Positions 1 through 63,748 of a stretch of 63,748 nucleotides of DNA are shown here, in pieces. The position numbers were made by a program, and so were the translations under genes. Within the stretch, counting starts at the first letter, position 1, and the number at the start of each line of letters is the position of its first letter. The notes under the pieces were generated by a model, which searched no databases, was not told the origin of the DNA, and worked only from the letters and a program-made list of their open reading frames with translations. Source of the DNA: Minisyncoccota bacterium (GTDB lineage: Bacteria; Patescibacteriota; Minisyncoccia; Phycocordibacterales; Phycocordibacteraceae). Where the stretch lies: contig JBAYJI010000001.1 in NCBI GenBank assembly GCA_041665205.1, positions 1-63,748 of the forward strand, in the 5' to 3' direction.

Positions 1-1
1 A

Positions 2-949
2 TATAAACTGAATCTTCTCATCGCGCACCAATACATTGAGCAGATGGAAGAGGAGGTGCGTGATGCCGTCTTCGGTAACGTCGGCACGACGGTCGTCTTC
101 CGCGTCGGTCCGTTTGACGCTGAAGTGCTCGAGACAATCTTTATGCCCAAGTTCACCAAGGAGGACGTGGTTGCGCTCGATAAGCGACAGGTCTACCTCT
201 CGCTTATGATCGACGGTGTCGGATCAGCACCCTTCTCAGCGGTGACGATACCGCCGATTGAGCCCCCGCCTGTCTCGTACCGAGAACGGGTCATCGCCTC
301 GTCACGCGAACAGTTCACTGCAGAGCGTGCGGGCGTCGAGAACGTCATTGTAGAAGAGCTCGCCGCGAGTGCCGCCTCACCGGCTCCCTTTGATGCGCGA
401 ATGAAGAAGAAGCCGGCTCCTCTCGAGCGCCCGCCGACACCCCCTCTACGGCAGGCAGCATCGCCGATGCCTCCAAGAGAGGAGAGGCCGCTGCCTCCGG
501 TTTCGCAGGGCATAGCGCCAAGACCGTTTGTTAAGCGAGAAGAGGCTCCTCGCCCCCCTGAGCGGCGAATGGACCCACCCCGCGAACAGAAGAGGGAGGT
601 CGCACGGCCACCCGTGGTGACGAAGAGTGCTGAAGAGCTGAAGGCGATTCTCCGTACCATGACGACGAAGACGGGAATGGAGAAGGAGCAGAAGCAGACA
701 GAGAACAAGCAATCGCTCAAGGGAGCTCTTGCCGAGGTATTGCAGAAGAGTCAGCAGCCCCGACGTCCGCAAGGGCCGGAGCCCCGACCGATAGCGCCGG
801 AAGAAATGCAAAAACCCGCGGCGGCGGAGCCGCCACGGGCAGCTCCGACGTCGGAAGTCGGAACGCCGACCGCAAGCGTCGGGAAAGAGAAGAAACCCTT
901 CGAGGTGTCAGAAGAGGCCCTGCGCAAGGTGTTAAAAGGCGAATCATAA
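2..949 (+). CDS. Type IV secretion/conjugation coupling-protein-like ATPase (VirD4/TraG/TraD type), C-terminal part; gene enters from the left edge; long Pro/Arg/Glu-rich tail
   Basis: Frame is open from nt 2 (YKLNLLIAHQYIEQMEEEVRDAVFGNVGTTVVFRVGPFDAE...), a block I recognise from the C-terminal region of T4 coupling proteins. ORF-track entry 44..949 starts at an internal Met. Residues ~95-300 are low complexity (PPTPPLRQAASPMPPREERPLPP...). Stop TAA 947-949. Confidence 0.6.
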   Translation, partial: YKLNLLIAHQYIEQMEEEVRDAVFGNVGTTVVFRVGPFDAEVLETIFMPKFTKEDVVALDKRQVYLSLMIDGVGSAPFSAVTIPPIEPPPVSYRERVIASSREQFTAERAGVENVIVEELAASAASPAPFDARMKKKPAPLERPPTPPLRQAASPMPPREERPLPPVSQGIAPRPFVKREEAPRPPERRMDPPREQKREVARPPVVTKSAEELKAILRTMTTKTGMEKEQKQTENKQSLKGALAEVLQKSQQPRRPQGPEPRPIAPEEMQKPAAAEPPRAAPTSEVGTPTASVGKEKKPFEVSEEALRKVLKGES

Positions 950-958
950 CCTCTCCCT

Positions 959-2101
959 ATGCGCATTGTCGGTCTGATCACCCTGGTCATTCTCCTCCCC
1001 GCACTCGTGTATGCGGTAGCGCTTATAAATATCAACACCGCAGACGCGGCGCTTCTCGATACGTTGCCGGGTATCGGACCGACAAAGGCGACGGCTATCA
1101 TCGACTATCGCACGCAGCACGGGCCGTTCGCCCGGATTGAGGATATCCAGAACGTCAGTGGTATCGGCGCGAGCACCTACACAGATATCAAGTCGCTCAT
1201 CACGGTCGGCGACACAAGCTCGTCGGGCTCGGGAGAGAGCGCGTCGTCGACACCGAGCGTTGCACCGGCTGCGTCGACCTATGTGCCGCCGCCCGCTGAT
1301 CTTGTGGTAGAGATTGGAGAGAACCGTGTGGCGATGCTTGAAGTGCCGCTGCGCCTCTTCGCGCGCGTCACTACCAAGGGCGGCGCAGTCGACCAGTCGG
1401 CGCACGTCTCATGGAGCTTCGGCGACGGCTCCTCGGCAGTCGGCAACTCGGCCGAGAAGGTGTATCGCTACGCGGGTACGTATCTCATCACCGTCGACGC
1501 TGTCGATGGCTCGACAACGGCGCACGACGAGATCGTCGCCACCGCGAAACAGGCGAAGGTGCATCTCCCTCCGGTCTCGGGCGACGGCATTTTAATTGCA
1601 AATGATTCAGACGAGCGCCTCGACCTCTCCGGTTGGCGGCTACTCTCTGAGACCGGCTCGTTCCGTATCCCAAGCGGCATGACCGTCTTGCCCTCCTCGA
1701 GCGTGCTGCTCCCCTTTACCATAACGAACTTACCGATAGCGAGTGAGGCAACGCTCGTGTATCCCGACGGTGTGATAGCGGCGCGTTCGACCGTGCCCGC
1801 CGCAGCCACCGTTGCGGCTGCCGCGCAACTTCTCGAGCCTGCGGCCCGTTCTAATGAAGTGCAGACAGCCGAAGAAGCTCCGCCTGCAGAGACTATCAGC
1901 GTAAGCGCTCCCGCACATGAGAACACAGCAGTAGGCGCCCCCACAGCGACGATAGAGCTCGCGGCTGTGGGGGCAGCATTGCCCGCTCTCGAAGAGGCTC
2001 CGACGACCACGTCCCAGATCCCTCGTTTCCTCCGTTCACCCTGGACGCTCAGCTTTCTCGGTCTTATGACACTTGCGGGCAGCGCTTTCATCTTTCTCTA
2101 A
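959..2101 (+). CDS. comEA: ComEA-type helix-hairpin-helix DNA-binding protein fused to PKD-like and lamin-tail (LTD)-like domains, with N- and C-terminal hydrophobic segments
   Basis: N-terminal TM/signal LITLVILLPALVYA. Tandem HhH ININTADAALLDTLPGIGPTKATAIIDYR...IEDIQNVSGIGASTYTDIK. PKD-like SWSFGDGSSAVGNSAEKVYRYAGTYLITVDAVDG. LTD-like ILIANDSDERLDLSGWRL. C-terminal WTLSFLGLMTLAGSAFIFL. Confidence 0.8.
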   Translation: MRIVGLITLVILLPALVYAVALININTADAALLDTLPGIGPTKATAIIDYRTQHGPFARIEDIQNVSGIGASTYTDIKSLITVGDTSSSGSGESASSTPSVAPAASTYVPPPADLVVEIGENRVAMLEVPLRLFARVTTKGGAVDQSAHVSWSFGDGSSAVGNSAEKVYRYAGTYLITVDAVDGSTTAHDEIVATAKQAKVHLPPVSGDGILIANDSDERLDLSGWRLLSETGSFRIPSGMTVLPSSSVLLPFTITNLPIASEATLVYPDGVIAARSTVPAAATVAAAAQLLEPAARSNEVQTAEEAPPAETISVSAPAHENTAVGAPTATIELAAVGAALPALEEAPTTTSQIPRFLRSPWTLSFLGLMTLAGSAFIFL

Positions 2102-2137
2102 TTCGCATTAAAACCTCTTGTATACTAGGCTCCAAGC

Positions 2138-3583
2138 ATGGATAGCAAAAAACTCATCCTCGTGACTGGCGGTGCGGGCTTTATCGGCTCGCACCTCTGC
2201 GCGCGCCTGGTAAAAGGGGGGCATACCGTCATCTCTCTCGACAACTATTTTGCCGGCAGTCGTGAGAATCATGTTGCCGGCGTCGACTATCGTGAGGGCC
2301 ATACCAAGGATGTCGAGAAGCATGTTCCCGAGGCGCCCGACCTCGTCTACCACCTCGGTGAGTATTCGCGCGTCGAGAAGAGCTTTGAAGATGTGGAGCA
2401 GGTGTGGGACCTGAATCAGTTCGGCACCTTTGCAGTGCTTGAGTTCGCGCGCCGTCGCGGCGCGAAGTTGGTCTATGCAGGGTCATCGACCAAGTTTAGC
2501 GACGGCGGCACCGGACGCGACCAGAGCCCCTACGCGTGGAGCAAGGCGAGCATGACTGACCTCGTGAGAAATTATGGCGACTGGTTCGGCCTCAACTACG
2601 CGATCACCTATTTCTATAATGTGTATGGGCCACAGGAGCGTGCGGGTGCGATGGGCACGGTTGTAGCTATTTTCAAAGAGCAGTACAAGCGAGGACTTCC
2701 GCTCGGTGTGGTCGCTCCAGGGACGCAAGAGCGCGTCTTTACGCACGTGCACGATATCGTCGATGGTCTCATCGTTGTCGGCGCACAAGGAGTTGGCGAT
2801 GGTTACGGTATCGGCAGCGAGGAGAGTTACTCGATCCTCAACCTCGCGAAGCTCTTCGGGAGAGAGGTTATCATGCTCCCCGAGCGGCAGGGGAATCGTA
2901 TGCAGGCAGCGGTTGATACGGCGAAGACACGCTCGCTCGGCTGGGCGCCGCGCCGCCTGCTCGCCGACGATATTGCGGCGTTTGTGCGGGACGCTAAGTC
3001 GGAGACGGCTCCCGAGAAGCGTATCCTCGTCTTCACGACCACCTTCCACCCGATATCCGGCCCGGCCGAGAACGCACTCTGCGAGCTTATGTCTAAGATG
3101 CCTGACGTACATTTCGACATCATCACCGCCGCGCACGCGAAAGAGGCGCTCGATATCCCTTGCATCGTGGAGAACGGGACGGTCTATCGTGTCGGCTTCG
3201 GTAACCGTTTTGATAAATTCCTCTTGCCATTTTTCGGCACGCATAAGGCGCTCAAGCTCGCAGATAAACACAAATATCTCTTCGCCTGGTCAATCATGGC
3301 GAGTTATGGCACGCTCCCGGCGGTCGCCGTGCGAAGAGGGAAGCTCATCCCACTTCTCGTAACGCTCGCCGACCAATCGCTCTCTTGGTACGAACGACTC
3401 TTCCTGCGGCTTATCCTCTCGCAGACTGACCAGGTCTACACCTCGACGCCAGAGCAAGGTGAGAAACTCATCTCGCTTGAGAAGCGCATGCGCGCGCGCA
3501 AGTCGCTCGGCGCGGGCGACTCCTTCGCCAACCAGATCCGCTTCGCCTATTCCGCAATCTTGCGCAAACACAATGTCAGATAA
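2138..3583 (+). CDS. NAD-dependent sugar epimerase/dehydratase (extended SDR) fused to a ~180-aa domain resembling the N-terminal half of a GT-B glycosyltransferase
   Basis: Rossmann motif LVTGGAGFIGSHL and YAWSK catalytic-type motif in the first ~300 aa. Residues ~305-481 (KRILVFTTTFHPISGPAENALCELMSKMPDVHFDII...) resemble GT4 N-terminal halves. Stop overlaps the next start by 11 nt. Confidence 0.8.
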   Translation: MDSKKLILVTGGAGFIGSHLCARLVKGGHTVISLDNYFAGSRENHVAGVDYREGHTKDVEKHVPEAPDLVYHLGEYSRVEKSFEDVEQVWDLNQFGTFAVLEFARRRGAKLVYAGSSTKFSDGGTGRDQSPYAWSKASMTDLVRNYGDWFGLNYAITYFYNVYGPQERAGAMGTVVAIFKEQYKRGLPLGVVAPGTQERVFTHVHDIVDGLIVVGAQGVGDGYGIGSEESYSILNLAKLFGREVIMLPERQGNRMQAAVDTAKTRSLGWAPRRLLADDIAAFVRDAKSETAPEKRILVFTTTFHPISGPAENALCELMSKMPDVHFDIITAAHAKEALDIPCIVENGTVYRVGFGNRFDKFLLPFFGTHKALKLADKHKYLFAWSIMASYGTLPAVAVRRGKLIPLLVTLADQSLSWYERLFLRLILSQTDQVYTSTPEQGEKLISLEKRMRARKSLGAGDSFANQIRFAYSAILRKHNVR

Positions 3584-4799
3584 AAAAACAAAGAAGATCC
3601 TCATCTTCTCGCTCGCGTATTATCCGAACTTCGTCGGCGGCGCGGAGGTCGCCATCAAAGAGATCACTGACCGGATATCGTCTGAGGAGTACGAGTTCCA
3701 CATGGTGACGCTCCGCTTCGATTCTCATCTGCCGAAAATGGAGAAGATCGGGAACGTCATCGTTCACCGTATCGGTTTCACCCGGCCGGCGCCGACCATC
3801 AGCGACCTGAAGAAGTTCCCGCTCTTCTTGAACAAATACTGGTTCCAGTTCGCGACAGCCTTTATCGCTGCGCGGCTCCATCGGCAGTATCGCTTCGACG
3901 GCACGTGGGCGATGATGGCGCACTCCTGCGGCATCCCGGCAGGCATCTTCAAGACGCTCCGCCCCGAGGTGCCCTATCTTCTCACGCTTCAAGAAGGCGA
4001 TCCGCTCGAGCACATCGAGCGGATCGCGCGGCCGGTATGGCCCTTGTTTAAGCGCGGATTCACGAAAGCGGATGCGCTCCAGTGCATCTCGACGTTCCTG
4101 CTCGCGTGGGGTCGGCGCATGGGATTTGCCGGACACGCAGAGGTCATCCCGAACGGGGTCGATATCGAGCGTTTTTCGCATGCGTTTTCTAAAGAAGCGG
4201 TCGCGGCGAAGCGGCAGGAGCTCGGCAAGAATACTGGAGATATCTTCTTGGTAACGACGTCGCGGTTGCTGCACAAAAACGGTATCGACGATGTGATCCG
4301 CGCGCTTCGCGCACTCCCCAAGCATGTGCATTTTCTCGTATATGGCGTCGGTCCTGATGACGCGAAGCTCAAGGGCCTCGCGGCAGAACAGGGCGTCGCA
4401 GGGCGGGTGCACTTCAAGGGGCACCTAGGGCACGCCGAGATACCGCTCGTATTCCGGGCCTGCGACATTTTCATCCGCCCGAGCCGTTCGGAGGGCATGG
4501 GCATCTCATTCGTCGAAGCGATGGCGGCGGGGTTGCCCGTCGTCGCAACGCAAGAGGGCGGTATCGCCGACTTCCTCTACGACGCGAAGAGGAATCCTGA
4601 CAAGGAGCCGACCGGCTGGGCGGTAGACAAGGATTCTCCCGAGCAGATTGCAGAGGCAGTGAGAGACATCCTCGCACATCCCGAGCAGGTCGCGCGGGTT
4701 AAAGCGACTGCGAAGAAGATGGTCTTTGAGCGATACGACTGGGATCTCATCGCACAGGAGATGAGAGAGGTCTTCGCCCATCTCCTCGAAAACCGCTAG
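3573..4799 (+). CDS. Glycosyltransferase family 4 (GT-B)
   Basis: RPSRSEGMGISFVEAMAAGLPVVAT (E-x7-E). Start moved from ORF-track 3459 to ATG 3573 (MSDKKTKKILIFSLAYYP) because the upstream extension is Arg/Ser-rich out-of-frame overlap with the previous gene. Confidence 0.85.
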   Translation: MSDKKTKKILIFSLAYYPNFVGGAEVAIKEITDRISSEEYEFHMVTLRFDSHLPKMEKIGNVIVHRIGFTRPAPTISDLKKFPLFLNKYWFQFATAFIAARLHRQYRFDGTWAMMAHSCGIPAGIFKTLRPEVPYLLTLQEGDPLEHIERIARPVWPLFKRGFTKADALQCISTFLLAWGRRMGFAGHAEVIPNGVDIERFSHAFSKEAVAAKRQELGKNTGDIFLVTTSRLLHKNGIDDVIRALRALPKHVHFLVYGVGPDDAKLKGLAAEQGVAGRVHFKGHLGHAEIPLVFRACDIFIRPSRSEGMGISFVEAMAAGLPVVATQEGGIADFLYDAKRNPDKEPTGWAVDKDSPEQIAEAVRDILAHPEQVARVKATAKKMVFERYDWDLIAQEMREVFAHLLENR

Positions 4800-4808
4800 A
4801 ATACCCGT

Positions 4809-5903
4809 ATGCGGCTCGTTATCGCGACACCCTTATATCCGCCCGAGATAGGCGGTCCCGCGACCTACGCGAAGCTCCTCTTTGAAGGGCTGCCCGGAAA
4901 GGGGGTCAGCGTGGAGCTCGTGAAGTTCAGTGATGTCCGGCATTTGCCGAAGATTGTCCGGCACTACGTGTATTACCGGCGCGTGCTAAAGGCGGCTCGG
5001 CGCGCAGACGTGGTGCTCGCCCTCGACCCGGTCTCGGTCGGTCTGCCGGCACAGAAGGCGGCCGAGAAGGCGGGTAAGCCGTTTGTGGTGAAGATTGTCG
5101 GCGACTACGCGTGGGAGCAGGGGCAGCAGCGATTTGGCGTCACACAGACGCTCGACGAATTTGTACAAGAGAAGAAAGTGTCGCTCCCTCTCCGTGTCCT
5201 CCGGCAGATCCAGACTCGTGTGGCGCTCGCCGCCGCGAAGGTACTCGTCCCGAGCGGCTATTTGAAAAACGTGGTGACCGAATGGGGGGTCCCCAGCGAT
5301 GCGATACAGGTTGTCTACAACGCGGTGTCGCCTGAGGAGCCCGGTACCGTGCCGAGTGCGGTGATGGGGCTCCCGCGGCCCGTTGTGGTGACCGTGGGGC
5401 GTCTGGTGCCCTGGAAGGGTATGAGTGGCGTTATCGACAGCGTCGCCGGTCTGAGTGACGAAGGGGGCAAGGCCTCTCTGGTCATCGTCGGCGACGGACC
5501 GGACCATGTGCCGCTTATCTCACATGCCGAGAAGGCGCTTGAGGGTAGATGTATCTTCACGGGCGCGCTCCCGCACGCGGATACGCTTGCGACGATGAAG
5601 TATGCCGATGTGCTTGTGCTCAACTCTTCATATGAGGGCCTCTCGCACATCCTTATCGAGGCACTCATGCTCGGCGTGCCGGTCGTTGCGACAGAGGTCG
5701 GTGGCAACACCGAGGTGATACAGGACGGAGAGAATGGCCTCCTGGTCCCCTTCGGAGACACCGCCGCACTCAGCGGGGCGCTCGCGCGTATACTTAAAGA
5801 AGGGAAGCTACGCTCGCACATCTCGGCGCGTGCGCTCGAGTCGGCAAAGCGCTTTGAGGTCGAAACGATGCTCAGAGAGACGGCGAATCTTCTCAAGGTA
5901 TGA
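4809..5903 (+). CDS. Glycosyltransferase family 4
   Basis: MRLVIATPLYPPEIGGPATY N-terminus. NSSYEGLSHILIEALMLGVPVVATEVGG E-x7-E motif. Confidence 0.85.
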   Translation: MRLVIATPLYPPEIGGPATYAKLLFEGLPGKGVSVELVKFSDVRHLPKIVRHYVYYRRVLKAARRADVVLALDPVSVGLPAQKAAEKAGKPFVVKIVGDYAWEQGQQRFGVTQTLDEFVQEKKVSLPLRVLRQIQTRVALAAAKVLVPSGYLKNVVTEWGVPSDAIQVVYNAVSPEEPGTVPSAVMGLPRPVVVTVGRLVPWKGMSGVIDSVAGLSDEGGKASLVIVGDGPDHVPLISHAEKALEGRCIFTGALPHADTLATMKYADVLVLNSSYEGLSHILIEALMLGVPVVATEVGGNTEVIQDGENGLLVPFGDTAALSGALARILKEGKLRSHISARALESAKRFEVETMLRETANLLKV

Positions 5904-7042
5904 AAGTCCTATTTATCTCAAATGACTCGACACTATTCCTTGCGACGAGTGCATCGCGCGCCCGGATGCGTGCGTACGCCAGAGCGATAGAGGGTGAGCT
6001 CCATATCGTCTCGGTCGCGGGTTCTGACGCTCACGAAGAGCAGGAGGAGAATCTCTATCTCTACCCCGTGCATGCGTGGAAGATATTCCGCATCCGCGCA
6101 CTTGCCGCCCGCGCCCGCGCCCTTATCCTCGAACACGCAATCGAGGTCGTCTCGGCGCAAGATCCCTTCGAACACGGACTCGCGGCGCTCCGTGCTATTG
6201 CCGGTACAAATGCAAAACTGCATGTGCAGGTGCACACCGACTTCCTCTCTCCGTGGTTCATCCGAAGCGGTAACTGGCGCTCTCCGCGTGTGCGGATGCC
6301 ATTTCTCAATCGTTATCGTCTCGGTATTGCCGACCGTGTGTTGCCTGCAGCTGCGGGTATCCGCGTCGTATCTGAACGGGTGAAGGTGTCGCTCCTCGCC
6401 AAGTACGGGTCGCGTATCCCTGAGCCGTCGGTCATACCGGTCATGGTCGACGCGACGGTTCCCGCACTCGTGCACCTGCCTGCGCATCCTTTGTTTACCT
6501 TTGCACTTATCACCGTTGGCCGGCTCGAACCCGAGAAGCGCATCGAAGATATCCTCGCCGCGCTGAAGCTCGTCATCAATCACTATCCGATGGTGGGACT
6601 CTTTGTCGTCGGCGAGGGGAGCGAGCGCGGGAGGCTTGAGCGGATGACGCGTTCGCTCGACCTCACTGACAAGGTCGTCTTTCTCGGCGAGCGCGCCGAC
6701 GTGCGCTCGCTCATGCCCAGTGCGCAGGCATTTATCCAGGCGAGTGCCTATGAAGGGTACAGTCGTACCCTTGTCGAGGCGGCGCTCGCCAAGGTGCCGA
6801 TCATCACGACCGACGTCGGCATCGTCGGCGAAGTATTCAAGGGATACGAAGACGTGCTCGCGGTGCCGGTTGCCGACCCGACGGCGCTCTCGCTCAGCAT
6901 CGTCGGCTTTATTGAAGACAATCGAGTGCGACAAGAGCTCCCGATGCATGCCGAGACCACGGTGCGCGCGCACCTCGAATCTGTCGGCGATATCCCGGCG
7001 CGTATCGCAGCCGACCTCGCACGTGCAGCGGAAAGCGACTAA
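5900..7042 (+). CDS. Glycosyltransferase family 4
   Basis: ATGA stop-start overlap at 5900-5903. ASAYEGYSRTLVEAALAKVPIITTDVG motif. Confidence 0.85.
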   Translation: MKVLFISNDSTLFLATSASRARMRAYARAIEGELHIVSVAGSDAHEEQEENLYLYPVHAWKIFRIRALAARARALILEHAIEVVSAQDPFEHGLAALRAIAGTNAKLHVQVHTDFLSPWFIRSGNWRSPRVRMPFLNRYRLGIADRVLPAAAGIRVVSERVKVSLLAKYGSRIPEPSVIPVMVDATVPALVHLPAHPLFTFALITVGRLEPEKRIEDILAALKLVINHYPMVGLFVVGEGSERGRLERMTRSLDLTDKVVFLGERADVRSLMPSAQAFIQASAYEGYSRTLVEAALAKVPIITTDVGIVGEVFKGYEDVLAVPVADPTALSLSIVGFIEDNRVRQELPMHAETTVRAHLESVGDIPARIAADLARAAESD

Positions 7043-7102
7043 ACCCCTCGCGGGTCGGTTATAGAGCACATATGGTACCGGCATCGGCATCATGTTAAAG
7101 TC

Positions 7103-7969
7103 ATGCAAATGATTGCACACAAAGAGAATAAGCGACCCGTGGGCTTTATAGGCCAAGGGTACATCGGCAAGAATTATGCCGATGACTTCGAGAAGCGCGG
7201 CTTCTCGACCGTGCGGTATGCGCTTGAAGAGCCTTATCGGAACAATGAAGAGAAAATAAAAGAGTGCGACATCGTCTTCATCGCCGTGCCGACCCCAACA
7301 ACGCCGCAAGGTTTTGACGATTCAATCGTACGCGATGCGATCAGTCTCACGGAGATGGGGAGCATTGTTATCGTGAAGTCAACCATCGTGCCAGGTACGG
7401 CGAAATCGCTTCAGATGCAATATCCGGATTGCATCCTTTTTTATTCTCCCGAGTTTCTCTCCGAAGCGACTGCCGCGCACGATGCCGCGCATCCATTCTC
7501 GAATATCCTCGGTTTCGCTGTCGATGACGAGGCGCACCGCTTTGCGGCAGAGCGAGTACATGCGATCCTCCCGTCAGCACCCTTCTCGCTTACGTGTGAT
7601 AGTACGGAGGCGGAGATCATCAAATATGCGCACAATGGAAGCGGTTTTGTCGAAGTAGTCTTCTTCAATATCATGTATGAGCTCGCACAGAAACTCGGAG
7701 CGGATTGGGCGCCGGTAGAAAAAGCGATACAGGCCGATCCGTATGTCGCTCACCGGTATGCAAAGCCCGTCCACAAGACCGGTCGCGGCGCGGGCGGGCA
7801 TTGCTTCATCAAAGATTTTGCTGCGTTGCGCGGTTTGTGTGAACAGAAGGGTGTAGATGCTCTCGGAGTGTCGGTCCTTTCCGCACTCGAAAAGAAGAAC
7901 AATGCCCTCCTGAAGGGAAGCAATAAAGATTTGGATCTTCTGGAGGGTGTCTACGGAGATAGCGCATAA
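7103..7969 (+). CDS. Short UDP-glucose/GDP-mannose dehydrogenase-family protein (NAD-binding plus central catalytic domain, no C-terminal UDP-binding domain)
   Basis: VGFIGQGYIGKNY Rossmann, IVFIAVPTPT, VKSTIVPGT, YSPEFLSEATAAHD and catalytic-Cys region GGHCFIKD. Only 288 aa. Alternative start ATG 7109. Confidence 0.7.
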   Translation: MQMIAHKENKRPVGFIGQGYIGKNYADDFEKRGFSTVRYALEEPYRNNEEKIKECDIVFIAVPTPTTPQGFDDSIVRDAISLTEMGSIVIVKSTIVPGTAKSLQMQYPDCILFYSPEFLSEATAAHDAAHPFSNILGFAVDDEAHRFAAERVHAILPSAPFSLTCDSTEAEIIKYAHNGSGFVEVVFFNIMYELAQKLGADWAPVEKAIQADPYVAHRYAKPVHKTGRGAGGHCFIKDFAALRGLCEQKGVDALGVSVLSALEKKNNALLKGSNKDLDLLEGVYGDSA

Positions 7970-9039
7970 TGAAACTGCTTATCATCACTCAAGCGGTCGA
8001 TCAAGAGGATCCTGTCCTCGGGTTCTTCGTTCGTTGGATAGAAGAGTTTGCAAAGCAGATCGAACAGGTCGAGGTCATTTGTCTCAAGTCGGGGAAGCAC
8101 AATCTCCCTGAGAATGTACACGTGCACTCACTTGGGAAAGAAAGACGAACGACCGAAAGCGCCACCATATATGATAGTGTTTTCGGTCGTGTCCGGTATG
8201 CGTGGCGGTTCTTCTTGCTCGCGTGGCGTCTGCGCCGCAGCTATGACACGGTGTTCGTGCACATGAACCCCGAGTACGTTGTCCTTGGCGGTCCGCTCTG
8301 GCGTCTCTTAGGTAAGCGCATTGCGCTCTGGTACACGCACAAGAGCGTCAATCTGAAGCTCCGTCTCGCGGAACTCGTGGCGAATGATATGTTCACCGCC
8401 TCACCCGAAGGGTTCCTTCTTCGATCGCGCAAACTCCATGTTGTAGGACATGGTATAGACGCGGCAACGTTTCGTACCGCCATCGGATTGTTTCGGATGC
8501 CCCTGCGCATCGTGAGCGTCGGACGCATCACGCCAATCAAGAACCTCGATATCCTTGTTGAAGTGGTTGCGCTCCTGAAAGAGCGGGGAATTCTCGCGAC
8601 TGCAACCCTTATCGGGGAGCCTGCAAAACCTTCCGACGAAGCATATCGCGAGTCGCTCAGGGATCTTGCGAAGAGGCGGGGTATTTCAGACAGTATTATC
8701 TTTGCGGGAAGCGTGCCGTACGCACAGATGCCGGAGAAGTATCGCGACTTCGACCTGTCGGTGAATTTGAGTCCGACCGGTGGCATGGACAAGGCTGTAC
8801 TCGAATCTATGGCGGCAGGACTCCTCGTCTTCGTGTCCAATCGAGCTTTCGCGGGATTGTTCGGGCCGCATGCGCGCGAACTCATGTTTGATGAAAAGGA
8901 TGCGGCGGCCTGCGCCGACAAGATAGCCGCATTTACGCACCGAGGGGAGGATGTTGCGCACGTGCGCGCGGACTTACAAGGATGGGTCGAGACCATGAGC
9001 GTGCAGTCGCTTATACCGCGTATCCTTTCATATCTATGA
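7969..9039 (+). CDS. Glycosyltransferase family 4-like
   Basis: TAATG junction with the previous gene. MKLLIITQAVDQEDPVLGFFVRWIEEF N-terminus. GGMDKAVLESMAAGLLVFVSN C-terminal motif. Confidence 0.8.
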   Translation: MKLLIITQAVDQEDPVLGFFVRWIEEFAKQIEQVEVICLKSGKHNLPENVHVHSLGKERRTTESATIYDSVFGRVRYAWRFFLLAWRLRRSYDTVFVHMNPEYVVLGGPLWRLLGKRIALWYTHKSVNLKLRLAELVANDMFTASPEGFLLRSRKLHVVGHGIDAATFRTAIGLFRMPLRIVSVGRITPIKNLDILVEVVALLKERGILATATLIGEPAKPSDEAYRESLRDLAKRRGISDSIIFAGSVPYAQMPEKYRDFDLSVNLSPTGGMDKAVLESMAAGLLVFVSNRAFAGLFGPHARELMFDEKDAAACADKIAAFTHRGEDVAHVRADLQGWVETMSVQSLIPRILSYL

Positions 9040-9647
9040 CGCAGGTCACAAAAGACGCGTACCGATTCGAGCGCTATGTCGGGATTGACCGATGGTCGAG
9101 CTACTACTACCAGCTGCGCGAGATCGTAGCGCTCGAGCCGAAGTCGGTGCTTGAAATAGGAGTCGGCGATCGCGTCGTCGGGAACTATCTCAAAGGTCGT
9201 GGCATCGAATACACGTCAGCGGACGTTGCCGAAGATCTCTCACCCGACGTGGTTGCCGACGTGACCGCGCTCCCGTTTGGAGATGGGTCGTTCGATGTCG
9301 TATGCGCCTTTGAGATTCTCGAACACCTGCCGTTCGAGCGGTTTAAACATGCGCTTCAAGAATTGACTCGTGTATCGAAGCGCGCCGTTCTCCTGAGTCT
9401 GCCGCACTTCGGCCCTTCGGTGCGTCTTGAGCTTAAGATACCGCTCCTGCCGTGCATGCGGCTTGCGTGGAAACTCCCATATCCTAAAAAGCATGTCTTT
9501 AACGGTCAACATTATTGGGAGATAGGGAAGCGTGGGTACTCGCTGAACCGAATACGCGCAGCCATCGCCCTTTTCGGCGGTATCCAGAAAGAGTTTGTGC
9601 CGTTCGAAAACCAGTATCACCATTTCTTTCTTATAGAAAAATTATGA
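9036..9647 (+). CDS. Class I SAM-dependent methyltransferase
   Basis: ATGA overlap at 9036-9039. SAM motif I VLEIGVGDRVVG, post-I acidic residue, FDVVCAFEILEHL motif. ORF-track start 8982 rejected. Confidence 0.8.
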   Translation: MTQVTKDAYRFERYVGIDRWSSYYYQLREIVALEPKSVLEIGVGDRVVGNYLKGRGIEYTSADVAEDLSPDVVADVTALPFGDGSFDVVCAFEILEHLPFERFKHALQELTRVSKRAVLLSLPHFGPSVRLELKIPLLPCMRLAWKLPYPKKHVFNGQHYWEIGKRGYSLNRIRAAIALFGGIQKEFVPFENQYHHFFLIEKL

Positions 9648-10714
9648 AGTTACGTTTGTATGTTCATCCTGCATGGCGCCGCCAAGGGATCCATACCCCG
9701 CTTCTCAATCCATGGTGGGGCAACCCAATCATCGAAACATCAATCTTAACGAAACAAATGTTCGACACTTATTCTTTCGATGTTGGACAGTACGCCGTAA
9801 CTGACGATCTGCAGGCGGCGGATATGGTTCTTGCACCCTATCGGCACAGCTGGCTCCTCCAATTCGATCCAAATCTGTTTGCGGAATGTATCTGCACCGC
9901 CCGCGAGGCAGGATTGTCGCTACTTGTAGACGGTTTGGGGGACGTCGAGCGTCCGTTCACTATAGAGAATGCGTACATCTTGCGGTATGGAGGGTATCGT
10001 TTCATGAGCGAGCGCGGGAGGATACAGATACCGCCGCTCGCCGATGATCTCTTGGAGCGATGCAGGGAGGGACGACTCTCTATCCGTAACAAGCGAAATG
10101 AGAAGCCGATTGTCGGCTTTGCCGGCTGGGCGAAAATTTCTCCCGTCCAGCTTCTCCGCACTGTGATAAAAGAATTGCCGATACGCCTGCTCAGTATCAG
10201 TGACGACCGCTATCGCGCGTGTATCAAGGGCGTGTTGTGGCGGCAGAAAGCGATGAGTGTGCTACAGCGATCTCCGCGTGTGGTGAGCAATTTTCATACG
10301 CGCCGCTCTTTTACCAGCAACCCGAGGACTGTGGAAGGTGACATGCATGAATTGCAAGAGGAAATGGTGCGCACTATCTTAGAGAGCGACTATGCGCTTG
10401 ATGTACGCGGCGACGCAAATGATTCGACGCGACTCTTCGAGATTCTCTCTCTGGGCCGCATCCCCGTCATCGTCGACACTGAGCGTAACCTCCCCTTCAG
10501 CGATAAGGTCGACTACTCCTCGTTTGCACTTATCGTCGACTTTCGCGATATCGAGAATCTGCCGGAGCGGATAGCCGGATTTCACGCGAACATCTCGCCG
10601 GAACGTTTTATAGAGATGCAGAAGAACGCCCGTGATGCCTATGTCAATTATTTCCGCATTGATGCGCTTACGCGGCTCATTGTCGAGAGATTGCGAGCAG
10701 AATTGACTTCGTGA
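9644..10714 (+). CDS. Exostosin-like (GT47-like) glycosyltransferase
   Basis: ATGA overlap at 9644-9647. C-terminal block ALDVRGDANDSTRLFEILSLGRIPVIVDTERNLPFSDKVDYSSFALIV resembles the exostosin/GT47 signature (S-x-R-L-x-E-x-L-x-x-G-x-IPV). Confidence 0.5.
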   Translation: MKLRLYVHPAWRRQGIHTPLLNPWWGNPIIETSILTKQMFDTYSFDVGQYAVTDDLQAADMVLAPYRHSWLLQFDPNLFAECICTAREAGLSLLVDGLGDVERPFTIENAYILRYGGYRFMSERGRIQIPPLADDLLERCREGRLSIRNKRNEKPIVGFAGWAKISPVQLLRTVIKELPIRLLSISDDRYRACIKGVLWRQKAMSVLQRSPRVVSNFHTRRSFTSNPRTVEGDMHELQEEMVRTILESDYALDVRGDANDSTRLFEILSLGRIPVIVDTERNLPFSDKVDYSSFALIVDFRDIENLPERIAGFHANISPERFIEMQKNARDAYVNYFRIDALTRLIVERLRAELTS

Positions 10715-10797
10715 AAATAAGTATTGTAAAATGAGAAGAGAAGTGGTACACTTCTTTGCGGAGCTCATTCCATTAACCCATACGAAAGGATATCGAG

Positions 10798-12294
10798 ATG
10801 GCACAGCCTATCTGCTTGATTATTCCGCCCTCTCCATTCCTTATGGACGAGCGGGTGTTCCCATTCCTCGGACCGCTGAAAATAGCGGCAATGTTAGAGG
10901 AAGCCGGTGTGTCCGTTGAGGTGCTTGATCTCGCGGGCATAAAGAACTTCACTGATGCAGTCGAAGACCATGCGCGCAATTCTGCGGCGCGGCACTTCGG
11001 TATCACCGCGACGACGCCGCAGTTCCCTGCGGCCGTGCAGATCGCAAAAACGATTCGTTCAGTGAGAAAAGACGCGCGAATCATCATTGGCGGCACGCAC
11101 GCGACGCTTGTCGTCGCGGCGTGCAAGTACGAAGTCGAGCACGAGCGAATCGGCCGGGCACACAAGGCCTACCGCCAGCTTGAAGCGAACTTCGACGTTA
11201 TCGTATCCGGTGACGGGGAGGAAACCATCTTCCTCGCTATTGAAGACAACGCACCGAAGCTGATTGATGCGGACGACCGCAAGTCACCGCACTTTCTCAC
11301 GAGCGCCCGACTTGATGCGACGCCGTTCCCCGCAAGGCACCTCATTGACCTCAAGAGTTACCACTACACCATTGACGGTGTAGAGGCGAGCGATCTCATT
11401 GCCCAACTTGGCTGTCCGTACAAGTGCGGGTTCTGTGCAGGACGGGCTTCGCCCATGCTGCGCAATATCCGCACGAGGAGTGATGAGAGCATTGTCGAAG
11501 AGATGATATCTCTGTACCAGACGTACGGGTATCGGGGCTTCATGTTCTACGACGACGAGCTCAATGTCAATCCGAAGATGGTCGCGCTGATGCAGAAGAT
11601 CACCATGACTCAGATGAAGCTTGGAGTCGAGTGGAAACTGCGCGGGTTTGTGAAGTCGGAACGTTTTACCGACGAACAGGCGCAAGCGATGTTTGAGGCA
11701 GGCTTCAGGCAGGTGCTCATCGGCTTTGAGTCGGGTTCGTCGCGCATCCTGGAGAACATCCAGAAGATTGCGACGCGCGACGACAATACCCGTTGTGTAG
11801 AGATTGCACATCGGCACGGACTCAAGGTGAAGGCCTTGATGTCGCTCGGTCACCCGGGCGAGTCAGAGGAGACGATCCGTGCAACGCGCGATTGGCTCCT
11901 TGAGGTCCGGCCTTCGGACTTCGATGCATCAGTCATCACGCCGTACCCGGGCTCGCCCTATTATGACCACGCGCTCCCCACAGGAGAGCTGCATAACAGT
12001 AAGCCGGTGTGGGTTTATACCTGCAAGAGTGGTGATCGCCTCTACCAAGAGGAGGTGCACTACGAACTGGAGGCCGACTACTACAAAGGCGATCCGAACG
12101 ACGGGTACACTTCCCATGTGTGGACCGATCACCTAAGCCCAAAAGCTCTGGTGGAGCGGCGGAACGAGCTGGAATCCGAAGTCCGCAAGGAACTCGGCAT
12201 CCCGTTCTACCAAAGCAGCCCCGCGACGCTCTACGAGCACTCGATGGGGCAGTCGCCGCCCTCGCACATCCTTCGTACTTCACCCCTCGCTTGA
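10798..12294 (+). CDS. B12-binding-domain radical SAM enzyme (class B, methyltransferase-like)
   Basis: N-terminal cobalamin-binding-type domain (RIIIGGTHATLV). Radical SAM cluster motif GCPYKCGFCAG (C-x3-C-x2-C). Own intrinsic terminator at the 3' end. Confidence 0.8.
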   Translation: MAQPICLIIPPSPFLMDERVFPFLGPLKIAAMLEEAGVSVEVLDLAGIKNFTDAVEDHARNSAARHFGITATTPQFPAAVQIAKTIRSVRKDARIIIGGTHATLVVAACKYEVEHERIGRAHKAYRQLEANFDVIVSGDGEETIFLAIEDNAPKLIDADDRKSPHFLTSARLDATPFPARHLIDLKSYHYTIDGVEASDLIAQLGCPYKCGFCAGRASPMLRNIRTRSDESIVEEMISLYQTYGYRGFMFYDDELNVNPKMVALMQKITMTQMKLGVEWKLRGFVKSERFTDEQAQAMFEAGFRQVLIGFESGSSRILENIQKIATRDDNTRCVEIAHRHGLKVKALMSLGHPGESEETIRATRDWLLEVRPSDFDASVITPYPGSPYYDHALPTGELHNSKPVWVYTCKSGDRLYQEEVHYELEADYYKGDPNDGYTSHVWTDHLSPKALVERRNELESEVRKELGIPFYQSSPATLYEHSMGQSPPSHILRTSPLA

Positions 12295-12308
12295 GGGGTG
12301 TTTCTTTT
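12281..12308 (+). terminator. Intrinsic terminator overlapping the stop codon of the radical SAM gene
   Basis: Stem CACCCCTC (12281-12288) / GAGGGGTG (12293-12300), loop GCTT, then TTTCTTTT. The TGA stop (12292-12294) lies inside the hairpin. Convergent minus-strand gene ends at 12310. Confidence 0.65.
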
Positions 12309-12309
12309 C

Positions 12310-12879
12310 CTAAGGAGCAGTCACTCTCATGGTGGACTGGCTATTCGGTTTTATTGTCACGTTCGGCGGGATGCCGTACATCATACTGTCTGACGGGATA
12401 TCTTTGTTGCAGAGCGATAGAGCACCGATAACGACATTGTCGCCGATCCGCACCGGCTTGATCACCTTTGCTCCCGTGTAGACGACGACGTTATTGCCGA
12501 GTCGCGGCAGGAGCACGTCTTCAGTGCCGGCTATCGTGACACCGTTGTAGAGAGTCGCGTTCTCGCCTATCGAGGCGCTGCTCCCTATTGTCACGTCGGC
12601 AGGGTGCGGCAAGAACAATCCCGGACCGATATCCGCGTAGGGCGAGATGTCGTTCGCGAACCGATATTGACGCCATATCCGGATGCGGAAGTGTCCGCGC
12701 CAGCCCTTGCGGATAAACAACTGGTTCACACGCAGCCAGAACACGCAGGCGAAACCAGGCCGCATCCGGATGAGGCTCCGAGTCTGTAGCAGGCGGGAGA
12801 GAGACGGCCCCTTCGGGTCGATCGTGCCGCCTGCAACAGCGGCGTCTTGGCACACAGTGTCCCAGAAACTCTTGGTCAT
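12310..12879 (-). CDS. Hexapeptide-repeat (left-handed beta-helix) O-acetyltransferase, serine-acetyltransferase-like
   Basis: ISPYADIGPGLFLPHPADVTIGSSASIGENATLYNGVTIAG...VVVYTGAKVIKPVRIGDNVVIGA hexapeptide repeats. Confidence 0.75.
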   Translation of the reverse strand: MTKSFWDTVCQDAAVAGGTIDPKGPSLSRLLQTRSLIRMRPGFACVFWLRVNQLFIRKGWRGHFRIRIWRQYRFANDISPYADIGPGLFLPHPADVTIGSSASIGENATLYNGVTIAGTEDVLLPRLGNNVVVYTGAKVIKPVRIGDNVVIGALSLCNKDIPSDSMMYGIPPNVTIKPNSQSTMRVTAP

Positions 12880-12892
12880 GAAAGGGAATATA

Positions 12893-14980
12893 TCACACGC
12901 TGCGGTTTAGGAATGAGGCGAGCCCTCCGGGGCGCGAGACGGCATACACCTCCGCTTCGACGTCGAGAGCCAGAATGCGTACTGCTTGTATAAGCTGGTT
13001 CGAGACCGGTCCGCTAAGCTCGGCCCCTTGAAGGGGAGGGTAGCGGAGTAGCATCGTGTAGCCGAGCGCGCTCTTGTCGTCTGGGCGGCCACCCGGGGTC
13101 ACCTCGACAAGCTCGGCACCGAGCTTGTGATGGAAGTTCATCACCGGGTCGCTCCCGGCGAGCAGATAGTCGCGTACGAATTCTGCATCCGGCGTGTCTG
13201 TCATCTCGGGTACTGACTTCGGCTTGAAGGTCGCGCTGCAGATAGAAACGCAGGATATCTTCTTGTCGGCATAAGAGAAAGATATTTGCCCCGCAAGCGT
13301 GTTGCTCGTATCGATTGCACCCAGGGTCGTATAGTTTCCGAGGTACTTCCTGTATTCGCGTTCATCCTTAGTAAGCGGCTGCCAGCAGTGGTTGTAGAGC
13401 ATGCGTGAGGCCTCAGCAAGAGGTGACTGAGACGTGAGTACGACAAATCTGAAATCATGACTCTCAATGAGGTCGTAGATTGATTCGAACGTCCCCTCAA
13501 GCTGCTTCCGGAGGGTCATGCGCTGCACCTTGCCGGTCGAGGTCATGGGCAGTTCTTCAGCACGGACGCTCTTGAGATATTTCGGCGTCTCGTATGCGCT
13601 CAGTACCGCGGATCCGGCAAGAAGAGAGAGCTTCAATCTCCGTGTCGCGCTTGCCGCATCGACATCCGCTTTCCACACCACGACCGCGCCTATCTCCTCG
13701 CCGTAGCGTTCATCGGGGACACCGACGATATAGGCTTGGTCGATGGCGGAGTCCGTTTTCTTGAGTGCGTTCTCGACAGCGACCGGCGAGATATTCACGC
13801 CGCCCTTGATGATGATCTCTTTGGCACGACCTTTGAGGTAGAAGAAGCGCCTCCCCTCAATCTCTTTCCAGTAACCGATATCTCCGGTCAGGAAATATCC
13901 GTCGCGAAAGGCATCCTCGCCGCCGATATACCCCTGCATGACCGCCGGACCTTTGACTATAAGTTCGCCCTCCTCCCCTTCACCAAGAATCTTTCCCCCA
14001 GCACTTGCTGCCTCGACGGTGGCCCATTTCATTGCTACGCCGATTGAGTTCTCCGCGACTGCTTTTGCGTACTGCTCTTCGCTCAGATCCATCGGTACGC
14101 CGGTGACGCGGAGTGCAGTCTCGGTCTGTCCGTAGCCCTGGTAGAGAGGGATGGAGAACTTCTGCATGAACTCGAGCGCATCTCCCGCGATGACGGGCGC
14201 AGAACCGAGCTGGATGCGAGTGAGTTTCAAACGGCTCTTCGTCAACTCAAATTCTTTTTCGCGACTGAGCTGGTCGAAGACGATGGAGGGTACGATTGAG
14301 GTAAACGTCGCGCCGCTCTCTGCTGCTTGCGCAAAGAAATGCGAGTTAGAGTAGCGGGGCGGCAGCGCGATCGAGGCGCCCGCGAGAAGCGACGCAAGGC
14401 AGAAGACGGTCGAGTTGATATGGTGGAGCGGGAGCTCGACCAAGAAGCGATCATCTTCGACGATACGTAGCCACTCGACTATCCCCTCCGCGTTGGCGAC
14501 GAGATTCTCTAATGTCATCCGGGCACCCTTCGGATACGCCGTCGTGCCGGACGTGAAGAGTATGAGCGCTTCGTGAGAGAGGTCAGGCATCCACGAGATT
14601 TCCTCCGAACCTGAAGCGCTGTGTATCTCAGAGAGATTCTCTTGCGTTATCAGCAGCTTTGCATCGCTTGCTGACGTCTTGTACGCACGCAATTCGTCAG
14701 TGTCTCGTTTCGTGTCGAGCGGCATGGTCGCGATACCCATACTCCATGCCGCCCAGCTTATCGAGAGCAGGTCGGCGCAATTGCCGAGCGCAAGCGCGAC
14801 CCGGTCGCCCCTCGAAAGCCGTTTTCTCTGAAGGTATGCGGCGGCGGCCTCGACTCGCGCGAGCAGCGCTGCCCGCGAGATCTCTTCTATGATCGTGCCG
14901 GAAGTGTCGCACACAAGCAACGCTGCCCGCGCGGGATCGGCGTGCGCAAGACCGGAGAGATGTTCGTGCAGGTTTTTCAT
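12893..14980 (-). CDS. Acyl/aryl-AMP ligase (ANL superfamily) fused to a ~200-aa C-terminal domain with GNAT-like features
   Basis: AMP-binding motif LFTSGTTAYPKG, YGQTE, GDIGYW, terminal TGKVQR. The extra C-terminal domain ends with a GNAT-like HHKLGAELVEV block. Start set to ATG 14980 (MKNLHEHL), which forms an ATGA overlap with the gtrA-like stop. Confidence 0.75.
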   Translation of the reverse strand: MKNLHEHLSGLAHADPARAALLVCDTSGTIIEEISRAALLARVEAAAAYLQRKRLSRGDRVALALGNCADLLSISWAAWSMGIATMPLDTKRDTDELRAYKTSASDAKLLITQENLSEIHSASGSEEISWMPDLSHEALILFTSGTTAYPKGARMTLENLVANAEGIVEWLRIVEDDRFLVELPLHHINSTVFCLASLLAGASIALPPRYSNSHFFAQAAESGATFTSIVPSIVFDQLSREKEFELTKSRLKLTRIQLGSAPVIAGDALEFMQKFSIPLYQGYGQTETALRVTGVPMDLSEEQYAKAVAENSIGVAMKWATVEAASAGGKILGEGEEGELIVKGPAVMQGYIGGEDAFRDGYFLTGDIGYWKEIEGRRFFYLKGRAKEIIIKGGVNISPVAVENALKKTDSAIDQAYIVGVPDERYGEEIGAVVVWKADVDAASATRRLKLSLLAGSAVLSAYETPKYLKSVRAEELPMTSTGKVQRMTLRKQLEGTFESIYDLIESHDFRFVVLTSQSPLAEASRMLYNHCWQPLTKDEREYRKYLGNYTTLGAIDTSNTLAGQISFSYADKKISCVSICSATFKPKSVPEMTDTPDAEFVRDYLLAGSDPVMNFHHKLGAELVEVTPGGRPDDKSALGYTMLLRYPPLQGAELSGPVSNQLIQAVRILALDVEAEVYAVSRPGGLASFLNRSV

Positions 14981-15438
14981 AATTCTGACGAATCGGGTCT
15001 GCGCCAGACGAACAGGAGATAGAGCGTATAGTTCCACGCGAATCCGAGAATGATGCCGGCGGCATAGGCTCCGTGGATGAGAAGGAGATTGTTCGTTTGC
15101 CGTTCAGCCAGAAATACGAACAGCCACTGTAGGAAGACGGAACCGCTCACGACCAAGTGGAAGCGCAGGAGGCGCGAAGGGAGCGATATCTCGTGTTGCC
15201 GGTCACTGAAGGAGAAGCGGTTGTTGAGATAGAAATTCGTCAGGATACCGGTTTCTGCGCTGATCAGAACCGCGATACTAAGAGGGAACAGCCGTAGATA
15301 TACGCCGAGCATCTCGAATACCGCGGTCTGTACGACGAGTGCGGCGACGCCCACAAAGAGCGCACGCACAAGGCGCGAATCGGCCAACTTCGTATACATC
15401 TGCAGTACGGTGTGCATCAGAAATGAATGATTGTGCAT
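14977..15438 (-). CDS. GtrA-family small membrane protein (polyprenyl-phosphate-sugar flippase-like)
   Basis: ~150 aa, four hydrophobic helices, RFxxVG-type N-terminus (LVRALFVGVAALVVQTAVFE) and YLNNRFSF motif typical of the GtrA family. Start could be a downstream Met. Confidence 0.7.
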   Translation of the reverse strand: MHNHSFLMHTVLQMYTKLADSRLVRALFVGVAALVVQTAVFEMLGVYLRLFPLSIAVLISAETGILTNFYLNNRFSFSDRQHEISLPSRLLRFHLVVSGSVFLQWLFVFLAERQTNNLLLIHGAYAAGIILGFAWNYTLYLLFVWRRPDSSEL

Positions 15439-15463
15439 ATTTTAGCATGAAGTAGAATCTAAC

Positions 15464-16867
15464 TTGATGTCTTTCGTACGGGCGCATAAGATCGAGATAG
15501 GCATTTTTATGCTCGCGCTCGCGGTGCGCCTCCTCTATTTCGGGTTGAGTTACTCGGCCAACGGCGGGATCCTCGGTGCGGCCGCCAATAGCGGCGACGG
15601 CTATTTCGATATCGGTCAGAATATTATCGCGGGGATCGGTTATTCCATCGTGCACGAGCCGCCGTATGCGCCCACGTCCTACCGGACACCCGTGATGCCG
15701 TATTTCATTGCGGGGGTTTATTTCCTCTTCGGGAACTACTTCATGGTCATCTTGGTGCACCTGCTTATCGGGAGCATCGTGCCCTTGCTTGGCATGCGCA
15801 TCGCGCGGTATATAACTGCAATACGGGTAATACCTATCGCGGTGGGTGTATTTCTCGCTCTTGAGCCGACGAGCATACTGCTCTCCGCTGTATTCTTGAG
15901 CGAGACAGTGTTCACCTTCCTGTTCGCACTCTCGATTATCTTCTTGTTCCGCTACTGGGAGGGAAAGGCGCTCGCGCCACTCCTTGTGTCCGCACTCTTG
16001 CTCGGTCTCTCGACGCTTACGAGGCCGCCGGTGGAGTATCTCCCAGCCGTCCTTGTCGCACTCCTCTTCTGGGAGACGCGTAAGCATCTGTCGCAGAGGG
16101 TGTTCGTGCATATCGGGCTCTATGTACTCGTCTTCGTCCTTACTCTTTCTCCATGGATCTATAGGAATTACCAGGTATTCGGCGTGTTGGGTCTCAGTTC
16201 TCAACAGGGAGCCGCCCTCTACACCATTACCGTGCCGTCGGTGCTCGCGATTGAACGCAAGACGAACTTTTCGCAGGAGTACAACAAGGCGATAGCGGGC
16301 CCGAATGAGACAGATTTCGTGCAGTCTGCCGCGTATACGAAACTCGCTCTGCCAATATTGGCGAGCCACCCGAGAGAGCTTGTGATTCTTGGTGCGAATA
16401 CCGCGTTCAGTTTCTTCACCAACGACGGCATGTTCGATGTGCTACGCCAAATCAAGCGTGATGGCGGGATGTTTGACGTCTGGAGCCGGATCAAGAGCGA
16501 GAACGGTATACAGCTCGGCGAGTCGTCGATCTCTTTGCTGGTGACTGCACCGCTCACGATGCTGCAGTATCTCGCTGCGCTCGCGACTACGCCGCTCGCT
16601 CTCGTCGTTTTCGGGCGGGCGGTGTGGTTTCTAATCACGCTCGCGTTCTTGATGGGCGCATGGCATGCATTGCGTCAGGAACGGGAGAATATCTATGTGC
16701 TCACTGCCATTAGCATTGTTGCTTACATACTACTGACCACGCTCGTCGTCGGCTTCACGGTGAACTTCCGTTACCGTTTGCCGGTGAATGCAATTATTCT
16801 TACCTTTGCTGCGTATGAAGTCGTCTTGCTCTCGATGTGGTTTCGCAGGAGACTGCATACAACATAA
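15464..16867 (+). CDS. GT-C fold membrane glycosyltransferase (GT39/ArnT/PMT-like), copy 1
   Basis: Polytopic membrane protein. Conserved first loop GIGYSIVHEPPYAPTSYRTPVMPYF. Paralog of 17590..18960. TTG at 15464, ATG at 15467 (more likely start). Confidence 0.7.
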   Translation: MMSFVRAHKIEIGIFMLALAVRLLYFGLSYSANGGILGAAANSGDGYFDIGQNIIAGIGYSIVHEPPYAPTSYRTPVMPYFIAGVYFLFGNYFMVILVHLLIGSIVPLLGMRIARYITAIRVIPIAVGVFLALEPTSILLSAVFLSETVFTFLFALSIIFLFRYWEGKALAPLLVSALLLGLSTLTRPPVEYLPAVLVALLFWETRKHLSQRVFVHIGLYVLVFVLTLSPWIYRNYQVFGVLGLSSQQGAALYTITVPSVLAIERKTNFSQEYNKAIAGPNETDFVQSAAYTKLALPILASHPRELVILGANTAFSFFTNDGMFDVLRQIKRDGGMFDVWSRIKSENGIQLGESSISLLVTAPLTMLQYLAALATTPLALVVFGRAVWFLITLAFLMGAWHALRQERENIYVLTAISIVAYILLTTLVVGFTVNFRYRLPVNAIILTFAAYEVVLLSMWFRRRLHTT

Positions 16868-16872
16868 TTGAT

Positions 16873-17589
16873 ATGTCCCGACCGCTCATACAGTATGCAG
16901 GACGAGATCTCGAAGCGATGTTCTCTGCGCCCAATTACTGCGCATGGATACTCTCACAATTCGAGCCCTATCTAGGGCAGACGGTCGCAGAGGTGGGAGC
17001 AGGGTCGGGGAACTTCTCTTCAGAATTGGTGAAGAAAGTCAGCGGAAGGCTGCTTCTCGTAGAACCTTCCGTACAGATGTTCCCGCTTCTGGAGCAGCGT
17101 TTTGCGGGGAATCCGCGTGTCACGTGCGAGCAACATTATTTTGCAGAGGTAGCGCTGCACTATTGCGGTACACTTGATTCCATCGTCTATGTGAATGTCT
17201 TGGAGCACGTGGAGGATGATCGGCAGGAGCTCGCCGAAGCGTATAACGCCTTGAAACCGGGAGGTCATCTGTGCGTGTTCGTGCCGGCACTTCCACTCCT
17301 CTTCAGTGAGTTCGACGCGAGTGTCGGGCACTACCGACGCTATTCGAGACAGCAACTCGCGGCGCGTATGCGCGAAGCGGGGTTCGAGATAGTGAAGCTG
17401 CGTTTCTTCGACTTCGCCGGCATTCTCCCATGGCTTTTGTTTATGAAGCTCTTACATTGGCGGCTTACGCCTGGGAGCGCGGGACTCTATGACCGCATCG
17501 TCGTGCCGCTCATGCGGAAGGCGGAATCTCTCATCTCCCCGCCCGTGGGGAAGAACCTTATGGTTGTCGGGCGAAAACCTGTAGTATAG
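16873..17589 (+). CDS. Class I SAM-dependent methyltransferase
   Basis: Motif I VAEVGAGSGNFS, LDSIVYVNVLEHV, LKPGGHLCVFVP. Start ATG 16873 chosen just after the upstream stop (16867). Confidence 0.8.
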   Translation: MSRPLIQYAGRDLEAMFSAPNYCAWILSQFEPYLGQTVAEVGAGSGNFSSELVKKVSGRLLLVEPSVQMFPLLEQRFAGNPRVTCEQHYFAEVALHYCGTLDSIVYVNVLEHVEDDRQELAEAYNALKPGGHLCVFVPALPLLFSEFDASVGHYRRYSRQQLAARMREAGFEIVKLRFFDFAGILPWLLFMKLLHWRLTPGSAGLYDRIVVPLMRKAESLISPPVGKNLMVVGRKPVV

Positions 17590-18960
17590 ATGCACCGTAT
17601 GCTTTTCTTTAAGAAATACAGATGGGAGATCGCGATATTCGCGCTCGCGCTTGTCGTGCGCTGCCTCTACTTGGGGATGAGTGTTGAGGCGTGGGGCGGG
17701 GATGTGAACGGAGCCGTCGAGGGCTCCGACTACTATTTCGTATTGAGCGAGAATATTTTGGCGGGCAACGGATTCTCAATTGCCACAGAGCCGCCCTATG
17801 AGATGAATTCGTTTCGGACGCCCGTGATGCCATACTTCCTTGCGGCTGCACACAAGGTCTTCGGCGGATATCTCGGGGCTGTACTCTTCCAGGTCATTCT
17901 CGCGAGCCTTCTGCCGCTTCTTGGTATGGTTCTCGCGTGGCAGGTCGTACGGAGACGAGACGTATGTATAGCGGTCGGCATCTTCCTTGCGCTCGAGCCC
18001 TTTACTATCCTGTTCTCGACCATTTTCTACAGCGAGACCGTATTTACGTTCATATTTCTCGTGTCGCTTCTCTATTTCTTCAAATATGTAGATGATCGAC
18101 GACTCCTCTATCTCCTCTTCAGTGGCGCGTTCATGGGCTTCGCAATACTTACCAAGCCCACCGTCGAGTTCTTGCCGCTCTTTCTTGGTGCGCTCCTGCT
18201 CTGGCTCTGGCGCGCTGACTGGAAGCGCGGGCTGGTTCACGTGACATATTTCTTCGCTCTGTGCGCCCTTGTCGTCGCCCCCTGGGTGTATCGCAACTAC
18301 ATCGTGACGGGATCACCGGGGTTGAGCCCTCAAACGGGTGTGCAGCTCTATACGGTGCTGTGGCCTTCGGTAGCAGCCATGAAGAATGGTACCAGCTTCC
18401 AAAAAGAATTTCAGGAATTGATCGACAGCGGCGTGAGCGGTCCGAATAACGCGAGCGTCGCAGAATCTGCGCAGGACCTCAAACTTTCCCTGCCGCTCCT
18501 CTTAGAGAATCCGGTCCCGCTCGCCCTCGTGAGCGCTAACAATGCCCTTGGATTTTTTACCCATGACGGCGTGTACGATGTGCTCCGGCATCTCAAGATA
18601 CGTCCGGACCAAGGGTTCGGAGGACCGGCGCTCTTCTTCGCGCTTAGAGATCCGGCAGCGTTTCTCGGGCTGACAATCCACTTCGTACAGACGCCATTCG
18701 CGCTTGTCCTTATCATGCGCGTCATCTGGGTCGCGTTAACCGTACTCTGCATCCTCGGCATGATCCGCTATCTCATGCGCGAGCGGAGACCTGCGGGTAT
18801 CGCGGCCATCATCATCGTCCTGTACTTCATGCTCACGACGCTTGTCGTCGGGTTGGCGGTCAATGCGCGTTATCGTTTGCCGGTGAACGTGTTTATCACC
18901 GCATTTGCCGCCTACGCCGCCCTGCCGCTTATCGCACGACTGCGTCCCCGCCATGTATAA
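17590..18960 (+). CDS. GT-C fold membrane glycosyltransferase (GT39/ArnT/PMT-like), copy 2
   Basis: GNGFSIATEPPYEMNSFRTPVMPYF loop and C-terminal NARYRLPVNVFITAFAAY both align with copy 1 (NFRYRLPVNAIILTFAAY). Confidence 0.7.
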   Translation: MHRMLFFKKYRWEIAIFALALVVRCLYLGMSVEAWGGDVNGAVEGSDYYFVLSENILAGNGFSIATEPPYEMNSFRTPVMPYFLAAAHKVFGGYLGAVLFQVILASLLPLLGMVLAWQVVRRRDVCIAVGIFLALEPFTILFSTIFYSETVFTFIFLVSLLYFFKYVDDRRLLYLLFSGAFMGFAILTKPTVEFLPLFLGALLLWLWRADWKRGLVHVTYFFALCALVVAPWVYRNYIVTGSPGLSPQTGVQLYTVLWPSVAAMKNGTSFQKEFQELIDSGVSGPNNASVAESAQDLKLSLPLLLENPVPLALVSANNALGFFTHDGVYDVLRHLKIRPDQGFGGPALFFALRDPAAFLGLTIHFVQTPFALVLIMRVIWVALTVLCILGMIRYLMRERRPAGIAAIIIVLYFMLTTLVVGLAVNARYRLPVNVFITAFAAYAALPLIARLRPRHV

Positions 18961-19639
18961 GAAGCTCTCCGTCATCATACCGGCCTACAACGAAGAGCGG
19001 ACCATCGTCGCGATTCTCGAGAAGGTGATGCGGGCACAGATACCGCTTGAGAAGGAGGTAATCGTCGTCGACAACAACTCGCGCGACCGGACAGTCGCGC
19101 TTGCAACCAAGGTGGCGGGAGTGCGAGTTATACACGAGAGCCGGCAGGGTAAGGGCGCGGCGCTTCGGCGGGGAATGACGGAGGCAACCGGCGACATCGT
19201 CATCTTCCAAGATGCAGACCTCGAATATGATCCGGACGATTATGCGGCCGTCGTCGCGCCCATTCTCGACGGCAGAACAGAGGCCGTGCTCGGTGTGCGC
19301 ACCGCTTCGCGCCACCAGCACTGGTACATCTACTATCTCGGTTTTCTCGGCAATAGTGCGATCACGCTCTGGACCAATCTTCTGTATGGCAACCATGCGG
19401 GCGAATATGAGGGATGCTATAAAGCGTTTACCAAGCGGCTGCTCTCGGAGGTGACGCTCCGTCAGTCGGGCTTCGAGATAGACAACGAGCTCGTCTGCAA
19501 GATCCTCAAACGCGGACACAAGACGACGGATGTGCATATCCGCTACTACCCGCGCGATTATACAGAAGGCAAGAAGATCGGCGCAGCGGACTTCTTCAAG
19601 ATTATCTGGACGGTGACCAAGTATCGTTTTATCGACTAG
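18953..19639 (+). CDS. GT2 glycosyltransferase, polyprenyl-phosphate sugar synthase-like (GtrB/DPM1-like)
   Basis: LSVIIPAYNEERTI, VVDNNSRD, DXD motif FQDADLEYD. Start ATG 18953 overlaps the upstream stop by 8 nt. Confidence 0.8.
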   Translation: MYKKLSVIIPAYNEERTIVAILEKVMRAQIPLEKEVIVVDNNSRDRTVALATKVAGVRVIHESRQGKGAALRRGMTEATGDIVIFQDADLEYDPDDYAAVVAPILDGRTEAVLGVRTASRHQHWYIYYLGFLGNSAITLWTNLLYGNHAGEYEGCYKAFTKRLLSEVTLRQSGFEIDNELVCKILKRGHKTTDVHIRYYPRDYTEGKKIGAADFFKIIWTVTKYRFID

Positions 19640-19647
19640 CAACTTGC

Positions 19648-20811
19648 ATGAAAATCATTTGCATTTCCCATTGGCGGTTCCCCTCGGAGAAGACCATGGC
19701 GCCGTACATGATGCGCGTGCTCGAGGCCTTTGCGCGCGAGGGAGCTGAAGTGGAGCTCTGGGCGCCGCGCCGACAGAACAACCGCGAGCTTGCAGAGCAA
19801 GATCCTTTTGCGTACCACCTCATTGAGCGCAATTTTGTCATAAAGAAATTGCCGGTCATAGACCTTATGCCGTACGTGGCGGGGAAACTCGGATTCCTCC
19901 TGATGCTGGGGAGTTTCATTGTGGCAGTCTTCTTCAAGATGCTTTTTATGCGAGGACGCAAGGATGCAATCTTTTATTTTTTCGACTTGCGCGATGCGGC
20001 CACAGCGCATCTCTTGAGCGACAAGACATTCTGCGAGATACACATGTACTACCGCAGCAGCCTCGACGCCATTAATCGCCGCGGCTTCAAGCGGATGCGG
20101 GGCATCATCGCCGCCACCAAGCCCCTGCAGACAGAGATCACTCGCGACTTTGCGGTGCCGCAAGAGAAGATTCTCTATGCGCCGTGCGGCGTCAACTTTG
20201 AGCGGTTCGGTATCAACACGCCTCAAGCGGAGGCGCGCGCGGCGCTCGGTCTCCCGCAAGAAGGGAAGATTATCCTCTATGTCGGGCACCTCTTCCCGGT
20301 AAAAGGGGTAAACGTATTGTTCGATACTCACGCCTATCTGAAGGAGGGCGAGACTATCTATTTCGTCGGCGGCACCGACGAAGACATACTGGGGTTCAGG
20401 CAGAAATGGCGTGATGCCGGGTCGCCCCAGAATATCGTCATCGCCGGCCGCAAGCCGCACGGAGACATCCCGCTCTGGCTCTGCGCGGCAGACATCCTCT
20501 CGATACCCAATACCGCCAAGGAGGCGGCTGGTGCTATCGAGTCATCACCTTCGAAGCTTATCGAGTATATGGCGTCAGGGCGACCCATTGTCGCTTCTGA
20601 TGTGCCCGGGATCCGCGACGTGCTCTTTGAGGGGATGGGGTACTTTGCCGAACCCGATAATGCTGCCGCTATCGCGGATGCTGTCCACGAGGTGTTTGCC
20701 GAACCGCACGAGGCCGCAGCGCGAGCTCTCCGTGCCCGTGCCGCAGCGAAGAACCTTGGATGGAATGCTCGTGCCAAGTCACTCCTCGCTTTTATGCGCC
20801 GCCTCTCATGA
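19648..20811 (+). CDS. Glycosyltransferase family 4-like
   Basis: GT-B C-terminal block AIESSPSKLIEYMASGRPIVASDVPGIRDVL. Confidence 0.75.
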   Translation: MKIICISHWRFPSEKTMAPYMMRVLEAFAREGAEVELWAPRRQNNRELAEQDPFAYHLIERNFVIKKLPVIDLMPYVAGKLGFLLMLGSFIVAVFFKMLFMRGRKDAIFYFFDLRDAATAHLLSDKTFCEIHMYYRSSLDAINRRGFKRMRGIIAATKPLQTEITRDFAVPQEKILYAPCGVNFERFGINTPQAEARAALGLPQEGKIILYVGHLFPVKGVNVLFDTHAYLKEGETIYFVGGTDEDILGFRQKWRDAGSPQNIVIAGRKPHGDIPLWLCAADILSIPNTAKEAAGAIESSPSKLIEYMASGRPIVASDVPGIRDVLFEGMGYFAEPDNAAAIADAVHEVFAEPHEAAARALRARAAAKNLGWNARAKSLLAFMRRLS

Positions 20812-21452
20812 CGTTATTGAAAAGCATATTTCCTGCGTCATGGCACTACGCTCTCTCAAATGTGAAGCGCAAGCTATTCGGCTATACGCAGTATGCGCAG
20901 TTCGGAGAAGATACGGTCCTATTGGAGATCTTTAAAGATATGCCAAAAGGCAGGTATGTAGATGTTGGTGCGCATCATCCCTACCGCTACTCAAATACTT
21001 ATTTGCTCTACAAGAGAGGTTGGCAAGGGGTAAATATCGATCCAAACCCACATACCACCCGACTTTTTAATAAAGCACGTCCTGATGACACAAATATCTG
21101 CAGTGGAGTAGGCAGGGCAGGTACACTCGCGTATCACCAATTTTCCGATCCGGCAGTGAATACGTTTAGTCGGGAGGAGGCCGAAAAGTGGATGCAGAAA
21201 TCGTTTTTAAAATTCCTTGGGACGACCGAAGTCGAAGTGCGCCCGCTCTCACAGCTAATTGAAGGACCAGTCGATCTCCTTACGATAGATGCGGAAGGAA
21301 TGGATTTGGAAGTCCTACAATCCTATGATTGGGGACATTACCCGAAGGCCATTGTTGTCGAAGGGGAGGGGTCGAAACAATTCCTTCTTGAAAATGGTTA
21401 TACGCTATATGCAGAACGTGGCGCTTCGTTCATCTACGTGTATGGGAATTAA
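20808..21452 (+). CDS. FkbM-family methyltransferase
   Basis: ATGA overlap. YVDVGAHHPYRYSNT and LLTIDAEGMDLEVL blocks typical of the FkbM family. Visibly more AT-rich than its neighbours. Confidence 0.65.
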   Translation: MTLLKSIFPASWHYALSNVKRKLFGYTQYAQFGEDTVLLEIFKDMPKGRYVDVGAHHPYRYSNTYLLYKRGWQGVNIDPNPHTTRLFNKARPDDTNICSGVGRAGTLAYHQFSDPAVNTFSREEAEKWMQKSFLKFLGTTEVEVRPLSQLIEGPVDLLTIDAEGMDLEVLQSYDWGHYPKAIVVEGEGSKQFLLENGYTLYAERGASFIYVYGN

Positions 21453-22440
21453 AAAGGTGCTCACGTTCCGTGCTTCTTCTATCGGCGATTCGCTCATGGG
21501 GAAGTATTTCCTAGAGAATATCCGTGCCGCATATCCCGAGGCGCGCCTCGCGCTCGCCGTCTCAAGTCGCGTAGGGATGATCCGCGACCTCTTTGCCGCG
21601 TACTCGTGGCTTGAGGTCGTCGAGGCGAACAAGACCCCATGCTCGTTACTCGCTCTCTTTAAGCGCGGGCGAAATGATGTGGCCGTGACGCCCTACACGG
21701 GCGGCGTGTACCCGCTCGCGCCCAAGCTCTTCGCGCGGTTTATTGCGCGCACACTTGTCGGCTACGCCGACAAGTCGAGACTCAGTCGGTTTTTGTATAC
21801 AAAACTCATTCCACTTGTCGGTCGCAGCCGAGCCCCGCGGCTCCTCGAGTGTGATGCGCTTGCGGCAATCGGCACCCCCGTCTCTATTCCGCGTCCGACC
21901 TTTACGTATCTGCCGCAGCCGCAGCTCCTAGAGCGACTCGGACTACAGGCAAAGAACTACACCGTGCTGCATCTCTTCTCTGGGAGCGACGCGCGCGGGC
22001 TCTCGCTTAAGCGCAAGCAGGAACTCATTCAGGCATTGGCAGCTGTGTTGCCCGAGGGAATGAAGCTTGTATTGACCGGTTCGGACAAAGAGCGAGAGAG
22101 TCTCGGAAACAGTCTCCCGTTGCAGGCAGTGTCAGCGCAGACCACGCTTCAAGAGCTTGCGGCGCTTGTCGATCAGAGTGCCCTCATGGTGTCGCTCGAC
22201 ACCGGCGCCGCACACCTCGCCGCACACCTACAGAAGCCGCTCATCGTGCTCGCCAGCTGTGTCGGGGTGCAGTGGTGGGGGAGCGACATGTACGGAGAGA
22301 ATATTCCCACGTCTCTCTTCACCCGTCTTGACGTCTGCAAGGACGGCCACGATTATTCCGGCTACGCGAAGTGCCTTGAAGCGATAGATGTCATTGAAGT
22401 TGCAGAAAAGGCGCGCAAGCTGTTCAGGATGACGGCATAA
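21442..22440 (+). CDS. Glycosyltransferase family 9 (heptosyltransferase-like)
   Basis: VLTFRASSIGDSLMGKYFLENIRAAYPEARLALAV N-terminus and MVSLDTGAAHLAAHLQKPLIVL C-terminal GT9 signature. Start ATG 21442. Confidence 0.75.
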   Translation: MGIKKVLTFRASSIGDSLMGKYFLENIRAAYPEARLALAVSSRVGMIRDLFAAYSWLEVVEANKTPCSLLALFKRGRNDVAVTPYTGGVYPLAPKLFARFIARTLVGYADKSRLSRFLYTKLIPLVGRSRAPRLLECDALAAIGTPVSIPRPTFTYLPQPQLLERLGLQAKNYTVLHLFSGSDARGLSLKRKQELIQALAAVLPEGMKLVLTGSDKERESLGNSLPLQAVSAQTTLQELAALVDQSALMVSLDTGAAHLAAHLQKPLIVLASCVGVQWWGSDMYGENIPTSLFTRLDVCKDGHDYSGYAKCLEAIDVIEVAEKARKLFRMTA

Positions 22441-22454
22441 GGTATCATTACCGT

Positions 22455-23111
22455 ATGAATATCCGATCCATCCCGCGATATGTAGCAGAATTGCCATATT
22501 ATCTCCGTGGTACGAAACAGGCGATTACCGAGTGGGGAGACCGCATGACGGTACCTTTCCCTGAGTTTCGTTCGCTCTGCACGCTCGGCTATATCGGCGG
22601 CGCAGAAAAAGAGGTGTATGAATACCTACACAAGACAATCACCGCAAAGGATATCTTCTTTGATATAGGTGCGAACGCCGGGTTCTATTCGCTCCTCGCC
22701 ATACAGAAAGGTGCTACCGTCCATGCCTTTGAGCCGATACCGTCCACGTTTAAACTCCTTGAGCAGAACACCGAAGGCAAGAGTATTAGTCTGCACCCTG
22801 TTGCCGTATCGTCCGCAACGGGTACCGTGCGGATGAAGCAGAACGGATCGTCGGGGCTCAATCGGGTAGATAGCAACGGGAATACGGTCGTGCAGACCAT
22901 CACGCTTGATGAGTTTGGCGTCGTACCGACGATAGTAAAGGTAGACGTAGAAGGGCACGAGCTGGCGGCGTTTCAGGGGGCCGAGAGGATTCTGCGAGAG
23001 CATAAGCCGATCATCGTTGCTGAAATATCAGATGCATCCGCAATCGACTTCCTTTGCTCCCTCGGATACACACAAACACTTCTTGGGAAGAATAACTACG
23101 TATTCGTATGA
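22455..23111 (+). CDS. FkbM-family methyltransferase
   Basis: FFDIGANAGFYSLLA, IVKVDVEGHELAAFQGA. Confidence 0.75.
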   Translation: MNIRSIPRYVAELPYYLRGTKQAITEWGDRMTVPFPEFRSLCTLGYIGGAEKEVYEYLHKTITAKDIFFDIGANAGFYSLLAIQKGATVHAFEPIPSTFKLLEQNTEGKSISLHPVAVSSATGTVRMKQNGSSGLNRVDSNGNTVVQTITLDEFGVVPTIVKVDVEGHELAAFQGAERILREHKPIIVAEISDASAIDFLCSLGYTQTLLGKNNYVFV

Positions 23112-23788
23112 GACAACTCATGAAAAAAGTCGCTCTGCGCGTGCTCGTGTTTATCGAATGGCTCGTCGACTTCCATACGTCGCCCTTGCCGCCGATGAAG
23201 CAGCGACTGGAAGAGATTTTTGGCCGGTATGAGATCGGCACGACACGGTTTATCAAGAAGAATTTACGCGGTGGGGTCACCTTCGATATCGGCGCTAATG
23301 TCGGCTACTACGCGCGCCTCATGGCTTGCTATGCCGACCGTGTCTACGCCTTTGAACCCGATCCGGACAACTTCAAGATCTTGGAGGAGAATTGCAGGCG
23401 ACATCCGAACATTACCCCTCTTAATATGGCGGTGTGCGACCGGGTAGGGACCATCGACTTCTTCAAGGTGACGAAATCGGCTATGCGCCACTCGATTATC
23501 GACGAGGGAGTGGGGACCGAGAAGCTTACGGTACAGTGCACGTCGCTCGACGCTTTTATCGCAGAGCACGGCATAAAAGGAGTGAAGCTTATTAAGATGG
23601 ACGTGGAGGGCGCCGAGCCGCTCGCATTTGAAGGTATGCAGGAGCTTCTCGCGAGAGAAACCCCCATCGTCATTTACGAAGGAGACGATCCCAAGGCAAA
23701 AGCGATATCAGAGAACGGTGACATCATCAAGGCCTCGGATGCCGCGTGGTGGGGCTCGCGCAAGAAGGTGACTAACCTCGTACGGTAG
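23108..23788 (+). CDS. FkbM-family methyltransferase
   Basis: ATGA overlap. TFDIGANVGYYARLMA, LIKMDVEGAEPLAFEGM. Confidence 0.75.
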   Translation: MRQLMKKVALRVLVFIEWLVDFHTSPLPPMKQRLEEIFGRYEIGTTRFIKKNLRGGVTFDIGANVGYYARLMACYADRVYAFEPDPDNFKILEENCRRHPNITPLNMAVCDRVGTIDFFKVTKSAMRHSIIDEGVGTEKLTVQCTSLDAFIAEHGIKGVKLIKMDVEGAEPLAFEGMQELLARETPIVIYEGDDPKAKAISENGDIIKASDAAWWGSRKKVTNLVR

Positions 23789-23792
23789 GTAT

Positions 23793-25661
23793 ATGCGGGG
23801 AAGGAACATACTCCTGCTTTCTGAGTTGAAGCATGTTGATGCGGTCGCTCCTTTTCTTTCTGCTCACCCGGAGATACGCGAAGGAGGATATCTCGTGATT
23901 CCGCTGGATCTAGAGATAGAGTATGTCCTGACCACACGGGGAATACCTTTTGAATCGGGAAGAACTTTCCGCAGCGGAGATGCCGATCCGATGATTGTGA
24001 GTGAGGAATGGTCGCGTGCTCTTCTAGAGGACGAACAGTGGGGATTCTTCCGCTACCGCAAGGTCGTGCTCTCGCAACTCTATTTCCATCCGCTTCAGGT
24101 CTACCTTATGTCGGTGCTGTATTGCGCCGATATCGTATCGAACATTGTCTCGCGCTATCCGCATGCCGAGCGTCTCATCGTTTTCCCTTCGACGTATCTC
24201 ACACCGTCGACTGGGTTCTCGTTAGAGAGTCACCGGATACGAGCGTTCGTTGATGTGGTGTCGACTATTGGCGCACAGAGCAATAAGGAAGTACGTATAC
24301 CCGAAGTGACGATGGCGGCTCACCAACTGACGCATACCGCATCGTTCGCAGGCAAGCGGTTCTTGTTTGGGGTGGGGATCAGTCTGCTCAATGCGCTGGT
24401 CGCAGTCTTTTGCCGGCCGCGGCGCATACGGATACTCGCGAGCGATTACTGGAGGAATCTCGCACCATACGTGAAGCATCTCGATTCTGCTGAAGTGGTG
24501 CTTATTGATCGGAAAGAAGCGTTGCGCGCCGGCCTTGCGAACGTAGCGAGATTCCGCATGCGCTTCTTGCATCTGGATGCGTACGCGCAGGAGAATTCTC
24601 TCGAGCAGGAAGAAGCGCGAAGCCGCATAGCGCGCGAGTGGCAGACTGTTCGCTCAAGCGTACCGGCTCTTGTCTTCCGAGGATTCTCTCTGCGATCACT
24701 GGTGCTGGACGCACTCGAGAGTATCGTCGACGACGCTCTCGAGAAATCGCTCAAAGATATTGATGACGCATATGCGCTTGTGGCGCGTTTGAAGCCTGAT
24801 GTGGTCGAACTACGCACGACGATAAGCATCCAGACGCATGTTGGTATCCTTGCACAAGTCGCTCGTACACTCAGCATTCCGTCTCTCGAGATGCAGCACG
24901 GACTCGAATACTATGGTCCCGGCTCGATGGACCGCTATCACCGGGCGGCGTACATGGGTGTGTATGGGCGAATCACGCAGCAGGAGCTCAGAACAGCAGG
25001 AGATTACACGACAACGATTGCTATCGGCTCTCCGCGCTTTGATGTATACGCCGTTTCGGATACAGGAGGGGCACCGTCCGTGCCGGGATCCGAAAATCTT
25101 GTATTTCTCTGTATCGCTCCGGCAGTGGTGCCCGGTATGGCGACCGATACGTATGATGTCGAAGAGTATTTCCAGTCGATTGGCACCGCGCTGCGCAAGT
25201 TCCCGCACGCTTCTGCTGTTGTCAAACTGCGCGGCTCGTATCGAGAATCTTTTTACCGCAGCACAATCGCGGCTGCCTGTTCAGGGGTTCCCATTACTAT
25301 CGTGACCGCCGGGTCGCTTGAGGGGCTCTACGCCATGGCGGATGCGGTTATTTCTTGCAACTCGACCGCAATACTGGAGGCGATGCAGTGCGGAAAGCCG
25401 GTCGTGTATCTCGGCATCTCCTTGCGTGAGCGCATGACGAGTCAGTGCTTCTCTCACGTTGTAGAAGAGGGTGCAATGCGGCTGGCGACGAATACCGAGG
25501 AGCTCGAGAAAGTGCTCCAGGGTCTCTCTCTTGCCACAGAGCGCGGACAAATCGCACATAAAGCAACAGCTCTTTTGGAGCGAGAGTATTCTTTTGACGG
25601 CAAGGCATCTGAGCGGGCCGCAGCACTGATCACCACTCTTGCATCCCGGCAGCTGCCGTAA
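23793..25661 (+). CDS. 622-aa protein of unknown function; C-terminal half looks like a GT-B/capsule-polymerase or glycerophosphotransferase-type domain
   Basis: No motif I can name in the N-terminal ~400 aa. C-terminal LVFLCIAPAV...VVKLRGSY...LYAMADAVISCNSTAILEAMQCGKPVVYLG resembles the nucleotide-sugar-binding half of GT-B enzymes. Confidence 0.4.
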   Translation: MRGRNILLLSELKHVDAVAPFLSAHPEIREGGYLVIPLDLEIEYVLTTRGIPFESGRTFRSGDADPMIVSEEWSRALLEDEQWGFFRYRKVVLSQLYFHPLQVYLMSVLYCADIVSNIVSRYPHAERLIVFPSTYLTPSTGFSLESHRIRAFVDVVSTIGAQSNKEVRIPEVTMAAHQLTHTASFAGKRFLFGVGISLLNALVAVFCRPRRIRILASDYWRNLAPYVKHLDSAEVVLIDRKEALRAGLANVARFRMRFLHLDAYAQENSLEQEEARSRIAREWQTVRSSVPALVFRGFSLRSLVLDALESIVDDALEKSLKDIDDAYALVARLKPDVVELRTTISIQTHVGILAQVARTLSIPSLEMQHGLEYYGPGSMDRYHRAAYMGVYGRITQQELRTAGDYTTTIAIGSPRFDVYAVSDTGGAPSVPGSENLVFLCIAPAVVPGMATDTYDVEEYFQSIGTALRKFPHASAVVKLRGSYRESFYRSTIAAACSGVPITIVTAGSLEGLYAMADAVISCNSTAILEAMQCGKPVVYLGISLRERMTSQCFSHVVEEGAMRLATNTEELEKVLQGLSLATERGQIAHKATALLEREYSFDGKASERAAALITTLASRQLP

Positions 25662-25677
25662 GAGTTATCATACGTCT

Positions 25678-26424
25678 ATGCGCGTCATTGCCCGGCTCGA
25701 TATCAAAGGTCCCAGCCTGATTAAGACGATCCGTACCGAAGGGTTGCGGATCATGGGAGACCCTCGGGTGTTTGCGGAGCGCTACTATGAGGGAGGTGCC
25801 GATGAGCTTATATATATGGACATTGTCGCGAGTCTGTATCAACGGAATCTCGACTTCGAACAGCTCCGCAACGTTTCCGAGAATGTATTTGTTCCGATTA
25901 CGGCCGGGGGCGGCATTCGTTCGGTCGGTGATATCGAAGCAGCGCTTCGCGCAGGTGCCGACAAGGTCGCTATCAACACGTTTGCGATACACCACCCCGA
26001 ATTCCTGACAGAAGCGGTGGAGCGTTTTGGCGCACAGTGTATCGTGCTCTCGGTCGAAGCGAAGAAGACGAGTGACAGGAAGTGGGAGGCCTATACCGAC
26101 GGTGGGCGCGAGAAGACGGGTGTCGACGCTTTGGAGTGGATCACTCGCGGCGTCAGGCTCGGTGTCGGGGAGATATTACTGACGTCAGTTGATAGAGACG
26201 GCACGAAGACCGGGTACGATCTTGAACTCATCCGCGCAGTCGCGAATACTACGGCCGTTCCGGTCATCGCTCACGGCGGTGCCGGGAGCGCGGAGGACCT
26301 GCTCGCTGCCGCGCACGTAGGTGCCGACGCAGTATCCGCTTCTTCGATCTATCATTACAATCTGACCTCATTGCCGCAGGTGAAAGAGTTTCTGCGAGCG
26401 CAGGGAACCGCGATACGCATATGA
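25678..26424 (+). CDS. hisF: Imidazole-glycerol-phosphate-synthase cyclase subunit paralog (HisF/WbuZ-like), glycan amidotransferase partner
   Basis: MRVIARLDIKG...GADELIYMDI...PITAGGGIRS...GADKVAINT...GEILLTSVDRDGT...IAHGGAG. Genomic context is glycan synthesis, not his biosynthesis. Confidence 0.85.
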   Translation: MRVIARLDIKGPSLIKTIRTEGLRIMGDPRVFAERYYEGGADELIYMDIVASLYQRNLDFEQLRNVSENVFVPITAGGGIRSVGDIEAALRAGADKVAINTFAIHHPEFLTEAVERFGAQCIVLSVEAKKTSDRKWEAYTDGGREKTGVDALEWITRGVRLGVGEILLTSVDRDGTKTGYDLELIRAVANTTAVPVIAHGGAGSAEDLLAAAHVGADAVSASSIYHYNLTSLPQVKEFLRAQGTAIRI

Positions 26425-27053
26425 AAAAGGATCCAACTATCGTCATCATCGATTCCGGCGTCGGGAACTTATGGAGCGTTCTCAAGGCGGTTCGTCGCTT
26501 CGCGCCCACCGCGTTCATCACTGAAGAGAAGGAGGGGGTTGAAGCCGCCGACGCGATTATCTTACCGGGGGTCGGTACCTTCAAGGCGGGTATGGACGGC
26601 CTTGTCGTGCGCGGACTCGTCGAACCGATACGGGCGGCGGCGGAGCGCGGTGTACCGATATTAGGAATTTGTCTCGGGGCGCAGCTCTTGCTCGAGCGCG
26701 GGTATGAATTCGGCGAACATGAAGGTCTTGGTCTTATTTCTGGCGAGGTCGTACCGTTTCCCGAGCTGCCTTCTGGTGTGAAGGTGCCGGCCATCGGCTG
26801 GCAAGAGGTCGTGCCGACGGATCTACAGTCAGCAATGCTCTTTGCGGGCATCGCGAAGCCGTTCTTCTATTTTGTACACTCGTATGTCCTCGCGCCCTCC
26901 GTGCCGGGGACAGCGCTTGCGGGGACGACCTATGGCGGCTATGCTTACTGCGCAACGGTCGGACAAGGGAATGTCTACGGGACGCAGTTCCATCCCGAGA
27001 AAAGCGGTGAAGCAGGTTTGCAACTTATACAAAATTTCATTCGTTCAATATAG
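26421..27053 (+). CDS. hisH: Glutamine amidotransferase subunit paralog (HisH/WbuY-like)
   Basis: ATGA overlap. IVIIDSGVGNLWSV, ILPGVGTF, catalytic GICLGAQLL, C-terminal GTQFHPEKSG. Confidence 0.85.
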   Translation: MKKDPTIVIIDSGVGNLWSVLKAVRRFAPTAFITEEKEGVEAADAIILPGVGTFKAGMDGLVVRGLVEPIRAAAERGVPILGICLGAQLLLERGYEFGEHEGLGLISGEVVPFPELPSGVKVPAIGWQEVVPTDLQSAMLFAGIAKPFFYFVHSYVLAPSVPGTALAGTTYGGYAYCATVGQGNVYGTQFHPEKSGEAGLQLIQNFIRSI

Positions 27054-27055
27054 AT

Positions 27056-28315
27056 ATGGGTACGACACCTACCGGCATGTACGGGCTTCCGACTGATGTG
27101 AAGTTTTGCAAGAAGTGCGTTATTTCAAACCAAGCGCCGACATCGGCAGTGGAGTTTACGCATACGGCAAAGACGCTGAAGAATACACTCCCGTTCAACG
27201 AGGAGGGTATTTGCGATCCGTGCCGTGCGGCAGCGGCGAAACGCGACGCCATCGATTGGGGAAAACGCGAAGACGAGCTCAAGGCGCTCTGCGACAAACA
27301 TCGGAGCTCGGACGGCTCCTATGATTGCTTGGTGCCGGGCTCTGGCGGCAAGGATAGCTTCATGGCCGCGCACTTGTTGAAATATAAGTATGGAATGCAT
27401 CCTTTGACCTGCACCTGGGCGCCCGCAATCTATACGCCCTGGGGACTTCGGAATCTCCAGCGTTGGATTCATGCAGGTTTTGATAATTACCTTGCGACCC
27501 CGAACGGTCGGACGCATCGTCTCCTGGCTCGTCTTTCACTCGAGAATATCTTCCATCCTTTTCAGCCGTTCATTATCGGTCAGAAAGGCCTGGCACCTAA
27601 GATTGCGCAGCGCTTCAATATCCCACTCGTATTTTACGGCGAAAGCGAAGCTGAGTATGCAAGTCCGATTGCTGACGGCTCGAGTGCGCAGCGCGACTGG
27701 AAGTATTTCACCACGCACGACGAGTCGGAGATCCATCTTGGCGGCGTGTCGCTCAAAGAGCTTAAGGAGAAATATGGTGTCGAGCGGGGAGAGCTTGCGA
27801 TGTACCTCCCCACCGATCCAGAGCAAGTGAAAGAGGCTGGTATTGAAGTGCACTATCTGGGTTACTACCATAAATGGCATCCGCAGGGTGCCTACTACTA
27901 CGCCGTGGAGCATGGCGGCTTCGAGGCGAGCCCCGAGCGTACGCCCGGTACCTACAGCAAATACATCTCGATAGACGACAAGATCGATGATCTCCACTAC
28001 TGGACAACATTCATCAAGTTCGGGTTCGGACGCGCGACCTATGATGCGTCGCAAGAAATCCGCAATGGCGAAATCACGCGCGAGGAAGGCGTAGCGCTGG
28101 TGAAGCGTTTCGATGGCGAATTCCCCGAACGCTTTATCGACGAGCTTCTCGGTTATCTCTCGATCACAGAGAAAGAGTTCCCGAAAGCGTTCAAGGAGTT
28201 CGAACATCCGGCCATGGACCGCGAGTACTTTATGCAGCTTGCTGACAAATTCCGCGCACCGCACCTGTGGAAGAAGGAGGACGGCGAATGGAAACTTCGT
28301 CATCACGTATACTGA
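27056..28315 (+). CDS. N-acetyl sugar amidotransferase (PP-loop ATP pyrophosphatase; WbpG/PseA/WbuX family)
   Basis: N-terminal Cys motifs CKKCVISN...CDPC and PP-loop LVPGSGGKDSFMAA. Immediately follows the hisF/hisH paralogs. Confidence 0.8.
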   Translation: MGTTPTGMYGLPTDVKFCKKCVISNQAPTSAVEFTHTAKTLKNTLPFNEEGICDPCRAAAAKRDAIDWGKREDELKALCDKHRSSDGSYDCLVPGSGGKDSFMAAHLLKYKYGMHPLTCTWAPAIYTPWGLRNLQRWIHAGFDNYLATPNGRTHRLLARLSLENIFHPFQPFIIGQKGLAPKIAQRFNIPLVFYGESEAEYASPIADGSSAQRDWKYFTTHDESEIHLGGVSLKELKEKYGVERGELAMYLPTDPEQVKEAGIEVHYLGYYHKWHPQGAYYYAVEHGGFEASPERTPGTYSKYISIDDKIDDLHYWTTFIKFGFGRATYDASQEIRNGEITREEGVALVKRFDGEFPERFIDELLGYLSITEKEFPKAFKEFEHPAMDREYFMQLADKFRAPHLWKKEDGEWKLRHHVY

Positions 28316-28845
28316 TGCGAACGTTTATCGGCGAGCGGGTATATGTGCGACCGATGTCCGAGACGGATGCCACGTCGGTCTATGCCGCGTGGCTCAACGA
28401 TTCTGAGGTTAATAAATATCTGGCGACTAAGAGTACGACCGTGGAAGAGTTGAAGCGGTACATCGCTACAAAAAATGGCCAGTCCGATACGCTGCTGTTC
28501 GGTATGTTCCTCAAAGAGGACAATCGGCACATTGGTACCATTAAGCTTGAGCCTATAGATATTGCAAATAAACGAGCGACTATCGCGATTATGCTCGGCG
28601 ACAAAAGAGAATGGGGCAAGGGCTATGGTCCCGAATCCATGCGGCTGCTCATAACGCACTGCTTCAACGAACTCGGGCTCGAGGAAGTAAATCTCGGAGT
28701 TCTCGCACAGAATGTCTCTGCGATTAAGTCCTACGAGAAAATCGGATTTAAAGAGGTAAAAAGGGAAGCGGGCGCGATTACCTATCCTAATGGAATCTTT
28801 GACCAAGTGACCATGACACTCCATACTGATTCTTATGTCAGCTAA
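28315..28845 (+). CDS. GNAT-family N-acetyltransferase (RimJ/RimL/PseH-like)
   Basis: MRTFIGERVYVRPMSETDA..., WGKGYGPESMRLLITHCF, YEKIGFKEV. TGATG junction at 28313-28317. Alternative start 28288. Confidence 0.75.
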   Translation: MRTFIGERVYVRPMSETDATSVYAAWLNDSEVNKYLATKSTTVEELKRYIATKNGQSDTLLFGMFLKEDNRHIGTIKLEPIDIANKRATIAIMLGDKREWGKGYGPESMRLLITHCFNELGLEEVNLGVLAQNVSAIKSYEKIGFKEVKREAGAITYPNGIFDQVTMTLHTDSYVS

Positions 28846-30151
28846 AAAGACCGGGCAGAAGCTTTGGGAAAAGGCAAAGACGCTCATTCCTGGCGGCAGC
28901 CAGCTCTTGTCGAAGCGTGCGGAGCTATTTGCGCCCGATCAGTGGCCGGCCTACTATTCACGAGCAGAGGGAGCGTACGTGTGGGATCTAGACGGCACAA
29001 GATATCTCGACATGCTCAACATGGGTATCGGGAGCTGCGTGCTAGGCTACGCTGATAAGGACGTTAATGACGCGGTTATAGGTGCGGTTAATCGGGGCGC
29101 CATGTCCACACTTAATTGTCCGCAAGAGGTCGAACTTGCCGAGCTCCTGCTCCTGCTCCATCCGTGGGCTAGTATGGTGCGCTATGCGCGTACCGGTGGC
29201 GAGTCTATGGCGATTGCATCACGCATTGCACGCGCATATACCGGACGTGACACGATTGCATTCTGCGGCTACCACGGCTGGGCCGACTGGTATCTCGCGA
29301 CCAATCTGCAGACGAAAGATGCACTTGCTGATCACCTGCTTGCAGGTCTCGAACCACGCGGTGTGCCGAAAGGTCTTGCGGGTACCGTGCTCCCCTTCCA
29401 TTACAACAAGATTGAGGAGCTCGAGGCAATCGTTGCCAAGAATCCGGATCTCGCAGCGATCATCATGGAACCTATGCATGGCGAATATCCCAGAGACGGC
29501 TTTTTGGAGAAGGTACGGGAGATCGCGACACGCACTGGTGCAGTGCTTGTTTTCGATGAGATTACGATAGGATTTCGTCTTGCGATCGGTGGTGCGCATC
29601 TCACTCTCGGGGTCGAGCCCGACCTGGCCATATTTGGTAAAGGAATGAGCAATGGCTATGCGATGGCAGCCATCATCGGCAAACATGATGTCATGCAGGC
29701 GGTGCAGGACACTTTCATATCGAGTACCTACTGGACCGAGGCGATAGGGCCGACCGCAACACTCGCCGCTATTGCGAAGATGCAGCGACTGAATCTGCCC
29801 GAGCATCTTTCAGCAATCGGCAGCAAGGTTAAAGACATCTGGAATACGACGGCCGCACGCCATTCTCTCACGACAACATCGAGCGAAGTGCTCCCGATCC
29901 TATTCTTCTCATTCAAAGACGGAGATAGTGCGGTGATGAAGACACTGTTCGTGCAGGAGATGCTGAAGCGCGGGATTCTCGCGACAACGCAGTTCTACGC
30001 CTCTTATGCGCATACGGATGAGCACATTGCAGAGTACTCGCGGGCGCTCGATGAGGTGTTCGCCCTGATGGGGAAGGCAGTGAAAGCAGGGAATGCAAAA
30101 GACTTGCTTGAAGGGCCTGTCGCGCACACCGGCTTCCAGCGGCTTAATTAA
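28835..30151 (+). CDS. Class III PLP aminotransferase (glutamate-1-semialdehyde aminomutase-like)
   Basis: VFDEITIGFRLAIGGAH...DLAIFGKGMSNGYAMAAIIG (PLP-Lys in FGKG). 11-nt overlap with the GNAT gene. Confidence 0.8.
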   Translation: MSAKKTGQKLWEKAKTLIPGGSQLLSKRAELFAPDQWPAYYSRAEGAYVWDLDGTRYLDMLNMGIGSCVLGYADKDVNDAVIGAVNRGAMSTLNCPQEVELAELLLLLHPWASMVRYARTGGESMAIASRIARAYTGRDTIAFCGYHGWADWYLATNLQTKDALADHLLAGLEPRGVPKGLAGTVLPFHYNKIEELEAIVAKNPDLAAIIMEPMHGEYPRDGFLEKVREIATRTGAVLVFDEITIGFRLAIGGAHLTLGVEPDLAIFGKGMSNGYAMAAIIGKHDVMQAVQDTFISSTYWTEAIGPTATLAAIAKMQRLNLPEHLSAIGSKVKDIWNTTAARHSLTTTSSEVLPILFFSFKDGDSAVMKTLFVQEMLKRGILATTQFYASYAHTDEHIAEYSRALDEVFALMGKAVKAGNAKDLLEGPVAHTGFQRLN

Positions 30152-30872
30152 GGAAATTCTGTATCCGCTCCGCGATTGTCTCGCGGTTCTGATAGAGCAT
30201 TTCGCCGGTCACGAAATCTTGCGGATCATCAAGATCGACCGCGCGCCAGCGTTCAATCTCGTAGCCGACGAGCTTGCCGCCGAGGAGCGAACGCTCGCGG
30301 CGAAGGACGGCCGTCTTGATGAGATATATCATGCAACCGTCGAGTTTGTAGGCTTTCGGCAGCTGCTGACGATTTGTACTTACGGCATAGCCGTCGTAGA
30401 GCGTCCCGAGTGCATCGGTGGTGTCCTTGGTGTACAAACCATTCTCCGTGCGGCAGACACTAACCAGTGAGTCGCCGTCGCGTTCTTCAAGGAGTCGGAT
30501 CGCCTTCTCGATATCATCTGATTCACGCAAGGGCGAAGTCGTCTGGAGGAGGAGGAGACGGGAAGGCTCGTACCCCTCCGTGTCGCGCAGATGATCGAGC
30601 ATGTGGATGATGGCGTCTATGACCGGACTCTTGTCTCCGGCCATCTCGGGCGGGCGCATGACCGGCACTTCCGCACCATACTCGCGTGCGACGGCAGCGA
30701 TCTCTGCATCATCAGTCGATACGACGACACGATTCACGCTCGGTGCACCTTTAGCCGCTGCAATCGAGTAGGCGATAAGCGGTTTGCCGCAGAAAGGGCG
30801 GATATTCTTTTTCGGTATGCCTTTTGAGCCGCCACGGGCTGGCACGAGGGCGAGTATGTTTCGGTCGCTCAT
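30144..30872 (-). CDS. neuA: Acylneuraminate/nonulosonate cytidylyltransferase (NeuA/LegF/PseF-like)
   Basis: ILALVPARGGSKGIPKKNIRPFCGKPLIAYSI signature. Its stop overlaps the stop of the convergent aminotransferase inside TTAATTAA (30144-30151). Confidence 0.85.
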   Translation of the reverse strand: MSDRNILALVPARGGSKGIPKKNIRPFCGKPLIAYSIAAAKGAPSVNRVVVSTDDAEIAAVAREYGAEVPVMRPPEMAGDKSPVIDAIIHMLDHLRDTEGYEPSRLLLLQTTSPLRESDDIEKAIRLLEERDGDSLVSVCRTENGLYTKDTTDALGTLYDGYAVSTNRQQLPKAYKLDGCMIYLIKTAVLRRERSLLGGKLVGYEIERWRAVDLDDPQDFVTGEMLYQNRETIAERIQNFLN

Positions 30873-30893
30873 TGTGATATTATTGTGCCACGT

Positions 30894-31637
30894 ATGTCTC
30901 TAGCGAACAAGACAGTCATGGTGCTCGGCGGCGGCGGACTCCTCGGGAGCGAGATTGTTCGTGCCTGTGTGTCAGAGGGCGCGCGAGTTGTGGCGGCGGA
31001 TATCGCCGAGCCGAGGGTTCTCCCAGAAGGCGCGGTTTTTTTCGCTTGTGACGCAACGAAAGAAGACGAGGTGAACACTCTTGCAGAGAAGATGCGTCGG
31101 GACTTCGGGCGCGTGGATGCGGTCATCAATGCGACATATCCGAAGACCAAAAACTACGGCAAAAAGTTCGAGGATGCAGATATCGATGAGATGCTTGAGA
31201 ATGCGACATTGCATATGAAGACCTGCATGACAGTTGTGCGCGGGTTCCTCCCGCTCTTTAAAGAGCAGAAGAGCGGGTCGGTTATATTTTTCGGTTCAAT
31301 CTACGGTGTTGCTGCGCCGCGCTTTGAAATATATGAGGGGACGAATATGACTGTCCCGGCAGAATATGCTGCGGCGAAAGGCGGCACACTTTCTCTTATG
31401 CGTTATTTTGCCGCATTGCTTGGGTCGTGTAATGTCCGAGTGAATGCAATTTCCCCCGGTGGTATTGCTGACAATCAGTCACAATCATTTATCGACGCAT
31501 ACAGCAAACATCTTCTCGTGGGGGAAGGGTTACTTCGCCCCGAAGACGTCAGCGGAGCAGCTGTGTTTCTCGCGTCAGACGCGTCGAAGATGATGACTGG
31601 TCAGAATCTCATCATAGACGGCGGCTGGACGCTGTAA
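30894..31637 (+). CDS. Short-chain dehydrogenase/reductase (PtmA-like oxidoreductase)
   Basis: VMVLGGGGLLGSEIV Rossmann, catalytic Y-x3-K in AEYAAAKGG. The ORF track starts at GTG 30885; ATG 30894 is preferred. Confidence 0.8.
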   Translation: MSLANKTVMVLGGGGLLGSEIVRACVSEGARVVAADIAEPRVLPEGAVFFACDATKEDEVNTLAEKMRRDFGRVDAVINATYPKTKNYGKKFEDADIDEMLENATLHMKTCMTVVRGFLPLFKEQKSGSVIFFGSIYGVAAPRFEIYEGTNMTVPAEYAAAKGGTLSLMRYFAALLGSCNVRVNAISPGGIADNQSQSFIDAYSKHLLVGEGLLRPEDVSGAAVFLASDASKMMTGQNLIIDGGWTL

Positions 31638-31640
31638 TCC

Positions 31641-32687
31641 ATGGAGATACAGATTGGAAATATGAGGCTCGGAGAAGGCGCACCCGTCTTCGTTATAGCT
31701 GAAGCAGGAGTCAATCATAATGGCGATAGTGCGCTCGCGAAGAAGCTCATTGACGCGGCTGCAGCGGCAGGCGCCGATGCAATCAAGTTCCAGACATTTA
31801 CGCCCGAGGAGCTCGTGAGCGAAGCTGCCCCGCAAGCGGCATATCAGACGGCAAACACCGGCAAGGAAGAGAGTCAGATCTCGATGTTGCGCGACCTCGT
31901 GCTCCCGTATGGAGATCATCAGGCGCTGAAATCTTATGCAGAAGGGAAGGGATTGGTCTTCCTTTCGACACCATTCAGCATTCCCGATGCTGACTTTTTA
32001 GAGACGCTCGGCATGGCAGCGTACAAGATCCCGTCAGGCGAGCTGACCAATATCCCTTTTTTGGCGCACATCGCAAGAAAAGGGAAGCCCATTATTCTCT
32101 CAACCGGGATGGCGACACTCGAAGAGGTTCGTGAAGCACTTGATACGCTGGCCGGAAACGGCGCGACCGAGATTGCACTCTTCCACTGCACCACCGAATA
32201 CCCTACACCGCCTGCCGATATCAATCTGCGAGCGATGCAAAAGCTCGCGCAAGAATTCGGCTTGCCGACCGGGCTCTCGGATCACAGTGAGGGTATCAGT
32301 GTTCCGGTTGCCGCAGTGGCACTCGGGGCACAATTAATAGAAAAGCATTTTACCCTCGACCGCACATTGCCCGGTCCTGACCACAAGGCATCACTCGAAC
32401 CAGATGAGTTAAAGAAGATGATAGGAGACATCCGGATCATCGAGCGCGCGCTCGGTTCGTCTGAAAAAAAACCGGTTGCAGGGGAATTGGAGACAGCGCG
32501 TGTTGTCCGGAAAAGTGTCGTCGCTCGGCGCGATATTCTAATAGGCACCCGCATCACTGCCGAGGACATCTACATCGTTCGTCCCGGTACCGGCATTCCA
32601 CCCAAACATTTTGATGAGATTCTTGGCAAAACCGCACGAGAAACTATTTCGCAGGCGACGCCGTTAGAGTGGAATATGCTCTCCTAA
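31641..32687 (+). CDS. neuB: Nonulosonic acid synthase (NeuB/LegI/PseI family) with C-terminal SAF domain
   Basis: APVFVIAEAGVNHNGD, DAIKFQTF, YKIPSGELTN, LSDHSEG, EKHFTLD. C-terminal SAF-like RKSVVARRDILIGTRIT. Confidence 0.9.
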   Translation: MEIQIGNMRLGEGAPVFVIAEAGVNHNGDSALAKKLIDAAAAAGADAIKFQTFTPEELVSEAAPQAAYQTANTGKEESQISMLRDLVLPYGDHQALKSYAEGKGLVFLSTPFSIPDADFLETLGMAAYKIPSGELTNIPFLAHIARKGKPIILSTGMATLEEVREALDTLAGNGATEIALFHCTTEYPTPPADINLRAMQKLAQEFGLPTGLSDHSEGISVPVAAVALGAQLIEKHFTLDRTLPGPDHKASLEPDELKKMIGDIRIIERALGSSEKKPVAGELETARVVRKSVVARRDILIGTRITAEDIYIVRPGTGIPPKHFDEILGKTARETISQATPLEWNMLS

Positions 32688-32691
32688 CGAC

Positions 32692-33846
32692 ATGAAGCGC
32701 AAAAACATCCTCATCGTCACGGGTACACGGGCAGAGTACGGTCTCCTGCGCTCGACCATGAAGGCTATCCGCGCGCAGGGCGGATTAGCACTTTCCGTCC
32801 TCGTGACCGGCATGCATTTGTCGGGCACATTTGGTAGGACCGTTACGGAGATTGAAAAGGACGACTTTCCCATCGCCGCCAAAGTAAAGATGACTCCCGG
32901 AGAGGACTCTTCCGCAGCGATGGCTGCATCTGTCGGAATAGGAATTCAAGGCATGGTACGGGCATTCAAAAAGATCCGTCCTGATGTCGTGCTGGTGCTT
33001 GGCGACCGAGTGGAAGCGCTGGCTGCAGCGGTCGCGGCTGCGTATATGAATATCGTTGTTGCGCATGTTCATGGTGGTGACAAAACACAAGCAGGACTCG
33101 ATGAGAGCGCTCGGCATGCCATTACGAAGCTGGCTCACGTACATTTTCCCGCGACCAAAAAAAGCGCCGAACGCATCAAGCGCCTCGGCGAGAAGGGGAA
33201 TATGATTCATGTCGTCGGCGCTCCTGGGCTCGACGCTATCGTGTACGGTGACATGACGTCGGAGGATCAGCTCTCCGCGAAGTTTAATCTGGATATTTCT
33301 CGGCCGTTCGTTCTGTTGGTTCAGCACTCCGTGAGTACTGATCCAAAAAGCGCGAAGCAACAGATGATTGAGACACTCCGCGCGCTTGTACGCGTGAAAA
33401 TCCCCGTTATCGTGGTTTATCCGAATGCTGATGCCGGCGGCAGAGCAATGATTACGGTCGTAAAGGAATACGAACGAAAACACACTTTTATCCAGGCGTA
33501 TCAGAACATCAGTAGGAGCGACTATCTCGGACTGCTGCGCACTGCAGCCGTGCTCGTCGGCAACTCTTCAAGCGGCATCGTAGAGGCGGCATTCTTCCGC
33601 GTGCCGGTTGTTAACATCGGTCAGCGCCAAGCGGGAAGGGAACGTGCTGCAAACGTGCTTGATACGCATCCCGATGCTCGTGCGATAGAGCAGACGTTGC
33701 GGAAGGCGCTCTCGGAGCAGTTTCGCGCTGGTCTTCACACATTGAAGAATCCGTATGGGAATGGGAGAGCGGGCGAGAAGATCGCCGGTGTGCTTGCAGG
33801 TTTGCACATCGATCAGGCGCTCCTGCAGAAGCAGATTACCTATTGA
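32692..33846 (+). CDS. neuC: Hydrolysing UDP/GDP-N-acetylhexosamine 2-epimerase (NeuC/LegG family)
   Basis: ILIVTGTRAEYGLL, VLVLGDRVEALAAA, AHVHGGD, SSSGIVEAAFFRVPVVNIGQRQ. Confidence 0.85.
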   Translation: MKRKNILIVTGTRAEYGLLRSTMKAIRAQGGLALSVLVTGMHLSGTFGRTVTEIEKDDFPIAAKVKMTPGEDSSAAMAASVGIGIQGMVRAFKKIRPDVVLVLGDRVEALAAAVAAAYMNIVVAHVHGGDKTQAGLDESARHAITKLAHVHFPATKKSAERIKRLGEKGNMIHVVGAPGLDAIVYGDMTSEDQLSAKFNLDISRPFVLLVQHSVSTDPKSAKQQMIETLRALVRVKIPVIVVYPNADAGGRAMITVVKEYERKHTFIQAYQNISRSDYLGLLRTAAVLVGNSSSGIVEAAFFRVPVVNIGQRQAGRERAANVLDTHPDARAIEQTLRKALSEQFRAGLHTLKNPYGNGRAGEKIAGVLAGLHIDQALLQKQITY

Positions 33847-33856
33847 TCTGGAACAC

Positions 33857-34627
33857 ATGACCACGCCGATGAACATCGTATGGGTTTCAGCAAACACCTT
33901 CGGACTTGAACTGCTCAAGACCGCCGCTGCGCTCTCTGACGTATCGATACAGGCCGTCATAACGCTCTCGGAGGTAGCAACAACGCGGATGTATGATGGC
34001 GTGCCCGCAAGGGCGTGGGAAGACGTCGGTATCCCGGTCGTGCGCACCGAACGTCTCGATGAAGATCTCGATGTCGTGCGGAGGCTCGCACCGAGTCTTC
34101 TTATTGTGGCTGGGTGGCGGCAGGTGCTTTCGGAGGGTCTCCTTACACTTCCGTCTGCCGGTGTCGTCGGGTTTCATCCGACCCTGCTTCCTCACGGGCG
34201 CGGGTCGGCACCAATCATCCATAGCATTCTTGAGGGCCCACATGAGTCGGGTGTCACGTTGTTCTACCTTAACCAAGGGGTCGATACTGGTGATATCATC
34301 GGACAAGAGCCTTTCTGTATCGAGGAGAGTGATTATGCGAGTGATGTCTACACGAAAGTTATCGGAGCCGGAAGGGTTCTCGTTGAGAAGTATGTGCCAC
34401 TTCTCGCTCAAGGACGTGCACCGCGCGTGCCGCAGGACGTTGCACACGCGACCGTGTATCCGCGGCGGGGGCTGCGGGACAACGAGCTTCTGCCGGAAGA
34501 TTCATGGGAGACGAAGCGCCGTAAGGTGCGCGCATTGGCTCCCCCGTATGATGGAGCTTTTCTCTTACGGGACGGACAGAAAGTCATTATTAGGACAATA
34601 GAAGAGTTAGAAGAAACCTATGCATAA
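33857..34627 (+). CDS. Formyltransferase (Fmt/ArnA N-terminal-domain family)
   Basis: LLIVAGWRQVL...GVVGFHPTLLPHGRGSAPIIHSILEG (HxSLLPxxRG motif). Start ATG 33857. Confidence 0.8.
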   Translation: MTTPMNIVWVSANTFGLELLKTAAALSDVSIQAVITLSEVATTRMYDGVPARAWEDVGIPVVRTERLDEDLDVVRRLAPSLLIVAGWRQVLSEGLLTLPSAGVVGFHPTLLPHGRGSAPIIHSILEGPHESGVTLFYLNQGVDTGDIIGQEPFCIEESDYASDVYTKVIGAGRVLVEKYVPLLAQGRAPRVPQDVAHATVYPRRGLRDNELLPEDSWETKRRKVRALAPPYDGAFLLRDGQKVIIRTIEELEETYA

Positions 34628-35273
34628 CATCCTTGTGATAGCTCCGCATCCGGACGACGAAGTGCTCGGATGCGCCGGTACCATACGCAAATACGCTAAT
34701 AAAGGTGCTTCGGTGCATGTGTGCATAGTTACGAAGGCTTATGAACCGGAGTGGTCGGCAGAATTTATACGCAACCGCCCTAACGAGGTGCGCCGCGTTG
34801 CAGATATTCTTGGGTCGGCGGGAGTGTCTTTCCTTGACTTCCCGACGGTAGAACTGGACACGGTTCCCCAAAGAGATATCAGCAAGGCCATCTTGGCTGT
34901 CATTCAGGAAATAAAGCCGGACAAGCTTTACATTCCGCACCACGGCGATCTCAACCGAGATCATCAGCTGGTCCATGAGGCTGCGCTCGTCGCGGCTCGT
35001 CCAACTCTGGAATGGAGTGTTGCCCGCGTGCTCGCGTACGAAACGCCTTCGGAAACAGAGTGGGGTGTAGCGCCCTTTTTACCAAACACGTATGAAGATA
35101 TCACCGAGACCCTTCAGAAGAAACTTGAAGCGATGCAGGTTTATGCAAGCGAAGTGAGGTCCTTTCCGCATCTGCGATCTCTGAAGTCCCTAGAGGCGCT
35201 TGCAATAAAACGCGGTTCGGAAATATGTCGCGGTGCTGCGGAAGCTTTTATGCTTCTTCGCTCGATTCAATGA
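34620..35273 (+). CDS. PIG-L/LmbE-family N-deacetylase
   Basis: ILVIAPHPDDEVLGCAGT zinc-binding motif and HHGDLNRDH. 8-nt overlap with the formyltransferase. Confidence 0.85.
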   Translation: MHNILVIAPHPDDEVLGCAGTIRKYANKGASVHVCIVTKAYEPEWSAEFIRNRPNEVRRVADILGSAGVSFLDFPTVELDTVPQRDISKAILAVIQEIKPDKLYIPHHGDLNRDHQLVHEAALVAARPTLEWSVARVLAYETPSETEWGVAPFLPNTYEDITETLQKKLEAMQVYASEVRSFPHLRSLKSLEALAIKRGSEICRGAAEAFMLLRSIQ

Positions 35274-35274
35274 T

Positions 35275-35682
35275 ATGACGAATCGTTTTGATGATTGGGT
35301 GCCGCCAGAAATGAAACACGGTGAGATGACGAAGTGGCTTTGGGTGGTATTTCGGCCGGAGAATCTTACTCTTGGGAGGAAGACTGACATTGGCGCATTT
35401 ACTGCCATCTTCGCGCATCATGGAGTTGAGATAGGCGACGAAGTGCAGATCGGTTCCCACTGCTCGATTTATAGCCTCAATACAGAAGACAATACGGCGG
35501 GTAAGGTGACGATTGGGAAGGGCGCGATGATCGGTACGCACAGCACCATCATGCCGGGAGTGACTGTCGGTGCGGGTGCCGTTATCGGTGCCTACAGCTT
35601 CGTAAAGAAGGATATCCCGGCTGGCGCTCTCGCTTATGGCGTACCGGCCCATGTTGTAGAAAAGAAGGGGATAAAAGGGTAA
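35275..35682 (+). CDS. Hexapeptide-repeat N-acetyltransferase (PglD/LegH/WbbJ-like)
   Basis: IGDEVQIGSHCSIYS...VTIGKGAMIGTHSTIMPGVTVGAGAVIGAYSFV. Start ATG 35275. Confidence 0.8.
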   Translation: MTNRFDDWVPPEMKHGEMTKWLWVVFRPENLTLGRKTDIGAFTAIFAHHGVEIGDEVQIGSHCSIYSLNTEDNTAGKVTIGKGAMIGTHSTIMPGVTVGAGAVIGAYSFVKKDIPAGALAYGVPAHVVEKKGIKG

Positions 35683-35728
35683 CCTTGCCCGCCCGGGGCT
35701 TGTTTACTACTATTAAGCGATAATCTTC

Positions 35729-36889
35729 ATGAAAGAGCCCCGTTCCAGCGCTCAGGCAGAATCTGCCCGAAAGCCTATCCCTGTCACCAGGCCGACGCTG
35801 GAGGATTTCGCTGCCTACGAGCCGCTGTTTAGGGAGAGTATTAAGAGCGGTATGCTTACGACCAATAAGCATGTGCAGCTCTTTGAAAAGAAAACAGCGC
35901 GCTACCTCGGAGTGAAGCACTGTGTTGCGGTCTCCTCGTGTACCTCGGGACTGATGCTAGTACTGAAAGGTCTGGGACTCACTGGCGAGGTGATTGTGCC
36001 GAGCTTCACGTTCTCGGCGACTGGTCACGTGCTCTTGTGGAATAATCTTAAGCCGGTATTTGCAGACATAGATCCGCAGACGTACACGATAGATCCGAAG
36101 TCAGTTGAGAAGCTGATTACGCCGCGCACATCGGCGATACTTGCCGTGCATGTCTTCGGTGTGATGTCTGACGTGAAGAAGTTGGAGGCTCTGGCGAAGA
36201 AATATAAACTGAAGCTCGTATTTGACGCGGCTCACGCATTCGGCTCCGACACAGGCGGTGTTCGCGCGGGGAATTTCGGCAACGCTGAAGTGTTCAGCTG
36301 CAGTCCCATAAAGGTCCTGACTGCCGGCGAAGGGGGGATTGTCGCGACCAATGATGACGAGCTTGCGGCATTCTGCCGTTTGGGCCGTAACTACGGCGAT
36401 GATGGTACGAACAATACGCTGTTTGCAGGTCTGAGCGCTCGCATGTCCGAGTTCCATGCGGCCATCGGGCTCCGATCGCTTGCGAAGCTCCCGATAAACC
36501 TGAAGAATCGGCGATTGAAAGCCCTGCAGCTCATTTCGCGACTGAAAAAGATTGAACCAAGGCTGCGGTTCCAGTTGATACCACGAAACACCAGAACGAC
36601 GTACTACGTACTTTCTGTGTTTATAGATCCGGAAATGCTCGGCTATACGCGCGATGAACTCTTTGATTTCTTCGCGGCACAGGGTATCGCGACGCGGAAA
36701 TATTTCTATCCACCGCTCCACAAACAGACCACGTACCAACATTTCGTTTCGAAACGGAAGCCGCTCCCGGTGACAGATAACGTCGCAGAGAGGGTCATAT
36801 CCTTACCGTTATATGCGCATCTGTCGGCGGAAGAAGTGGATCGCATCATTGGAACGTTTCAGGAATTTACAAGCGCGATAATTAAATAA
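35729..36889 (+). CDS. DegT/DnrJ/EryC1/StrS-family PLP sugar aminotransferase (PseC/LegC/PglE-like)
   Basis: VAVSSCTSGLMLVL, VIVPSFTFSATG, FDAAHAFG, FSCSPIKVLTAGEGG (PLP-Lys). Confidence 0.85.
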   Translation: MKEPRSSAQAESARKPIPVTRPTLEDFAAYEPLFRESIKSGMLTTNKHVQLFEKKTARYLGVKHCVAVSSCTSGLMLVLKGLGLTGEVIVPSFTFSATGHVLLWNNLKPVFADIDPQTYTIDPKSVEKLITPRTSAILAVHVFGVMSDVKKLEALAKKYKLKLVFDAAHAFGSDTGGVRAGNFGNAEVFSCSPIKVLTAGEGGIVATNDDELAAFCRLGRNYGDDGTNNTLFAGLSARMSEFHAAIGLRSLAKLPINLKNRRLKALQLISRLKKIEPRLRFQLIPRNTRTTYYVLSVFIDPEMLGYTRDELFDFFAAQGIATRKYFYPPLHKQTTYQHFVSKRKPLPVTDNVAERVISLPLYAHLSAEEVDRIIGTFQEFTSAIIK

Positions 36890-36890
36890 T

Positions 36891-37829
36891 ATGAAAGAGT
36901 TTAAAGATAAGATCGTTCTGGTGACCGGGGGCACTGGTTCCATCGGATCGGAGATTGTCCGCCAATTGCTTAAGGCCGATGTTTCAAAGATACGTATCTA
37001 CAGTCGCGATGAGCACAAGCAACACGAGTTGCGCCAAGAGCTCGGTGCAAATTTGCGTCTGACATTCCTCCTTGGTGATGTGCGCGATAAGGATCGTCTC
37101 GACTTCGCCTTCAAGGGAGTCGACATCTGTTTCCATGCAGCGGCGCTCAAGCATGTACCGTTCTGTGAATATAATCCGTTTGAAGCGCTCAAGACAAATG
37201 CCATTGGCACGCAGAATGTCATCGATGTTTCGATACGAAACAATCTCGAAAAGGTTATTGCCATTTCGACCGACAAAGCTGTCAGTCCCGAATCCGTTCT
37301 CGGAGCTTCGAAGCTCATGGCAGAACGCCTTATCGCTGCAGCGAATCTCTCAGCCGGCAGCAGTCGTACGAAGTTCGCGTGCGTTCGCTTCGGTAATGTG
37401 GTGGGGTCGCGCGGCTCGGTCATACACCTCTGGCAACGTCAGATTGAAGAGGGCGGTCCGGTGACCGTCACGCACAAAAAGGTAACCCGTTTCTTTATGG
37501 AGATACCGCAGGCAGTTGGCCTCATCTTCGATGCCGTGAGGCTGATGCGGGGTGGAGAGATATTCGTGTTGAAGATGAAGAAGCATCGTATTGCCGATTT
37601 CGCGCTGGAGGTCATCAAGAAATTTAGTAACGGCAAGAAAATCGCAATAAAGTTCATCGGGTTGCGCCCCGGGGAGAAGCTTGATGAAGAACTCTTTACA
37701 AACGAAGAGCGCTCACACATGCTTGAAACCAAGGACATGTACATCATCACGCCGCAGCACATTCTGCCCGGTTACGAGTACCCGTCGTCCAATTACCCAG
37801 GTTCTCGCAAGGCCGTCATCAGGCGTTAG
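36891..37829 (+). CDS. Nucleotide-HexNAc 4,6-dehydratase (PseB/LegB/FlaA1/CapD short form)
   Basis: VLVTGGTGSIGSEIVRQL, IYSRDEHKQHEL, FHAAALKHVPFCEYNP, ISTDKAV...GASKLMAE. Confidence 0.85.
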   Translation: MKEFKDKIVLVTGGTGSIGSEIVRQLLKADVSKIRIYSRDEHKQHELRQELGANLRLTFLLGDVRDKDRLDFAFKGVDICFHAAALKHVPFCEYNPFEALKTNAIGTQNVIDVSIRNNLEKVIAISTDKAVSPESVLGASKLMAERLIAAANLSAGSSRTKFACVRFGNVVGSRGSVIHLWQRQIEEGGPVTVTHKKVTRFFMEIPQAVGLIFDAVRLMRGGEIFVLKMKKHRIADFALEVIKKFSNGKKIAIKFIGLRPGEKLDEELFTNEERSHMLETKDMYIITPQHILPGYEYPSSNYPGSRKAVIRR

Positions 37830-39623
37830 GTGATTGCAGGTATACTGGTGCATATGCCGCTATTTCCGATGTTTCGTATTCTCTGGCAGACATTTGGTCG
37901 ATACCGCTGGCACGTAATCGCCCTTGTCGTGTTCAGCGTCTCGAGCGCCTTGCTCGAGGGTGTCGGCATCAACGCGGTTATCCCGCTGATGTCGTTCTTC
38001 ACCGGCGGCGGAGGAAACACGGCAACGGACTTTATCACGAGCACGATACAGGGACTCTTCGGCCTCTTCTCCCTGCCGTTCACCTTCCGGTATCTGCTCG
38101 GCTTTATACTCGCTCTCTTCATCCTGCGGGCGATTTCGGTGGTCGTCTTCGGCTATATCCGCGGATGGATCAGCGCCGACTTCCTCGGGAAGGAGAGCGA
38201 AGAGGTGTTGCGCCGGGTGCTTCTCTCCGCGTGGCCGTTCTCGCTCCGACAGAAGATAGGCACTATGCACAACACCCTGGTGCGGGACGTGCAACAGTCC
38301 GGCGCGCTTCTCGGTTCGGTGGCGCAGATTGTCCAGTCGTTTAGCGGCTTCTTCATGTATCTCTTGGTGGCGGTCAATATCTCCCCGACAATGACGCTCT
38401 ACACGCTCGGCGGCGGTGCGGTCCTCCTGATCGTGTTGCGGCCGTTCCTTCGCCGCGCCCAGAACATCGGACAGCAAGCCGCGGGAGCCGAGAAGCAATT
38501 TGCGCAATTCTTGAGCGAGCACATCATCGGGATGAAATCGGTCAAAGCCGCCGGAGTGGAGCGCGAGGCGATCAACGACGGCAGCGCGCACATACGCCTC
38601 TTGCGCCACCTCTCGATACGACAGTCGCTCGTGCGCTCGCTCGGCGCGAGCTTCTTCCAACCGGTCAGCATCGTGCTCGTCGTCGTGCTTTTCCTGCTCA
38701 CCTACCACACGCCGACATTCAGCATCATCTCGTTTGCGGCATCGCTGTACCTGATACAGAAGATATTCACCTATCTCGAGTCCGGCCAAGTCGCGCTCCA
38801 GTCGATAAGTGAACTCGTGCCGTATGCGCAGAATATTGCCGCATTCAAACACAGTTTGGACGCGAATCGCGAGTCTTCCAAGGGTACGCTGCCCTTCGTC
38901 TTCGCTAAAGAGCTCTCTTTTAAGGGTGTCACCTTTGCCTATGACGAAGGCAGGCCGGTCCTCGACAATGTTAGCTTCTCGATACGGGCTGGAGAGATGA
39001 CCGGTCTTATCGGCCCGTCAGGTGCGGGGAAGACCTCGATCGCAGATCTTCTCTTGCGCCTTTTCAAACCGAACGAAGGAACGCTCACGCTCGACGGCGT
39101 GCCGAGTACGGACATTGCGCTTGGGGCGTGGCGCAAGAGCATCGGCTATGTGTCTCAGGACGTGTTCCTCCTCAACAGCACCATCGAGGAGAATATCCGA
39201 TTCTATAATCCTATCGTGACGACTGAGGATATTGAGAGCGCGGCGAAACAGGCGAATATCTATGACTTCATCAAGGGGTTGCCGGACGGCTTCCAGACGA
39301 TGACGGGCGATCGGGGAGTGATGCTCTCAGGTGGTCAACGCCAGCGCATCGCGCTTGCCCGCGCGCTTGTGGGGCATCCTTCGCTCCTTATTCTCGACGA
39401 GGCGACCAGCGCGCTCGACCACGAGTCAGAGAAGCTTATCCACGAGTCTATCCATGCGCTTCGCGGCAAGGTGACCGTATTTGTCATCGCACACCGCCCC
39501 TCGACGGTCGCCGAGGCCGACACGATCCTTGTCTTGAGCCACGGCCGAATCGAGGAGCGCGGCACGCCGCAGGAGCTGCTCCAGGACCATACTTCGTATT
39601 TCCACAAGATGCAGAAGGCCTGA
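37830..39623 (+). CDS. ABC exporter, fused permease/ATPase (MsbA/PglK-like)
   Basis: Six-helix TMD followed by Walker A GPSGAGKTS, signature LSGGQRQR and Walker B LLILDEATSALD. GTG 37830 abuts the upstream stop; ATG 37854 or 37869 are alternative starts. Confidence 0.85.
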   Translation: MIAGILVHMPLFPMFRILWQTFGRYRWHVIALVVFSVSSALLEGVGINAVIPLMSFFTGGGGNTATDFITSTIQGLFGLFSLPFTFRYLLGFILALFILRAISVVVFGYIRGWISADFLGKESEEVLRRVLLSAWPFSLRQKIGTMHNTLVRDVQQSGALLGSVAQIVQSFSGFFMYLLVAVNISPTMTLYTLGGGAVLLIVLRPFLRRAQNIGQQAAGAEKQFAQFLSEHIIGMKSVKAAGVEREAINDGSAHIRLLRHLSIRQSLVRSLGASFFQPVSIVLVVVLFLLTYHTPTFSIISFAASLYLIQKIFTYLESGQVALQSISELVPYAQNIAAFKHSLDANRESSKGTLPFVFAKELSFKGVTFAYDEGRPVLDNVSFSIRAGEMTGLIGPSGAGKTSIADLLLRLFKPNEGTLTLDGVPSTDIALGAWRKSIGYVSQDVFLLNSTIEENIRFYNPIVTTEDIESAAKQANIYDFIKGLPDGFQTMTGDRGVMLSGGQRQRIALARALVGHPSLLILDEATSALDHESEKLIHESIHALRGKVTVFVIAHRPSTVAEADTILVLSHGRIEERGTPQELLQDHTSYFHKMQKA

Positions 39624-39702
39624 ATATACGCGGCGTAGAGGCCGGCCGCATCTCTTGAAAGTTTCAAAAAGGCTTCGGTGTATACTAGGGAGGTAATAAT
39701 TA

Positions 39703-40560
39703 ATGAATCGTAACGTCATTAGTCACATGAATAAAAACATATATATTGCAGGGATTTCAGCGCTCGCGCTCGCCATGAGCGCAGTGCCGGCAGCAGCCTT
39801 TGCCGAGAATGGCGGCGGCGAAGCGCAGGGGAGTGAGAGTACACAGGTAAGCGTAACCGCACAGGCGGTGAGCGAGTCTGCGCGCGAAGGGCAGAAGCAG
39901 GAGGCAGAAGTCTCTCGTGAGCAAGAGAAGCAGCGCACCGAGATTGCACGCGAACAAGAGAAGAATAATCTCGAAGCAGGGAGCTCGACACGCCCTTCGA
40001 TTAAGGGCGGCGACGAAGACGGGCAGGAGATTGATCTCGAACTCGAGGACGATCAGGACCAGGCTCTCTCAAACGACGACCTGAACCAGAAGATTGAGGT
40101 CCGCAAGCATGAGCTTGAGCAAGAGGTCGCGAGCTCGACGCCTGATCATCAGGTTGCCGTAGAACATGCAAACGAGGTACGCCTCGCCGTGCATGCGCTC
40201 CTTGCCTCGAAGGATCTTATCGGCGGTATCGGGCAGCAGGTATCCGAGATTGCAAAGGAGGTGAACAACTCGGTCGCCTCGACGACGAATGCTGAGGCAA
40301 AGATTCAGTCGCGCGGATTTATCACCCGATTCCTCTTCGGTGGCGACAGCACCTCGGCAGAGGTGATCGCACAGGAGGCTGCGCAGAATCAGGCTCGCAT
40401 CGACAGCCTGACGGCGCTTCTCGGCCAGGCGAATATTTCTGCAGACCTGCAGGCGACGCTTACGGCCCAGATAACGGCGCTTAAGGACGCTCAGGCGCGT
40501 CTCCAGGCACTCGCCGACAAGGAGCAGAAGGCGTGGGGGCTCTTCAGCTGGAGGTTCTAG
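39703..40560 (+). CDS. Secreted acidic coiled-coil protein, unknown function
   Basis: GGGAGG (39688-39693) 9 nt upstream of the ATG. Signal peptide IAGISALALAMSAVPAAAFA. Glu/Gln-rich heptad-like sequence. Followed by a strong terminator. Confidence 0.65.
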   Translation: MNRNVISHMNKNIYIAGISALALAMSAVPAAAFAENGGGEAQGSESTQVSVTAQAVSESAREGQKQEAEVSREQEKQRTEIAREQEKNNLEAGSSTRPSIKGGDEDGQEIDLELEDDQDQALSNDDLNQKIEVRKHELEQEVASSTPDHQVAVEHANEVRLAVHALLASKDLIGGIGQQVSEIAKEVNNSVASTTNAEAKIQSRGFITRFLFGGDSTSAEVIAQEAAQNQARIDSLTALLGQANISADLQATLTAQITALKDAQARLQALADKEQKAWGLFSWRF

Positions 40561-40564
40561 GTGG

Positions 40565-40592
40565 AATATAGAAGATAGAATATAGAAGATAG
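40565..40592. repeat. Perfect tandem duplication of a 14-nt unit AATATAGAAGATAG
   Basis: 40565-40578 and 40579-40592 are identical, between the stop at 40560 and the terminator. Confidence 0.9.
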
Positions 40593-40599
40593 GGAGCGC

Positions 40600-40629
40600 A
40601 AAACGCCCCGCCTTTAGGCGGGGCGTTTT
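40600..40629 (+). terminator. Intrinsic terminator
   Basis: AAAACGCCCCGCC / loop TTTA / GGCGGGGCGTTTT, a perfect 13-bp stem including A- and T-tracts. Confidence 0.85.
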
Positions 40630-40646
40630 GTGTCTCTGTTATGCAG

Positions 40647-40674
40647 TTGACACCTCACACCGCAGGCGTATACT
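40647..40674 (+). promoter_or_regulatory. Near-consensus sigma70-type promoter (TTGACA, 16-nt spacer, TATACT)
   Basis: TTGACA 40647-40652 and TATACT 40669-40674. Confidence 0.5.
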
Positions 40675-40687
40675 GTCCATATACACG

Positions 40688-40719
40688 CCCCAGCTAGCCG
40701 AAAGGTCCGCTGGGGTTTT
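40688..40719 (+). terminator. Hairpin with GAAA tetraloop plus U-run, ~7 nt downstream of the predicted transcription start (candidate tiny RNA or attenuator)
   Basis: CCCCAGC (40688-40694) / GCTGGGG (40709-40715), inner GCC-GAAA-GGT, then TTTT (40716-40719). Confidence 0.5.
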
Positions 40720-40747
40720 CGTTATCTGACTGATAGAATACTAACCA

Positions 40748-41347
40748 ATGCAAACAGTCCTTTTGATAGACGGAGAGAATTTCAAAGGCAAGATAAAGAC
40801 TATTTTTAAAGAAGCTGGGAAAGAACGACCGATTTGGTATGAATACAATTTCAAGGGCCTTTTGGATAAGGTACTGAACGGACTTCAGATAGATCAGAAA
40901 GTTTTCTATTTCGCCCGCGTAAAGGAGCACCAAGACAGTAAAGAAAAATCAAAGTTACTCATTGAAGAACAGCGTTTATTGAAAACTCATTTGGAGAAGC
41001 AGGGTTTCGAAGTAGTACTGAGCGGTAGAGTACGCGGACAATGGGAAGACGGACAGGGAGGGAAGAAGATTCTTGTCTTCAAGGAGAAGGGTGTCGATGT
41101 GAAAGTTGCCGTAGATATGGTGAGCCTTGCCTGCGACAAGAAGGTGAAAGAAATAATTCTCGGCAGCTCAGATTCTGATCTCCAACCAGCGATTAAAGAA
41201 GTGCGAGACCGCAGCGTCAGTTGTGTATACCTCGGCTTCGAAGCCCAGCCGAATAAAGGTCTTTCATATACCACAAACCGGACGCTCTTGATACGTAATT
41301 CGGAATTGTTTGAGTTCGAGAAGATTCAAAGAATTCTAGTTCGCTAA
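40748..41347 (+). CDS. NYN-domain (LabA/PIN-like) putative ribonuclease
   Basis: VLLIDGENF N-terminal acidic motif, GVDVKVAVDM, ILGSSDSDLQPAI: the Asp constellation of NYN/LabA nucleases. Clearly more AT-rich than its surroundings. Confidence 0.75.
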   Translation: MQTVLLIDGENFKGKIKTIFKEAGKERPIWYEYNFKGLLDKVLNGLQIDQKVFYFARVKEHQDSKEKSKLLIEEQRLLKTHLEKQGFEVVLSGRVRGQWEDGQGGKKILVFKEKGVDVKVAVDMVSLACDKKVKEIILGSSDSDLQPAIKEVRDRSVSCVYLGFEAQPNKGLSYTTNRTLLIRNSELFEFEKIQRILVR

Positions 41348-41376
41348 ACCGTGATTATGGTATAGTTCTCGTAATT

Positions 41377-43554
41377 ATGGAGAGCGGCGGTACAGCAAAG
41401 CAGATTGCGCGATGGATAGCGCTCGGAGCGCTTTTCCTGATCCCGCTTGCGCCGCTTATCGTCGCTGACGGTTACTTCTTCCCCTTTATCTCCGGCAAGG
41501 CATTCTACTTCCGCATCATGGTCGAAGTGGCGGTCGCTGCGTGGGTAGTGCTCGCCTTCCTCGACAAGGAGTATCGGCCGCGCTTCTCCTGGATCGGGGC
41601 GGCAGTCGTCGCCTTTGTCGTGTGGATGTTCGTCGCCGACGCCTTCGCGCTGAACGCGGCGAAGGCGTTCTGGAGCAACTTCGAGCGCATGGAGGGCTGG
41701 GTGCTCCTCATCCACCTGCTCGGGCTCTTCTTCGCTATGAGCGCAGTGCTCCGTGCCGAGAAGAAGTGGCGTGGATGGTTCCTCACCTCGCTCGGCGTGT
41801 CAGTCGTCATTTCTGGCTACGCGCTTTTACAATTAAACGGCACGCTTGCGATACACCAGGGCTCGGTGCGCATCGATGCCTCGCTTGGCAACTCCGCATA
41901 TCTCGCAATCTACTTCCTCTTCAACGTGTTTATCGCGCTCTGGCTCGCACTCACCGAGAAGTACGCGTGGCTCACGTGGTCCCTAATCGCGCTCGCCGTG
42001 CTCGAGGCGATACTTATCTTCTTCACCGAGACGCGCGGCACGGTGATCGGTCTTGTGCTCGCTCTCGCTCTTGCCTCGCTCCTCACCGTACTCACGGCAG
42101 GCAAGCGCGCCCGCAGCTACGCCGCGCTTGCACTCGCGCTTATCGTCGTCCTTACCGGCGGTTTCTACCTCGCCCGCAACTCTGCCTTTGTACAAGGCAA
42201 TCACGTGCTCCAACGCGTTGCCTCGATCTCGCCCGCAGACGGCGAGACGCGCTTCACGATCTGGAAGATGGCGTCACAGGGCGTGCTCGAGCGCCCTATC
42301 CTCGGCTGGGGGCAGGAGGGCTTCAATTATGTTTTCAATACCTACTACGACCCGTCACTTTATCGTCAGGAGCCGTGGTTCGACCGTGCGCACAATGCAT
42401 TTATCGACTGGCTGACTGCAGGCGGCGTACCGGCCTTCTTGCTCTATCTCTCGCTCTTCGGCACCGCCCTCGTGCTGCTCTGGAGGAGCTCGGAGCTCTC
42501 GCGCCCCGAGCGTATCGCGGTCACTGCGGCGCTCGTCGGCTACGCAGTCCACAACTTCTTCGTCTTCGACAATCTCTACTCCTACGTCTACTTCTTCGCG
42601 CTCCTCTCGCTTATCGACTCACAGGTCGGGCGGCCGATTGCCTCGCTCGAGCGCGCGCCTGAGCTCGACGCTGACCTCGGCATGTCGTACGCGCTCCCGA
42701 TCGCGGCAGTGAGCGCCTTCGCGCTCGTATGGACGGTGAACGTCTCAGGGATGAACGTCTCGAAGAGTCTCATCGCCGCGATGTCACCCACGTCCACAGG
42801 TATCAAAGGGAATCTCGCATTGTTCCAGGAGCTCTCGGCACATCCAGGCTTCGCCGCACAGGAGGTCCGCGAGCAGCTCGTAAGCTTCGCCGCGACGGTC
42901 GTGCGGAGCTCGCAGGCGACAAACGAAGAGAAGCAGCAGGCGGTCACGCTTGCGGTAAAAGAGATACAGAAGCAGGTCGACGCGTATCCGCTCGACGCGC
43001 GCGAGCGGCTGCAGCTCTCCTACGTGTACCGCGCCGCCGGAGACAACGAGAACGCGCTCAGGGAGACAAGGGCGGCGCTTCTTCTCTCGCCCAAGAAGGA
43101 GTCGATCTGGCTCGAGGCAGGTGCGACCGAGTGGGACTTGGGCAAGGTAAAAGAGGCTCAGACTGATTTCAACACTGCGTATAAGCTCGGGCCGCAGTTT
43201 ACCGACCTCGCCGCCTACGCCGCAGCCGGCAATATCGCCGCTGGCGATAAAGCAGCAGCCGACAAGATATTGCGCGCCGCTTTTGGCACGACCGTCGTCG
43301 ACAGTGACATCCTCGCGATTGCGTATTACCGCACCAAGGATTGGCCGAGCCTCGTCGCGCTCTGGAAGCTGCGTACACAGAAGCCGAGCGCGACTGTCGA
43401 GACGTGGTTCTCGTTTGCGGCCGCCTATTACATGAGTGGCGACAAGACATCTGCAATACAGACAATCAACAAAGCGGTTGCGCTCTATCCGGCCGCTGCG
43501 GGAGCCGGTGCGGAAGCGATCAAGCAGATACAAGGGAAGGCCTCCGGTCAATGA
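41377..43554 (+). CDS. Wzy_C (O-antigen ligase/polymerase/O-oligosaccharyltransferase family) polytopic membrane protein with C-terminal TPR repeats
   Basis: ~12 hydrophobic helices with the FFTETRGTVIGLVLALAL region typical of Wzy_C. C-terminal ~250 aa TPR-like (YVYRAAGDNENALRETRAALLLSPKKESIWLEAG...). Confidence 0.75.
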   Translation: MESGGTAKQIARWIALGALFLIPLAPLIVADGYFFPFISGKAFYFRIMVEVAVAAWVVLAFLDKEYRPRFSWIGAAVVAFVVWMFVADAFALNAAKAFWSNFERMEGWVLLIHLLGLFFAMSAVLRAEKKWRGWFLTSLGVSVVISGYALLQLNGTLAIHQGSVRIDASLGNSAYLAIYFLFNVFIALWLALTEKYAWLTWSLIALAVLEAILIFFTETRGTVIGLVLALALASLLTVLTAGKRARSYAALALALIVVLTGGFYLARNSAFVQGNHVLQRVASISPADGETRFTIWKMASQGVLERPILGWGQEGFNYVFNTYYDPSLYRQEPWFDRAHNAFIDWLTAGGVPAFLLYLSLFGTALVLLWRSSELSRPERIAVTAALVGYAVHNFFVFDNLYSYVYFFALLSLIDSQVGRPIASLERAPELDADLGMSYALPIAAVSAFALVWTVNVSGMNVSKSLIAAMSPTSTGIKGNLALFQELSAHPGFAAQEVREQLVSFAATVVRSSQATNEEKQQAVTLAVKEIQKQVDAYPLDARERLQLSYVYRAAGDNENALRETRAALLLSPKKESIWLEAGATEWDLGKVKEAQTDFNTAYKLGPQFTDLAAYAAAGNIAAGDKAAADKILRAAFGTTVVDSDILAIAYYRTKDWPSLVALWKLRTQKPSATVETWFSFAAAYYMSGDKTSAIQTINKAVALYPAAAGAGAEAIKQIQGKASGQ

Positions 43555-44624
43555 AACTCGAAGAACACGTCCCGCTCGCGCCACTCACGACACTTCGTGT
43601 AGGCGGGGAGGCGCGTTTTTTCGTTGCGGCAGAGTCGGTCGAAGAGGTAATCGAGGCGCTCGACTACACACGCGTAAACGCGCTCCCGCTCTTCGTGCTC
43701 GGTGGCGGCTCGAACATCCTGATCTCTGACAAGGGCTTTGACGGGCTGGTGCTCTCGGTACGCATACCGGGCATTTCCCTCGAGAAGTTGGGTGACATGG
43801 TGCTCGTCACTGCTGGCGCAGGTGTCGTATGGGACGATCTTGTTGCGTACTCAATCGAACATGGGCTTGCCGGTATCGAGTGTCTCTCGGGTATCCCCGG
43901 TACGGTCGGCGGTGCCGTAGTCGCGAACTTGGGCGCGTACGGCGCGCAGGCGAGTGATACGTTCGTGAGCGCTGACGCGATCGATACGCAAGATGCGCAG
44001 CACACGCTGCATGTCATACGAAATGAGAAATGCGATTTTTCATACCATGACAGCATGTTCAGTCACACTGGAGGGCGTTACGTTGTGGTGCGGGCGACCT
44101 TCGCACTCTCGACCGCGCTCCCGCTCAAGATCTCGTATCGGGACAATCGCTTCGACCTCGCCGCGCTCGCCGCTACAAGCGGCAAGGAGCCGTCCCAGAG
44201 CGACGTGCGCGCCGCAATACTGCAGATGCGCGAAGAGAAAGGCGTACTCAGCACCTCCTACCAGAGTGCCGGGTCGTTCTTCCATATGCCGTTCGTCTCA
44301 GCAGAGAAATATACAGAGGTTACCGCGCTCGCTCGCTCGCTCGACGCTGCAAAGGAGGAGCGTTTGCGCCCCTGGGCGTGGAAGCAGCCCGACGGCTCTT
44401 ACAAGATAGCCGCCGGCTTCTTGCTCGAATACACCGAGTTCCAGAAAGGGTATACGCGCGGCGCTGCTGGCGTCTCGCCGCGTCACACGCTCGCGATTAT
44501 CAACGTCGCCGGTGCTCGTGCAGAGGACATCGCAGCGCTCGCGCGCGATATGCAAAACGCGGTCGAAAAGATATTCGGCATACATCTTGAACGCGAAGTG
44601 GAGTATGTCGGCGACGTCGAGTGA
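43551..44624 (+). CDS. murB: UDP-N-acetylenolpyruvoylglucosamine reductase
   Basis: ATGA overlap. PLAPLTTLRVGGEARFF, LGGGSNIL, GIECLSGIPGTVGGA, SAGSFF. ORF-track start 43341 rejected. Confidence 0.93.
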   Translation: MKLEEHVPLAPLTTLRVGGEARFFVAAESVEEVIEALDYTRVNALPLFVLGGGSNILISDKGFDGLVLSVRIPGISLEKLGDMVLVTAGAGVVWDDLVAYSIEHGLAGIECLSGIPGTVGGAVVANLGAYGAQASDTFVSADAIDTQDAQHTLHVIRNEKCDFSYHDSMFSHTGGRYVVVRATFALSTALPLKISYRDNRFDLAALAATSGKEPSQSDVRAAILQMREEKGVLSTSYQSAGSFFHMPFVSAEKYTEVTALARSLDAAKEERLRPWAWKQPDGSYKIAAGFLLEYTEFQKGYTRGAAGVSPRHTLAIINVAGARAEDIAALARDMQNAVEKIFGIHLEREVEYVGDVE

Positions 44625-44631
44625 GTGAATG

Positions 44632-44675
44632 AACTTTTGTAAAAAATATTTCGAGAAATATTTTTTACAAAAGTT
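44632..44675. terminator. Perfect AT-rich palindrome (21-bp arms, 2-nt centre) just after murB; likely bidirectional terminator or protein-binding site
   Basis: AACTTTTGTAAAAAATATTTC-GA-GAAATATTTTTTACAAAAGTT. Its 3' end overlaps a perfect DnaA-box 9-mer TTATCCACA (44674-44682). Confidence 0.6.
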
Positions 44676-44806
44676 ATCCACACATTATATTTTTTTCTTA
44701 CACAAAAAGTTTTTATCGCGCGATAATGATGTGTAGAAACGTTTGCGCATGAAATTTTTTTCGTGCACAGGCGGGTCGACTTATCAGCGCATAATTTCCA
44801 ACCACC

Positions 44807-44887
44807 ATGGCAAAAAAGCGTAAGGCAGTAAAGAAGGTCGCGAAGAAGGCAACGAAGAAGCGCAAGGCAGCAAAGAAGCGCGCATAG
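44807..44887 (+). CDS. Unannotated 26-codon Lys/Ala-rich basic peptide (MAKKRKAVKKVAKKATKKRKAAKKRA)
   Basis: ATG 44807 to TAG 44885-44887. Below the ORF-track length cut-off. CATAAT (44790-44795) lies 11 nt upstream and a strong terminator follows 25 nt after the stop, so it looks like a self-contained transcription unit. Confidence 0.5.
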   Translation: MAKKRKAVKKVAKKATKKRKAAKKRA

Positions 44888-44912
44888 TTTCGTATTCGTC
44901 TTTAAGAAAGAT

Positions 44913-44961
44913 CCCCCGTGAGATAGGCGAAGCCGCCATCTCATGGGGGTTTTTCTTTTTT
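44913..44961 (+). terminator. Intrinsic terminator after the small basic ORF
   Basis: CCCCCGTGAGAT (44913-44924) / ATCTCATGGGGG (44938-44949), one G-U pair, followed by TTTTTCTTTTTT. Confidence 0.85.
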
Positions 44962-44983
44962 CCATGCTTAAACCCCGGTATTT

Positions 44984-44992
44984 TGCTATACT
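44984..44992 (+). promoter_or_regulatory. Extended -10 element TGcTATACT, 8 nt upstream of the secA ATG
   Basis: TG 44984-44985, TATACT 44987-44992, ATG 45001. No Shine-Dalgarno sequence in between. Confidence 0.45.
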
Positions 44993-45000
44993 GCCTGCCA

Positions 45001-47517
<2,517 letters not shown>

Positions 47518-47535
47518 TTCTCGCAACAAAGAAAA

Positions 47536-47587
47536 GAATCAGAACTAAAAACACTACCATATATGGTAGTGTTTTTAGTTCTGATTC
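47536..47587. terminator. 52-bp perfect palindrome between convergent secA and the trpR-like gene (bidirectional terminator; palindrome family copy A)
   Basis: GAATCAGAACTAAAAACACTACCATA|TATGGTAGTGTTTTTAGTTCTGATTC, 26-bp arms with no mismatch. Confidence 0.8.
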
Positions 47588-47595
47588 TCCCGTGT

Positions 47596-48012
47596 TTATT
47601 TGATTTCCGGTTCAGGGAAGAGGAGGAAGTGGAGCGGATACCGTTTCTTGAAGCGGAAGAGCATGCTTTTTGCATATTTCTTCTTAAATTCGCGCTTCCC
47701 GAACTCTTCTTCCATCGCTGCAATCGCCGTCTCGTATCCCGGCATCTGATCTTGAAGCCATGAATGTACGCGCTCGATAGTAGAATATCCGGCACCGGTT
47801 CTCTGGCGGATAGCGTCGCGGGTTTCATCTTGCAGGAGAAGGCGGGCGATAAGGATTCGTCGTCCGAGCATGATACGTTCGCTTTCAGTCAGAAGATCAC
47901 GAAGGAAGAGTTTCATCGCGGCGCGCCCACGTACCGCTCCCGCCGCGGTGTAGAGAGCGTCAAGCGTCGCTATACGTTCCTTCTCATTCAACTCGTCCAT
48001 CCTCTTTTTCAT
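47596..48012 (-). CDS. TrpR-like (YerC/YecD family) DNA-binding protein
   Basis: LFLRDLLTESERIMLGRRILIARLLLQDETRDAIRQRTGAGYSTIERV matches the Trp-repressor/YerC fold pattern (LT-x-E-R-x-...-x-G-x-S-x-x-T-I-x-R). Confidence 0.7.
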   Translation of the reverse strand: MKKRMDELNEKERIATLDALYTAAGAVRGRAAMKLFLRDLLTESERIMLGRRILIARLLLQDETRDAIRQRTGAGYSTIERVHSWLQDQMPGYETAIAAMEEEFGKREFKKKYAKSMLFRFKKRYPLHFLLFPEPEIK

Positions 48013-48014
48013 AT

Positions 48015-48038
48015 AAAAACACTACCATATATGGTAGT
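48015..48038. promoter_or_regulatory. Palindrome family copy B: 24 nt identical to 47547-47570, abutting the trpR-like start codon (candidate operator)
   Basis: AAAAACACTACCATATATGGTAGT. The core ACTACCATATATGGTAGT is an 18-bp perfect palindrome 3 nt upstream of the minus-strand ATG (48012). Confidence 0.5.
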
Positions 48039-48146
48039 ACTGATACGCAGCCCGTTTGGGGATATTCGTTAAGGCAATCTCCGCCAGCGTATGCGCACTG
48101 TGCATAAGGTGTTTGGTCTGCGAAGAGCAGTGGTAGGGTAGGGGTA

Positions 48147-51100
48147 ATGCGCGTTCGGAACGTCGCGTTATTTTTTATCAGCTGCGCGTTTGCGTTCAGC
48201 GTGTCGCCGATTGTCGCTACTGCTGCCTCTAATCCGACCGTGCTTATTGCACGGTTCGCAATGCCCCAGGTCTCAAAATCCTGGTACGGCATGTATGAGA
48301 CGGCACTGAAGACTGGCGATACTCCTCAGTTGAAGACATGTATCGAGAGTCCTCAAGGTAAACCGACGGTAACGGTTGACCTCTCGCAATTAGGGGTTTC
48401 GTCGAGTACGTGGGTAGTCAGCGGCAATTCGGGTACTCTTCTGGTTGGCAATGTGTATCACTACTCAGTCTACTGCTACGACTACGGATTCACTATCGGC
48501 GCTGATGCGGCAGTTTCTGACGGATTAAAGACCGTATCTATATCGGCTGTTGACTCGTCTGGCACCACCGCTTCAGGTACCGCACAAGTAGCGGTCGATG
48601 ACGCTCTGCCGACGCTTTCGCTCACCGATATCTCGTTCTCCGCTGTGCCATTAAAAGGGGGCGACAGTGTGTATCTGAGCGGATTAGCAGACGGGACCGG
48701 GAGTCCTTTGTCGGCGTTTCAAATTAAGGGGACATTTTTGGATACGGAAAGGAATATCGTGCTCCAGTCCTTTTACAAGAGAGACGTGCTTACTGCGGCT
48801 ATCGCCACCTCGACCGACGGTTCCTTTAACCGCGTTGCATTTGCTCTCGGTGACAATGAGGCGAGAATCATCTCAGCCGCTCCTTCCTTAAGAATCGACA
48901 TTATTGCGTACGACGGATCCGGACACACCGCGACAACGAGTTTGGAGGTTCCGGTTCCGAAGCCACCTCCGCCCGACCCGTGCATTGCCGCCGGCACCTG
49001 TGTCTCAAATGTCCTCTTCTTGCCGGGTATCGAGGGGAGCCGGCTCTACGAGGGGACGGGCTGCGGCAAGGCTGCCGAAGAGAAACTCTGGGAGCCGTAC
49101 GAGTCACTCTGGGGTGTGTTGCGCAGCGCAGGTGACAAGAAGGCGCGAGACCTCGCCCTCGACTCGTCGGGTGCGAGTGTCTGCACCGATATTTATACAA
49201 AGGAGGGCGACGTGATCGACACAGTCCGCGGCAGCAATATCTACAAGTCATTTCTCGACGAGATGAACGGGCTCAAGGCGGACGGTACGATAAACGATTG
49301 GAAGCCAGTCGCCTACGACTGGCGGTTCTCGCTCGACGACCTGCTCAGTAAGGGTACTGAGCGCGCCGGCAAAATCTATTACGAAGAAGCGACGAGCACG
49401 CCGTACATCGAACAGACGCTTCGCGCGCTGGCAGCGGGCTCGAAGAGCGGCAAAGTGACGATCGTCGCGCACAGCAACGGCGGCCTTGTGACGAAGGCGC
49501 TCTTGAACAGGCTCGGTGGTGCAGCGTCGTCCTTGGTGGACAAGGTCGTGATGGTGGGCGCGCCGCAGAGCGGCGCGCCCGAGAGTCTCGGCGCAGCACT
49601 CATGGGCTACAACGCCGGTATCTACAAATACGGTTTCCCTATCCTCTCAAACGCTGCCGCGCGCTCACTCGCGCAGAACCTGCCGATGACGTACCACCTA
49701 CTCCCGTCAAGCGAGTACCTAGAGAGTATCGCGAGCGACGAAGAACACCCCGTCGCCCGCTTCGCGGGCGACGGCTACGCGCGCGAGATCGCGGCATACG
49801 GCTCTACCATCACGAACACGACTGAGCTTGGCGACTTCCTCCTTGCACGCGAGGGCGGTCGCAAGAAGCCGAAGGAGTATGACCTGGGCTCTGCAGAGGT
49901 TTTGAATCAGGGACTCATAGACTACGCGAACAACACACACTCGATCCTCGACTTGTGGACTCCGCCTGCGGGTATCGAGGTGAGCCAGATCGCCGGTTGG
50001 GGAGCCGACACGGTCGCGGGGATAGACTTCTACACTGAGCCGTCCCGAATCCGCTCCTTTTTCGGGCCGAAGCGGAGGTATAAGCCGATATTTATCGAGG
50101 ATGGCGACGGGACAGTCCCTGTCCCGAGCGCGCTCCTGGTCGCCTCGAGCACTAGTGTAAAGAGGTATTGGGTTGATTTGAATTCTTATCGTATTGCAAC
50201 ATCAATAAAACGTGACCATAAAGATTTATTTGAAATCCCCTCGCTTGAAGAATGTATCAAGAACATCATTAAGAATGTCACCGGCACCTTGCCCCCGTAC
50301 ATCTCGACGAGCCAGCCGGCGCCAATCGCAGATGACAAGAAGCTTGTCTTCTTCCTCCGCTCGTCGCGCGTCCTCTACGTGCGAGACTCTCCTGAGAGCG
50401 AGGAGCCTCCGGTGAAGGTCACGATGCAGGTCAAGGACCCTTCGGGCAAGATTACCGGTATCGCAGAGGACGACTCGGTTACCGAAGACATCCCCGACTC
50501 GACGTACGGCGAGTTCGGCGAGGTGCAATACCTGATCGTCCCCGCAAGTGCAACACCGGGCAGCCGCTACGAGCTCACGCTTCACGGGCAGGCGAGCAGC
50601 GGGGGAGTGAGCGGCGCACAAGAGAGCACCTTCTCGCTCGAGATCCAAGAGAGCTCGGGCGGCGTCGCGACCGCTCTCGCGACTCTCGCAGATATCCCCG
50701 TGGTCGCGAGCACTACCGCGAGCCTCACTATCGGAGCGAACATCGACACTGTCTCGCCGCTTGTGGTCGACGAGCGTGGCGATGGCACCGAGACTCTCAC
50801 CGTCACACCTGTCGTCGGTGAGACCGTGCTCTATGAGCCGCCGGTCGTCGAGACACCTCCTGCACCAGCTCAAGCAGCTCGCGCTGCCGGCGGCCCGGGC
50901 TACTCGCCGTACCTGCCGCTCGCTGTCTCGACCCCTGCTTCTCTATCACTTGTTGTTCTCGAAGCCTCTACGACAACGCTTCTCGCTACTGCGACCGCCA
51001 CTCCTGCGGCTGCCGTCCCGCGTATCGTCACGCCGCGACTTGTAGCAGCTCCCCGTGCCTCTAATCCTGCGAGTACTCCGCTCTCACCGAGCGCTATCGC

Positions 51101-51233
51101 AAACGCGTTCCCCGACCTCTCGCAGACCGCCTCGGTTTATGGCGCTTCTCAACAGCCGGTCTTAAAGAAGATAGGCGAAGCGGTCTATACTAGTCTCTAT
51201 AGGCTCTGGGCTGCCTTAAAGGGATTCTTCTAA
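48147..51233 (+). CDS. Large secreted LCAT/PGAP1-like alpha/beta-hydrolase (phospholipase/acyltransferase-type lipase) with N-terminal Ig-like and C-terminal Pro/Ala/Thr-rich regions
   Basis: Signal peptide VALFFISCAFAFSVSPIVATAAS. LCAT-family motif AYDWR (YDWR codons 49314-49325). Nucleophile elbow VAHSNGG (Ser codon 49473-49475). Confidence 0.7.
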   Translation: MRVRNVALFFISCAFAFSVSPIVATAASNPTVLIARFAMPQVSKSWYGMYETALKTGDTPQLKTCIESPQGKPTVTVDLSQLGVSSSTWVVSGNSGTLLVGNVYHYSVYCYDYGFTIGADAAVSDGLKTVSISAVDSSGTTASGTAQVAVDDALPTLSLTDISFSAVPLKGGDSVYLSGLADGTGSPLSAFQIKGTFLDTERNIVLQSFYKRDVLTAAIATSTDGSFNRVAFALGDNEARIISAAPSLRIDIIAYDGSGHTATTSLEVPVPKPPPPDPCIAAGTCVSNVLFLPGIEGSRLYEGTGCGKAAEEKLWEPYESLWGVLRSAGDKKARDLALDSSGASVCTDIYTKEGDVIDTVRGSNIYKSFLDEMNGLKADGTINDWKPVAYDWRFSLDDLLSKGTERAGKIYYEEATSTPYIEQTLRALAAGSKSGKVTIVAHSNGGLVTKALLNRLGGAASSLVDKVVMVGAPQSGAPESLGAALMGYNAGIYKYGFPILSNAAARSLAQNLPMTYHLLPSSEYLESIASDEEHPVARFAGDGYAREIAAYGSTITNTTELGDFLLAREGGRKKPKEYDLGSAEVLNQGLIDYANNTHSILDLWTPPAGIEVSQIAGWGADTVAGIDFYTEPSRIRSFFGPKRRYKPIFIEDGDGTVPVPSALLVASSTSVKRYWVDLNSYRIATSIKRDHKDLFEIPSLEECIKNIIKNVTGTLPPYISTSQPAPIADDKKLVFFLRSSRVLYVRDSPESEEPPVKVTMQVKDPSGKITGIAEDDSVTEDIPDSTYGEFGEVQYLIVPASATPGSRYELTLHGQASSGGVSGAQESTFSLEIQESSGGVATALATLADIPVVASTTASLTIGANIDTVSPLVVDERGDGTETLTVTPVVGETVLYEPPVVETPPAPAQAARAAGGPGYSPYLPLAVSTPASLSLVVLEASTTTLLATATATPAAAVPRIVTPRLVAAPRASNPASTPLSPSAIANAFPDLSQTASVYGASQQPVLKKIGEAVYTSLYRLWAALKGFF

Positions 51234-51237
51234 AAAA

Positions 51238-51648
51238 ATGAAAACCAAATTCATACAATGTATACCAGCCGTACTCGTTCTAGTAGCTATTGGATTTCGG
51301 TACTTTAGTCAGTGGTGTATTCTTACGGATTCATCATGCTATGGCACATGGGTGCATTGGATTTATCTAGAGATCACTAATCCGGTATTTTATTTCACTC
51401 TCTTTTGTTTACCAATCACCATCGTCCTTGCCTTCGTGCCGTGGGGAGTGTTCAAGTCTTGGCTCAAGCTCGCAGCGTGGGCGGTGCCGCTCCTCCTCTT
51501 CTGGGTCTCGACGCAGCCGGTGTACCCGGGCTTTCTCTCGACCGACCGGGACGACGCGGCACGGCTCGCCGGGGGAGTCTTCGCGGGTGTGAGTCTCGCT
51601 CTCCTTATCTGGCGATCAATCGCCGCCCGGCGAGCAGGGGAGAGATAG
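51238..51648 (+). CDS. Small integral membrane protein, unknown function
   Basis: Four hydrophobic segments. Starts 4 nt after the lipase stop. Confidence 0.55.
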   Translation: MKTKFIQCIPAVLVLVAIGFRYFSQWCILTDSSCYGTWVHWIYLEITNPVFYFTLFCLPITIVLAFVPWGVFKSWLKLAAWAVPLLLFWVSTQPVYPGFLSTDRDDAARLAGGVFAGVSLALLIWRSIAARRAGER

Positions 51649-51676
51649 AGTACAAACAGTTGGTACTACAAGCCAA

Positions 51677-51710
51677 CCTAAAACACTTTCATATATGAAA
51701 GTGTTTTAGG
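51677..51710. terminator. 34-bp perfect palindrome (palindrome family copy C)
   Basis: CCTAAAACACTTTCATAT|ATGAAAGTGTTTTAGG. Shares TAAAACACT-nn-CATATATG-nn-AGTGTTTTA with copy A. Confidence 0.7.
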
Positions 51711-51783
51711 TCTATAGTTTCGGCGGAACGATTTTAATTTGCGGGTTGGTGATTTATGTTTTCTAGTGTATTGTGGAGGGACT

Positions 51784-52752
51784 ATGGCATTTGTTGATGA
51801 AGCGAGGATACAGGTAGCCTCTGGCAAGGGTGGCGACGGTGTTATCCGCTGGCTGCGCACCAAGGAGTCTGCGCGCGGCGGGCCCTCAGGCGGCGACGGT
51901 GGGCGCGGCGGTGACGTCGTGCTCGTGGGTGTGCGCGACTTGGCAGCGCTCGCGCACTATCGCTACGAGAAGAAGTTTAAGGCAGAGGACGGCGAGGCAG
52001 GGAAGGGCGAATTGAAGCACGGCAAGAACGGCGAAGATGCGCTCGTCAAGGTGCCGGTCGGCACGCTCGCGCGCTTAGTCGAGACCGGTGAGGAGTACGA
52101 GATCACCAAGGAGGGCGAAGAGATAATCCTCTTTCGCGGGGGCAGGGGCGGGCTCGGTAACGCCCGCTTCAAGAGCTCGACGAATCAGAACCCTTTCCAA
52201 CAGACTCTCGGTCGCCCGGGCAAGGGCGGGGAGCTCGCCCTCACACTCAAGATTATCGCCGACGCGGGGCTTATCGGCTTGCCGAACGCAGGCAAGTCTT
52301 CGCTCGTGAATGCGCTCACGCGCGCCAAGTCGAAGGTCGGCGCCTACCCCTTCACCACGCTCGGGCCGAATCTCGGAGAGTTTTATGGACGCATTCTCGC
52401 CGACATCCCCGGCCTTATCGAAGGAGCCTCGGATGGCCGAGGTCTCGGGATAAAATTTCTCAAGCACGTAGAGCGGACAGGGATCCTCTTGCATCTTGTC
52501 TCGGCTGACCAAGAAGACCCTCTCGCAGCGTATGGGGAAGTGCACAAAGAGACCGAAGCTTTCGGACATGAGCTCGGCAAGAAGCGCGAGATAATCGTCC
52601 TCTCAAAGACTGACCTCGCCTCGCCCGAGGAGTGCGCGGCAAAGGTAGAGCTCCTAGCCCGCGAGACGGGTAGGGAAGTGCTCCAGGTCTCGGTCAACGA
52701 CCCCGAGGCACTCAAGGCCTTTGCTGACCGGCTTACGAAGATACTGAAATAG
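51784..52752 (+). CDS. obg: GTPase Obg
   Basis: MAFVDEARIQVASGKGGDGVIRW...GGPSGGDGGRGGDV Obg fold. G1 GLPNAGKSS, G3 DIPGLIEGA, G4 SKTD. GGAGGG just upstream. Confidence 0.95.
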   Translation: MAFVDEARIQVASGKGGDGVIRWLRTKESARGGPSGGDGGRGGDVVLVGVRDLAALAHYRYEKKFKAEDGEAGKGELKHGKNGEDALVKVPVGTLARLVETGEEYEITKEGEEIILFRGGRGGLGNARFKSSTNQNPFQQTLGRPGKGGELALTLKIIADAGLIGLPNAGKSSLVNALTRAKSKVGAYPFTTLGPNLGEFYGRILADIPGLIEGASDGRGLGIKFLKHVERTGILLHLVSADQEDPLAAYGEVHKETEAFGHELGKKREIIVLSKTDLASPEECAAKVELLARETGREVLQVSVNDPEALKAFADRLTKILK

Positions 52753-52794
52753 TAAGCAGAAAGCAGCAGGCAGTAAGCAGTAAAAAAATACAGG

Positions 52795-52823
52795 TTGCGC
52801 GTGCCTCCTGCCTCCTGCATACT
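52795..52823 (+). promoter_or_regulatory. Putative promoter of gatB: TTGCGC, 17-nt spacer, CATACT, ending 7 nt before the ATG
   Basis: TTGCGC 52795-52800, CATACT 52818-52823, ATG 52831. Confidence 0.45.
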
Positions 52824-52830
52824 GCTCACT

Positions 52831-54228
52831 ATGTATCGTCCTACTATTGGTTTGGAGGTTCACGCCGAGCTCGCTACAAGGACCAAGATGTTCTGCGACT
52901 CGAAGAACGACCCCGACGAGACACGGCCCAACGTGAACGTCTGTCCGGTCTGCCTCGCGCACCCGGGCACCTTGCCGGTGATCAATAAAGAAGCGGTGCG
53001 GCACGTGTTGCGCCTCGGCACTGCGATCGGCGGCACCTGCGCAGACTTCACCGAGTTCGACCGCAAGAGCTACTTCTATCCGGACATCCCGAAGGGGTAT
53101 CAGATTAGTCAGTACGAGCACCCGCTCGTCTCGGGCGGCACGCTCGCGGGTGTCGCTATCACACGCGTGCATCTTGAAGAGGACACTGCTCGCTCGACGC
53201 ACGCAGGTGGTCAGAGCTTGGTCGACTTCAATCGTGCGGGGATCCCGCTCATGGAGCTCGTCACCGAGCCGGTGGTACACGATGCCGAGACTGCAGGGCG
53301 CTTCGCGCGTGAGCTACAGCTCCTCTTGCGCACACTCGGAGCAGGAGAGGCTAATCTCGAGAAAGGGGAGATGCGCATCGAAGCGAATATTTCGGTATCG
53401 AAAAGCGATACCTTCGGCACAAAGGTGGAGGTGAAAAATATAAATTCGTTCCGTTCGGTTGAGCGCGCAATCGCCTTTGAGATAGATCGCCAGATCGCTC
53501 TCATCGAGAGCGGAGGGAAGGTGGTGCAAGAGACACGCGGTTGGGACGAGGGGAAGCAAGAGACCTTTCATCAGCGCTTCAAGGAGGGGAGTGCCGACTA
53601 CCGCTACTTCCCGGAGCCGGATCTCCCGAAGCTCTATATCAGAGAGATTGCCGAGCTCGCTCCCGAGACGCTCCGCGCCTCACTGCCCGAGCTCCCGTGG
53701 GAGCGACGCGAGCGATATCAAGAGCTCGGCCTTAAGACAGAGGATGTCGAATTCATCATCGCATCAAATGCACGCGGAACATTTTTTGATGCAGTTGTTC
53801 GAGAACTTAACGTGCTCGCCCCGTTAGAAATCGGATTTCTAACGGGGCTCGCGGCGAATTATTTTATATCTGATCTCGCCGGAGAATCTAGAAATGCGAC
53901 ACCGACTTCGTTTGCAAAACTTATCCGCATGGTTGTCGCACAGGATCTCTCTTCGCGCGGCGCGAAGGACACCCTCGCGATCCTCGTCTTTAAGGGAGGT
54001 GACCCAGAAGAGATTGCGCGCGAGCACGGGCTTATCCAGTCGCACGACTCGGGTGCACTCAAAGTAGCAGTGCAAAAAGTCCTCGCCGAAGAGGAGAAGG
54101 CCGTCGGTGAGTATCGCGCCGGCAAGGAGGCAGCACTCCAGTACCTGATAGGGAAGAGTATGAAGGCCACCAAGGGCGCGGGTAATCCGGCACTACTCAA
54201 GGAGCTTATCGTCGCAGAAATAGGGTAG
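52831..54228 (+). CDS. gatB: Asp/Glu-tRNA amidotransferase subunit B
   Basis: MYRPTIGLEVHAEL...KMFC...CPVCLAHPGTLPV, RKSYFYPDIPKGYQISQ, HLEEDTA, VEVKNINSF, C-terminal GatB/YqeY domain. Confidence 0.95.
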   Translation: MYRPTIGLEVHAELATRTKMFCDSKNDPDETRPNVNVCPVCLAHPGTLPVINKEAVRHVLRLGTAIGGTCADFTEFDRKSYFYPDIPKGYQISQYEHPLVSGGTLAGVAITRVHLEEDTARSTHAGGQSLVDFNRAGIPLMELVTEPVVHDAETAGRFARELQLLLRTLGAGEANLEKGEMRIEANISVSKSDTFGTKVEVKNINSFRSVERAIAFEIDRQIALIESGGKVVQETRGWDEGKQETFHQRFKEGSADYRYFPEPDLPKLYIREIAELAPETLRASLPELPWERRERYQELGLKTEDVEFIIASNARGTFFDAVVRELNVLAPLEIGFLTGLAANYFISDLAGESRNATPTSFAKLIRMVVAQDLSSRGAKDTLAILVFKGGDPEEIAREHGLIQSHDSGALKVAVQKVLAEEEKAVGEYRAGKEAALQYLIGKSMKATKGAGNPALLKELIVAEIG

Positions 54229-54276
54229 TTGTGCACAGCTCTTCCATACCAGCCGAGATATGGCTATACTGTGGGT

Positions 54277-55041
54277 ATGGATGAGATTCTCATAGGGGAG
54301 AAGAAGTACGTATCGTCGAAACAAGCAGCCAAGCTCACCGGCTACGCTAAGGATTATGTCGGCCAACTCTGCCGCGAGGGCAGGGTGCCGGCACGGCTCG
54401 TAGGCCGCAGTTGGTACGTACTCGAGTCGGCGATTCACGATCACCGATTTAACGAGCAGAGTGAAGAGAAGGAGAGTCAGCCCGAGAACGCAGCCCTCGC
54501 CTCGACGTGGGAGGCTCCGCACTACGAGGCTATTCCTGCAGACGTGCTCCCTGTACAGAATCCTGAAGAACTCCTCGAGAAAGAAGCAGAAGATGACGGA
54601 AAGATAATGAATTTTGCGACCCCGCAGAATCTCCAGGACTCTTGGAAGGCGTGGTTTGATCGGATCGAGAACCCAAAAGCGGCCGCCCCAAGCGCACCGA
54701 GCAAGGTAGAAGAGCGAGAAATAGAGAGCAGAGAGGTCAGTGTGCCCGTGCACGCGATCCACCACCCCGAGTACAAGCCGCTCCCTGAAGAGCTCTCACC
54801 ACGGCGTACGCGCCTCGCGGCGACGCAGCCGGTGCGTGAAGAGGAGTATGAGCAAGAAATGCCGCGTAGAGAAGAAAGGAGAACAGGGAGGAGACTCGGA
54901 GCAGCATTTCAACTAGTCGGTGCGCTTGTCGCACTTGTGATGGCCTCTCTTGCCGTAGTCGGGAGTGGATACTTTGACGAATATATCATATCGACTAATC
55001 AAGCTGGGATGTTCGCCGGTGTAGGACTCTATAATAGGTAG
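54277..55041 (+). CDS. Membrane-anchored protein with N-terminal excisionase/MerR-type HTH, acidic linker and C-terminal TM helix
   Basis: YVSSKQAAKLTGYAKDYVGQLCREGRVPARLVGRSWYVLESAI (HTH_17-like). Glu-rich middle. LGAAFQLVGALVALVMASLAVVGSGYF near the C-terminus. TATACT 54265-54270 lies 6 nt before the ATG. Confidence 0.7.
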   Translation: MDEILIGEKKYVSSKQAAKLTGYAKDYVGQLCREGRVPARLVGRSWYVLESAIHDHRFNEQSEEKESQPENAALASTWEAPHYEAIPADVLPVQNPEELLEKEAEDDGKIMNFATPQNLQDSWKAWFDRIENPKAAAPSAPSKVEEREIESREVSVPVHAIHHPEYKPLPEELSPRRTRLAATQPVREEEYEQEMPRREERRTGRRLGAAFQLVGALVALVMASLAVVGSGYFDEYIISTNQAGMFAGVGLYNR

Positions 55042-55112
55042 CGTATCTATTATGTATCTCGTCTCGGATATACGAGATATATATAGAAGCGCACTGATGT
55101 CTGCATCGCTTC

Positions 55113-55142
55113 AAAAAGAACTCCGCATAGGGGGTTCTTTTT
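55113..55142 (+). terminator. Intrinsic terminator
   Basis: AAAAAGAACTCC / loop / GGGGTTCTTTTT: stem 55118-55124 with 55131-55137, then T-run 55138-55142. Confidence 0.75.
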
Positions 55143-55713
55143 GTTGGTGTGGGATGATTTTAGATCAAAATGGCTCTGCCTTAGACAAAGTGGCGTACAA
55201 GAAAGACTTATACAGAAGAATAATGAAGTCATGTGCGCACAATGTCCTGAATGCAACGTTTTGCGAACTTGTGTGAGAAAAATGCTGAGTGAATGATTTT
55301 ATTTGTTACTGAGAAAAGCGATCGGTGATGCATACGAGCTGACCTCTCTTCGGATATCCGACATATCTAGCATATACATTATATATAGTGAGATTGGCAT
55401 GTGCCTCAAACGACATAAACTTTTATGCATGGTATCTGAGGATCCGCCAGAGAGCGATTTAGAGCTCTAAAAGTGATTTTCTACAGGTTCATTTCATCGA
55501 AATAGCTCCACAGAGCTCTCTAGAGACGGTCGAGAGCGCTCTTGGGCGTGTGCAGAGGCGCTGCCGGGAGGGCTTCTGTAGCAAATAAAAAATCTTTTGA
55601 TAACGCTGAGAGCATTTTTATTTTGCTCAGGAATCTTATCCACACAATGCATTAATTTTTTTCACTAAACGCCAGGATAGTACGTTATTATTTAGTTAAT
55701 TCGGTTATCCGAC

Positions 55714-58700
55714 ATGACTCCTTCTCTCAACGAAAACTTAATCACCACGAAGGATGCCGGAGAGCTCTCTGGGTACAATCCTGACTATCTCGCACGTCTC
55801 GCACGTTCAGGAAAAATCTCCGGGAAGAGAATCGGTCACAGCTGGCTGATCGAGCGAGAGTCGCTCGATCAGTTTCTCGGTCAGCAGGGCGATCGCAAGA
55901 TTGATTACGCGCGCGCGCTTGCGCGCGCGCGAACAGAAGAGTATCAAGCGAACCGTGCTCCCTTGCGCCGCGTCGTGCGCACGTTGGCAAGGCCGGTACA
56001 GAGCCCACAGATCTCGCCGCTCACCACGCTTGTGGAGAGCTCCTTCCGTTCGCACGCGGTGGCGCTCGCGGTCGCCCTGCTTGTTGTGGGCACTGGGGCA
56101 GTCGGTGCGCGTGCCGCGGCGATCTCGCAGCTTGCAGGGGCGACCGCTTCGCTCATGCGCGAAGTCGCGTACGGGTTTGATGCGGCGTTCGGTGGCACTA
56201 CCTCTGGCATCAGGGCGAAGTTCGCTGAGGTGAATGACGCGATGCGTGCAGAGCGAGCGCGCGTTGCAGAAAATAATCTCGCCACATCTGCTCGCCTCGC
56301 CTCGCCAGAGATTCTCGCGTTTGATCTCGAGGCAACGCGCATGGTACTTACCAGCGAGCCTCGCGCTCATGTCGCATCTCGATTTGAAAGTCGGACATTG
56401 TCGGCATCGGCGAACACATCGATCGTCACGAGCGATGATCTTAAAACATTTGCACGCGACACGTACGCGCTCGCCACACATCCGTCGCGCATCGTGAGTA
56501 CCGTCGGCACGAGCGCCTACGGCGCGATCGGTGCGGCGCTTGCGGGCTATCGCACGCTCCTCGAACAGTCGGGGGTGCGGGCGCTCGCGCTCGGCGTCGC
56601 GACGCGCGACGCGCTCTCTCGTGCACCAGCTGCCAGCGCACGGCTCTCAGCGCAGACAGTACTCGCACTCGGCCAAGGCGTGATCGACGCGACGCATGCC
56701 CTGATCGCCGCTGACGTCAGCCTCGCCTACAGCACTGCCGCCGCGGCACCGGCGAGCGCTCGCGCGACGGTCGCACTAATCGGCTCTACTGGGGACGTGC
56801 TTGCAGGCGCGACCGCGCGCGTACCCGCCCTCGCTGCCGCAGCCTTCTTGCACACAACCGAGATCCCTGCCCGCGTCGCACCGGCAATCGCAGAGACGGT
56901 CTTCGAGGCAGAATACGCGGCCGCGACGCGTTTCGTCCCGCTTGCGCACGCACTCTCTCGCCAGTATCTCGCGCTTGTCCTCGGCACCGGTCGCCTCACC
57001 TACACAGCCACCGACCACACGCTCGCTCTCGCCGCTTCTGCAGGAGCGAGGCTCCCGCAAACGTTCTCGCAACCATGGAAGTCAGACTTCCATACTGTCG
57101 GCATTGCAATAGAAGACGCGTATCTCGGCGCACTCGGCAAGACAGCTGCTGCCATCGAATATGGAATATCGAATATCGAAAATAGAATCGATCACGTGCC
57201 GCAGGTGGCGGCAGCGCTCGCAGCGGTCGGACCCGCGCTCTCTGCGGGCGAGAGAGTGGCGCTCTCTACCTACGAGACTCTCCACGGCTTCTTCATCTCG
57301 ACGACAAGCGCACTTGCAGCGTTCTTCTCTACGACGCCTCCGCTCGTGCTCCCGACCGGCGTACCGAAAGCGCGTGTGATTACGGTCGCAACTTCAGCAA
57401 AACCTACCCCCTACAACCTACCCCCCACAACCTCGAATTCGTATCCCACCTACACCACCATAAACGGCGTTTCGCTTGACTACGTGAGTCAGTCGCTCGA
57501 CACGATGCGTAACAATATCCTCGCGACGGTCGCCGGCATGATCCAGCCGGTCGCGTACCAGACAGCGGGTAACTCGACGACGATCCAGTATGTGAGTATG
57601 ATGCAGGATCTCTCGGGTATCACGATTCGGGACGGCAGCTTCCGCGGGGGGACGTTCGACGGCGGTACCGTGTCGAACGGCATCTCGGTCTCGGCGACCG
57701 CCGGCACCTTCGGCAGTCTCGTCGCGACGAACGCGAACTTCACGAGTCTCACCGCGGGCGCGACGAGCCTCGCGACGACGACCATCACCGGCTCTCTCGC
57801 TGTCGGCACTAGCTCGCCGTGGGGGAATGGCCTCCTGACGGTCGGCACCTCGACGCCGCTCCTTCACATCAGCAGCAACACCGGTAACATCGGTATCGGG
57901 ACGTCAGTACCAGTAGCTCCTCTGCAAGTAAATGGCGGAGTATTTACTCCACTAGGTGGCGTTATCGGCACGACGGTATTTTCTCAATATTCCGGAATTG
58001 GAACATCTGGAATTATTACCCAAGGTGATGGACAGACTACAGGAGGAGGGATATTCGTTGCTACGGGAGATAATCAATGGTCCTCGAACCTTGAGTTTAT
58101 AAAATCTAGGACCAGTGATGGGCTGACAAACAAGGCCGTTCAATACGGCGACCAAATCGGTTTTATCGGTTTTAACGGTGATGACGGAACAACAGTGGCT
58201 CCAGCTAATGCATGGATGCAAGGCATTGTGGACGGAAGTGTTTCAACCGGAGTAGTCCCAATAGCAATTACGTTTAGTACTCAAAGTAACGGCGTGTTTC
58301 CTCCCACTGAAAGATTAAGGATTGCAAGTGATGGCAACGTCGGTATCGGCACCACATCGCCATTCGCACAGCTCTCGATCTCTAACTCCGCGACTACTGC
58401 CGCGAACACCCCACTCTTCACCATCGCCTCCACCACGAGCGGTCTCTCTACCACGACTCTCATGACCGTGCTCGCAAATGGGAATGTGGGCATCGGGACG
58501 ACGACGCCAGCATTTCCATTGGATATATTCAGCAGTACCGTAGCAGCTACAATAGACTTAACAGGGAGCGGACAAGGGGCAAACTTCCGCGCGACCCGTT
58601 ACTCTGATGACACCGTTGCCGCATTCCAGTCTCAACGTAAGGCAAGGGGTACTGCCTTAAATCCAGCCATCGTGCAGTCGGGAGATGTCGCCGGTAATCT

Positions 58701-61700
58701 TGCTTTCAACGGATATGACGGTTCTGCGTTTCGAGTACTCGCTACTGTTCAGGGAGTTGTCGATGGAACACCTGGTGCATCGGATATGCCCGGCCGCCTC
58801 GTGTTCAATACAACTGCCGATGGAGCATTTCTCGCATCAGAACGTATGCGTATCACAAGTGCCGGCTATGTCGGCATCGGGACGACGAGTCCGAGCCAAT
58901 TATTGAGCGTGCACGGCAACGGTCTCTTTTCGGGCGACATCTTCGCCGCCAACATCACCGCCACCGGCACACTCTCAGTGAGTACTATCACCGCCCCCGC
59001 TGCGCTCTCCATCTCGAGCACTGGCGCGGGCGACCTCACCCTCGATGCTGGTTCCGGCTCTATCAATATCGCTTCAGGCGACGACATTCTCGCCGTCGGC
59101 GCGAATTCAAATATCGGCTCGATTGGTGTTAAGTTCAACACCATTTATGCAGACACCATTTCAGCGACCACGCTCGTCGGCGTGGTGGTCGGCGGTGTGA
59201 CCAACTCCGCCGATTGGGTTATCAATAATGATAACGCTTCCGACGACACCGAGCCGATGACGCTCGCCTTCGAACGCGGCACGGTGACACCAAATGCGCT
59301 ACTCACCTGGAACTCCGCCGATTCTGCGAAGCGCTTCGAATTCAACCAGCCACTCTTCATTCAGGACGTCTCCGCCTCCGCCGCCTACACTCTCGACGTC
59401 TCCGGTCTCGGCCACTTCACCGGCCTCGTCGATGCTTCGTATTTTGTGGCGACGACGACCACCGCAACGAGTACATTCGCAGGTGGGCTCACTGTCGGTA
59501 CCAGTCAATTGGTGGTTCAGCACAGCACCGGCAACGTCGGTATCGGTACGACGACGCCATGGGCGCAGCTCTCCATCAACCCGAACGGCATCACGGGTCC
59601 GGCATTTGCGATCGGTTCCTCCACCGTCACGAACTTCGTTGTGACGAACGGCGGTAAGGTCGGGATTGGGACGAGCCCCTCCACCAACGATTTGTTGACA
59701 ATTTCCGGAAACGGCAATAATGCCTATGTTCAACTCATAAGCACAGACGGAACGGATACTGGCATAGGTATTACTTCAGGCAGCGGTCAAACATCGTATG
59801 TTTATGTCGGAGGCAACAACCAGTCGGATCTTCGGTTTTGGACAAATGGGGGAGACCGCATGATGATAAATGCCGACGGCAATGTTGGCATCGGGACGAC
59901 ATCACCGTACGCGCAACTCTCCATCTCTAATTCTGCAACCACCGCCGCGAACACCCCACTCTTCACCATCGCCTCCACCACGAGTGGTCTCTCTACCACG
60001 ACTCTCATGACCGTGCTCGCAAATGGGAATGTGGGAATCGGGACGACGAGTCCGACAAATACACTCGGAGTGAACGGATTCATCGACACTGGCCCCACCT
60101 TCGGCTACAAGCAGAATAACAACCTAATCCTGTATGCATCCAGCACCATCTCATCAGTATTTGGCGGGCAAGGTGCGGGTGCGAGAGTGATTGCGAACGC
60201 AACTTCCAGCTCCGTAACTTCTGGTATCTATGCCACCGCCTTTGGGCATCTAGCACTCGGTAATGCAACATCATCAGCGTATGGAAGCACCGCCGTCGGC
60301 TACAGGGCGCTTCAAAGTAGTGCGACAGGGGGTGGAACCGCCGGAGAAAACACAGCAGTTGGTGCTTGGGCACTCTACCAAAATACGAGCGGGTACGACA
60401 ATACCGCTAACGGTCTGCTAGCTCTTCAGAGTAACACCACGGGTAGCTACAACAACGCATTTGGTACTTGGGCACTCTCATCAAATACCACGGGTCTCTC
60501 CTCTGTTGCTAACGGCACGAGTGCTCTCTTCTACAGTAACGGAGACTTTAATTCAGGTTTTGGAAATGACACCGGTTACAATCCGGACAACGATATTGCT
60601 CAATACCGCATAGTTGACGACACGAACATGACATTTCTCGGTAATGGAGCTACAAAAGACAACGCATCAACTCTCACAAATGGTACTGCCCTTGGCAATG
60701 GCGCCCATGTTCTAGCAAGTAATCAGGTCGTGTTAGGTAATGATAACGTTACAACTACGCTACTTAAAGGCAGCGTCGGCATCGGGACGACGAGTCCGTC
60801 CTCGCTCCTCTCACTTTCAAACTCCGCCTCCACTCCCATCGACACCCCGCTCTTCACGATTGCTTCGACGACAGGCGGCACCTCGACCTCGACACTCATG
60901 ACCGTGCTGGCAAATGGGAATGTGGGCATTGGGACGAATGCCCCGACCAACCTTCTGGGTCTGTATAGCAGTACCGCTGCGACAGCTGCAATAACGGGTG
61001 ACGGAGGGACATCATCTCTTAACATCTATCGTTACTCGAATGACACTTCAAGCAGCGCGTCTATAAAGCAATATGCAGCCCGGGGAAGTCTTGCGTCACC
61101 GAGCGTAGTTGTTGAGGGTGACTCGATCGGGAACAATCAATACTACGGCTATGACGGCGGAGGTTTCCGTGTCCTTGCTACAATATCCCCGCTCGCTGGC
61201 ATTGTTAATGGTGTAAACGATTTCTCCGGCATTCTTACGTTCAAAACGCGCCCTACTGGTGTCGGGGCGAGCAATCTCGAGCGAATGCGTATTGATTCCA
61301 ACGGGAACGTCGGGATCGGGACGACGAGTCCGTATTCGCTCTTGAGCGTGCAGGGCAATAGTTATGTGAGTGGCACAAGCTTCTTCGGCGGGGCAGTCAC
61401 CGCAACATCAACACTCACACTCACCGCACTCGGCACACCGGCAGGCAGCATGCTCGCGGTTGATGCAACCGGCAAGTTCATCGCGACCTCGACTGTCTCG
61501 GTCGCGAATCTCGCCCTCGCGAAAGGCAACTTCCTCGTCGGCGATGATGCGGGCGTTGCGCGGGCAACCTCCTCTATCTTCATCTCTTCTGCGGGCTACG
61601 TCGGCATCGGGACGACGACGCCGACAGAGAAGTTGGATATCAATAACGGGGCGGTGGGTACAGTACAAGGGGCATTGAGAATAGAAGGGACGCTGAACGC

Positions 61701-63748
61701 GGCAGACACGGGACACTCTATTGATTTCTTTGCTGGTTCGGCAAACACTGGTGCAGCGGCAAATGCTTACGCGCGAATTGCAGGAGTTACTGATTCTGGT
61801 GGCGTGGGCGGGGTATTGGCACTCTACACAAACAGTGGACTTGGAGCAGTCGCGTCAGTTGAAAGAATGAGAATAGATAGACAAGGCAACGTCGGCATCG
61901 GGACGACCACTCCAGGTGCAAAACTCGCCATCAACCTCCCCGCCACCGGTCTCGGCATGTATCTCGCAGGATACGCCAGTGGGACAGGGGCACTCTTCAG
62001 CATCAGCACCTCCACCGCCTCCGCCACCACCACGGCATTTCAGATTGATAACAATGGGAAGGTGTCAGTCGGTTCTGGCACCGCCACTCTTGATTTCAAT
62101 GTGCAAGGGCAGTCCTATTTCAGCGGCAACGTCGGCATCGGGACGACGAGTCCGGCATACAAACTGGATGTCGCCGGATTCATCAACACCGACCAGTTCA
62201 GCGGGTATAAGCAGGCGGGGAATACGATTTTGTATGCGTCATCAACATCATTCACCACTTTCGGCGGTATCAACGCAGGGACGGGAATAATAGGTGGTGC
62301 AAGTGTGGCAAACGTCTACTCGACTGCCTTTGGGTACAACGCCATGCAAAACGCGACAACCTCTCAAGTATCAAGTACGGCGTTTGGGTACAACGCATTG
62401 AAAGGCAGTGCAACGATAAGTAACACTGGCGGGAATAGCGCGTTTGGATACAATACATTGACTAGCATCACTTCAGGGAGTAACAACTCCGCGTTCGGCA
62501 GTAGTGCTCTCGGTGTAAACACATCAGGGGCCGACAACAATGCGTTCGGTAGAGTTGCACTCCAACTAAACACCACTGGCACTACTAATAATGCCTTCGG
62601 TGAATATACGCTTCAGTTAAATACGTCAGGTACTTCCAACTCGGCGTTCGGTCACGCGGCTTGTGCTGGCAACACGACGGGTGCTGGCAACAACTGTGTT
62701 GGTAATTATTCACTGCGATACAATAACGGCTCGAACAACGTGGCGAACGGCAGTCTTGCAGGGCTAGGATTAACCAACGCGATAAATGACTACAACTCTC
62801 TTAGCGACAGCAACATGACCTTTATCGGTGCTTTATCCTCTCGTGACGGAAGCGTAGTCGCTTCGACAACCTCACTCACAAACGGGACGGCAATTGGCTA
62901 CGGTTCGCAGGTCGGTGCCTCAAATTCCCTCGTGCTTGGTGGGTTGTACGCAAATGCGGTCAAGGTCGGCGTGGGTACCTCGACTCCTTATGCAAAGCTA
63001 TCTATCCACGCGGTATCCGGCGAGACGAACACGACACTCTTTGCGATTGCCTCATCTACCGCGAGTGCGACGACGACACTCTTTTCTATCTTGAATACGG
63101 GTAACGTGGGCATCGGGACGACGAGTCCGGCAGTTGCGCTTGATGTCTCCAGCACTGATACCACAAACGGGCAACTTCGACTCGAGAATGGCGGTGCGTA
63201 TACGTCGTTTATTGTAGAGGCAGACGGCTCTTTGTTTATCAAACCGAATAACGCGGCGACCTTTTTTGGGGCATACAATTCCGTGAGCTCCGTTCGTATT
63301 CTGAACAACATTCAGGTAAATAGCAATGTGAGTTCATACTTCAACGGCACAGGTAATCTTGGGATTGGGACGACGAGTCCGTATGCAAAGTTATCAGTTT
63401 CAGCACTAAATCCGACTGCGCCGCTCTTCGCGGTTGATTACGGAACGGGTACAGCCACCTCGTCAGCACTGTATATTTCAAGTAGCGGTAACGTCGGCAT
63501 CGGGACGACGAGTCCCGGCTCGATCCTCTCCATCCAAGGCGTCGCCAACTTCACCACCGGTACTACCACCTTCTACGGCAATGGCATCAACATCCCTGCG
63601 AGTCAGTGTTACGCCGTCGGTGGGACGTGTCTCTCGAGTGGTGGGGGTGCGGCCGCGGGCATTGCTGGCGCTGTCCAATTTTCTGACGGAGCTACGTTTG
63701 CCAGTGACACACTTTTCTTCTGGAACAACACCACTAAGTCGCTCGGCA
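55714..63748 (+). CDS. Giant surface fibre protein, 5' part (>=2,678 codons, runs off the right edge): N-terminal HTH, single TM, Ala-rich region, then repetitive tail-fibre-like and YadA-head-like modules
   Basis: Frame 1 is open from ATG 55714 (in-frame TAG at 55693-55695 upstream) to the window end. Missing from the ORF track because it has no stop. HTH LITTKDAGELSGYNPDYLARLARSGKISGKRIGHSWLIERESL. TM AVALAVALLVVGTGAVGA (~56053-56109). 18 in-frame GNVGIGTTSP-type motifs. Confidence 0.85.
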   Translation, partial: MTPSLNENLITTKDAGELSGYNPDYLARLARSGKISGKRIGHSWLIERESLDQFLGQQGDRKIDYARALARARTEEYQANRAPLRRVVRTLARPVQSPQISPLTTLVESSFRSHAVALAVALLVVGTGAVGARAAAISQLAGATASLMREVAYGFDAAFGGTTSGIRAKFAEVNDAMRAERARVAENNLATSARLASPEILAFDLEATRMVLTSEPRAHVASRFESRTLSASANTSIVTSDDLKTFARDTYALATHPSRIVSTVGTSAYGAIGAALAGYRTLLEQSGVRALALGVATRDALSRAPAASARLSAQTVLALGQGVIDATHALIAADVSLAYSTAAAAPASARATVALIGSTGDVLAGATARVPALAAAAFLHTTEIPARVAPAIAETVFEAEYAAATRFVPLAHALSRQYLALVLGTGRLTYTATDHTLALAASAGARLPQTFSQPWKSDFHTVGIAIEDAYLGALGKTAAAIEYGISNIENRIDHVPQVAAALAAVGPALSAGERVALSTYETLHGFFISTTSALAAFFSTTPPLVLPTGVPKARVITVATSAKPTPYNLPPTTSNSYPTYTTINGVSLDYVSQSLDTMRNNILATVAGMIQPVAYQTAGNSTTIQYVSMMQDLSGITIRDGSFRGGTFDGGTVSNGISVSATAGTFGSLVATNANFTSLTAGATSLATTTITGSLAVGTSSPWGNGLLTVGTSTPLLHISSNTGNIGIGTSVPVAPLQVNGGVFTPLGGVIGTTVFSQYSGIGTSGIITQGDGQTTGGGIFVATGDNQWSSNLEFIKSRTSDGLTNKAVQYGDQIGFIGFNGDDGTTVAPANAWMQGIVDGSVSTGVVPIAITFSTQSNGVFPPTERLRIASDGNVGIGTTSPFAQLSISNSATTAANTPLFTIASTTSGLSTTTLMTVLANGNVGIGTTTPAFPLDIFSSTVAATIDLTGSGQGANFRATRYSDDTVAAFQSQRKARGTALNPAIVQSGDVAGNLAFNGYDGSAFRVLATVQGVVDGTPGASDMPGRLVFNTTADGAFLASERMRITSAGYVGIGTTSPSQLLSVHGNGLFSGDIFAANITATGTLSVSTITAPAALSISSTGAGDLTLDAGSGSINIASGDDILAVGANSNIGSIGVKFNTIYADTISATTLVGVVVGGVTNSADWVINNDNASDDTEPMTLAFERGTVTPNALLTWNSADSAKRFEFNQPLFIQDVSASAAYTLDVSGLGHFTGLVDASYFVATTTTATSTFAGGLTVGTSQLVVQHSTGNVGIGTTTPWAQLSINPNGITGPAFAIGSSTVTNFVVTNGGKVGIGTSPSTNDLLTISGNGNNAYVQLISTDGTDTGIGITSGSGQTSYVYVGGNNQSDLRFWTNGGDRMMINADGNVGIGTTSPYAQLSISNSATTAANTPLFTIASTTSGLSTTTLMTVLANGNVGIGTTSPTNTLGVNGFIDTGPTFGYKQNNNLILYASSTISSVFGGQGAGARVIANATSSSVTSGIYATAFGHLALGNATSSAYGSTAVGYRALQSSATGGGTAGENTAVGAWALYQNTSGYDNTANGLLALQSNTTGSYNNAFGTWALSSNTTGLSSVANGTSALFYSNGDFNSGFGNDTGYNPDNDIAQYRIVDDTNMTFLGNGATKDNASTLTNGTALGNGAHVLASNQVVLGNDNVTTTLLKGSVGIGTTSPSSLLSLSNSASTPIDTPLFTIASTTGGTSTSTLMTVLANGNVGIGTNAPTNLLGLYSSTAATAAITGDGGTSSLNIYRYSNDTSSSASIKQYAARGSLASPSVVVEGDSIGNNQYYGYDGGGFRVLATISPLAGIVNGVNDFSGILTFKTRPTGVGASNLERMRIDSNGNVGIGTTSPYSLLSVQGNSYVSGTSFFGGAVTATSTLTLTALGTPAGSMLAVDATGKFIATSTVSVANLALAKGNFLVGDDAGVARATSSIFISSAGYVGIGTTTPTEKLDINNGAVGTVQGALRIEGTLNAADTGHSIDFFAGSANTGAAANAYARIAGVTDSGGVGGVLALYTNSGLGAVASVERMRIDRQGNVGIGTTTPGAKLAINLPATGLGMYLAGYASGTGALFSISTSTASATTTAFQIDNNGKVSVGSGTATLDFNVQGQSYFSGNVGIGTTSPAYKLDVAGFINTDQFSGYKQAGNTILYASSTSFTTFGGINAGTGIIGGASVANVYSTAFGYNAMQNATTSQVSSTAFGYNALKGSATISNTGGNSAFGYNTLTSITSGSNNSAFGSSALGVNTSGADNNAFGRVALQLNTTGTTNNAFGEYTLQLNTSGTSNSAFGHAACAGNTTGAGNNCVGNYSLRYNNGSNNVANGSLAGLGLTNAINDYNSLSDSNMTFIGALSSRDGSVVASTTSLTNGTAIGYGSQVGASNSLVLGGLYANAVKVGVGTSTPYAKLSIHAVSGETNTTLFAIASSTASATTTLFSILNTGNVGIGTTSPAVALDVSSTDTTNGQLRLENGGAYTSFIVEADGSLFIKPNNAATFFGAYNSVSSVRILNNIQVNSNVSSYFNGTGNLGIGTTSPYAKLSVSALNPTAPLFAVDYGTGTATSSALYISSSGNVGIGTTSPGSILSIQGVANFTTGTTTFYGNGINIPASQCYAVGGTCLSSGGGAAAGIAGAVQFSDGATFASDTLFFWNNTTKSLG
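58399..58503 (+). repeat. 105-nt segment nearly identical (2 mismatches) to 59944-60048
   Basis: GCCGCGAACACCCCACTCTTCACCATCGCCTCCACCACGAG[C/T]GGTCTCTCTACCACGACTCTCATGACCGTGCTCGCAAATGGGAATGTGGG[C/A]ATCGGGACGACG. Confidence 0.9.
59944..60048 (+). repeat. Second copy of the 105-nt near-identical segment
   Basis: See 58399-58503. The flanks are only loosely similar. A third, more diverged copy lies at ~60840-60940. Confidence 0.9.

Follow-up and report, generated by a model that had tools for sequence, protein, structure and literature searches.

Several described systems make nonulosonic acids (NulOs) of the kind considered here, with varied substituents on their nitrogens. Acetamidino legionaminic acid is known from Legionella and Campylobacter jejuni, 5-N-formyl-legionaminic acid is known from Halorubrum, and in Kuenenia, whose cluster combines a deacetylase with a formyltransferase, CMP-sugars with free or formylated amines have been detected. 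The dehydratase SpsM of Bacillus subtilis resembles CapE and PseB and has the triad T-x9-M-x3-K, yet acts as UDP-GlcNAc 4,6-dehydratase in a legionaminic (Leg) pathway; PglF can stand in for it when it is lost, but PseB cannot (PMC7439481). In the sections below, we compare with these systems a gene block from the window, that is, the whole stretch of 63,748 nucleotides that was analysed.

The locus and its host

Positions 23.8–40.6 kb of the window form a tightly packed block within a surface-glycan island of about 44 kb, with neighbouring genes that abut or share a few bases. The features are listed below with their strand and supporting match (curated cut-offs in brackets).

23793-25661, +, 622-aa protein with a TagF/TarL-like GT-B C-terminal half; profile against TarL, positions 405-617, E=5e-5
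25678-26424, +, HisF-like cyclase subunit (WbuZ/AglZ type) of an acetamidino-forming amidotransferase; His_biosynth 208 bits
26421-27053, +, HisH-like glutaminase subunit; TIGR01855 188 bits (105)
27056-28315, +, WbuX-family PP-loop N-acetyl sugar amidotransferase (N-acetyl to acetamidino); TIGR03573 362.7 bits (203)
28288-28845, +, GNAT N-acyltransferase, weakly PseH-like; Acetyltransf_3 90 bits
28835-30151, +, class III (GSA-aminomutase-like) aminotransferase; Aminotran_3 142 bits
30144-30872, -, CMP-nonulosonate synthetase (cytidylyltransferase); CTP_transf_3 85 bits
30894-31637, +, PtmA-like short-chain dehydrogenase (SDR); NF006619 259.5 bits (255)
31641-32687, +, nonulosonate synthase, NeuB/LegI type; TIGR03569 461.6 bits (399.65)
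32692-33846, +, hydrolysing NDP-sugar 2-epimerase, NeuC/LegG type; TIGR03568 426 bits (236)
33857-34627, +, formyltransferase-like protein (ArnA-N/Fmt-like); Formyl_trans_N 73 bits
34620-35273, +, PIG-L/LmbE-family de-N-acetylase; PIG-L 93 bits
35275-35682, +, short (135 aa) left-handed beta-helix (LbH) acyltransferase; Hexapep
35729-36889, +, DegT-family sugar 4-aminotransferase, DesI/perosamine-synthase-like; DegT 350 bits
36891-37829, +, soluble UDP-GlcNAc 4,6-dehydratase, Polysacc_synt_2 family; Polysacc_synt_2 356 bits
37869-39623, +, ABC exporter (MsbA/PglK/HepA-like); ABC_membrane and ABC_tran
40596-40633, +, strong terminator-like hairpin with a 17-bp stem, closing the block; consensus scan
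40647-40674, 11/12 promoter match after the hairpin; consensus scan only
41377-43554, +, Wzy_C (O-antigen ligase/PglL-like) membrane protein with TPR repeats; Wzy_C 65 bits and TPR

All 14 genes between 25678 and 37829 are intact open reading frames with families assigned through Pfam and NCBIfam, in agreement with the original prediction apart from small shifts of start codons, which we adopted from gene calls on identical contigs; the cytidylyltransferase is indeed the only minus-strand gene of the block. Curated cut-offs were exceeded by NeuC, NeuB, WbuX, HisH and the PtmA-related SDR model NF006619, and equivalog cut-offs were missed by the cytidylyltransferase, the DegT enzyme and the HisF-like protein. 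Copies of the region occur in two independent metagenome assemblies, with NeuB identical and the other proteins 99-100% identical.

The SecA protein matches one named for a 'Candidatus Paceibacterota' MAG at 100% identity, and others bearing the names Kaiserbacteria or Parcubacteria at 81-87%. This likeness places the host in the candidate phyla radiation (Parcubacteria, Kaiserbacteria-like), which makes the reduced genome proposed earlier a reasonable suggestion. The relatives were obtained from 0.1 um filtrates of groundwater; the host is an ultra-small, groundwater-type bacterium, and the idea that its sugar is host-mimicking finds no support.

In sister Parcubacteria the locus occupies the same chromosomal site, with modules swapped. 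Two of these loci, L056 and L058, retain the order CMP-transferase, NeuB, NeuC, acyltransferase, DegT, dehydratase; L059 departs from it only in having an inverted CMP-transferase separated from NeuB by an SDR, as in the window. Among the sisters, identity is 76-83% for NeuB, only 35-46% for NeuC and 30-69% for the CMP-transferase; this is a hypervariable surface-glycan locus.

Core enzymes and the branch of the pathway

Family searches recovered the core set of a complete NulO pathway, as had been predicted, and we think it rather probable that the block encodes a UDP-GlcNAc-based, legionaminic-type pathway with N-tailoring, TagF-like transfer and ABC export. The nucleotidyltransferase for GDP-GlcNAc that the original prediction had proposed to look for is not present and is not needed, as UDP routes are known. 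The 2-epimerase is of the hydrolysing kind and not a WecB-type enzyme, the objection raised beforehand: it scores 113 bits with the wecB model (cut-off 210), and its best solved relative is the Acinetobacter baumannii GDP/UDP-diNAcBac hydrolysing 2-epimerase (244 bits), with the human GNE epimerase domain at 196 bits and non-hydrolysing enzymes at no more than 65. The synthase scores above the cut-off of the NeuB/Leg model and below that of PseI (325 bits, cut-off 340.25); a neighbour-joining tree groups it with synthases from loci of which nearly all contain NeuC and most contain DegT, apart from C. jejuni PseI and from the clade of Neisseria meningitidis NeuB and NeuC-only loci, and JGI names its close homologues N,N'-diacetyllegionaminate synthase. 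The cytidylyltransferase lies under the PseF cut-off (157.7 bits against 205.7), with its best relatives (37-40%) in the NeuC-containing clusters L011, L040, L059 and L006, and no PseG-like protein was found. On the epimerase and synthase comparisons, to which the DesI/perosamine-synthase likeness of the DegT enzyme can be added, a Leg-type product is favoured over a pseudaminic (Pse) one, in line with the branch originally proposed.

The models passed by these two enzymes, TIGR03568 and TIGR03569, also cover true Neu5Ac enzymes, and in Campylobacter the PglF/E/D-like trios have diNAcBac as their end product, so that one may conceive of two products: CMP-Neu5Ac or a derivative, made from UDP-GlcNAc by NeuC, NeuB and the cytidylyltransferase, and a bacillosamine-type sugar for another glycan position, made by the dehydratase, the DegT enzyme and the LbH enzyme. 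We consider this highly improbable, given that the swapping of other parts leaves the six genes contiguous in the window and in three sister loci, that the epimerase is nearer the diNAcBac-specific enzyme than the GNE domain, and that the synthase lies outside the N. meningitidis clade.

When NeuB, NeuC and the dehydratase were placed among characterised enzymes, as originally suggested, the first two came out as Leg-type, but the dehydratase did not. Among solved relatives it scores best with Pen (264 bits) and FlaA1/PseB (251), followed by FnlA (237), CapE (231) and PglF (187), and it is distant from both known LegB types (TIGR04180, 60 bits; 3PVZ, 65 bits). Its triad is T-x9-L-x3-K, with Leu at the position of Tyr in PseB and Pen and of Met in CapE and FnlA, a variant without a tested example. 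As the dehydratase is nearer PseB and Pen than LegB or PglF, the first enzyme may act like the inverting PseB/FnlA/CapE class, which could give a 5,7-diamino nonulosonate of other stereochemistry, whether a 4-epimer, an 8-epimer or a hybrid built on a hexose of L configuration. The aminotransferase type also varies between sister loci: in L056 and L059 the partner of this dehydratase type is a PseC/LegC-like DegT enzyme, in the window a DesI-like one (DesI model 292 bits, PseC 219 and LegC 175, all under cut-off; best solved relative DesI, 224 bits), and the low mutual identity of NeuC in the four sister loci fits different substrates. We nevertheless regard such a product as unlikely: the synthase and the epimerase group with Leg-type enzymes, SpsM is an example of a CapE/PseB-like sequence working as an ordinary 4,6-dehydratase in a Leg pathway, and L058 pairs a DesI-like DegT enzyme, 62% identical to that of the window, with a GalE/RmlB/LegB-like dehydratase, which suggests that the 4-keto intermediate is the same whichever of the two dehydratase types supplies it.

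In the legionaminic-type route, the DesI-like enzyme would then install the 4-amino group and the LbH enzyme would acylate it. The latter is presumed to be the 4-N-acetyltransferase; it lacks the N-terminal domain that PglD and NeuD have, matches the NeuD model over its C-terminal part only, and has ambiguous solved relatives, its likeness to O-acetyltransferases being at least equal to that to N-acetyltransferases. In the minimal sister cluster L058 it is the sole acyltransferase, and in L059 a sugar N-formyltransferase occupies its position. The 2-epimerase would release a 6-deoxy-mannose-configured hexose, which the synthase would condense with PEP and the cytidylyltransferase convert to the CMP-sugar.

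N-tailoring enzymes and the class III aminotransferase

The rich N-tailoring set of the original prediction holds for the amidotransferase trio, the PIG-L/formyltransferase-like pair and the GNAT but was over-counted, as the SDR is PtmA-like (FlagModPtmA model 179.5 bits, under the cut-off of 350; 76% identical to the L059 copy in the same position) and, PtmA being a standard Leg-cluster component, is probably no tailoring enzyme. Catalytic motifs are intact in WbuX (SGGKDS at residue 96, two CxxC motifs at 18 and 53), HisH (GICLG nucleophile motif, FHPE) and PIG-L (HPDDE), and the HisF-like protein scores slightly under the cut-off of both the WbuZ (262.5 bits) and hisF (267.6 bits) models. 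The formyltransferase-like protein, which matches the ArnA N-terminal domain at 93 bits and PseJ at 46, retains the GFHPTLLP motif and the catalytic Asp and has Gly in place of the catalytic Asn, a change found in all six aligned PIG-L-linked homologues; the gene pair recurs in L004, L006, L011, L018 and L050. The trio would convert one N-acetyl group to acetamidino, and PIG-L may strip an N-acetyl, with the freed amine re-acylated by the formyltransferase-like protein, by the GNAT (PseH model 49.6 bits, cut-off 93), or by both. With three candidate acyltransferases and only two nitrogens to acylate, the cluster may yield a mixed product. Acetimidoyl and formyl-type substituents, as first proposed, are plausible in light of the Legionella, Campylobacter, Kuenenia and Halorubrum precedents.

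The class III aminotransferase has GSAM as its best solved relative (162 bits; aminoglycoside C-6' aminotransferases, 125) and belongs to a widespread, uncharacterised family that runs to more than 120 protein clusters (63-86% identity), those with names being from Kaiserbacteria, Parcubacteria or the Patescibacteria group. A NeuB-family gene lies within 10 kb of it in 11 of the 11 fully read loci outside the window, it usually adjoins the CMP-transferase in the loci sampled, and on a plasmid of the cultured organism P. pseudonitzschiae it is fused to CTP_transf_3. The enzyme would act in the same pathway and may supply an aminated precursor; alternatively, it may aminate or epimerise the sugar near the CMP-activation step. 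Together with the PtmA-like SDR, it is the least certain part of our best explanation.

It is possible, if doubtful, that these two proteins and the GNAT form a hexosamine-precursor supply and not a tailoring set, for example by transaminating a ketose phosphate such as fructose-6-P and then N-acetylating it, by analogy with the precursor segment of the Campylobacter pathway (PtmA/PtmF/PgmL/PtmE). PtmA has been assigned to the first, GDP-GlcNAc-forming segment of that pathway (PMC4481668), and the SugarBase preprint groups PtmA, PtmF, PtmE and PgmL as precursor components. Operons of Fibrobacterota and Sulfurimonas combine a CMP-transferase, a Gfo-Idh-MocA (PtmF-like) protein, the aminotransferase and an SDR, the aminotransferase filling the place of PtmE in Vibrio-type clusters; in Methylomagnum it is flanked on one side by a split transketolase and on the other by a short NeuB-like gene, after which comes a HAD phosphatase, and in Halorubrum GlmS adjoins the Leg genes. 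The aminotransferase is much better conserved among Parcubacteria (63-86%) than the enzymes exposed to varying substituents (NeuC 35-46%, CMP-transferase 30-69%), which likewise fits an invariant substrate. However, it is also found in canonical pseB-pseC-pseG-pseI clusters, for which no special precursor is required and in which it is fused to the sole cytidylyltransferase, and the window holds no PtmF-like gene; nor is any characterised class III enzyme known to us as a producer of GlcN-6-P.

Transfer, export and comparison with known systems

The legionaminic-type CMP-sugar would probably be used by the TagF-like protein at the start of the block, a candidate CMP-nonulosonate transferase in a role suggested by its match to TarL, found with a profile built from it and four homologues, and by weak GT-B/Capsule_synth matches in Pfam. 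Homologues (46-50% identity) stand immediately 5' of the NulO genes in L056 and L058 and farther upstream in L059, and the NulO transferases of T. forsythia are TagB-like (PMC5420450). The glycan would probably be exported by the ABC protein, a candidate flippase of lipid-linked glycan that matches the HepA, MsbA and PglK models under cut-off and occupies the same place in L058 and L059. Its transfer would probably fall to the Wzy_C/TPR protein, a candidate glycan transferase or polymerase that is 73% identical to the L058 copy and, as there, is followed by MurB.

The gene families, their intact state, the synteny and the mosaic make-up of the locus are shown directly by the sequences; we infer every chemical step, the stereochemistry and the assignment of groups to nitrogens from gene content, in which the positions of the N-substituents and the configuration of the sugar are not readable. 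In its organization, the cluster reshuffles the elements of a pathway type that is already known.

Core enzymes and the predicted sugar

The cluster is real and intact, and it is of a known kind found here in a little-studied lineage; its novelty lies in the combination of known or recurring accessory genes. Every gene named in the original prediction was recovered at its coordinates by ORF listing and by Pfam and NCBIfam scans, gene ends within the block touch or overlap by a few bases, and two independent assemblies hold copies in which NeuB is identical and the other proteins are 99-100% identical. The 2-epimerase, the synthase, the PP-loop amidotransferase, HisH, and the SDR (NF006619) score above curated NCBIfam cut-offs; the dehydratase, DegT, cytidylyltransferase, GNAT, HisF-like protein, and class III aminotransferase lie below every equivalog cut-off though in the right Pfam family. 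Inspection by eye found the expected active-site lysines in both aminotransferase sequences.

The 2-epimerase is of the hydrolysing NeuC type and not PseG, as had been proposed: it scores 426 bits with TIGR03568 (cut-off 236) and 113 with the non-hydrolysing wecB model (cut-off 210), among solved relatives it comes closest to the A. baumannii GDP/UDP-diNAcBac hydrolysing enzyme (244 bits), with human GNE at 196 and non-hydrolysing enzymes at 65 or less, and no window protein scanned matched PseG. The synthase, which carries NeuB and SAF domains, reaches 462 bits with TIGR03569 (cut-off 400) and 325 with the PseI model (cut-off 340). It is not of the KDO or DAHP type, and the epimerase is not of the WecB type, so neither of the two outcomes that the original prediction had set against itself materialized. 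The scores of the synthase against B. subtilis SpsE (222 bits), C. jejuni PseI (209), and N. meningitidis NeuB (201) differ little, so we built a neighbour-joining tree of 63 sequences with tips labelled by gene context. In it the synthase falls, together with three Parcubacteria sisters, inside a large clade in which nearly every locus has NeuC and most have DegT; N. meningitidis NeuB clusters with NeuC-only loci, and C. jejuni PseI with a separate Pse-like cluster type of Kaiserbacteria. Close homologues of the synthase (71-72% identical) bear the JGI name N,N'-diacetyllegionaminate synthase. Among solved relatives the DegT aminotransferase, which matches its family with every equivalog model below cut-off, is DesI/perosamine-synthase-like (DesI 224 bits vs PseC 139), and the cytidylyltransferase, with a CTP_transf_3 domain, has PseF as its sole equivalog match (158 bits, below the cut-off of 206). 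Its identity with the 258-aa enzyme encoded after the aminotransferase in Kaiserbacteria was rejected, BLAST giving no match at 1e-5.

The dehydratase is the weak point in the sugar assignment. This Polysacc_synt_2 protein scores 264 bits with Pen, 251 with PseB, 237 with FnlA, 231 with CapE, and 187 with PglF among solved relatives, is distant from both LegB types, and has the triad T-x9-L-x3-K; assignment to the PseB family itself was rejected on a score under the cut-off and on the Leu in place of the PseB Tyr. B. subtilis SpsM, also CapE/PseB-like but with Met at that triad position, starts a legionaminic pathway, and PglF complements it whereas PseB does not (PMC7439481). Given this precedent PseB-likeness is compatible with either stereochemistry: on whether the enzyme is a retaining dehydratase, giving a D-xylo 4-keto sugar, the PseB-like scores point one way and SpsM the other. 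In the sister Parcubacteria locus L058, a DegT 62% identical to the window's is paired with a GalE/RmlB/LegB-like dehydratase, which suggests that both dehydratase types may supply the same intermediate.

On these family assignments, the product probably has the legionaminic (D-glycero-D-galacto) configuration. Another isomer, toward which the PseB-like dehydratase scores lean, is unlikely, although it keeps an appreciable chance. A Pse cluster is marked by PseG without a 2-epimerase and by a PseI synthase, and here PseG is missing from the scanned proteins, a hydrolysing 2-epimerase is present, and the PseI model stays below cut-off. Neu5Ac made alongside a separate bacillosamine is highly improbable; the tree puts N. 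meningitidis NeuB with NeuC-only loci, and the epimerase scores better with the A. baumannii diNAcBac enzyme than with human GNE.

N-tailoring enzymes and the class III aminotransferase

The acetamidino trio added to this predicted legionaminic-type core is a known system, WbuX/Y/Z, composed of a PP-loop amidotransferase with glutaminase and cyclase-like partners, as found here. WbuX scores 363 bits (cut-off 203) with SGGKDS and two CxxC motifs intact, HisH is above its cut-off with GICLG and FHPE motifs intact, and the HisF-like subunit is slightly under the WbuZ cut-off (262.5 vs 299.7) and also under that of HisF. Legionella and Campylobacter make 5-acetamidino legionaminic acid.

The PIG-L deacetylase, its HPDDE motif intact, forms with the formyltransferase-like gene a pair that recurs beside NeuC or NeuB in Omnitrophota, Lachnospiraceae, Spirochaetales, Cyclobacteriaceae, and Sulfurimonas. 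The Kuenenia cluster combines a deacetylase with a formyltransferase, and CMP-sugars bearing free amines and formylated ones have been found there; the Halorubrum product is 5-N-formyl-legionaminic acid. N10-formyl-THF-dependent N-formyltransferases use an Asn-His-Asp catalytic triad, of which the window protein keeps His and Asp, with Gly for Asn. The same replacement (G-x-H, not N-x-H) occurs in all six PIG-L-linked homologues aligned, from database loci L004, L006, L011, L018, L050, and L051, and the Asn is kept in formyltransferases of the same data set that are unpaired with PIG-L (L023, L025, L044, and L059). The protein, closest among solved relatives to ArnA-N (93 bits) and Fmt, with PseJ at 46 bits, may still act as a formyltransferase. 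The LbH enzyme is short and its homology is ambiguous between O- and N-acetyltransferases; it is the sole acyltransferase of L058, and a formyltransferase takes its place in the sister locus L059, so that position and replacement in sister loci support a putative role as the 4-N-acyltransferase. The sequence fits more than one placement of the acetimidoyl, formyl, and other acyl groups on the nitrogens.

The SDR scores 259.5 with NF006619, a PtmA-related model (cut-off 255), and 179.5 with the PtmA model itself (cut-off 350); PtmA adjoins LegF in clusters of Vibrio, Plesiomonas, and Campylobacter, and according to secondary citations it serves in precursor supply (PMC4481668). The class III aminotransferase is not a true HemL (196 bits against a cut-off of 527, in a context that is always one of glycan genes). 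Over 120 protein clusters are 63-86% identical to it, and those that bear a name come from Kaiserbacteria, Parcubacteria, or the Patescibacteria group. The Kaiserbacteria clusters lack NeuC and have a Pse-like layout (dehydratase, DegT, sometimes PIG-L, aminotransferase, 258-aa cytidylyltransferase, aldo-keto reductase, GNAT, PseI-clade synthase, and Capsule_synth protein), resembling the L. pneumophila serogroup 6/12 locus as known from a published gene table. Fibrobacterota and Sulfurimonas have an operon of cytidylyltransferase, PtmF-like gene, aminotransferase, and SDR, and Halorussus aquaticus holds Gfo-Idh-MocA, cytidylyltransferase, and aminotransferase genes together. In Pseudosulfitobacter pseudonitzschiae the aminotransferase, 51% identical to the window's in the part concerned, is fused to the only cytidylyltransferase domain of an otherwise canonical cluster, pseB-pseC-AKR-GNAT-hyp-[fusion]-[PseG::GNAT]-pseI, whose PseG is itself fused to a GNAT.

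Fused aminotransferase of P. pseudonitzschiae
L065 (plasmid pSMR1-1, NZ_CP022416.1), 11266-13299: CTP_transf_3::class III aminotransferase fusion, 677 aa, domains at residues 4-200 and 279-618

In Methylomagnum the aminotransferase has a split transketolase on one side and, on the other, a short NeuB-like gene with a HAD phosphatase after it. This belongs to a second type of module with the same aminotransferase family, seen at L067 7226-13671 (a Methylomagnum ishizawai plasmid) and L059 1518-5788, which holds a "glycosyltransferase family protein" (a PGAP name also borne by the Halorussus cytidylyltransferase), the split transketolase, the aminotransferase, an SDR, a short SAF-less NeuB-like synthase, and the HAD phosphatase, and which may be a pathway to a different amino-ulosonic acid.

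Gene context ties the family firmly to predicted nonulosonate pathways, of which it is a widespread companion: members are spread over Parcubacteria, a Micrarchaeota MAG, a haloarchaeon, Legionella, Rhodobacterales, Fibrobacterota, Campylobacterota, Spirochaetales, and Lachnospiraceae, and since several of these carriers are cultured it is directly testable. Its conservation and its PtmA/PtmF surroundings speak for a role in supplying an aminated precursor; the fusion, and the logic of combining an oxidoreductase, an aminotransferase, and a GNAT, speak for a step on the nonulosonate itself. A bolder reading, which we consider doubtful, is that the aminotransferase would form a unit with the extra GNAT and an oxidoreductase, here the SDR, and that this unit would act on the nonulosonate around CMP activation, adding an acetylated amino group (a triamino nonulosonate) or re-setting an amine-bearing stereocentre. 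The genes of the unit lie around the cytidylyltransferase, and in Pseudosulfitobacter the aminotransferase is fused to a cytidylyltransferase domain. On the same reading the locus would give each Parcubacteria strain its own surface code, used in attaching to hosts or evading phages; such a sugar would be of a type so far undescribed.

Mosaicism of the locus and its genomic setting

Close NeuB homologues led to three related Parcubacteria loci (L056, L058, and L059), all anchored by the same 620-630-aa protein; the ABC exporter is common to L058 and L059, and the Wzy_C/TPR and MurB flank is found in L058. The six core genes stand alone in L058, L056 has in addition a HisF/HisH fusion and WbuX, and L059 has a sugar N-formyltransferase with an N_formyltrans_C domain in place of the LbH gene, a PtmA-like SDR (76%), a PtmF-like Gfo/Idh/MocA gene, and the class III aminotransferase (86%). 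The window is laid out like L056 with two insertions, one of the formyltransferase-like and PIG-L genes between NeuC and LbH, the other of the GNAT, aminotransferase, inverted cytidylyltransferase, and SDR genes between WbuX and NeuB.

Protein identity among the loci compared
NeuB: 76-83%
Dehydratase: 71-83%
NeuC: 35-46%, every pair
Cytidylyltransferase: 30-69%
DegT: 33-83%

WbuX is nearer an Omnitrophota copy (59%) than the sister copy (41%), and DNA similarity is restricted to islands. This is strong mosaicism: the surface-glycan locus holds its chromosomal position and is hypervariable in content. A locus that stays in place while its epimerase, aminotransferase, cytidylyltransferase, and tailoring genes are swapped shows the pattern left by diversifying pressure on a surface molecule, and this suggests that the molecule takes part in recognition between the cells and their hosts or phages; the hypervariability among sister Parcubacteria and the uncharacterized aminotransferase family are the most useful leads. 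Genes for a Zn-alcohol dehydrogenase, a two-subunit ThDP enzyme (E1_dh and Transket_pyr), and a PfkB kinase lie upstream of the nonulosonate (NulO) genes in L056 and L058 and at the right end of another database locus, L061; they accompany NulO genes in the sister Parcubacteria and are absent from the window.

From 2 to 44 kb the window is a single large glycan island with many GT4, GT2, GT9, and GT47 genes, FkbM and other methyltransferases, a B12/radical-SAM enzyme, an AMP-binding enzyme, two PMT_2 genes, the ABC exporter, and the Wzy_C/TPR gene, followed downstream by MurB, SecA, Obg, and GatB. A profile built from the 622-aa protein upstream, together with homologues, matches the TagF-like polymerase TarL (E=5e-5), and nonulosonate transferases of T. 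forsythia are TagB-like (PMC5420450); together with the ABC and Wzy_C/TPR proteins, this suggests that the glycan would be built on a lipid carrier, flipped by the PglK/MsbA-like ABC protein, and transferred to protein or wall via the Wzy_C/TPR protein. A strong terminator-like hairpin at 40596-40633 ends the block. Between the glycan export and transfer genes lies an NYN-domain (RNase-like) gene (40748-41347) with its own strong promoter match (40647-40674), present in both contigs near-identical to the window and missing at the matching position in L058.

Elsewhere in the island, a UDP-glucose/GDP-mannose dehydrogenase family ORF at 7103-7969 has only 288 aa and a partial N-terminal domain, and may be truncated, and at 10798-15037 the B12-binding radical-SAM enzyme (plus strand) adjoins a minus-strand pair, an LbH acyltransferase and the 714-aa AMP-binding enzyme, which may further tailor the same glycan by acylation or methylation. 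The right end (55800-63748) holds about 17 small minus-strand ORFs (60-224 aa), none of at least 150 aa after 56481, with GC up to 0.63 and negative GC skew at 56-58 kb; ten of the small-ORF proteins at 55.8-63.3 kb had no match in a PHROG scan, the 224-aa protein had none in Pfam, and Rfam and tRNA scans of the window found no RNA gene.

SecA has a 100% identical counterpart at NCBI, named for a "Candidatus Paceibacterota" MAG, and shares 81-87% identity with many proteins that carry the names Kaiserbacteria, Parcubacteria, or Minisyncoccota, which places the organism in the candidate phyla radiation and makes the reduced genome earlier proposed a fair inference; the host mimicry ascribed to the sugar found no support. 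The nearest GTDB contig, L003 (CAYHMS010000003.1), is labelled "uncultured Candidatus Saccharibacteria" and shares 10,903 nt at 100% identity with a contig from Hainich groundwater; a Saccharibacteria origin was rejected on the names of the SecA relatives (Paceibacterota, Kaiserbacteria, or Parcubacteria), and the label looks wrong or the contig mis-binned. Bacteria of the candidate phyla radiation have tiny genomes and depend on other cells, and despite this about 44 kb of the 64-kb window is given to surface-glycan genes, including those for a costly sialic-acid-like sugar. A limited literature search found nothing linking nonulosonates to this radiation.

Comparison with known systems

The UDP-linked legionaminic systems of L. 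pneumophila, A. baumannii, and B. subtilis (Sps) share with the window the predicted order of chemistry starting at UDP-GlcNAc, from a Polysacc_synt_2-type dehydratase through a DegT enzyme, a presumed acetyltransferase, and the synthase to a putative CMP-transferase; the 2-epimerase is closest to the A. baumannii enzyme, and the dehydratase is CapE/PseB-like, as SpsM is, with Leu for Met in its triad. The window differs in having NeuC where B. subtilis has the PseG-like SpsG, a presumed acetyltransferase that is a 135-aa LbH protein without the PglD/NeuD N-terminal domain, and the additional deacetylase, formyltransferase-like protein, GNAT, and class III aminotransferase.

With the CMP-legionaminic pathway of C. 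jejuni (LegB/C/H/G/I/F, PtmA/E/F, and PtmG), the window shares LegG- and LegI-type enzymes, a putatively LegF-type cytidylyltransferase with a PtmA-like SDR adjoining it, and a WbuX/PtmG-type amidotransferase predicted to provide the acetamidino group. The GDP-linked route of that pathway, marked by PtmE and the LegB and LegC equivalogs, is nevertheless unlikely here, because the LegB (60 bits vs 475) and LegC (175 vs 420) models score far under their cut-offs and the window has no PtmE guanylyltransferase or PtmF homologue, on which ground a supply of GDP-GlcNAc was also rejected; the CTP_transf_3 protein is the only nucleotidyltransferase in the window, and without a PtmE-like enzyme the UDP route is to be expected.

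By gene content, the window is like Ca. Kuenenia stuttgartiensis in having a PIG-L-type deacetylase and a formyltransferase-like gene among the core genes, and like Halorubrum sp. PV6, where a formyltransferase alone adjoins LegG; the window's formyltransferase-like protein lacks the catalytic Asn, and the window has in addition the acetamidino trio, which itself corresponds to WbuX/WbuY/WbuZ (AglX/Y/Z, PseA/PtmG) except that the HisF-like subunit scores slightly under its cut-offs. To the pseudaminic pathway (PseB/C/H/G/I/F and PseJ) it is drawn by the dehydratase score, a weakly PseH-like GNAT, and a cytidylyltransferase whose best model is PseF, but all four Pse models matched fall under their cut-offs, the synthase scores below that of PseI, PseG is missing from the scanned proteins, and a hydrolysing 2-epimerase is present. 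Finally, the set of aminotransferase, cytidylyltransferase, oxidoreductase, and GNAT in the L. pneumophila serogroup 6/12 LPS locus, the Pse-like Kaiserbacteria clusters, and the P. pseudonitzschiae plasmid has the same adjacency and an aminotransferase of the same family (64-67% identical to Kaiserbacteria copies), whereas those clusters are Pse-like, without NeuC and with a PseI-clade synthase, and employ an aldo-keto reductase and a different, 258-aa cytidylyltransferase, where the window combines an SDR with a legionaminic-type core.

Follow-up and report, generated by a model that had tools for sequence, protein, structure and literature searches.

Acyl transfer at phospholipid surfaces is best understood for two secreted human enzymes, lysosomal phospholipase A2 (LPLA2 or group XV PLA2; PDB 4X90-4X97) and lecithin:cholesterol acyltransferase (LCAT; 4XWG, 5TXF, 6MVD), both of which cut phospholipids and work at lipid surfaces. 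Bacterial proteins of the same Pfam family (PF02450), to which PDAT also belongs, labelled "lipase/acyltransferase domain-containing", occur in Bacillota, Actinomycetota and Chloroflexota, and we know of none with a demonstrated function. Tle4 (TplE), a type VI phospholipase effector of Pseudomonas aeruginosa, is contained together with Tli4 in PDB entry 4R1D; according to the passages cited here, it is encoded, like other antibacterial type VI effectors, beside its cognate protective gene, and Tli4 binds the effector as a soluble partner (PMC4832377). For the CPR predator Vampirococcus lugosii, a secreted phospholipase (Vamp_34_196) was proposed to disrupt the host membrane and to supply its own (PMC8080830). 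How CPR bacteria (Patescibacteria) get their membrane lipids is a question that the field itself names as open: in the cited passages, their mechanisms of lipid uptake and breakdown are called "not identified" (PMC11665869), and CPR fractions are described as lysolipid-rich, with phospholipase A named as a possible source (PMC7242380).

Here, we describe a concrete, clonable gene pair that encodes a serine hydrolase predicted to be exported (P0001) and a member of a new family of small membrane proteins (P0002). The pair lies in a window of 63,748 nucleotides, i.e., the whole stretch of DNA that was analysed (Table 1). The source bacterium is ultra-small and comes from groundwater. A preceding sequence-only reading had suggested that it may be of CPR type, which agrees with its 716-kb genome and with the labels of its homologues (Paceibacterota, Kaiserbacteria, Minisyncoccia); the 1028-aa ORF which that reading had reported was found as claimed. 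We establish the family, fold and invariant catalytic residues of the enzyme, its export signal and domain layout, its linkage to the partner and the absence of lipid-synthesis genes from the genome. We regard the enzyme as a new form of a familiar type. About even chances are given here to the reading that it is a Sec-exported, surface-held LCAT/LPLA2-fold hydrolase harvesting lipids from host membranes, with the partner as shield or dock.

Table 1. Positions of the features in the window
Feature	Position	Strand	Residues and remarks
LCAT/LPLA2-type serine hydrolase gene (P0001)	48147..51233	+	ORF, 1028 aa
Signal-peptide-like N-terminus	48147..48224	+	aa 1-26, predicted cleavage after A-T-A
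Two all-beta N-terminal domains, variable module	48234..48956	+	aa ~30-150, ~156-269
LCAT/LPLA2-fold alpha/beta-hydrolase domain, with cap and membrane-binding insertions	48993..50306	+	aa 283-720, model
AYDWR motif	49311..49325	+	aa 389-393
Ser443 codon, nucleophile in AHSNGG	49473..49475	+	codon arithmetic from start 48147
Asp654 codon, predicted triad acid in EDGDGTVP	50106..50108	+	133/133 homologues
His691 codon, predicted triad base	50217..50219	+	133/133 homologues
Conserved all-beta domain 3' of the catalytic domain	50334..50831	+	aa ~730-895
Pro/Ala/Thr/Ser-rich disordered stalk	50844..51152	+	aa ~900-1002, roughly 100 residues
Conserved motif QTASVYGASQQ, then amphipathic helix	51117..51230	+	aa 991-1028
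Four-helix membrane protein gene (P0002)	51238..51648	+	136 aa, begins 4 nt past enzyme stop codon
Terminator-like palindrome closing the two-gene unit	51676..51711	+	stem of 16 pairs

With LPLA2 and LCAT the enzyme shares PF02450, the whole-chain fold with its insertions, the collinear YDWR, AHSxG and GDGDGTV motifs and the Ser-Asp-His set. Unlike theirs, its catalytic domain belongs to a larger chain, a putative bacterial surface protein of 1028 aa that also contains beta modules at the N-terminus, one further beta domain, the stalk and the C-terminal helix; a further difference is the dedicated partner, a membrane protein of four helices. The PF02450 proteins of Bacillota, Actinomycetota and Chloroflexota, its nearest language-model neighbours (scores 0.75-0.83, a lead only), measure about 420-690 aa compared with 1028 aa here. 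Tle4 resembles the enzyme in its FxPGIxG and HSxGG motifs (HSNGG here). The gene beside that of Tle4 is protective, and the conserved gene downstream of the enzyme gene may be so, too. However, delivery of the enzyme would proceed by Sec export and surface tethering instead of type VI secretion, its partner is a polytopic membrane protein whereas Tli4 is a soluble binder, and the structural match to Tle4 is clearly weaker than that to LPLA2 and LCAT. Compared by description only, Vampirococcus stands for the same idea, in which a secreted phospholipase serves a CPR bacterium that lacks phospholipid synthesis; Vampirococcus belongs to another CPR lineage, and the cited passage names no partner protein or modular architecture (PMC8080830).

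Family, fold and catalytic residues

The LCAT-family assignment made from the sequence was borne out by both the Pfam search and the fold superposition. With the 1028-aa protein, the Pfam LCAT profile PF02450 scored 52 bits (cut-off 21, E 8.7e-14) over enzyme residues 365-662 and profile positions 68-356 of 392, and a PF02450 scan of the genome gave 53.4 bits for the enzyme, in agreement with the single-protein search. Similarity to the PGAP1-type deacylase family was weak in the Pfam search (E 0.002) and below the cut-off. Homologues of the enzyme fell into 2689 clusters (50% identity) at E<=1e-3, and at least 1,500 sequence clusters remained at E<=1e-30. The median identity of the enzyme core to its homologues is 0.51, and its sequence identity to LPLA2/LCAT is 15-18%.

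An AlphaFold (AF2) model of residues 276-751 (pLDDT 93.5, pTM 0.92) aligned with 344 of the 377 residues of LPLA2 (4x97_A; Z 33.5, rmsd 2.8) and with 331 of the 368 residues of LCAT (6mvd_B; Z 31.1), the superposed stretch being model 10-436 vs chain 3-379. The third-best structural relative was Tle4 (Z 21.2, 365 residues aligned). Foldseek returned E values of 2e-15 for LPLA2, 3e-12 for LCAT and 2e-10 for Tle4. Generic lipases reached Z values of at most 18.3, i.e., 12-15 Z units below LPLA2/LCAT, and the polyester (PHB) depolymerase PhaZ7 and ordinary lipases scored about 16-18. In a profile search by sequence, Tle4 was the best match (E 0.0058), and LPLA2 (E 0.019) was below significance. 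Since LPLA2 and LCAT were aligned almost over the whole chain, the modelled match takes in the lipid-binding insertions, beyond the hydrolase core. As judged from the model, the enzyme thus has the whole-chain LCAT/LPLA2 fold with the family-specific insertions included, i.e., the full fold of both reference enzymes. This fold leaves the substrate unfixed, as Tle4, PhaZ7 and ordinary lipases also align with the model.

The core fold is common to generic lipases and PhaZ7, and this would suit an ordinary secreted lipase or esterase that feeds the cell on free esters from its surroundings (triglycerides, lipids of dead cells, debris of wax or polyester) and has no specific tie to the membrane of a living host. 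Many PF02450 proteins of free-living phyla among the language-model neighbours are likewise labelled esterase/lipase (again a lead only), and the patchy occurrence described below would fit an accessory nutritional enzyme. Nevertheless, we consider this reading decidedly unlikely: the match to LPLA2 and LCAT includes insertions with which these enzymes act on lipoprotein surfaces and bilayers, no route for free fatty acids is seen in the genome (no PlsX/Y/C, CdsA, ACP or DegV match), the surface tether and adhesin-like modules argue for contact-dependent action, and a dedicated membrane partner is unexpected for a simple exo-lipase.

Within the AYDWR motif, Y390, D391, W392 and R393 are identical in all 133 aligned homologues; in the profile search, the motif pairs with APYDWR of LPLA2, and YDWR upstream of the nucleophile is what we take to be the hallmark of the LCAT family. 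Ser443, kept in 133/133 homologues, sits between strand 437-442 and helix 444-463 of the full-length model and pairs with the AHSMG serine of LPLA2, for which the title of entry 4x92 reads LPLA2-S165A. The EDGDGTVP motif pairs with GDGDGTV of LPLA2; Asp652, beside the invariant Asp654, is kept in only 120 of the 133 homologues. His691 falls within the modelled stretch that was superposed on LPLA2 and LCAT in their C-terminal part. The Ser-Asp spacing is presumably about 50 residues longer than in human LCAT/LPLA2. The sequence-only reading had located AYDWR and the Ser codon of VAHSNGG precisely where they are listed in Table 1, and it had proposed to map the catalytic triad; the predicted Ser-Asp-His set is intact, with Ser443, Asp654 and His691 invariant throughout the homologues.

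Export signal, accessory domains and C-terminus

The N-terminus, MRVRNVALFFISCAFAFSVSPIVATA followed by AS behind the predicted cleavage site, combines a basic n-region with a hydrophobic core and carries an A-x-A site. No other stretch of the whole protein reaches a Kyte-Doolittle hydropathy of at least 1.6 (over 19 residues), and the full-length model shows the N-terminus as a lone helix (residues 2-16). The pattern recurs in homologues (Ala26 in 109/133), which supports the signal peptide predicted earlier. Export is also in keeping with the secA gene close by (44983-47517). The public gene call (P0003) begins at Met39 and gives a protein of 990 aa, by which the signal peptide is deleted; based on the N-termini of homologues and a GGGG-rich stretch just 5' of 48147, we favour Met1 as the start.

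The two N-terminal domains have strand-only secondary structure in the full-length model, consistent with the Ig-like repeats of the sequence-only reading; they lack a Pfam match, and their median identity to homologues is 0.20. P0004 is 76% identical to the enzyme over residues 275-1028, with unrelated N-termini, and the closest relative of the core has a beta-helix N-terminus instead of the beta domains. Beta-helix, DUF5011 or other recognised extra domains are present in 41 of the 120 listed homologues, which, together with the N-terminus of P0004, supports an exchangeable module. The domain at ~730-895 consists of strands only in the full-length model (pLDDT mostly >90) and matched no Pfam family; it is covered in 72/72 homologues, with a median identity of 0.42.

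The stalk is poorly conserved (median identity 0.19), and its residues 915-1002 have pLDDT values <50 in the full-length model. The long Pro/Ala/Thr-rich tail noticed earlier is reflected in 27 Ala, 19 Pro, 14 Thr and 13 Ser among the 143 residues 886-1028. The helix that follows (1004-1027) is modelled with a pLDDT of about 85-92. Its hydrophobic moment is high and its mean hydropathy near zero, which marks it as an amphipathic helix as opposed to a classical membrane anchor. The motif QTASVYGASQQ occurs in 32 of 67 complete related ORFs and, among the scanned ORFs of the source genome, in no other. Some homologues (L082, L086) have a hydrophobic helix and a Lys/Arg tail where the enzyme has the amphipathic helix. 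Support for tethering thus comes from the disordered stalk, the confidently modelled C-terminal helix behind it and the hydrophobic anchor at the same position in these homologues.

A tether of this kind would put the enzyme beside the membrane of its own cell, where it could remodel or deacylate the cell's own (scavenged) lipids, lipoproteins or glycolipids, e.g., convert diacyl lipids to lysolipids, with P0002 as a membrane-embedded subunit. The linkage to a membrane protein of the same cell (58/67 loci; 0/15 enzyme-negative relatives), the weak PGAP1-type similarity below the cut-off and the lysolipid-rich small-cell fractions in the cited passage (PMC7242380) speak for such an own-envelope enzyme. 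Yet a stalk of ~100 residues with distal exchangeable modules is hard to explain for an enzyme acting on the membrane that anchors it, and a housekeeping role would be expected in all close relatives, whereas 7/18 same-genus genomes gave no match; we regard this explanation as quite unlikely.

A sortase-anchored protein was rejected as a candidate: SQTAS and an amphipathic helix without a basic tail provide no LPXTG-type signal. The source genome encodes three sortases and one canonical substrate (LPNTG, helix and KKR). The beta domain 730-895, the C-terminal helix 1004-1027 and the family-wide status of the small membrane-protein partner had been missed by the sequence-only reading.

The small membrane-protein partner

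For P0002, we found 54 homologues, all of them outside Pfam families and annotated as no more than "hypothetical protein". In 58 of 67 complete related loci, the gene directly downstream of that of the enzyme is of the P0002 type, irrespective of which kind of C-terminus the enzyme has. Among the relatives, P0002 was found in 9 of 16 genomes with the enzyme and in 0 of 15 without it. This gene order supports an operon-like linkage of the two genes, which had been read as co-transcribed with a spacing of 4 nt, and by the same sequence comparison P0002 is a conserved, family-wide partner of the enzyme. Cys34, Arg104 and Asp106 are invariant, and Cys27 and Asp105 are kept in at least 90% of the homologues. 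The core of the palindrome behind the two genes is one of 13 copies of the CACTWYCATATATGRWAGTG palindrome genome-wide.

Pore-forming colicins have small polytopic membrane immunity proteins, which counts in favour of an interbacterial toxin-immunity pair, in which the lipase would lyse the membranes of competitors or prey, the partner would be the immunity protein and lipid uptake would be incidental. The doubled partner-like matches downstream of the enzyme gene or tandem enzyme-partner pairs at L043, L046, L053, L069, L087 and G011 point in the same direction, as do the variable N-terminal modules before a constant enzyme, which are reminiscent of polymorphic targeting. Moreover, Tle4 is the closest solved bacterial structure and the best profile match, and antibacterial effectors sit beside a specific immunity gene in the cited account (PMC4832377), just as the partner gene directly follows the enzyme gene here. 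Still, the enzyme core shows high conservation instead of polymorphism; its gene lies among the housekeeping genes secA (44983-47517), obg and gatB, and this locus is neither mobile nor that of a secretion system. The same account describes Tli4 as binding its effector as a soluble partner (PMC4832377), whereas the partner here has four membrane helices and belongs to no known family, and the C-terminal tether better fits a cell-bound enzyme than a released toxin. Altogether, we hold a toxin-immunity pair to be unlikely. If it were one, bacteria without a known secretion-system weapon would have a contact weapon of a new type.

Lipid-synthesis genes, proposed role and distribution

The whole-genome check for fab and pls genes suggested by the sequence-only reading was extended to eight families in the synthesis or handling of fatty acids and phospholipids. 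FabF, PlsX, PlsY, PlsC, CdsA, PgsA-type, ACP and DegV profiles (PF00109, PF02504, PF02660, PF01553, PF01148, PF01066, PF00550 and PF02645) had no match in the 95%-complete genome; the same searches were positive in 6 to 14 of 14 control genomes. This lack of detectable fatty-acid and phospholipid synthesis suggests the harvesting of host lipids as the likely role of the enzyme, and we consider this role plausible.

For host-lipid harvesting, we infer substrate, direction of action, tethering and the role of the partner as follows. After cleavage of the signal peptide, the protein would hang by its C-terminal amphipathic helix on the flexible stalk of ~100 residues, with the catalytic domain and the two exchangeable beta-sandwich binding modules facing outwards. 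By analogy with the solved relatives, the membrane-binding and cap insertions would bind the bilayer, and the enzyme could open up the membrane of a host cell nearby to gain lipids from it. Ser443 would take over an acyl chain from a glycerophospholipid, a lysolipid being released, and the acceptor of this chain would then be water (phospholipase A activity) or the hydroxyl group of a lipid (transacylation). The four-helix partner would sit in the producer's own membrane, where it may shield this membrane from the enzyme in an immunity-like manner, or else serve as its docking site and take over what it produces. Should host lipids indeed be harvested by the pair, this would give access to the parasitic step of CPR bacteria.

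A more far-reaching version, to which we assign a low probability, is a self-contained lipid-acquisition machine of enzyme and partner that needs no ATP, CoA or ACP. Here, the stalk-tethered enzyme would dock to the host via its exchangeable beta modules, load a host acyl chain onto Ser443 and then either free lysolipids into the symbiont or acylate lysolipids presented by the partner at the symbiont surface. The second of these options would be akin to a side-reaction of LCAT, its lysolecithin acyltransferase activity. If true, such a machine would explain both the lysolipid-rich membranes reported for CPR bacteria and the rebuilding of diacyl lipids without the PlsX/Y/C pathway.

The distribution of the enzyme is patchy. 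It is present in 16 of 31 relatives, and 7 of the 18 same-genus genomes gave no match. Both the enzyme and a PlsC-type acyltransferase were missing from 13 of the 31 relatives and the ketoacyl synthase (FabF) from all 31, so lipid acquisition in the group does not depend on the enzyme. Across the phylum, 6 of 401 sampled genomes had a strong full-length match, all within the class of the source bacterium. The sequence-only reading had called such an enzyme an obvious tool for scavenging, should the organism be a CPR-type episymbiont; the absence of the lipid-synthesis families agrees with this premise, and the distribution weakens the "obvious". Whether the pair serves harvesting or contact killing, the patchiness makes it one of several solutions, not a universal one. 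Among the control genomes, three also had a PF02450 match (Bacillus subtilis, Deinococcus radiodurans and Lactococcus lactis), which in two of these exceeded the cut-off.

Start codon, family and fold of the enzyme

On re-check, the coordinates given by the sequence-only reading for the enzyme ORF, its AYDWR motif, the serine codon and the following ORF were all exact (see table). The public gene call starts at Met39 and yields 990 aa, by which the signal peptide would be lost. We favour Met1 because homologue N-termini share a pattern (M-R-x-(R/K), a hydrophobic stretch, P-x-x-A), 109 of 133 aligned sequences retain Ala26, and a G-rich, ribosome-binding-like stretch lies upstream of 48147 and none before the Met39 codon.

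Features of the window and of the encoded enzyme (domain boundaries as predicted)
Feature	Nucleotides	Strand	Residues	Remarks
Enzyme ORF	48147-51233	+	1028	real ORF
AYDWR motif	49311-49325		389-393	
Serine of VAHSNGG	49473-49475		443	codon
Signal peptide			N-terminal helix	full-length model
Two all-beta domains			~30-150 and 156-269	full-length model
Catalytic domain			283-720	full-length model
Post-catalytic all-beta domain			~730-895	full-length model
Disordered stretch			915-1002	full-length model; Ala/Pro/Thr/Ser-rich
C-terminal helix			1004-1027	full-length model; confident
Partner ORF	51238-51648	+	136	start 4 nt past enzyme stop codon
Terminator-like palindrome	51676-51711			3' of partner gene; spans 20-nt palindrome copy 51684-51703
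20-nt palindrome copies	8160-8179, 47552-47571, 48020-48039, 51684-51703			
TrpR/YerC-like gene	47596-48012	-		divergent from enzyme gene
AMP-binding enzyme	12896-15037	-	714	
ORFs accompanying the AMP-binding enzyme	12313-12879; 15464-16864	-; +		

Pfam LCAT (PF02450) scored 52 bits over residues 365-662 (cut-off 21), and scores to other Pfam alpha/beta-hydrolase families were at or below their cut-offs; NCBIfam gave no match to either the enzyme or its partner. Among 1.84 billion cluster representatives, 2689 relatives were found at E<=1e-3, of which 1502 reached E<=1e-30. Identical in all 133 aligned sequences were Phe291 and Gly294 (FLPGIEGS strand), Tyr390-Asp391-Trp392-Arg393, Gly445 and Gly446, as well as Ser443, Asp654 and His691, the predicted catalytic Ser-Asp-His set. 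The family profile was collinear with lysosomal phospholipase A2 (LPLA2) at YDWR, AHSxG/GxPxxG and GDGDGTV (E 0.019, not significant alone), and the LPLA2 serine that it paired is the residue mutated in PDB entry 4x92, 'LPLA2-S165A'. A single-sequence search of PDB sequences gave no match.

An AlphaFold2 model of the core (residues 276-751; mean pLDDT 93.5, pTM 0.92) found LPLA2 as its best Foldseek match (E 2e-15, TM 0.72-0.74 by target), followed by LCAT (E 3e-12) and Tle4, a type VI secretion lipase effector of Pseudomonas aeruginosa (E 2e-10); ordinary lipases appeared only from E 1.4e-4. Together with the PF02450 match, these structural hits uphold the LCAT-family assignment of the sequence-only reading. 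Re-alignment with VIA-align placed LPLA2 at Z 33.5 (rmsd 2.8 Å, 344 of 377 residues), LCAT at Z 31.1 (331 of 368), Tle4 at Z 21.2 and Legionella PlaB at Z 18.5; generic lipases, the PHB depolymerase PhaZ7 and CALB did not exceed Z 18.3. The match extends over almost the entire chains of LPLA2 and LCAT, and therefore the likeness covers the insertions that set lipid-surface enzymes apart from plain hydrolases; the predicted core would share these family insertions.

A second alpha/beta hydrolase of the genome (256 aa, contig C15, L002:1372-2142, minus strand) has an AHSKGG elbow and scored 26.8 bits to PGAP1 (cut-off 24.3) and 21.4 bits to LCAT (at the cut-off of 21). It has no obvious signal peptide and adjoins an mreB-like and other housekeeping genes.

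Domain architecture and C-terminal end

The full-length model (mean pLDDT 83.8) predicts beta domains on both sides of the catalytic domain, followed by a disordered stalk and a terminal helix; Pfam gave no usable match for residues 29-275, 720-900 or 901-1028. Against 72 homologues, the core has a median identity of 0.51 and the post-catalytic domain one of 0.42; the N-terminal region (0.20) and the stalk (0.19) are far less conserved. The closest core relative (P0004) shares 76% identity with the enzyme across residues 275-1028, and its 446-residue N-terminus is unrelated and of beta-helix/NosD type. Among the 120 homologues listed, extra domains were beta-helix (27), DUF5011 (10), PF28492 alone (3) and PF17963 together with PF17892 (1). 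Judged by these comparisons, the N-terminal module is exchangeable.

The sequence QTASVYxASQQ plus an amphipathic helix forms the C-terminal end of 32 of 67 complete related ORFs. Of the genome's 7,719 six-frame ORFs, an HMM of this motif matched the enzyme alone, which rules out a general sorting signal. Eleven ORFs of the 67 carried an alternative end by regex, with further cases visible by eye. Here an acidic run precedes PG(M/L)x(I/V)P(Y/G), and EKGSLxIxY closes the chain; the motif, absent from the window's own enzyme, occurs at loci L025, L031, L046, L054, L058, L061, L064, L068, L078, L083, L090, L092, L094 and L095 and may be another anchoring or sorting element. The remaining ends were classed by script as transmembrane-like (4) or 'other' (20); L082 and L086, from these classes, close with a plain hydrophobic helix and a Lys/Arg tail. 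This range of ends points to a putative membrane-proximal tether at the C-terminus, a topology in which the N-terminus would lie outside and distal.

Anchoring by sortase is unlikely, as the enzyme has SQTAS in place of an LPXTG-type motif and lacks a basic tail. Three sortase genes are present in the genome, along with a single canonical LPNTG-type substrate, a 548-aa ORF (contig C25, ~4610-7484; LPNTG, hydrophobic helix, KKR) that lies some 0.8 kb upstream of one of these genes.

The partner gene and its surroundings

The 136-aa partner has hydrophobic stretches that we read as four membrane helices; with Lys and Arg at either end, its N- and C-termini would probably both lie on the cytoplasmic side. 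Three residues (Cys34, Arg104, Asp106) never vary, and two more (Cys27, Asp105) are conserved in 90% or more of the sequences; they belong to a Cys pair and to the motif RDDAARLAG, placed in the two putative outer loops. Its 54 homologues are all without a Pfam family and are named at most 'hypothetical protein', a Pfam search of the partner itself gave no match, and the protein atlas offered no informative neighbour.

We scanned 79 related loci from public genomes with HMMs from alignments built here. Of 82 enzyme ORF pieces, 15 were excluded as incomplete or with less than 450 nt downstream; a partner was called on the same strand, -60 to +300 nt from the enzyme stop codon. A partner-like gene followed 58 of the 67 complete enzymes, including all 32 with the helix motif, all 11 with the alternative motif and two of the four with a transmembrane-like end. 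Given this equal presence with the alternative motif, specific binding of the partner to the enzyme's C-terminal helix was dropped. In 31 related genomes the partner profile matched nine, all enzyme-positive and every match beside the enzyme gene, and none of the 15 enzyme-negative genomes. At the sequence level, enzyme and partner thus constitute a conserved two-gene module.

Both this pairing and the resemblance to Tle4 speak for a toxin-immunity pair, in which the partner would be the immunity protein; this is one of three alternatives that divide among them what our preferred reading, set out below, leaves over.

Two partner-like domain matches lie downstream of the enzyme at L053, L087, L089, L090 and L100, and as separate genes at L043 and L069. 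Such double matches form either one open frame or two genes in tandem, which suggests that the predicted four-helix protein has been duplicated or fused at some loci; at some, whole enzyme-partner pairs occur twice in tandem.

The surrounding genes are housekeeping genes (murB, secA; obg and gatB downstream) and the divergent TrpR-like gene, which matches Pfam Trp_repressor and has two paralogues (contigs C24 and C9). Regulation of the enzyme by this gene was dropped as an explanation, since only 2 of the 79 related loci have a TrpR-like neighbour. Crude clustering of locus ORFs found no other conserved neighbour in more than about 15 loci, except antisense shadows of the enzyme gene. No terminator-like site separates enzyme and partner genes, and an Rfam scan of the window gave no match. 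The 20-nt palindrome CACT(A/T)(C/T)CATATATG(G/A)(A/T)AGTG occurs four times in the window (none expected) and 13 times in the genome, its outer arms often lengthened by A-runs and T-runs. Three copies flank the TrpR-like gene and the enzyme-partner unit. Candidate roles for the palindrome are bidirectional terminator, REP-like element and operator.

Lipid metabolism, distribution and proposed function

The genome (715,840 bp in 44 contigs, GC content ~56%), of which the window forms contig 1, is rated 95% complete. Profile searches found no ketoacyl synthase, acyl carrier protein or DegV/FakB, and no PlsX, PlsY, PlsC-type acyltransferase, CdsA or CDP-alcohol phosphatidyltransferase; the same profiles matched in 6 to 14 of 14 control genomes. 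At this completeness the absence of lipid synthesis is strong but not absolute, and it agrees with what the sequence-only reading had proposed. Ketoacyl synthase was found in none of the 31 relatives and a PlsC-type gene in six. Enzyme and PlsC occurred together in four genomes, PlsC alone in two, the enzyme alone in 12 and neither in 13. There is therefore no trade-off, and the enzyme as a PlsC substitute was dropped; because 13 genomes lack both, the enzyme is not the group's general lipid route.

Including the window's own genome, the enzyme is present in 16 of the 31 relatives; within the genus it occurs in 11 of 18 genomes, and beyond that in 4 of 12 other families in the order. Of 401 genomes sampled evenly across the phylum, 39 gave some match and only six, the window's own genome counted, a strong full-length one (E<1e-50). 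All six belong to the window's class; no match was found in at least 20 sampled genomes from this class or order. Source bins of homologues are labelled Paceibacterota, Kaiserbacteria, Minisyncoccia, Nomurabacteria, Moraniibacteria and 'Patescibacteria group'. This DNA stretch occurs in groundwater metagenome runs from two studies, one of which may be its source, and no RNA run was among them.

The observations of the sequence-only reading (exact coordinates, enzyme family, signal-peptide-like N-terminus) held, and its interpretation was only partly supported: lipid scavenging suits a cell in which no lipid synthesis was detected, but lipid acquisition in the group does not hinge on this enzyme, as 13 of 31 genomes lack it and PlsC alike.

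Characterised members of the LCAT/LPLA2 fold work at lipid surfaces, where they move an acyl chain of a phospholipid to water or a lipid hydroxyl. The most economical reading, to which we give an even chance, is that the enzyme is a contact-dependent phospholipase A/transacylase acting on another cell's membrane. With its predicted Sec-type signal, adhesin-like exchangeable modules, stalk and C-terminal membrane-proximal element, it would act on contact at a neighbour's membrane. Besides the toxin-immunity pair, a generic exo-lipase and a remodeller of the cell's own envelope share the remainder. In the boldest reading, enzyme and partner would rebuild diacyl lipids by transacylation without an activated acyl carrier.

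The contact-dependent reading fits the lysolipid enrichment reported for CPR-rich cell fractions (PMC7242380) and echoes an earlier proposal for Vampirococcus (PMC8080830). Among the top-ranked matches of a literature search on Patescibacteria, Parcubacteria or Paceibacteria with LCAT or lipase, there was no description of the enzyme family. Host-lipid harvest by a secreted phospholipase is not a new idea and this kind of enzyme is already known; new are its architecture, the partner family and the pairing of the two.

The sole AMP-binding (acyl/aryl-adenylating) enzyme found in the genome has about 200 extra C-terminal residues and adjoins a hexapeptide-repeat transferase and a PMT_2-type glycosyltransferase. 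This glycan-type gene group may serve acylation of a glycan or surface polymer and not lipid metabolism.

Follow-up and report, generated by a model that had tools for sequence, protein, structure and literature searches.

Two adjacent genes, here designated A and B, in a Minisyncoccota bacterium (ultra-small, Kaiserbacteria-type) raise the question of what a helix-turn-helix (HTH) domain does beneath the membrane when one of the two proteins that carry it extends outward as a giant fibre. The window, i.e., the whole stretch of DNA that was analysed, comprises 63,748 nt of the forward strand of contig JBAYJI010000001.1 (GCA_041665205.1). Within it the genes are ordered SecA-Obg-GatB-A, followed by a spacer and then by B, and this order recurs in approximately 70 of 80 Kaiserbacteria/Paceibacterota species genomes; the A-spacer-B arrangement persists even with B types that are only ~43% identical in the head. 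Both open reading frames proved to be as described in the first-pass annotation, and their N-termini, which it had aligned, are paralogous (29% identity over 91 aa); since the BLASTP E-value is 2e-10, the similarity is beyond chance. A GY..DY signature within the HTH is private to the A and B families, neither family varies at K13 or R31 (B numbering), and basic residues are retained in the wings (GKRIG in B, ARLVGR in A). The census of HTH-transmembrane (TM)-fibre architectures and gene neighbourhoods that had been proposed earlier returned this recurrent pair as well as at least 586 protein clusters with B's HTH-TM head, among them proteins of up to 7,214 aa. Judged by sequence, the pair is not peculiar to the window and looks like part of the core gene set of the clade, placed among housekeeping genes. 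The suggestion that the small protein is a partner or an antagonist of the large one stood in part: co-conservation of the pair makes a dedicated partner plausible.

Gene A lies downstream of gatB after a gap of 48 bp and was divided as follows.

54277..55041, + strand: gene A, a tail-anchored protein of 254 aa (ORF and translation)
54307..54441, + strand: winged HTH of A, residues 11-55 (Pfam HTH_17, 27.4 bits against a cut-off of 27)
54451..54846, + strand: acidic, mostly disordered cytoplasmic linker of A, residues 59-190 (alignment, charge count, AF2)
54892..54978, + strand: TM helix of A, residues 206-234 (Kyte-Doolittle 2.38, AF2 pLDDT 87-93, positive-inside rule)
54979..55038, + strand: short conserved extracellular tail of A, GSGYFDxYIxSxxQxxxxAGVxLYN[KR], beginning inside the predicted helix (alignment)

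Homologues of A number more than 1,500 full-length proteins of ~250 aa in Kaiserbacteria/Paceibacterota, and the gene is present in 176 species genomes. Residues 11-58 are almost invariant among 34 aligned orthologues, the overall identity of which is just 47-63%. The linker has a net charge of -15 over residues 59-190 and holds conserved short motifs (W-E-x-P-x-Y-E, LQDSWxAWFDR, VPIH and PPEELLP); the AF2 model of A is poor, with low confidence in the linker except for a helix at 117-131. RREERRTGRR precedes the TM helix, and in the tail G231, Y232, D234 and G248 are invariant.

The second gene begins at the earliest possible start codon, 55714, and encodes more than 2,677 aa before continuing beyond 63748.

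55714..63748, + strand: gene B, a giant membrane-anchored fibre protein, 5' part only (ORF runs past the window end)
55738..55887, + strand: winged HTH of B, residues 9-58 (HTH_17 29.7 bits, AF2, Foldseek, phmmer)
55891..55989, + strand: basic juxtamembrane helix of B, residues 60-92, conserved as RKIDYARALARAREAEYRA (AF2)
56041..56109, + strand: TM signal-anchor of B, hydrophobic core residues 110-132 (hydropathy, AF2)
56110..57513, + strand: conserved Ala-rich extracellular region of B, residues 133 to ~600 (conservation across the B family)
57514..63747, + strand: fibre of B, GNVGIGTTSP modules and NxAxG head-like repeats (PHROG tail-fibre families)

The HTH of B was modelled by AF2 with a pLDDT of 94-96 over residues 10-50 and the element order strand-helix-helix-strand-strand-helix; its best Foldseek matches were TraN, Xis, BldC and RacA, and phmmer aligned it to TraN with E = 0.008. 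The domain has a net charge of 0 and is duplicated in tandem in some B variants (P0150, P0177). Residues 59-95 carry a net charge of +6, and a disordered stretch at residues 94-101 separates the basic helix from the TM helix in the AF2 model.

The description of B as a giant fibre was borne out by matches to tail-fibre families (phrog_9942, E = 6e-50; phrog_18345, E = 4e-31), and on sequence grounds the exterior of B is a tail-fibre-like protein. A Pfam scan returned no match in the Ala-rich region, residues 133 to ~600. Complete B orthologues span 2,175-2,791 aa; the fibre is dispensable for the module, because B-head orthologues of 401-502 aa that lack it (L001, L053) retain the same head and upstream element. 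The C-terminus of B itself lies beyond the window; in full-length homologues, a domain scan found Peptidase_S74 in two of three tested (P0144, 7e-21; P0150, 1e-26) and not in P0147, along with C-terminal Bact_surface_Ig-like domains. As Peptidase_S74 is an intramolecular-chaperone domain, the fibre probably assembles as a trimer. Phage tail fibres and tailspikes share with B the tail-fibre PHROG repeats and, in its full-length homologues, Peptidase_S74; however, B is chromosomal, has conserved core synteny and a cytoplasmic HTH, and is anchored by an N-terminal TM helix where phage fibres use a baseplate-binding domain, and in its homologues S74 is followed by ~400-500 more residues, Ig-like domains among them. 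A trimeric autotransporter adhesin was also considered and rejected: neither B nor its full-length homologues have YadA-type head or stalk Pfam domains, and such adhesins are anchored by a C-terminal beta-barrel instead of an N-terminal TM helix.

The excisionase/MerR-like winged-HTH pattern that the first-pass annotation had read in both proteins was recovered as Pfam HTH_17 (PF12728) in each, and AF2 returned a winged helix for B. The gathering cut-off of 27 bits was passed narrowly, with 27.4 bits for A and 29.7 bits for B, and the fold was confirmed by AF2 and Foldseek; the TIGR01764 excisionase model stayed below its curated cut-off of 28.8 (A, 18.5 bits; B, 22.5 bits). Each protein has exactly one hydrophobic helix by Kyte-Doolittle hydropathy, as had been claimed, and that of B (residues 107-138, score 2.01) is the sole hydrophobic segment in 2,678 aa. 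The cytoplasmic N-terminus agrees with the positive-inside rule, as Lys and Arg are richer N-terminal of the helix in 72 of 74 orthologues of A and, for B, in 45, with 18 equal and 11 having fewer. The predicted layout also follows the earlier description, with ~205 of the 254 residues of A in the cytoplasm and only ~20-26 outside, and at least 2,540 residues of B external. Taken together, these data show that in both A and B a single TM helix has an excisionase/MerR-type winged HTH on its cytoplasmic side.

Three named families were set aside. A full MerR-family regulator has a MerR/MerR_1 domain at the N-terminus, then a coiled coil for dimerisation and, at the C-terminus, a domain that binds an effector; this identity was rejected: a Pfam scan at E <= 1 gave no MerR/MerR_1 match, the helix after the HTH runs into the TM segment in the AF2 model and not into an effector domain, and full MerR proteins align to the B HTH only with an rmsd of 8-12 A (Foldseek). 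Membership of the ToxR/CadC family was rejected as no Trans_reg_C was found in A or B in the same scan (E <= 1), the fold being of excisionase/MerR type, and RodZ identity as neither HTH_25 nor DUF4115 was found at E <= 1.

ToxR and CadC proteins use an OmpR-type Trans_reg_C domain and a folded periplasmic sensor. The earlier comparison of A and B to this type holds for the topology only: A and B have an HTH_17/excisionase-like domain, for which DNA binding is predicted, and are devoid of a sensor domain. Like A and B, the transmembrane transcription regulators (TTRs) ToxR, TcpP, CadC and VtrA/VtrB have one TM helix, the N-terminus inside and a DNA-binding domain in the cytoplasm; they frequently have a second membrane protein as a partner, and their action on neighbouring genes is exerted from the membrane. 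A and B are likewise paired. In contrast to TTRs, one of the two, B, carries a tail-fibre-like structural protein of 2,000-7,000 aa. TTRs are widespread, with HTH_17 a minor DNA-binding class (151 of 50,302) in a census that does not mention Patescibacteria (Demey et al. 2023, PMC10269533); the operational definition used there, one or more TM regions alongside a recognised DNA-binding Pfam domain, describes both A and B.

The best fold match of the B HTH is TraN, of the type IV secretion system of Enterococcus plasmid pIP501 (PDB 4P0Y, 4P0Z, 4PM3, 6G1T), which is also its sole PDB sequence match (28-32% identity over the HTH) and shares the motif LIT(T/A)K(D/E)A..L.G.N..Y. TraN binds double-stranded DNA, according to its PDB entry title, and is a tandem repeat of the winged HTH fold, as in the tandem-HTH variants of B; unlike B, it is small, soluble, cytoplasmic and plasmid-encoded, and has neither a TM helix nor an extracellular part. 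Excisionase/BldC-type proteins (Pukovnik Xis, Tn916 Xis, RdfS and Streptomyces BldC) have the same fold (rmsd 1.5-1.9 A over 48-49 residues, target-normalised TM-score 0.65-0.74) and share with A and B the HTH_17 and TIGR01764 neighbourhood; however, they are soluble proteins of 50-70 aa, and the candidate sites of A and B are palindromic.

Those sites lie in the A-B spacer, which the first-pass annotation had singled out as a target region and which does hold a strongly enriched palindrome and a near-invariant block. The spacer is 672 bp here (55042-55713). Across loci it is long (median 600 bp) and AT-rich, with a GC content of 36% against 49% in A and 55% in B.

55041..55092, + strand: hairpin right after the A stop, with conserved TCTCGTCTCGG at 55057-55067 (RNA fold -23.3 kcal/mol, z = -4.3)
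55064..55075, unstranded: palindrome copy O1, TCGGATATACGA (palindrome search)
55112..55150, + strand: intrinsic-terminator-like hairpin with U tract UUUUUGUU (RNA fold -22.8 kcal/mol, z = -6.1)
55345..55390, + strand: mid-spacer block, O2 TCGGATATCCGA at 55350-55361, then -10-like TATACATTATATA (nhmmer)
55636..55644, + strand: TTATCCACA, an exact DnaA-box consensus, at -78 relative to the B ATG (alignment of spacers)
55660..55713, + strand: near-invariant block up to the B ATG, TAGGnAATGCCGAAATA, then TATTATTTAG at 55686-55695, then TTCGGTTATCCGAC (alignment of 74 loci)
55701-55712, within the block before the B ATG: palindrome O3 (palindrome search)

The TCTCGTCTCGG motif was found 15 nt past the A stop codon in 46 of 74 spacers. 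The hairpin at 55112..55150 is absent from the list of a consensus terminator scanner; it is predicted to close the gatB-A transcript, separating the transcript of A from B. The mid-spacer block was detected by nhmmer in 19-24 spacers, 350-450 nt upstream of the B ATG. O2 is an exact palindrome, and the left half-site of O3 is degenerate; at <=1 mismatch, the 12-bp palindrome TCGGATATCCGA has three matches in the 63.7-kb window, all within the 672-bp spacer. Across 41 kb of spacers, 112 TCG-N6-CGA sites were counted against 4.5 +/- 2 in shuffles (~25-fold), and these sites fall in three positional classes. Sequences within one mismatch of TTATCCACA occur in 72 of 74 spacers, at about -69 or -79, i.e., in two classes 10 bp or one helical turn apart, and the motif also heads a second conserved promoter-like element upstream of secA. 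The promoter-like near-invariant stretch covers ~80 bp ending at the B ATG, with fixed offsets of -28 and -12; these offsets and the 10-bp shift of TTATCCACA are as expected for DNA-level, face-of-helix constraints, and neither RNA structure nor covariation was found in the block. It occurs once in the window and is missing exactly where the head of the downstream gene diverges. Because A is fully conserved in the 8 loci from which the element is absent, its invariant HTH is argued to have another or an additional target.

We tentatively favour, at somewhat below even probability, a reading of A and B as membrane-tethered DNA binders on the control region of B, a variant of the TTRs. Because A follows gatB after so short a gap, it would be made constitutively; its invariant HTH, the HTH of B, or both would bind the palindromes, and this binding would set transcription of B and tie its locus to the membrane. 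The giant protein would then be inserted and exported during synthesis (transertion), with the HTH leaving the ribosome first and remaining as the cytoplasmic foot of the finished fibre, where it may feed back on the same palindromes. A link between membrane-bound regulators and transertion has been drawn before (PMC9977878). Nearly all of the closest solved structures to the B HTH are DNA binders, and both HTHs probably bind DNA; on the one ground of gene adjacency, we infer that A or B, and not another factor, recognises the palindromes. Against these points, a structural fibre present in many copies would be an odd carrier for a sequence-specific regulator, and A has no sensor domain, the HTH_17 scores are just over threshold, and the B HTH is uncharged overall. 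Excisionase-type domains usually bind direct repeats, head-to-tail as monomers or filaments, and not 12-bp palindromes.

Possible, though less probable, is that the HTH now serves protein-protein contacts and does not bind DNA, as in RodZ and CbpM. It would dock the fibre foot either to A or to part of the cytoskeleton or of the secretion or division machinery, A would be a dedicated subunit for assembling or anchoring the fibre base, and the spacer motifs would be those of a normal promoter used by other factors. RodZ shares the HTH-TM topology, and its HTH binds protein, namely MreB; however, it has an Xre-type HTH_25 with a DUF4115 periplasmic domain. HTH_25/RodZ-type proteins make up 11% of the catalogued 'transmembrane regulators' (PMC10269533). 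Strict co-conservation of A and B, their private signature and an HTH that is not basic overall are consistent with such a module, and the opposite charges of the A linker and the B juxtamembrane helix would allow direct contact. The fold matches include CbpM, whose MerR-like fold contacts a protein, but at ranks 5 and 15 it is the exception among DNA-binding neighbours, and the basic wings with invariant K13 and R31, the tandem duplication that parallels DNA-binding TraN and a ~25-fold enriched palindrome exactly between A and B all argue for contact with DNA.

A nucleoid-envelope tether resembling RacA, in which low-specificity DNA binding fastens the chromosome under the fibres for segregation or organisation of a very small cell and regulates nothing, is improbable. 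RacA, a DNA-to-envelope tether of the same fold class as the B HTH, fixes the chromosome at the cell pole; lacking a TM helix, it depends on DivIVA to contact the membrane. One of the fold matches is a RacA-DNA complex, numerous fibres would each provide a DNA-binding foot at the membrane, and the core, housekeeping setting of the pair would suit the role. Such a tether leaves unexplained, however, the need for two paralogues and the confinement of specific palindromes and an invariant block to the spacer, and the remaining 1.2 Mb of examined loci showed no repeated sites resembling a centromere.

Also hardly probable is ToxR-like one-component signalling, in which contact or load on the fibre makes the TM helix change its oligomeric state or shift its position, which switches a DNA-bound HTH, with A as partner or antagonist at the same sites. 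The topology fits single-pass transmembrane regulators, candidate operators adjoin the genes, and an extra partner protein is common in the class, ToxS, TcpH and VtrC being examples. However, the Pfam scan returned neither Trans_reg_C nor a folded sensor, any signal would need to travel a structural fibre of over 2,500 residues and then one helix, hardly any of A is exposed for sensing, and the fibre-less orthologues L001 and L053 keep both head and element. Least probable is that intramembrane or juxtamembrane cleavage frees the HTH upon fibre damage or shedding as a soluble regulator that restores fibre synthesis: residues 94-101 of B offer a disordered stretch, and precedents for such circuits exist among membrane-tethered regulators generally (review PMC7593790), but none of the loci examined has a protease gene, of the site-2 type or otherwise, linked to the pair, and a conserved cleavage motif was not identified.

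Kaiserbacteria and Paceibacterota belong to the Candidate Phyla Radiation, whose members are tiny, uncultured and possess few recognisable regulators, and to our knowledge how they attach to other cells is largely unknown. The pair and the candidate DNA target between its genes hint at a direct link between surface and chromosome. It is doubtful, but conceivable, that the HTH foot of a presumably trimeric fibre, A and the palindromes form a self-contained surface-chromosome coupling device of ultra-small episymbiotic bacteria; if so, its task would be to signal directly to the fibre promoter that the fibre is engaged or lost, or else to hold the gene at the membrane and thereby allow export of a 2,000-7,000-aa protein during its synthesis. 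The core syntenic pair would then be the simplest known wire from cell surface to promoter or, alternatively, a built-in answer to giant-protein export. Two small HTH domains and a 12-bp palindrome constitute a triplet that can be tested in vitro without culturing the organism, and the N-terminal signature allows recognition of hundreds of giant surface proteins whose current annotation says no more than 'HTH domain-containing' or 'DUF5011 domain-containing'. Were the HTH a protein adaptor instead, the pair would represent a new case in which a surface organelle is anchored by a co-opted DNA-binding fold.

The first-pass annotation had described two adjacent genes, here A and B, as each encoding an N-terminal helix-turn-helix (HTH) followed by a single transmembrane (TM) helix, and this structural reading was borne out by profile scores, a hydropathy scan, charge bias and a structure model of B. 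The features concerned are as follows.

54277-55041, + strand: gene A, intact, 254 aa
55042-55713: spacer between A and B
55064, 55350 and 55701: palindrome copies within the spacer
55714 onward, + strand: gene B, intact, at least 2,677 aa, truncated by the end of the window

The ATG at 55714 is the earliest start codon downstream of an in-frame stop. The N-termini of A and B align over 91 residues with 29% identity (E = 2e-10), and both lie narrowly above the Pfam HTH_17 gathering score of 27 (A, 27.4 bits; B, 29.7 bits); TIGR01764 (excisionase), under its cut-off, and excisionase PHROGs gave weaker matches. The hydropathy scan returned one TM-grade segment per protein, at residues 206-234 in A and 107-138 in B, the latter being the sole one in 2,678 residues. 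Lys and Arg are more numerous on the N-terminal side of the helix in 72 of 74 A orthologues, while among B orthologues 45 are biased to that side, in 18 the two sides are even and in 11 the bias runs the other way; this bias argues for an N-terminus inside the cell in both proteins.

Because the AlphaFold2 (AF2) model of full-length A was too poor for a fold search (mean pLDDT 58), residues 1-140 of B were modelled instead, from a joint alignment of A and B heads. Residues 10-50 were predicted at pLDDT 94-96 as a strand, two helices, a two-stranded wing and a further helix, that is, a winged HTH; beyond it the model continues as a long basic helix (60-92), a short disordered stretch and the TM helix (105-139). 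The best Foldseek matches in the PDB were TraN of plasmid pIP501, the mycobacteriophage Pukovnik Xis and BldC-DNA complexes (probability of about 1, rmsd 1.5-2.8 A over 48-60 columns), followed by the looser-fitting Tn916 Xis, RdfS, RacA-DNA, GlnR and MerR-family N-domains. The query also includes two long helices, which explains the weak E-values (0.02 or more). By sequence, TraN was the only PDB match to the B head (E = 0.008), and the A profile gave no significant match to PDB sequences. Both halves of the internal tandem repeat of TraN align with B residues 8-33, and this repeat is the same arrangement as that of several B-type homologues (P0177, P0150, P0142, P0137, P0251 and P0260; P0150 is the B gene of locus L010), which carry two tandem HTH domains ahead of the TM helix. 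For TraN, BldC and RacA, function is taken from PDB entry titles and general background.

In the A family, full-length homologues, each about 250 aa long, number more than 1,500 and are assigned, where named, to Candidatus Kaiserbacteria, Paceibacterota or Minisyncoccia, and relatives occur in 176 species-representative genomes. Residues 11-58 are almost invariant while the whole proteins are only 47-63% identical; a few short motifs persist in the acidic linker, and the extracellular tail is conserved as well. Among protein clusters at 50% identity, 2,428 matched the B head (HTH, basic helix and TM helix), of which 586 did so at E <= 1e-10, and the longest protein bearing a B-type head has 7,214 aa. 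The B exterior matched phage tail-fibre PHROGs (E = 6e-50 and 4e-31). Peptidase_S74, an intramolecular chaperone of trimeric phage fibres, was present in two of three full-length B homologues tested, and bacterial Ig-like domains were terminal in all three; NCBI labels such proteins only as 'DUF5011 domain-containing' or 'helix-turn-helix domain-containing'. In a survey of 1.2 Mb of loci, which samples a single neighbourhood, the HTH-TM head was confined to A, B and occasional extra B-like paralogues, and almost all giant homologues examined at full length were fibre-like. The head as a generic secretion or anchoring signal on unrelated proteins, a reading that the first-pass annotation had named as fatal to its own, was not supported by this sample.

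The window is a segment of a bacterial chromosome, with genes for Wzy-TPR, MurB, SecA, Obg and GatB lying 5' of the pair. When an HMM of the shared HTH was run against all ORFs of 84 loci, A was followed by a same-strand HTH gene with a TM helix at about residues 105-140 in about 70 of 80 genome loci, and the order SecA-Obg-GatB-A-B was kept even where B heads are only 42-43% identical. The downstream gene is mostly giant (2,175-2,791 aa where complete, with many exceeding 3,000 aa at a contig end); short ones of 401-502 aa occur in three loci (L001, L053 and L081). In locus L004 secA is split into five ORFs (3009-5530), which marks that assembly as frameshift-prone, and its 609-aa 'B' and the following 684-aa and 227-aa ORFs may be pieces of one giant gene. 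In some genomes A is directly followed by an additional gene of about 240 aa (HTH and two TM helices), and a third HTH-TM gene, preceded by its own TTATCCACA...TAGGTAATTCG element, lies about 7.5 kb downstream. The loci with extra HTH-TM genes are listed here.

L019: 6061-6777
L032: 11002-11748, and 18304 onward
L034
L050

Two further observations concern neighbouring genes. Between secA and obg (48147-51648) the window has a 136-aa ORF and a gene for a protein of 1,028 aa that includes an LCAT-like alpha/beta-hydrolase region; obg directly follows secA in L001, L085 and L086, which indicates a lineage-specific insertion. In L085 the giant fibre gene is followed by one for an 876-aa protein (15895-18525) with Bact_surface_Ig-like and Hint/PT-HINT domains and weak matches to PG_binding_1 and Laminin_G_3.

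The A-B spacer (median length, 600 bp) is poorer in GC than the genes on either side, at 36% compared with 49% for A and 55% for B. Two strong hairpins lie 3' of the A stop codon, and the second, with a U tract, looks like the terminator of a gatB-A transcript. The conserved blocks contain a palindrome of consensus TCG-N6-CGA (ideal form TCGGATATCCGA), with 112 occurrences across 41 kb of spacers compared to 4.5 +/- 2.0 in shuffled spacers. It occupies three positions, directly 3' of the A stop, mid-spacer at about -380 and abutting the B ATG, and with up to one mismatch the three spacer copies are the only matches in the entire 63.7 kb. The final 80 nt or so ahead of the B ATG are nearly invariant, even between genomes in which the A proteins share only about 45% identity. 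The order is TTATCCACA, a variable gap and TAGGnAATGCCGAAATAnTAAGTTATTATTTAGTTAATTCGGnTATCCGAC-ATG; the position of TATTATTTAG is -28 and that of the last motif -12. For TTATCCACA there are two classes of position, about -69 and about -79, whose separation by one helical turn points to a constraint at the DNA level. The block is missing in eight loci, all with a divergent downstream gene and a conserved A, and thus probably belongs to the B-type gene; the upstream element tracks the B-type head and not A, a pattern confounded by phylogeny and paralogy. In L086, a distant relative, the block (5940-6003) ends in ...TTCGGATATCCGAC-CTG rather than ATG, with the start codon called 26 nt beyond it, so the block is not obligatorily fused to the start codon.

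Other readings of the spacer were rejected. An RNA element was discounted, as the window held no Rfam family at gathering score and no tRNA, and RNAalifold on -90 to +20 of B gave -0.5 kcal/mol, 3 pairs and zero covariation. A hidden small gene was dismissed since tblastn of five small ORFs returned only short matches on conserved DNA blocks. The spacer is AT-rich and contains a perfect DnaA-box consensus (TTATCCACA), but a replication origin is unlikely: the box is usually single per spacer and orientation-specific, and it stands at the head of another promoter-like element as well; within 54000-58000, cumulative GC skew reaches a maximum, not a minimum, at the start of the giant gene before dropping. 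That peak probably stems from the Thr/Ser/Ala/Gly-rich codons of the fibre and not from a replication terminus. TCTCGTCTCGG is not a genome-wide repeat, as 59 of its 60 other occurrences share a single conserved location some 1.8 kb upstream of A. Another non-coding element with strong conservation lies between murB and secA (44660-44880), and about 45 loci have it in the corresponding position (e.g., L005 726 and L010 1166), in the order AAAGTTATCCACAC, about 38 nt, CGCGATAAT, TAGAAACGTTTGCGCA, a hairpin and GACGGGTCGAC; a tiny, very basic ORF (MAKKRKAVKKVAKKATKKRKAAKKRA) follows at 44808-44888. With TTATCCACA present here too, that motif looks like an upstream element which several promoters of the lineage share and which is orientation-specific.

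We tentatively favour a model in which the HTHs of A and B would both bind DNA, with the spacer palindromes as their candidate sites; the module would control the giant gene and keep it at the membrane for co-translational export, and the HTH of B would remain as the foot of the fibre. We infer the passage from an HTH fold to binding at these sites, and on to regulation or tethering. A link between membrane-bound regulators and transertion has a precedent in PMC9977878. Among established categories, the nearest is that of transmembrane transcription regulators, of which a 2023 census counted 50,302, including 151 with HTH_17, with no mention of Patescibacteria (PMC10269533). The same census counts RodZ-type HTH_25 proteins, so an HTH with a TM helix does not prove regulation.

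The alternatives are not fully exclusive of one another. The HTH might serve as a protein adaptor, as the partner of CbpM, one of the fold neighbours, is a protein and not DNA; with DNA complexes of BldC and RacA also among those neighbours, we consider this rather unlikely. That the HTH simply tethers the nucleoid is improbable; the RacA-DNA complex among the neighbours fits it, but the restriction of the palindromes to the spacer within the window speaks against it. Contact signalling through the fibre, proposed in the first-pass annotation by analogy to ToxR/CadC with a fibre replacing the sensor, is at least as doubtful: the analogy extends to topology only, A and B being without an OmpR-type domain and without a sensor, and orthologues that lack a fibre retain both the head and the upstream block. 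Proteolytic release, which would free the HTH from the membrane, is very improbable. A and B thus form a transmembrane HTH pair, of which one member continues into a giant tail-fibre-like surface protein, accompanied by a conserved set of candidate operators; our literature search found no description of this HTH-TM-giant-fibre architecture. The HTH-TM pair with its candidate operators belongs to the core synteny of a CPR lineage.
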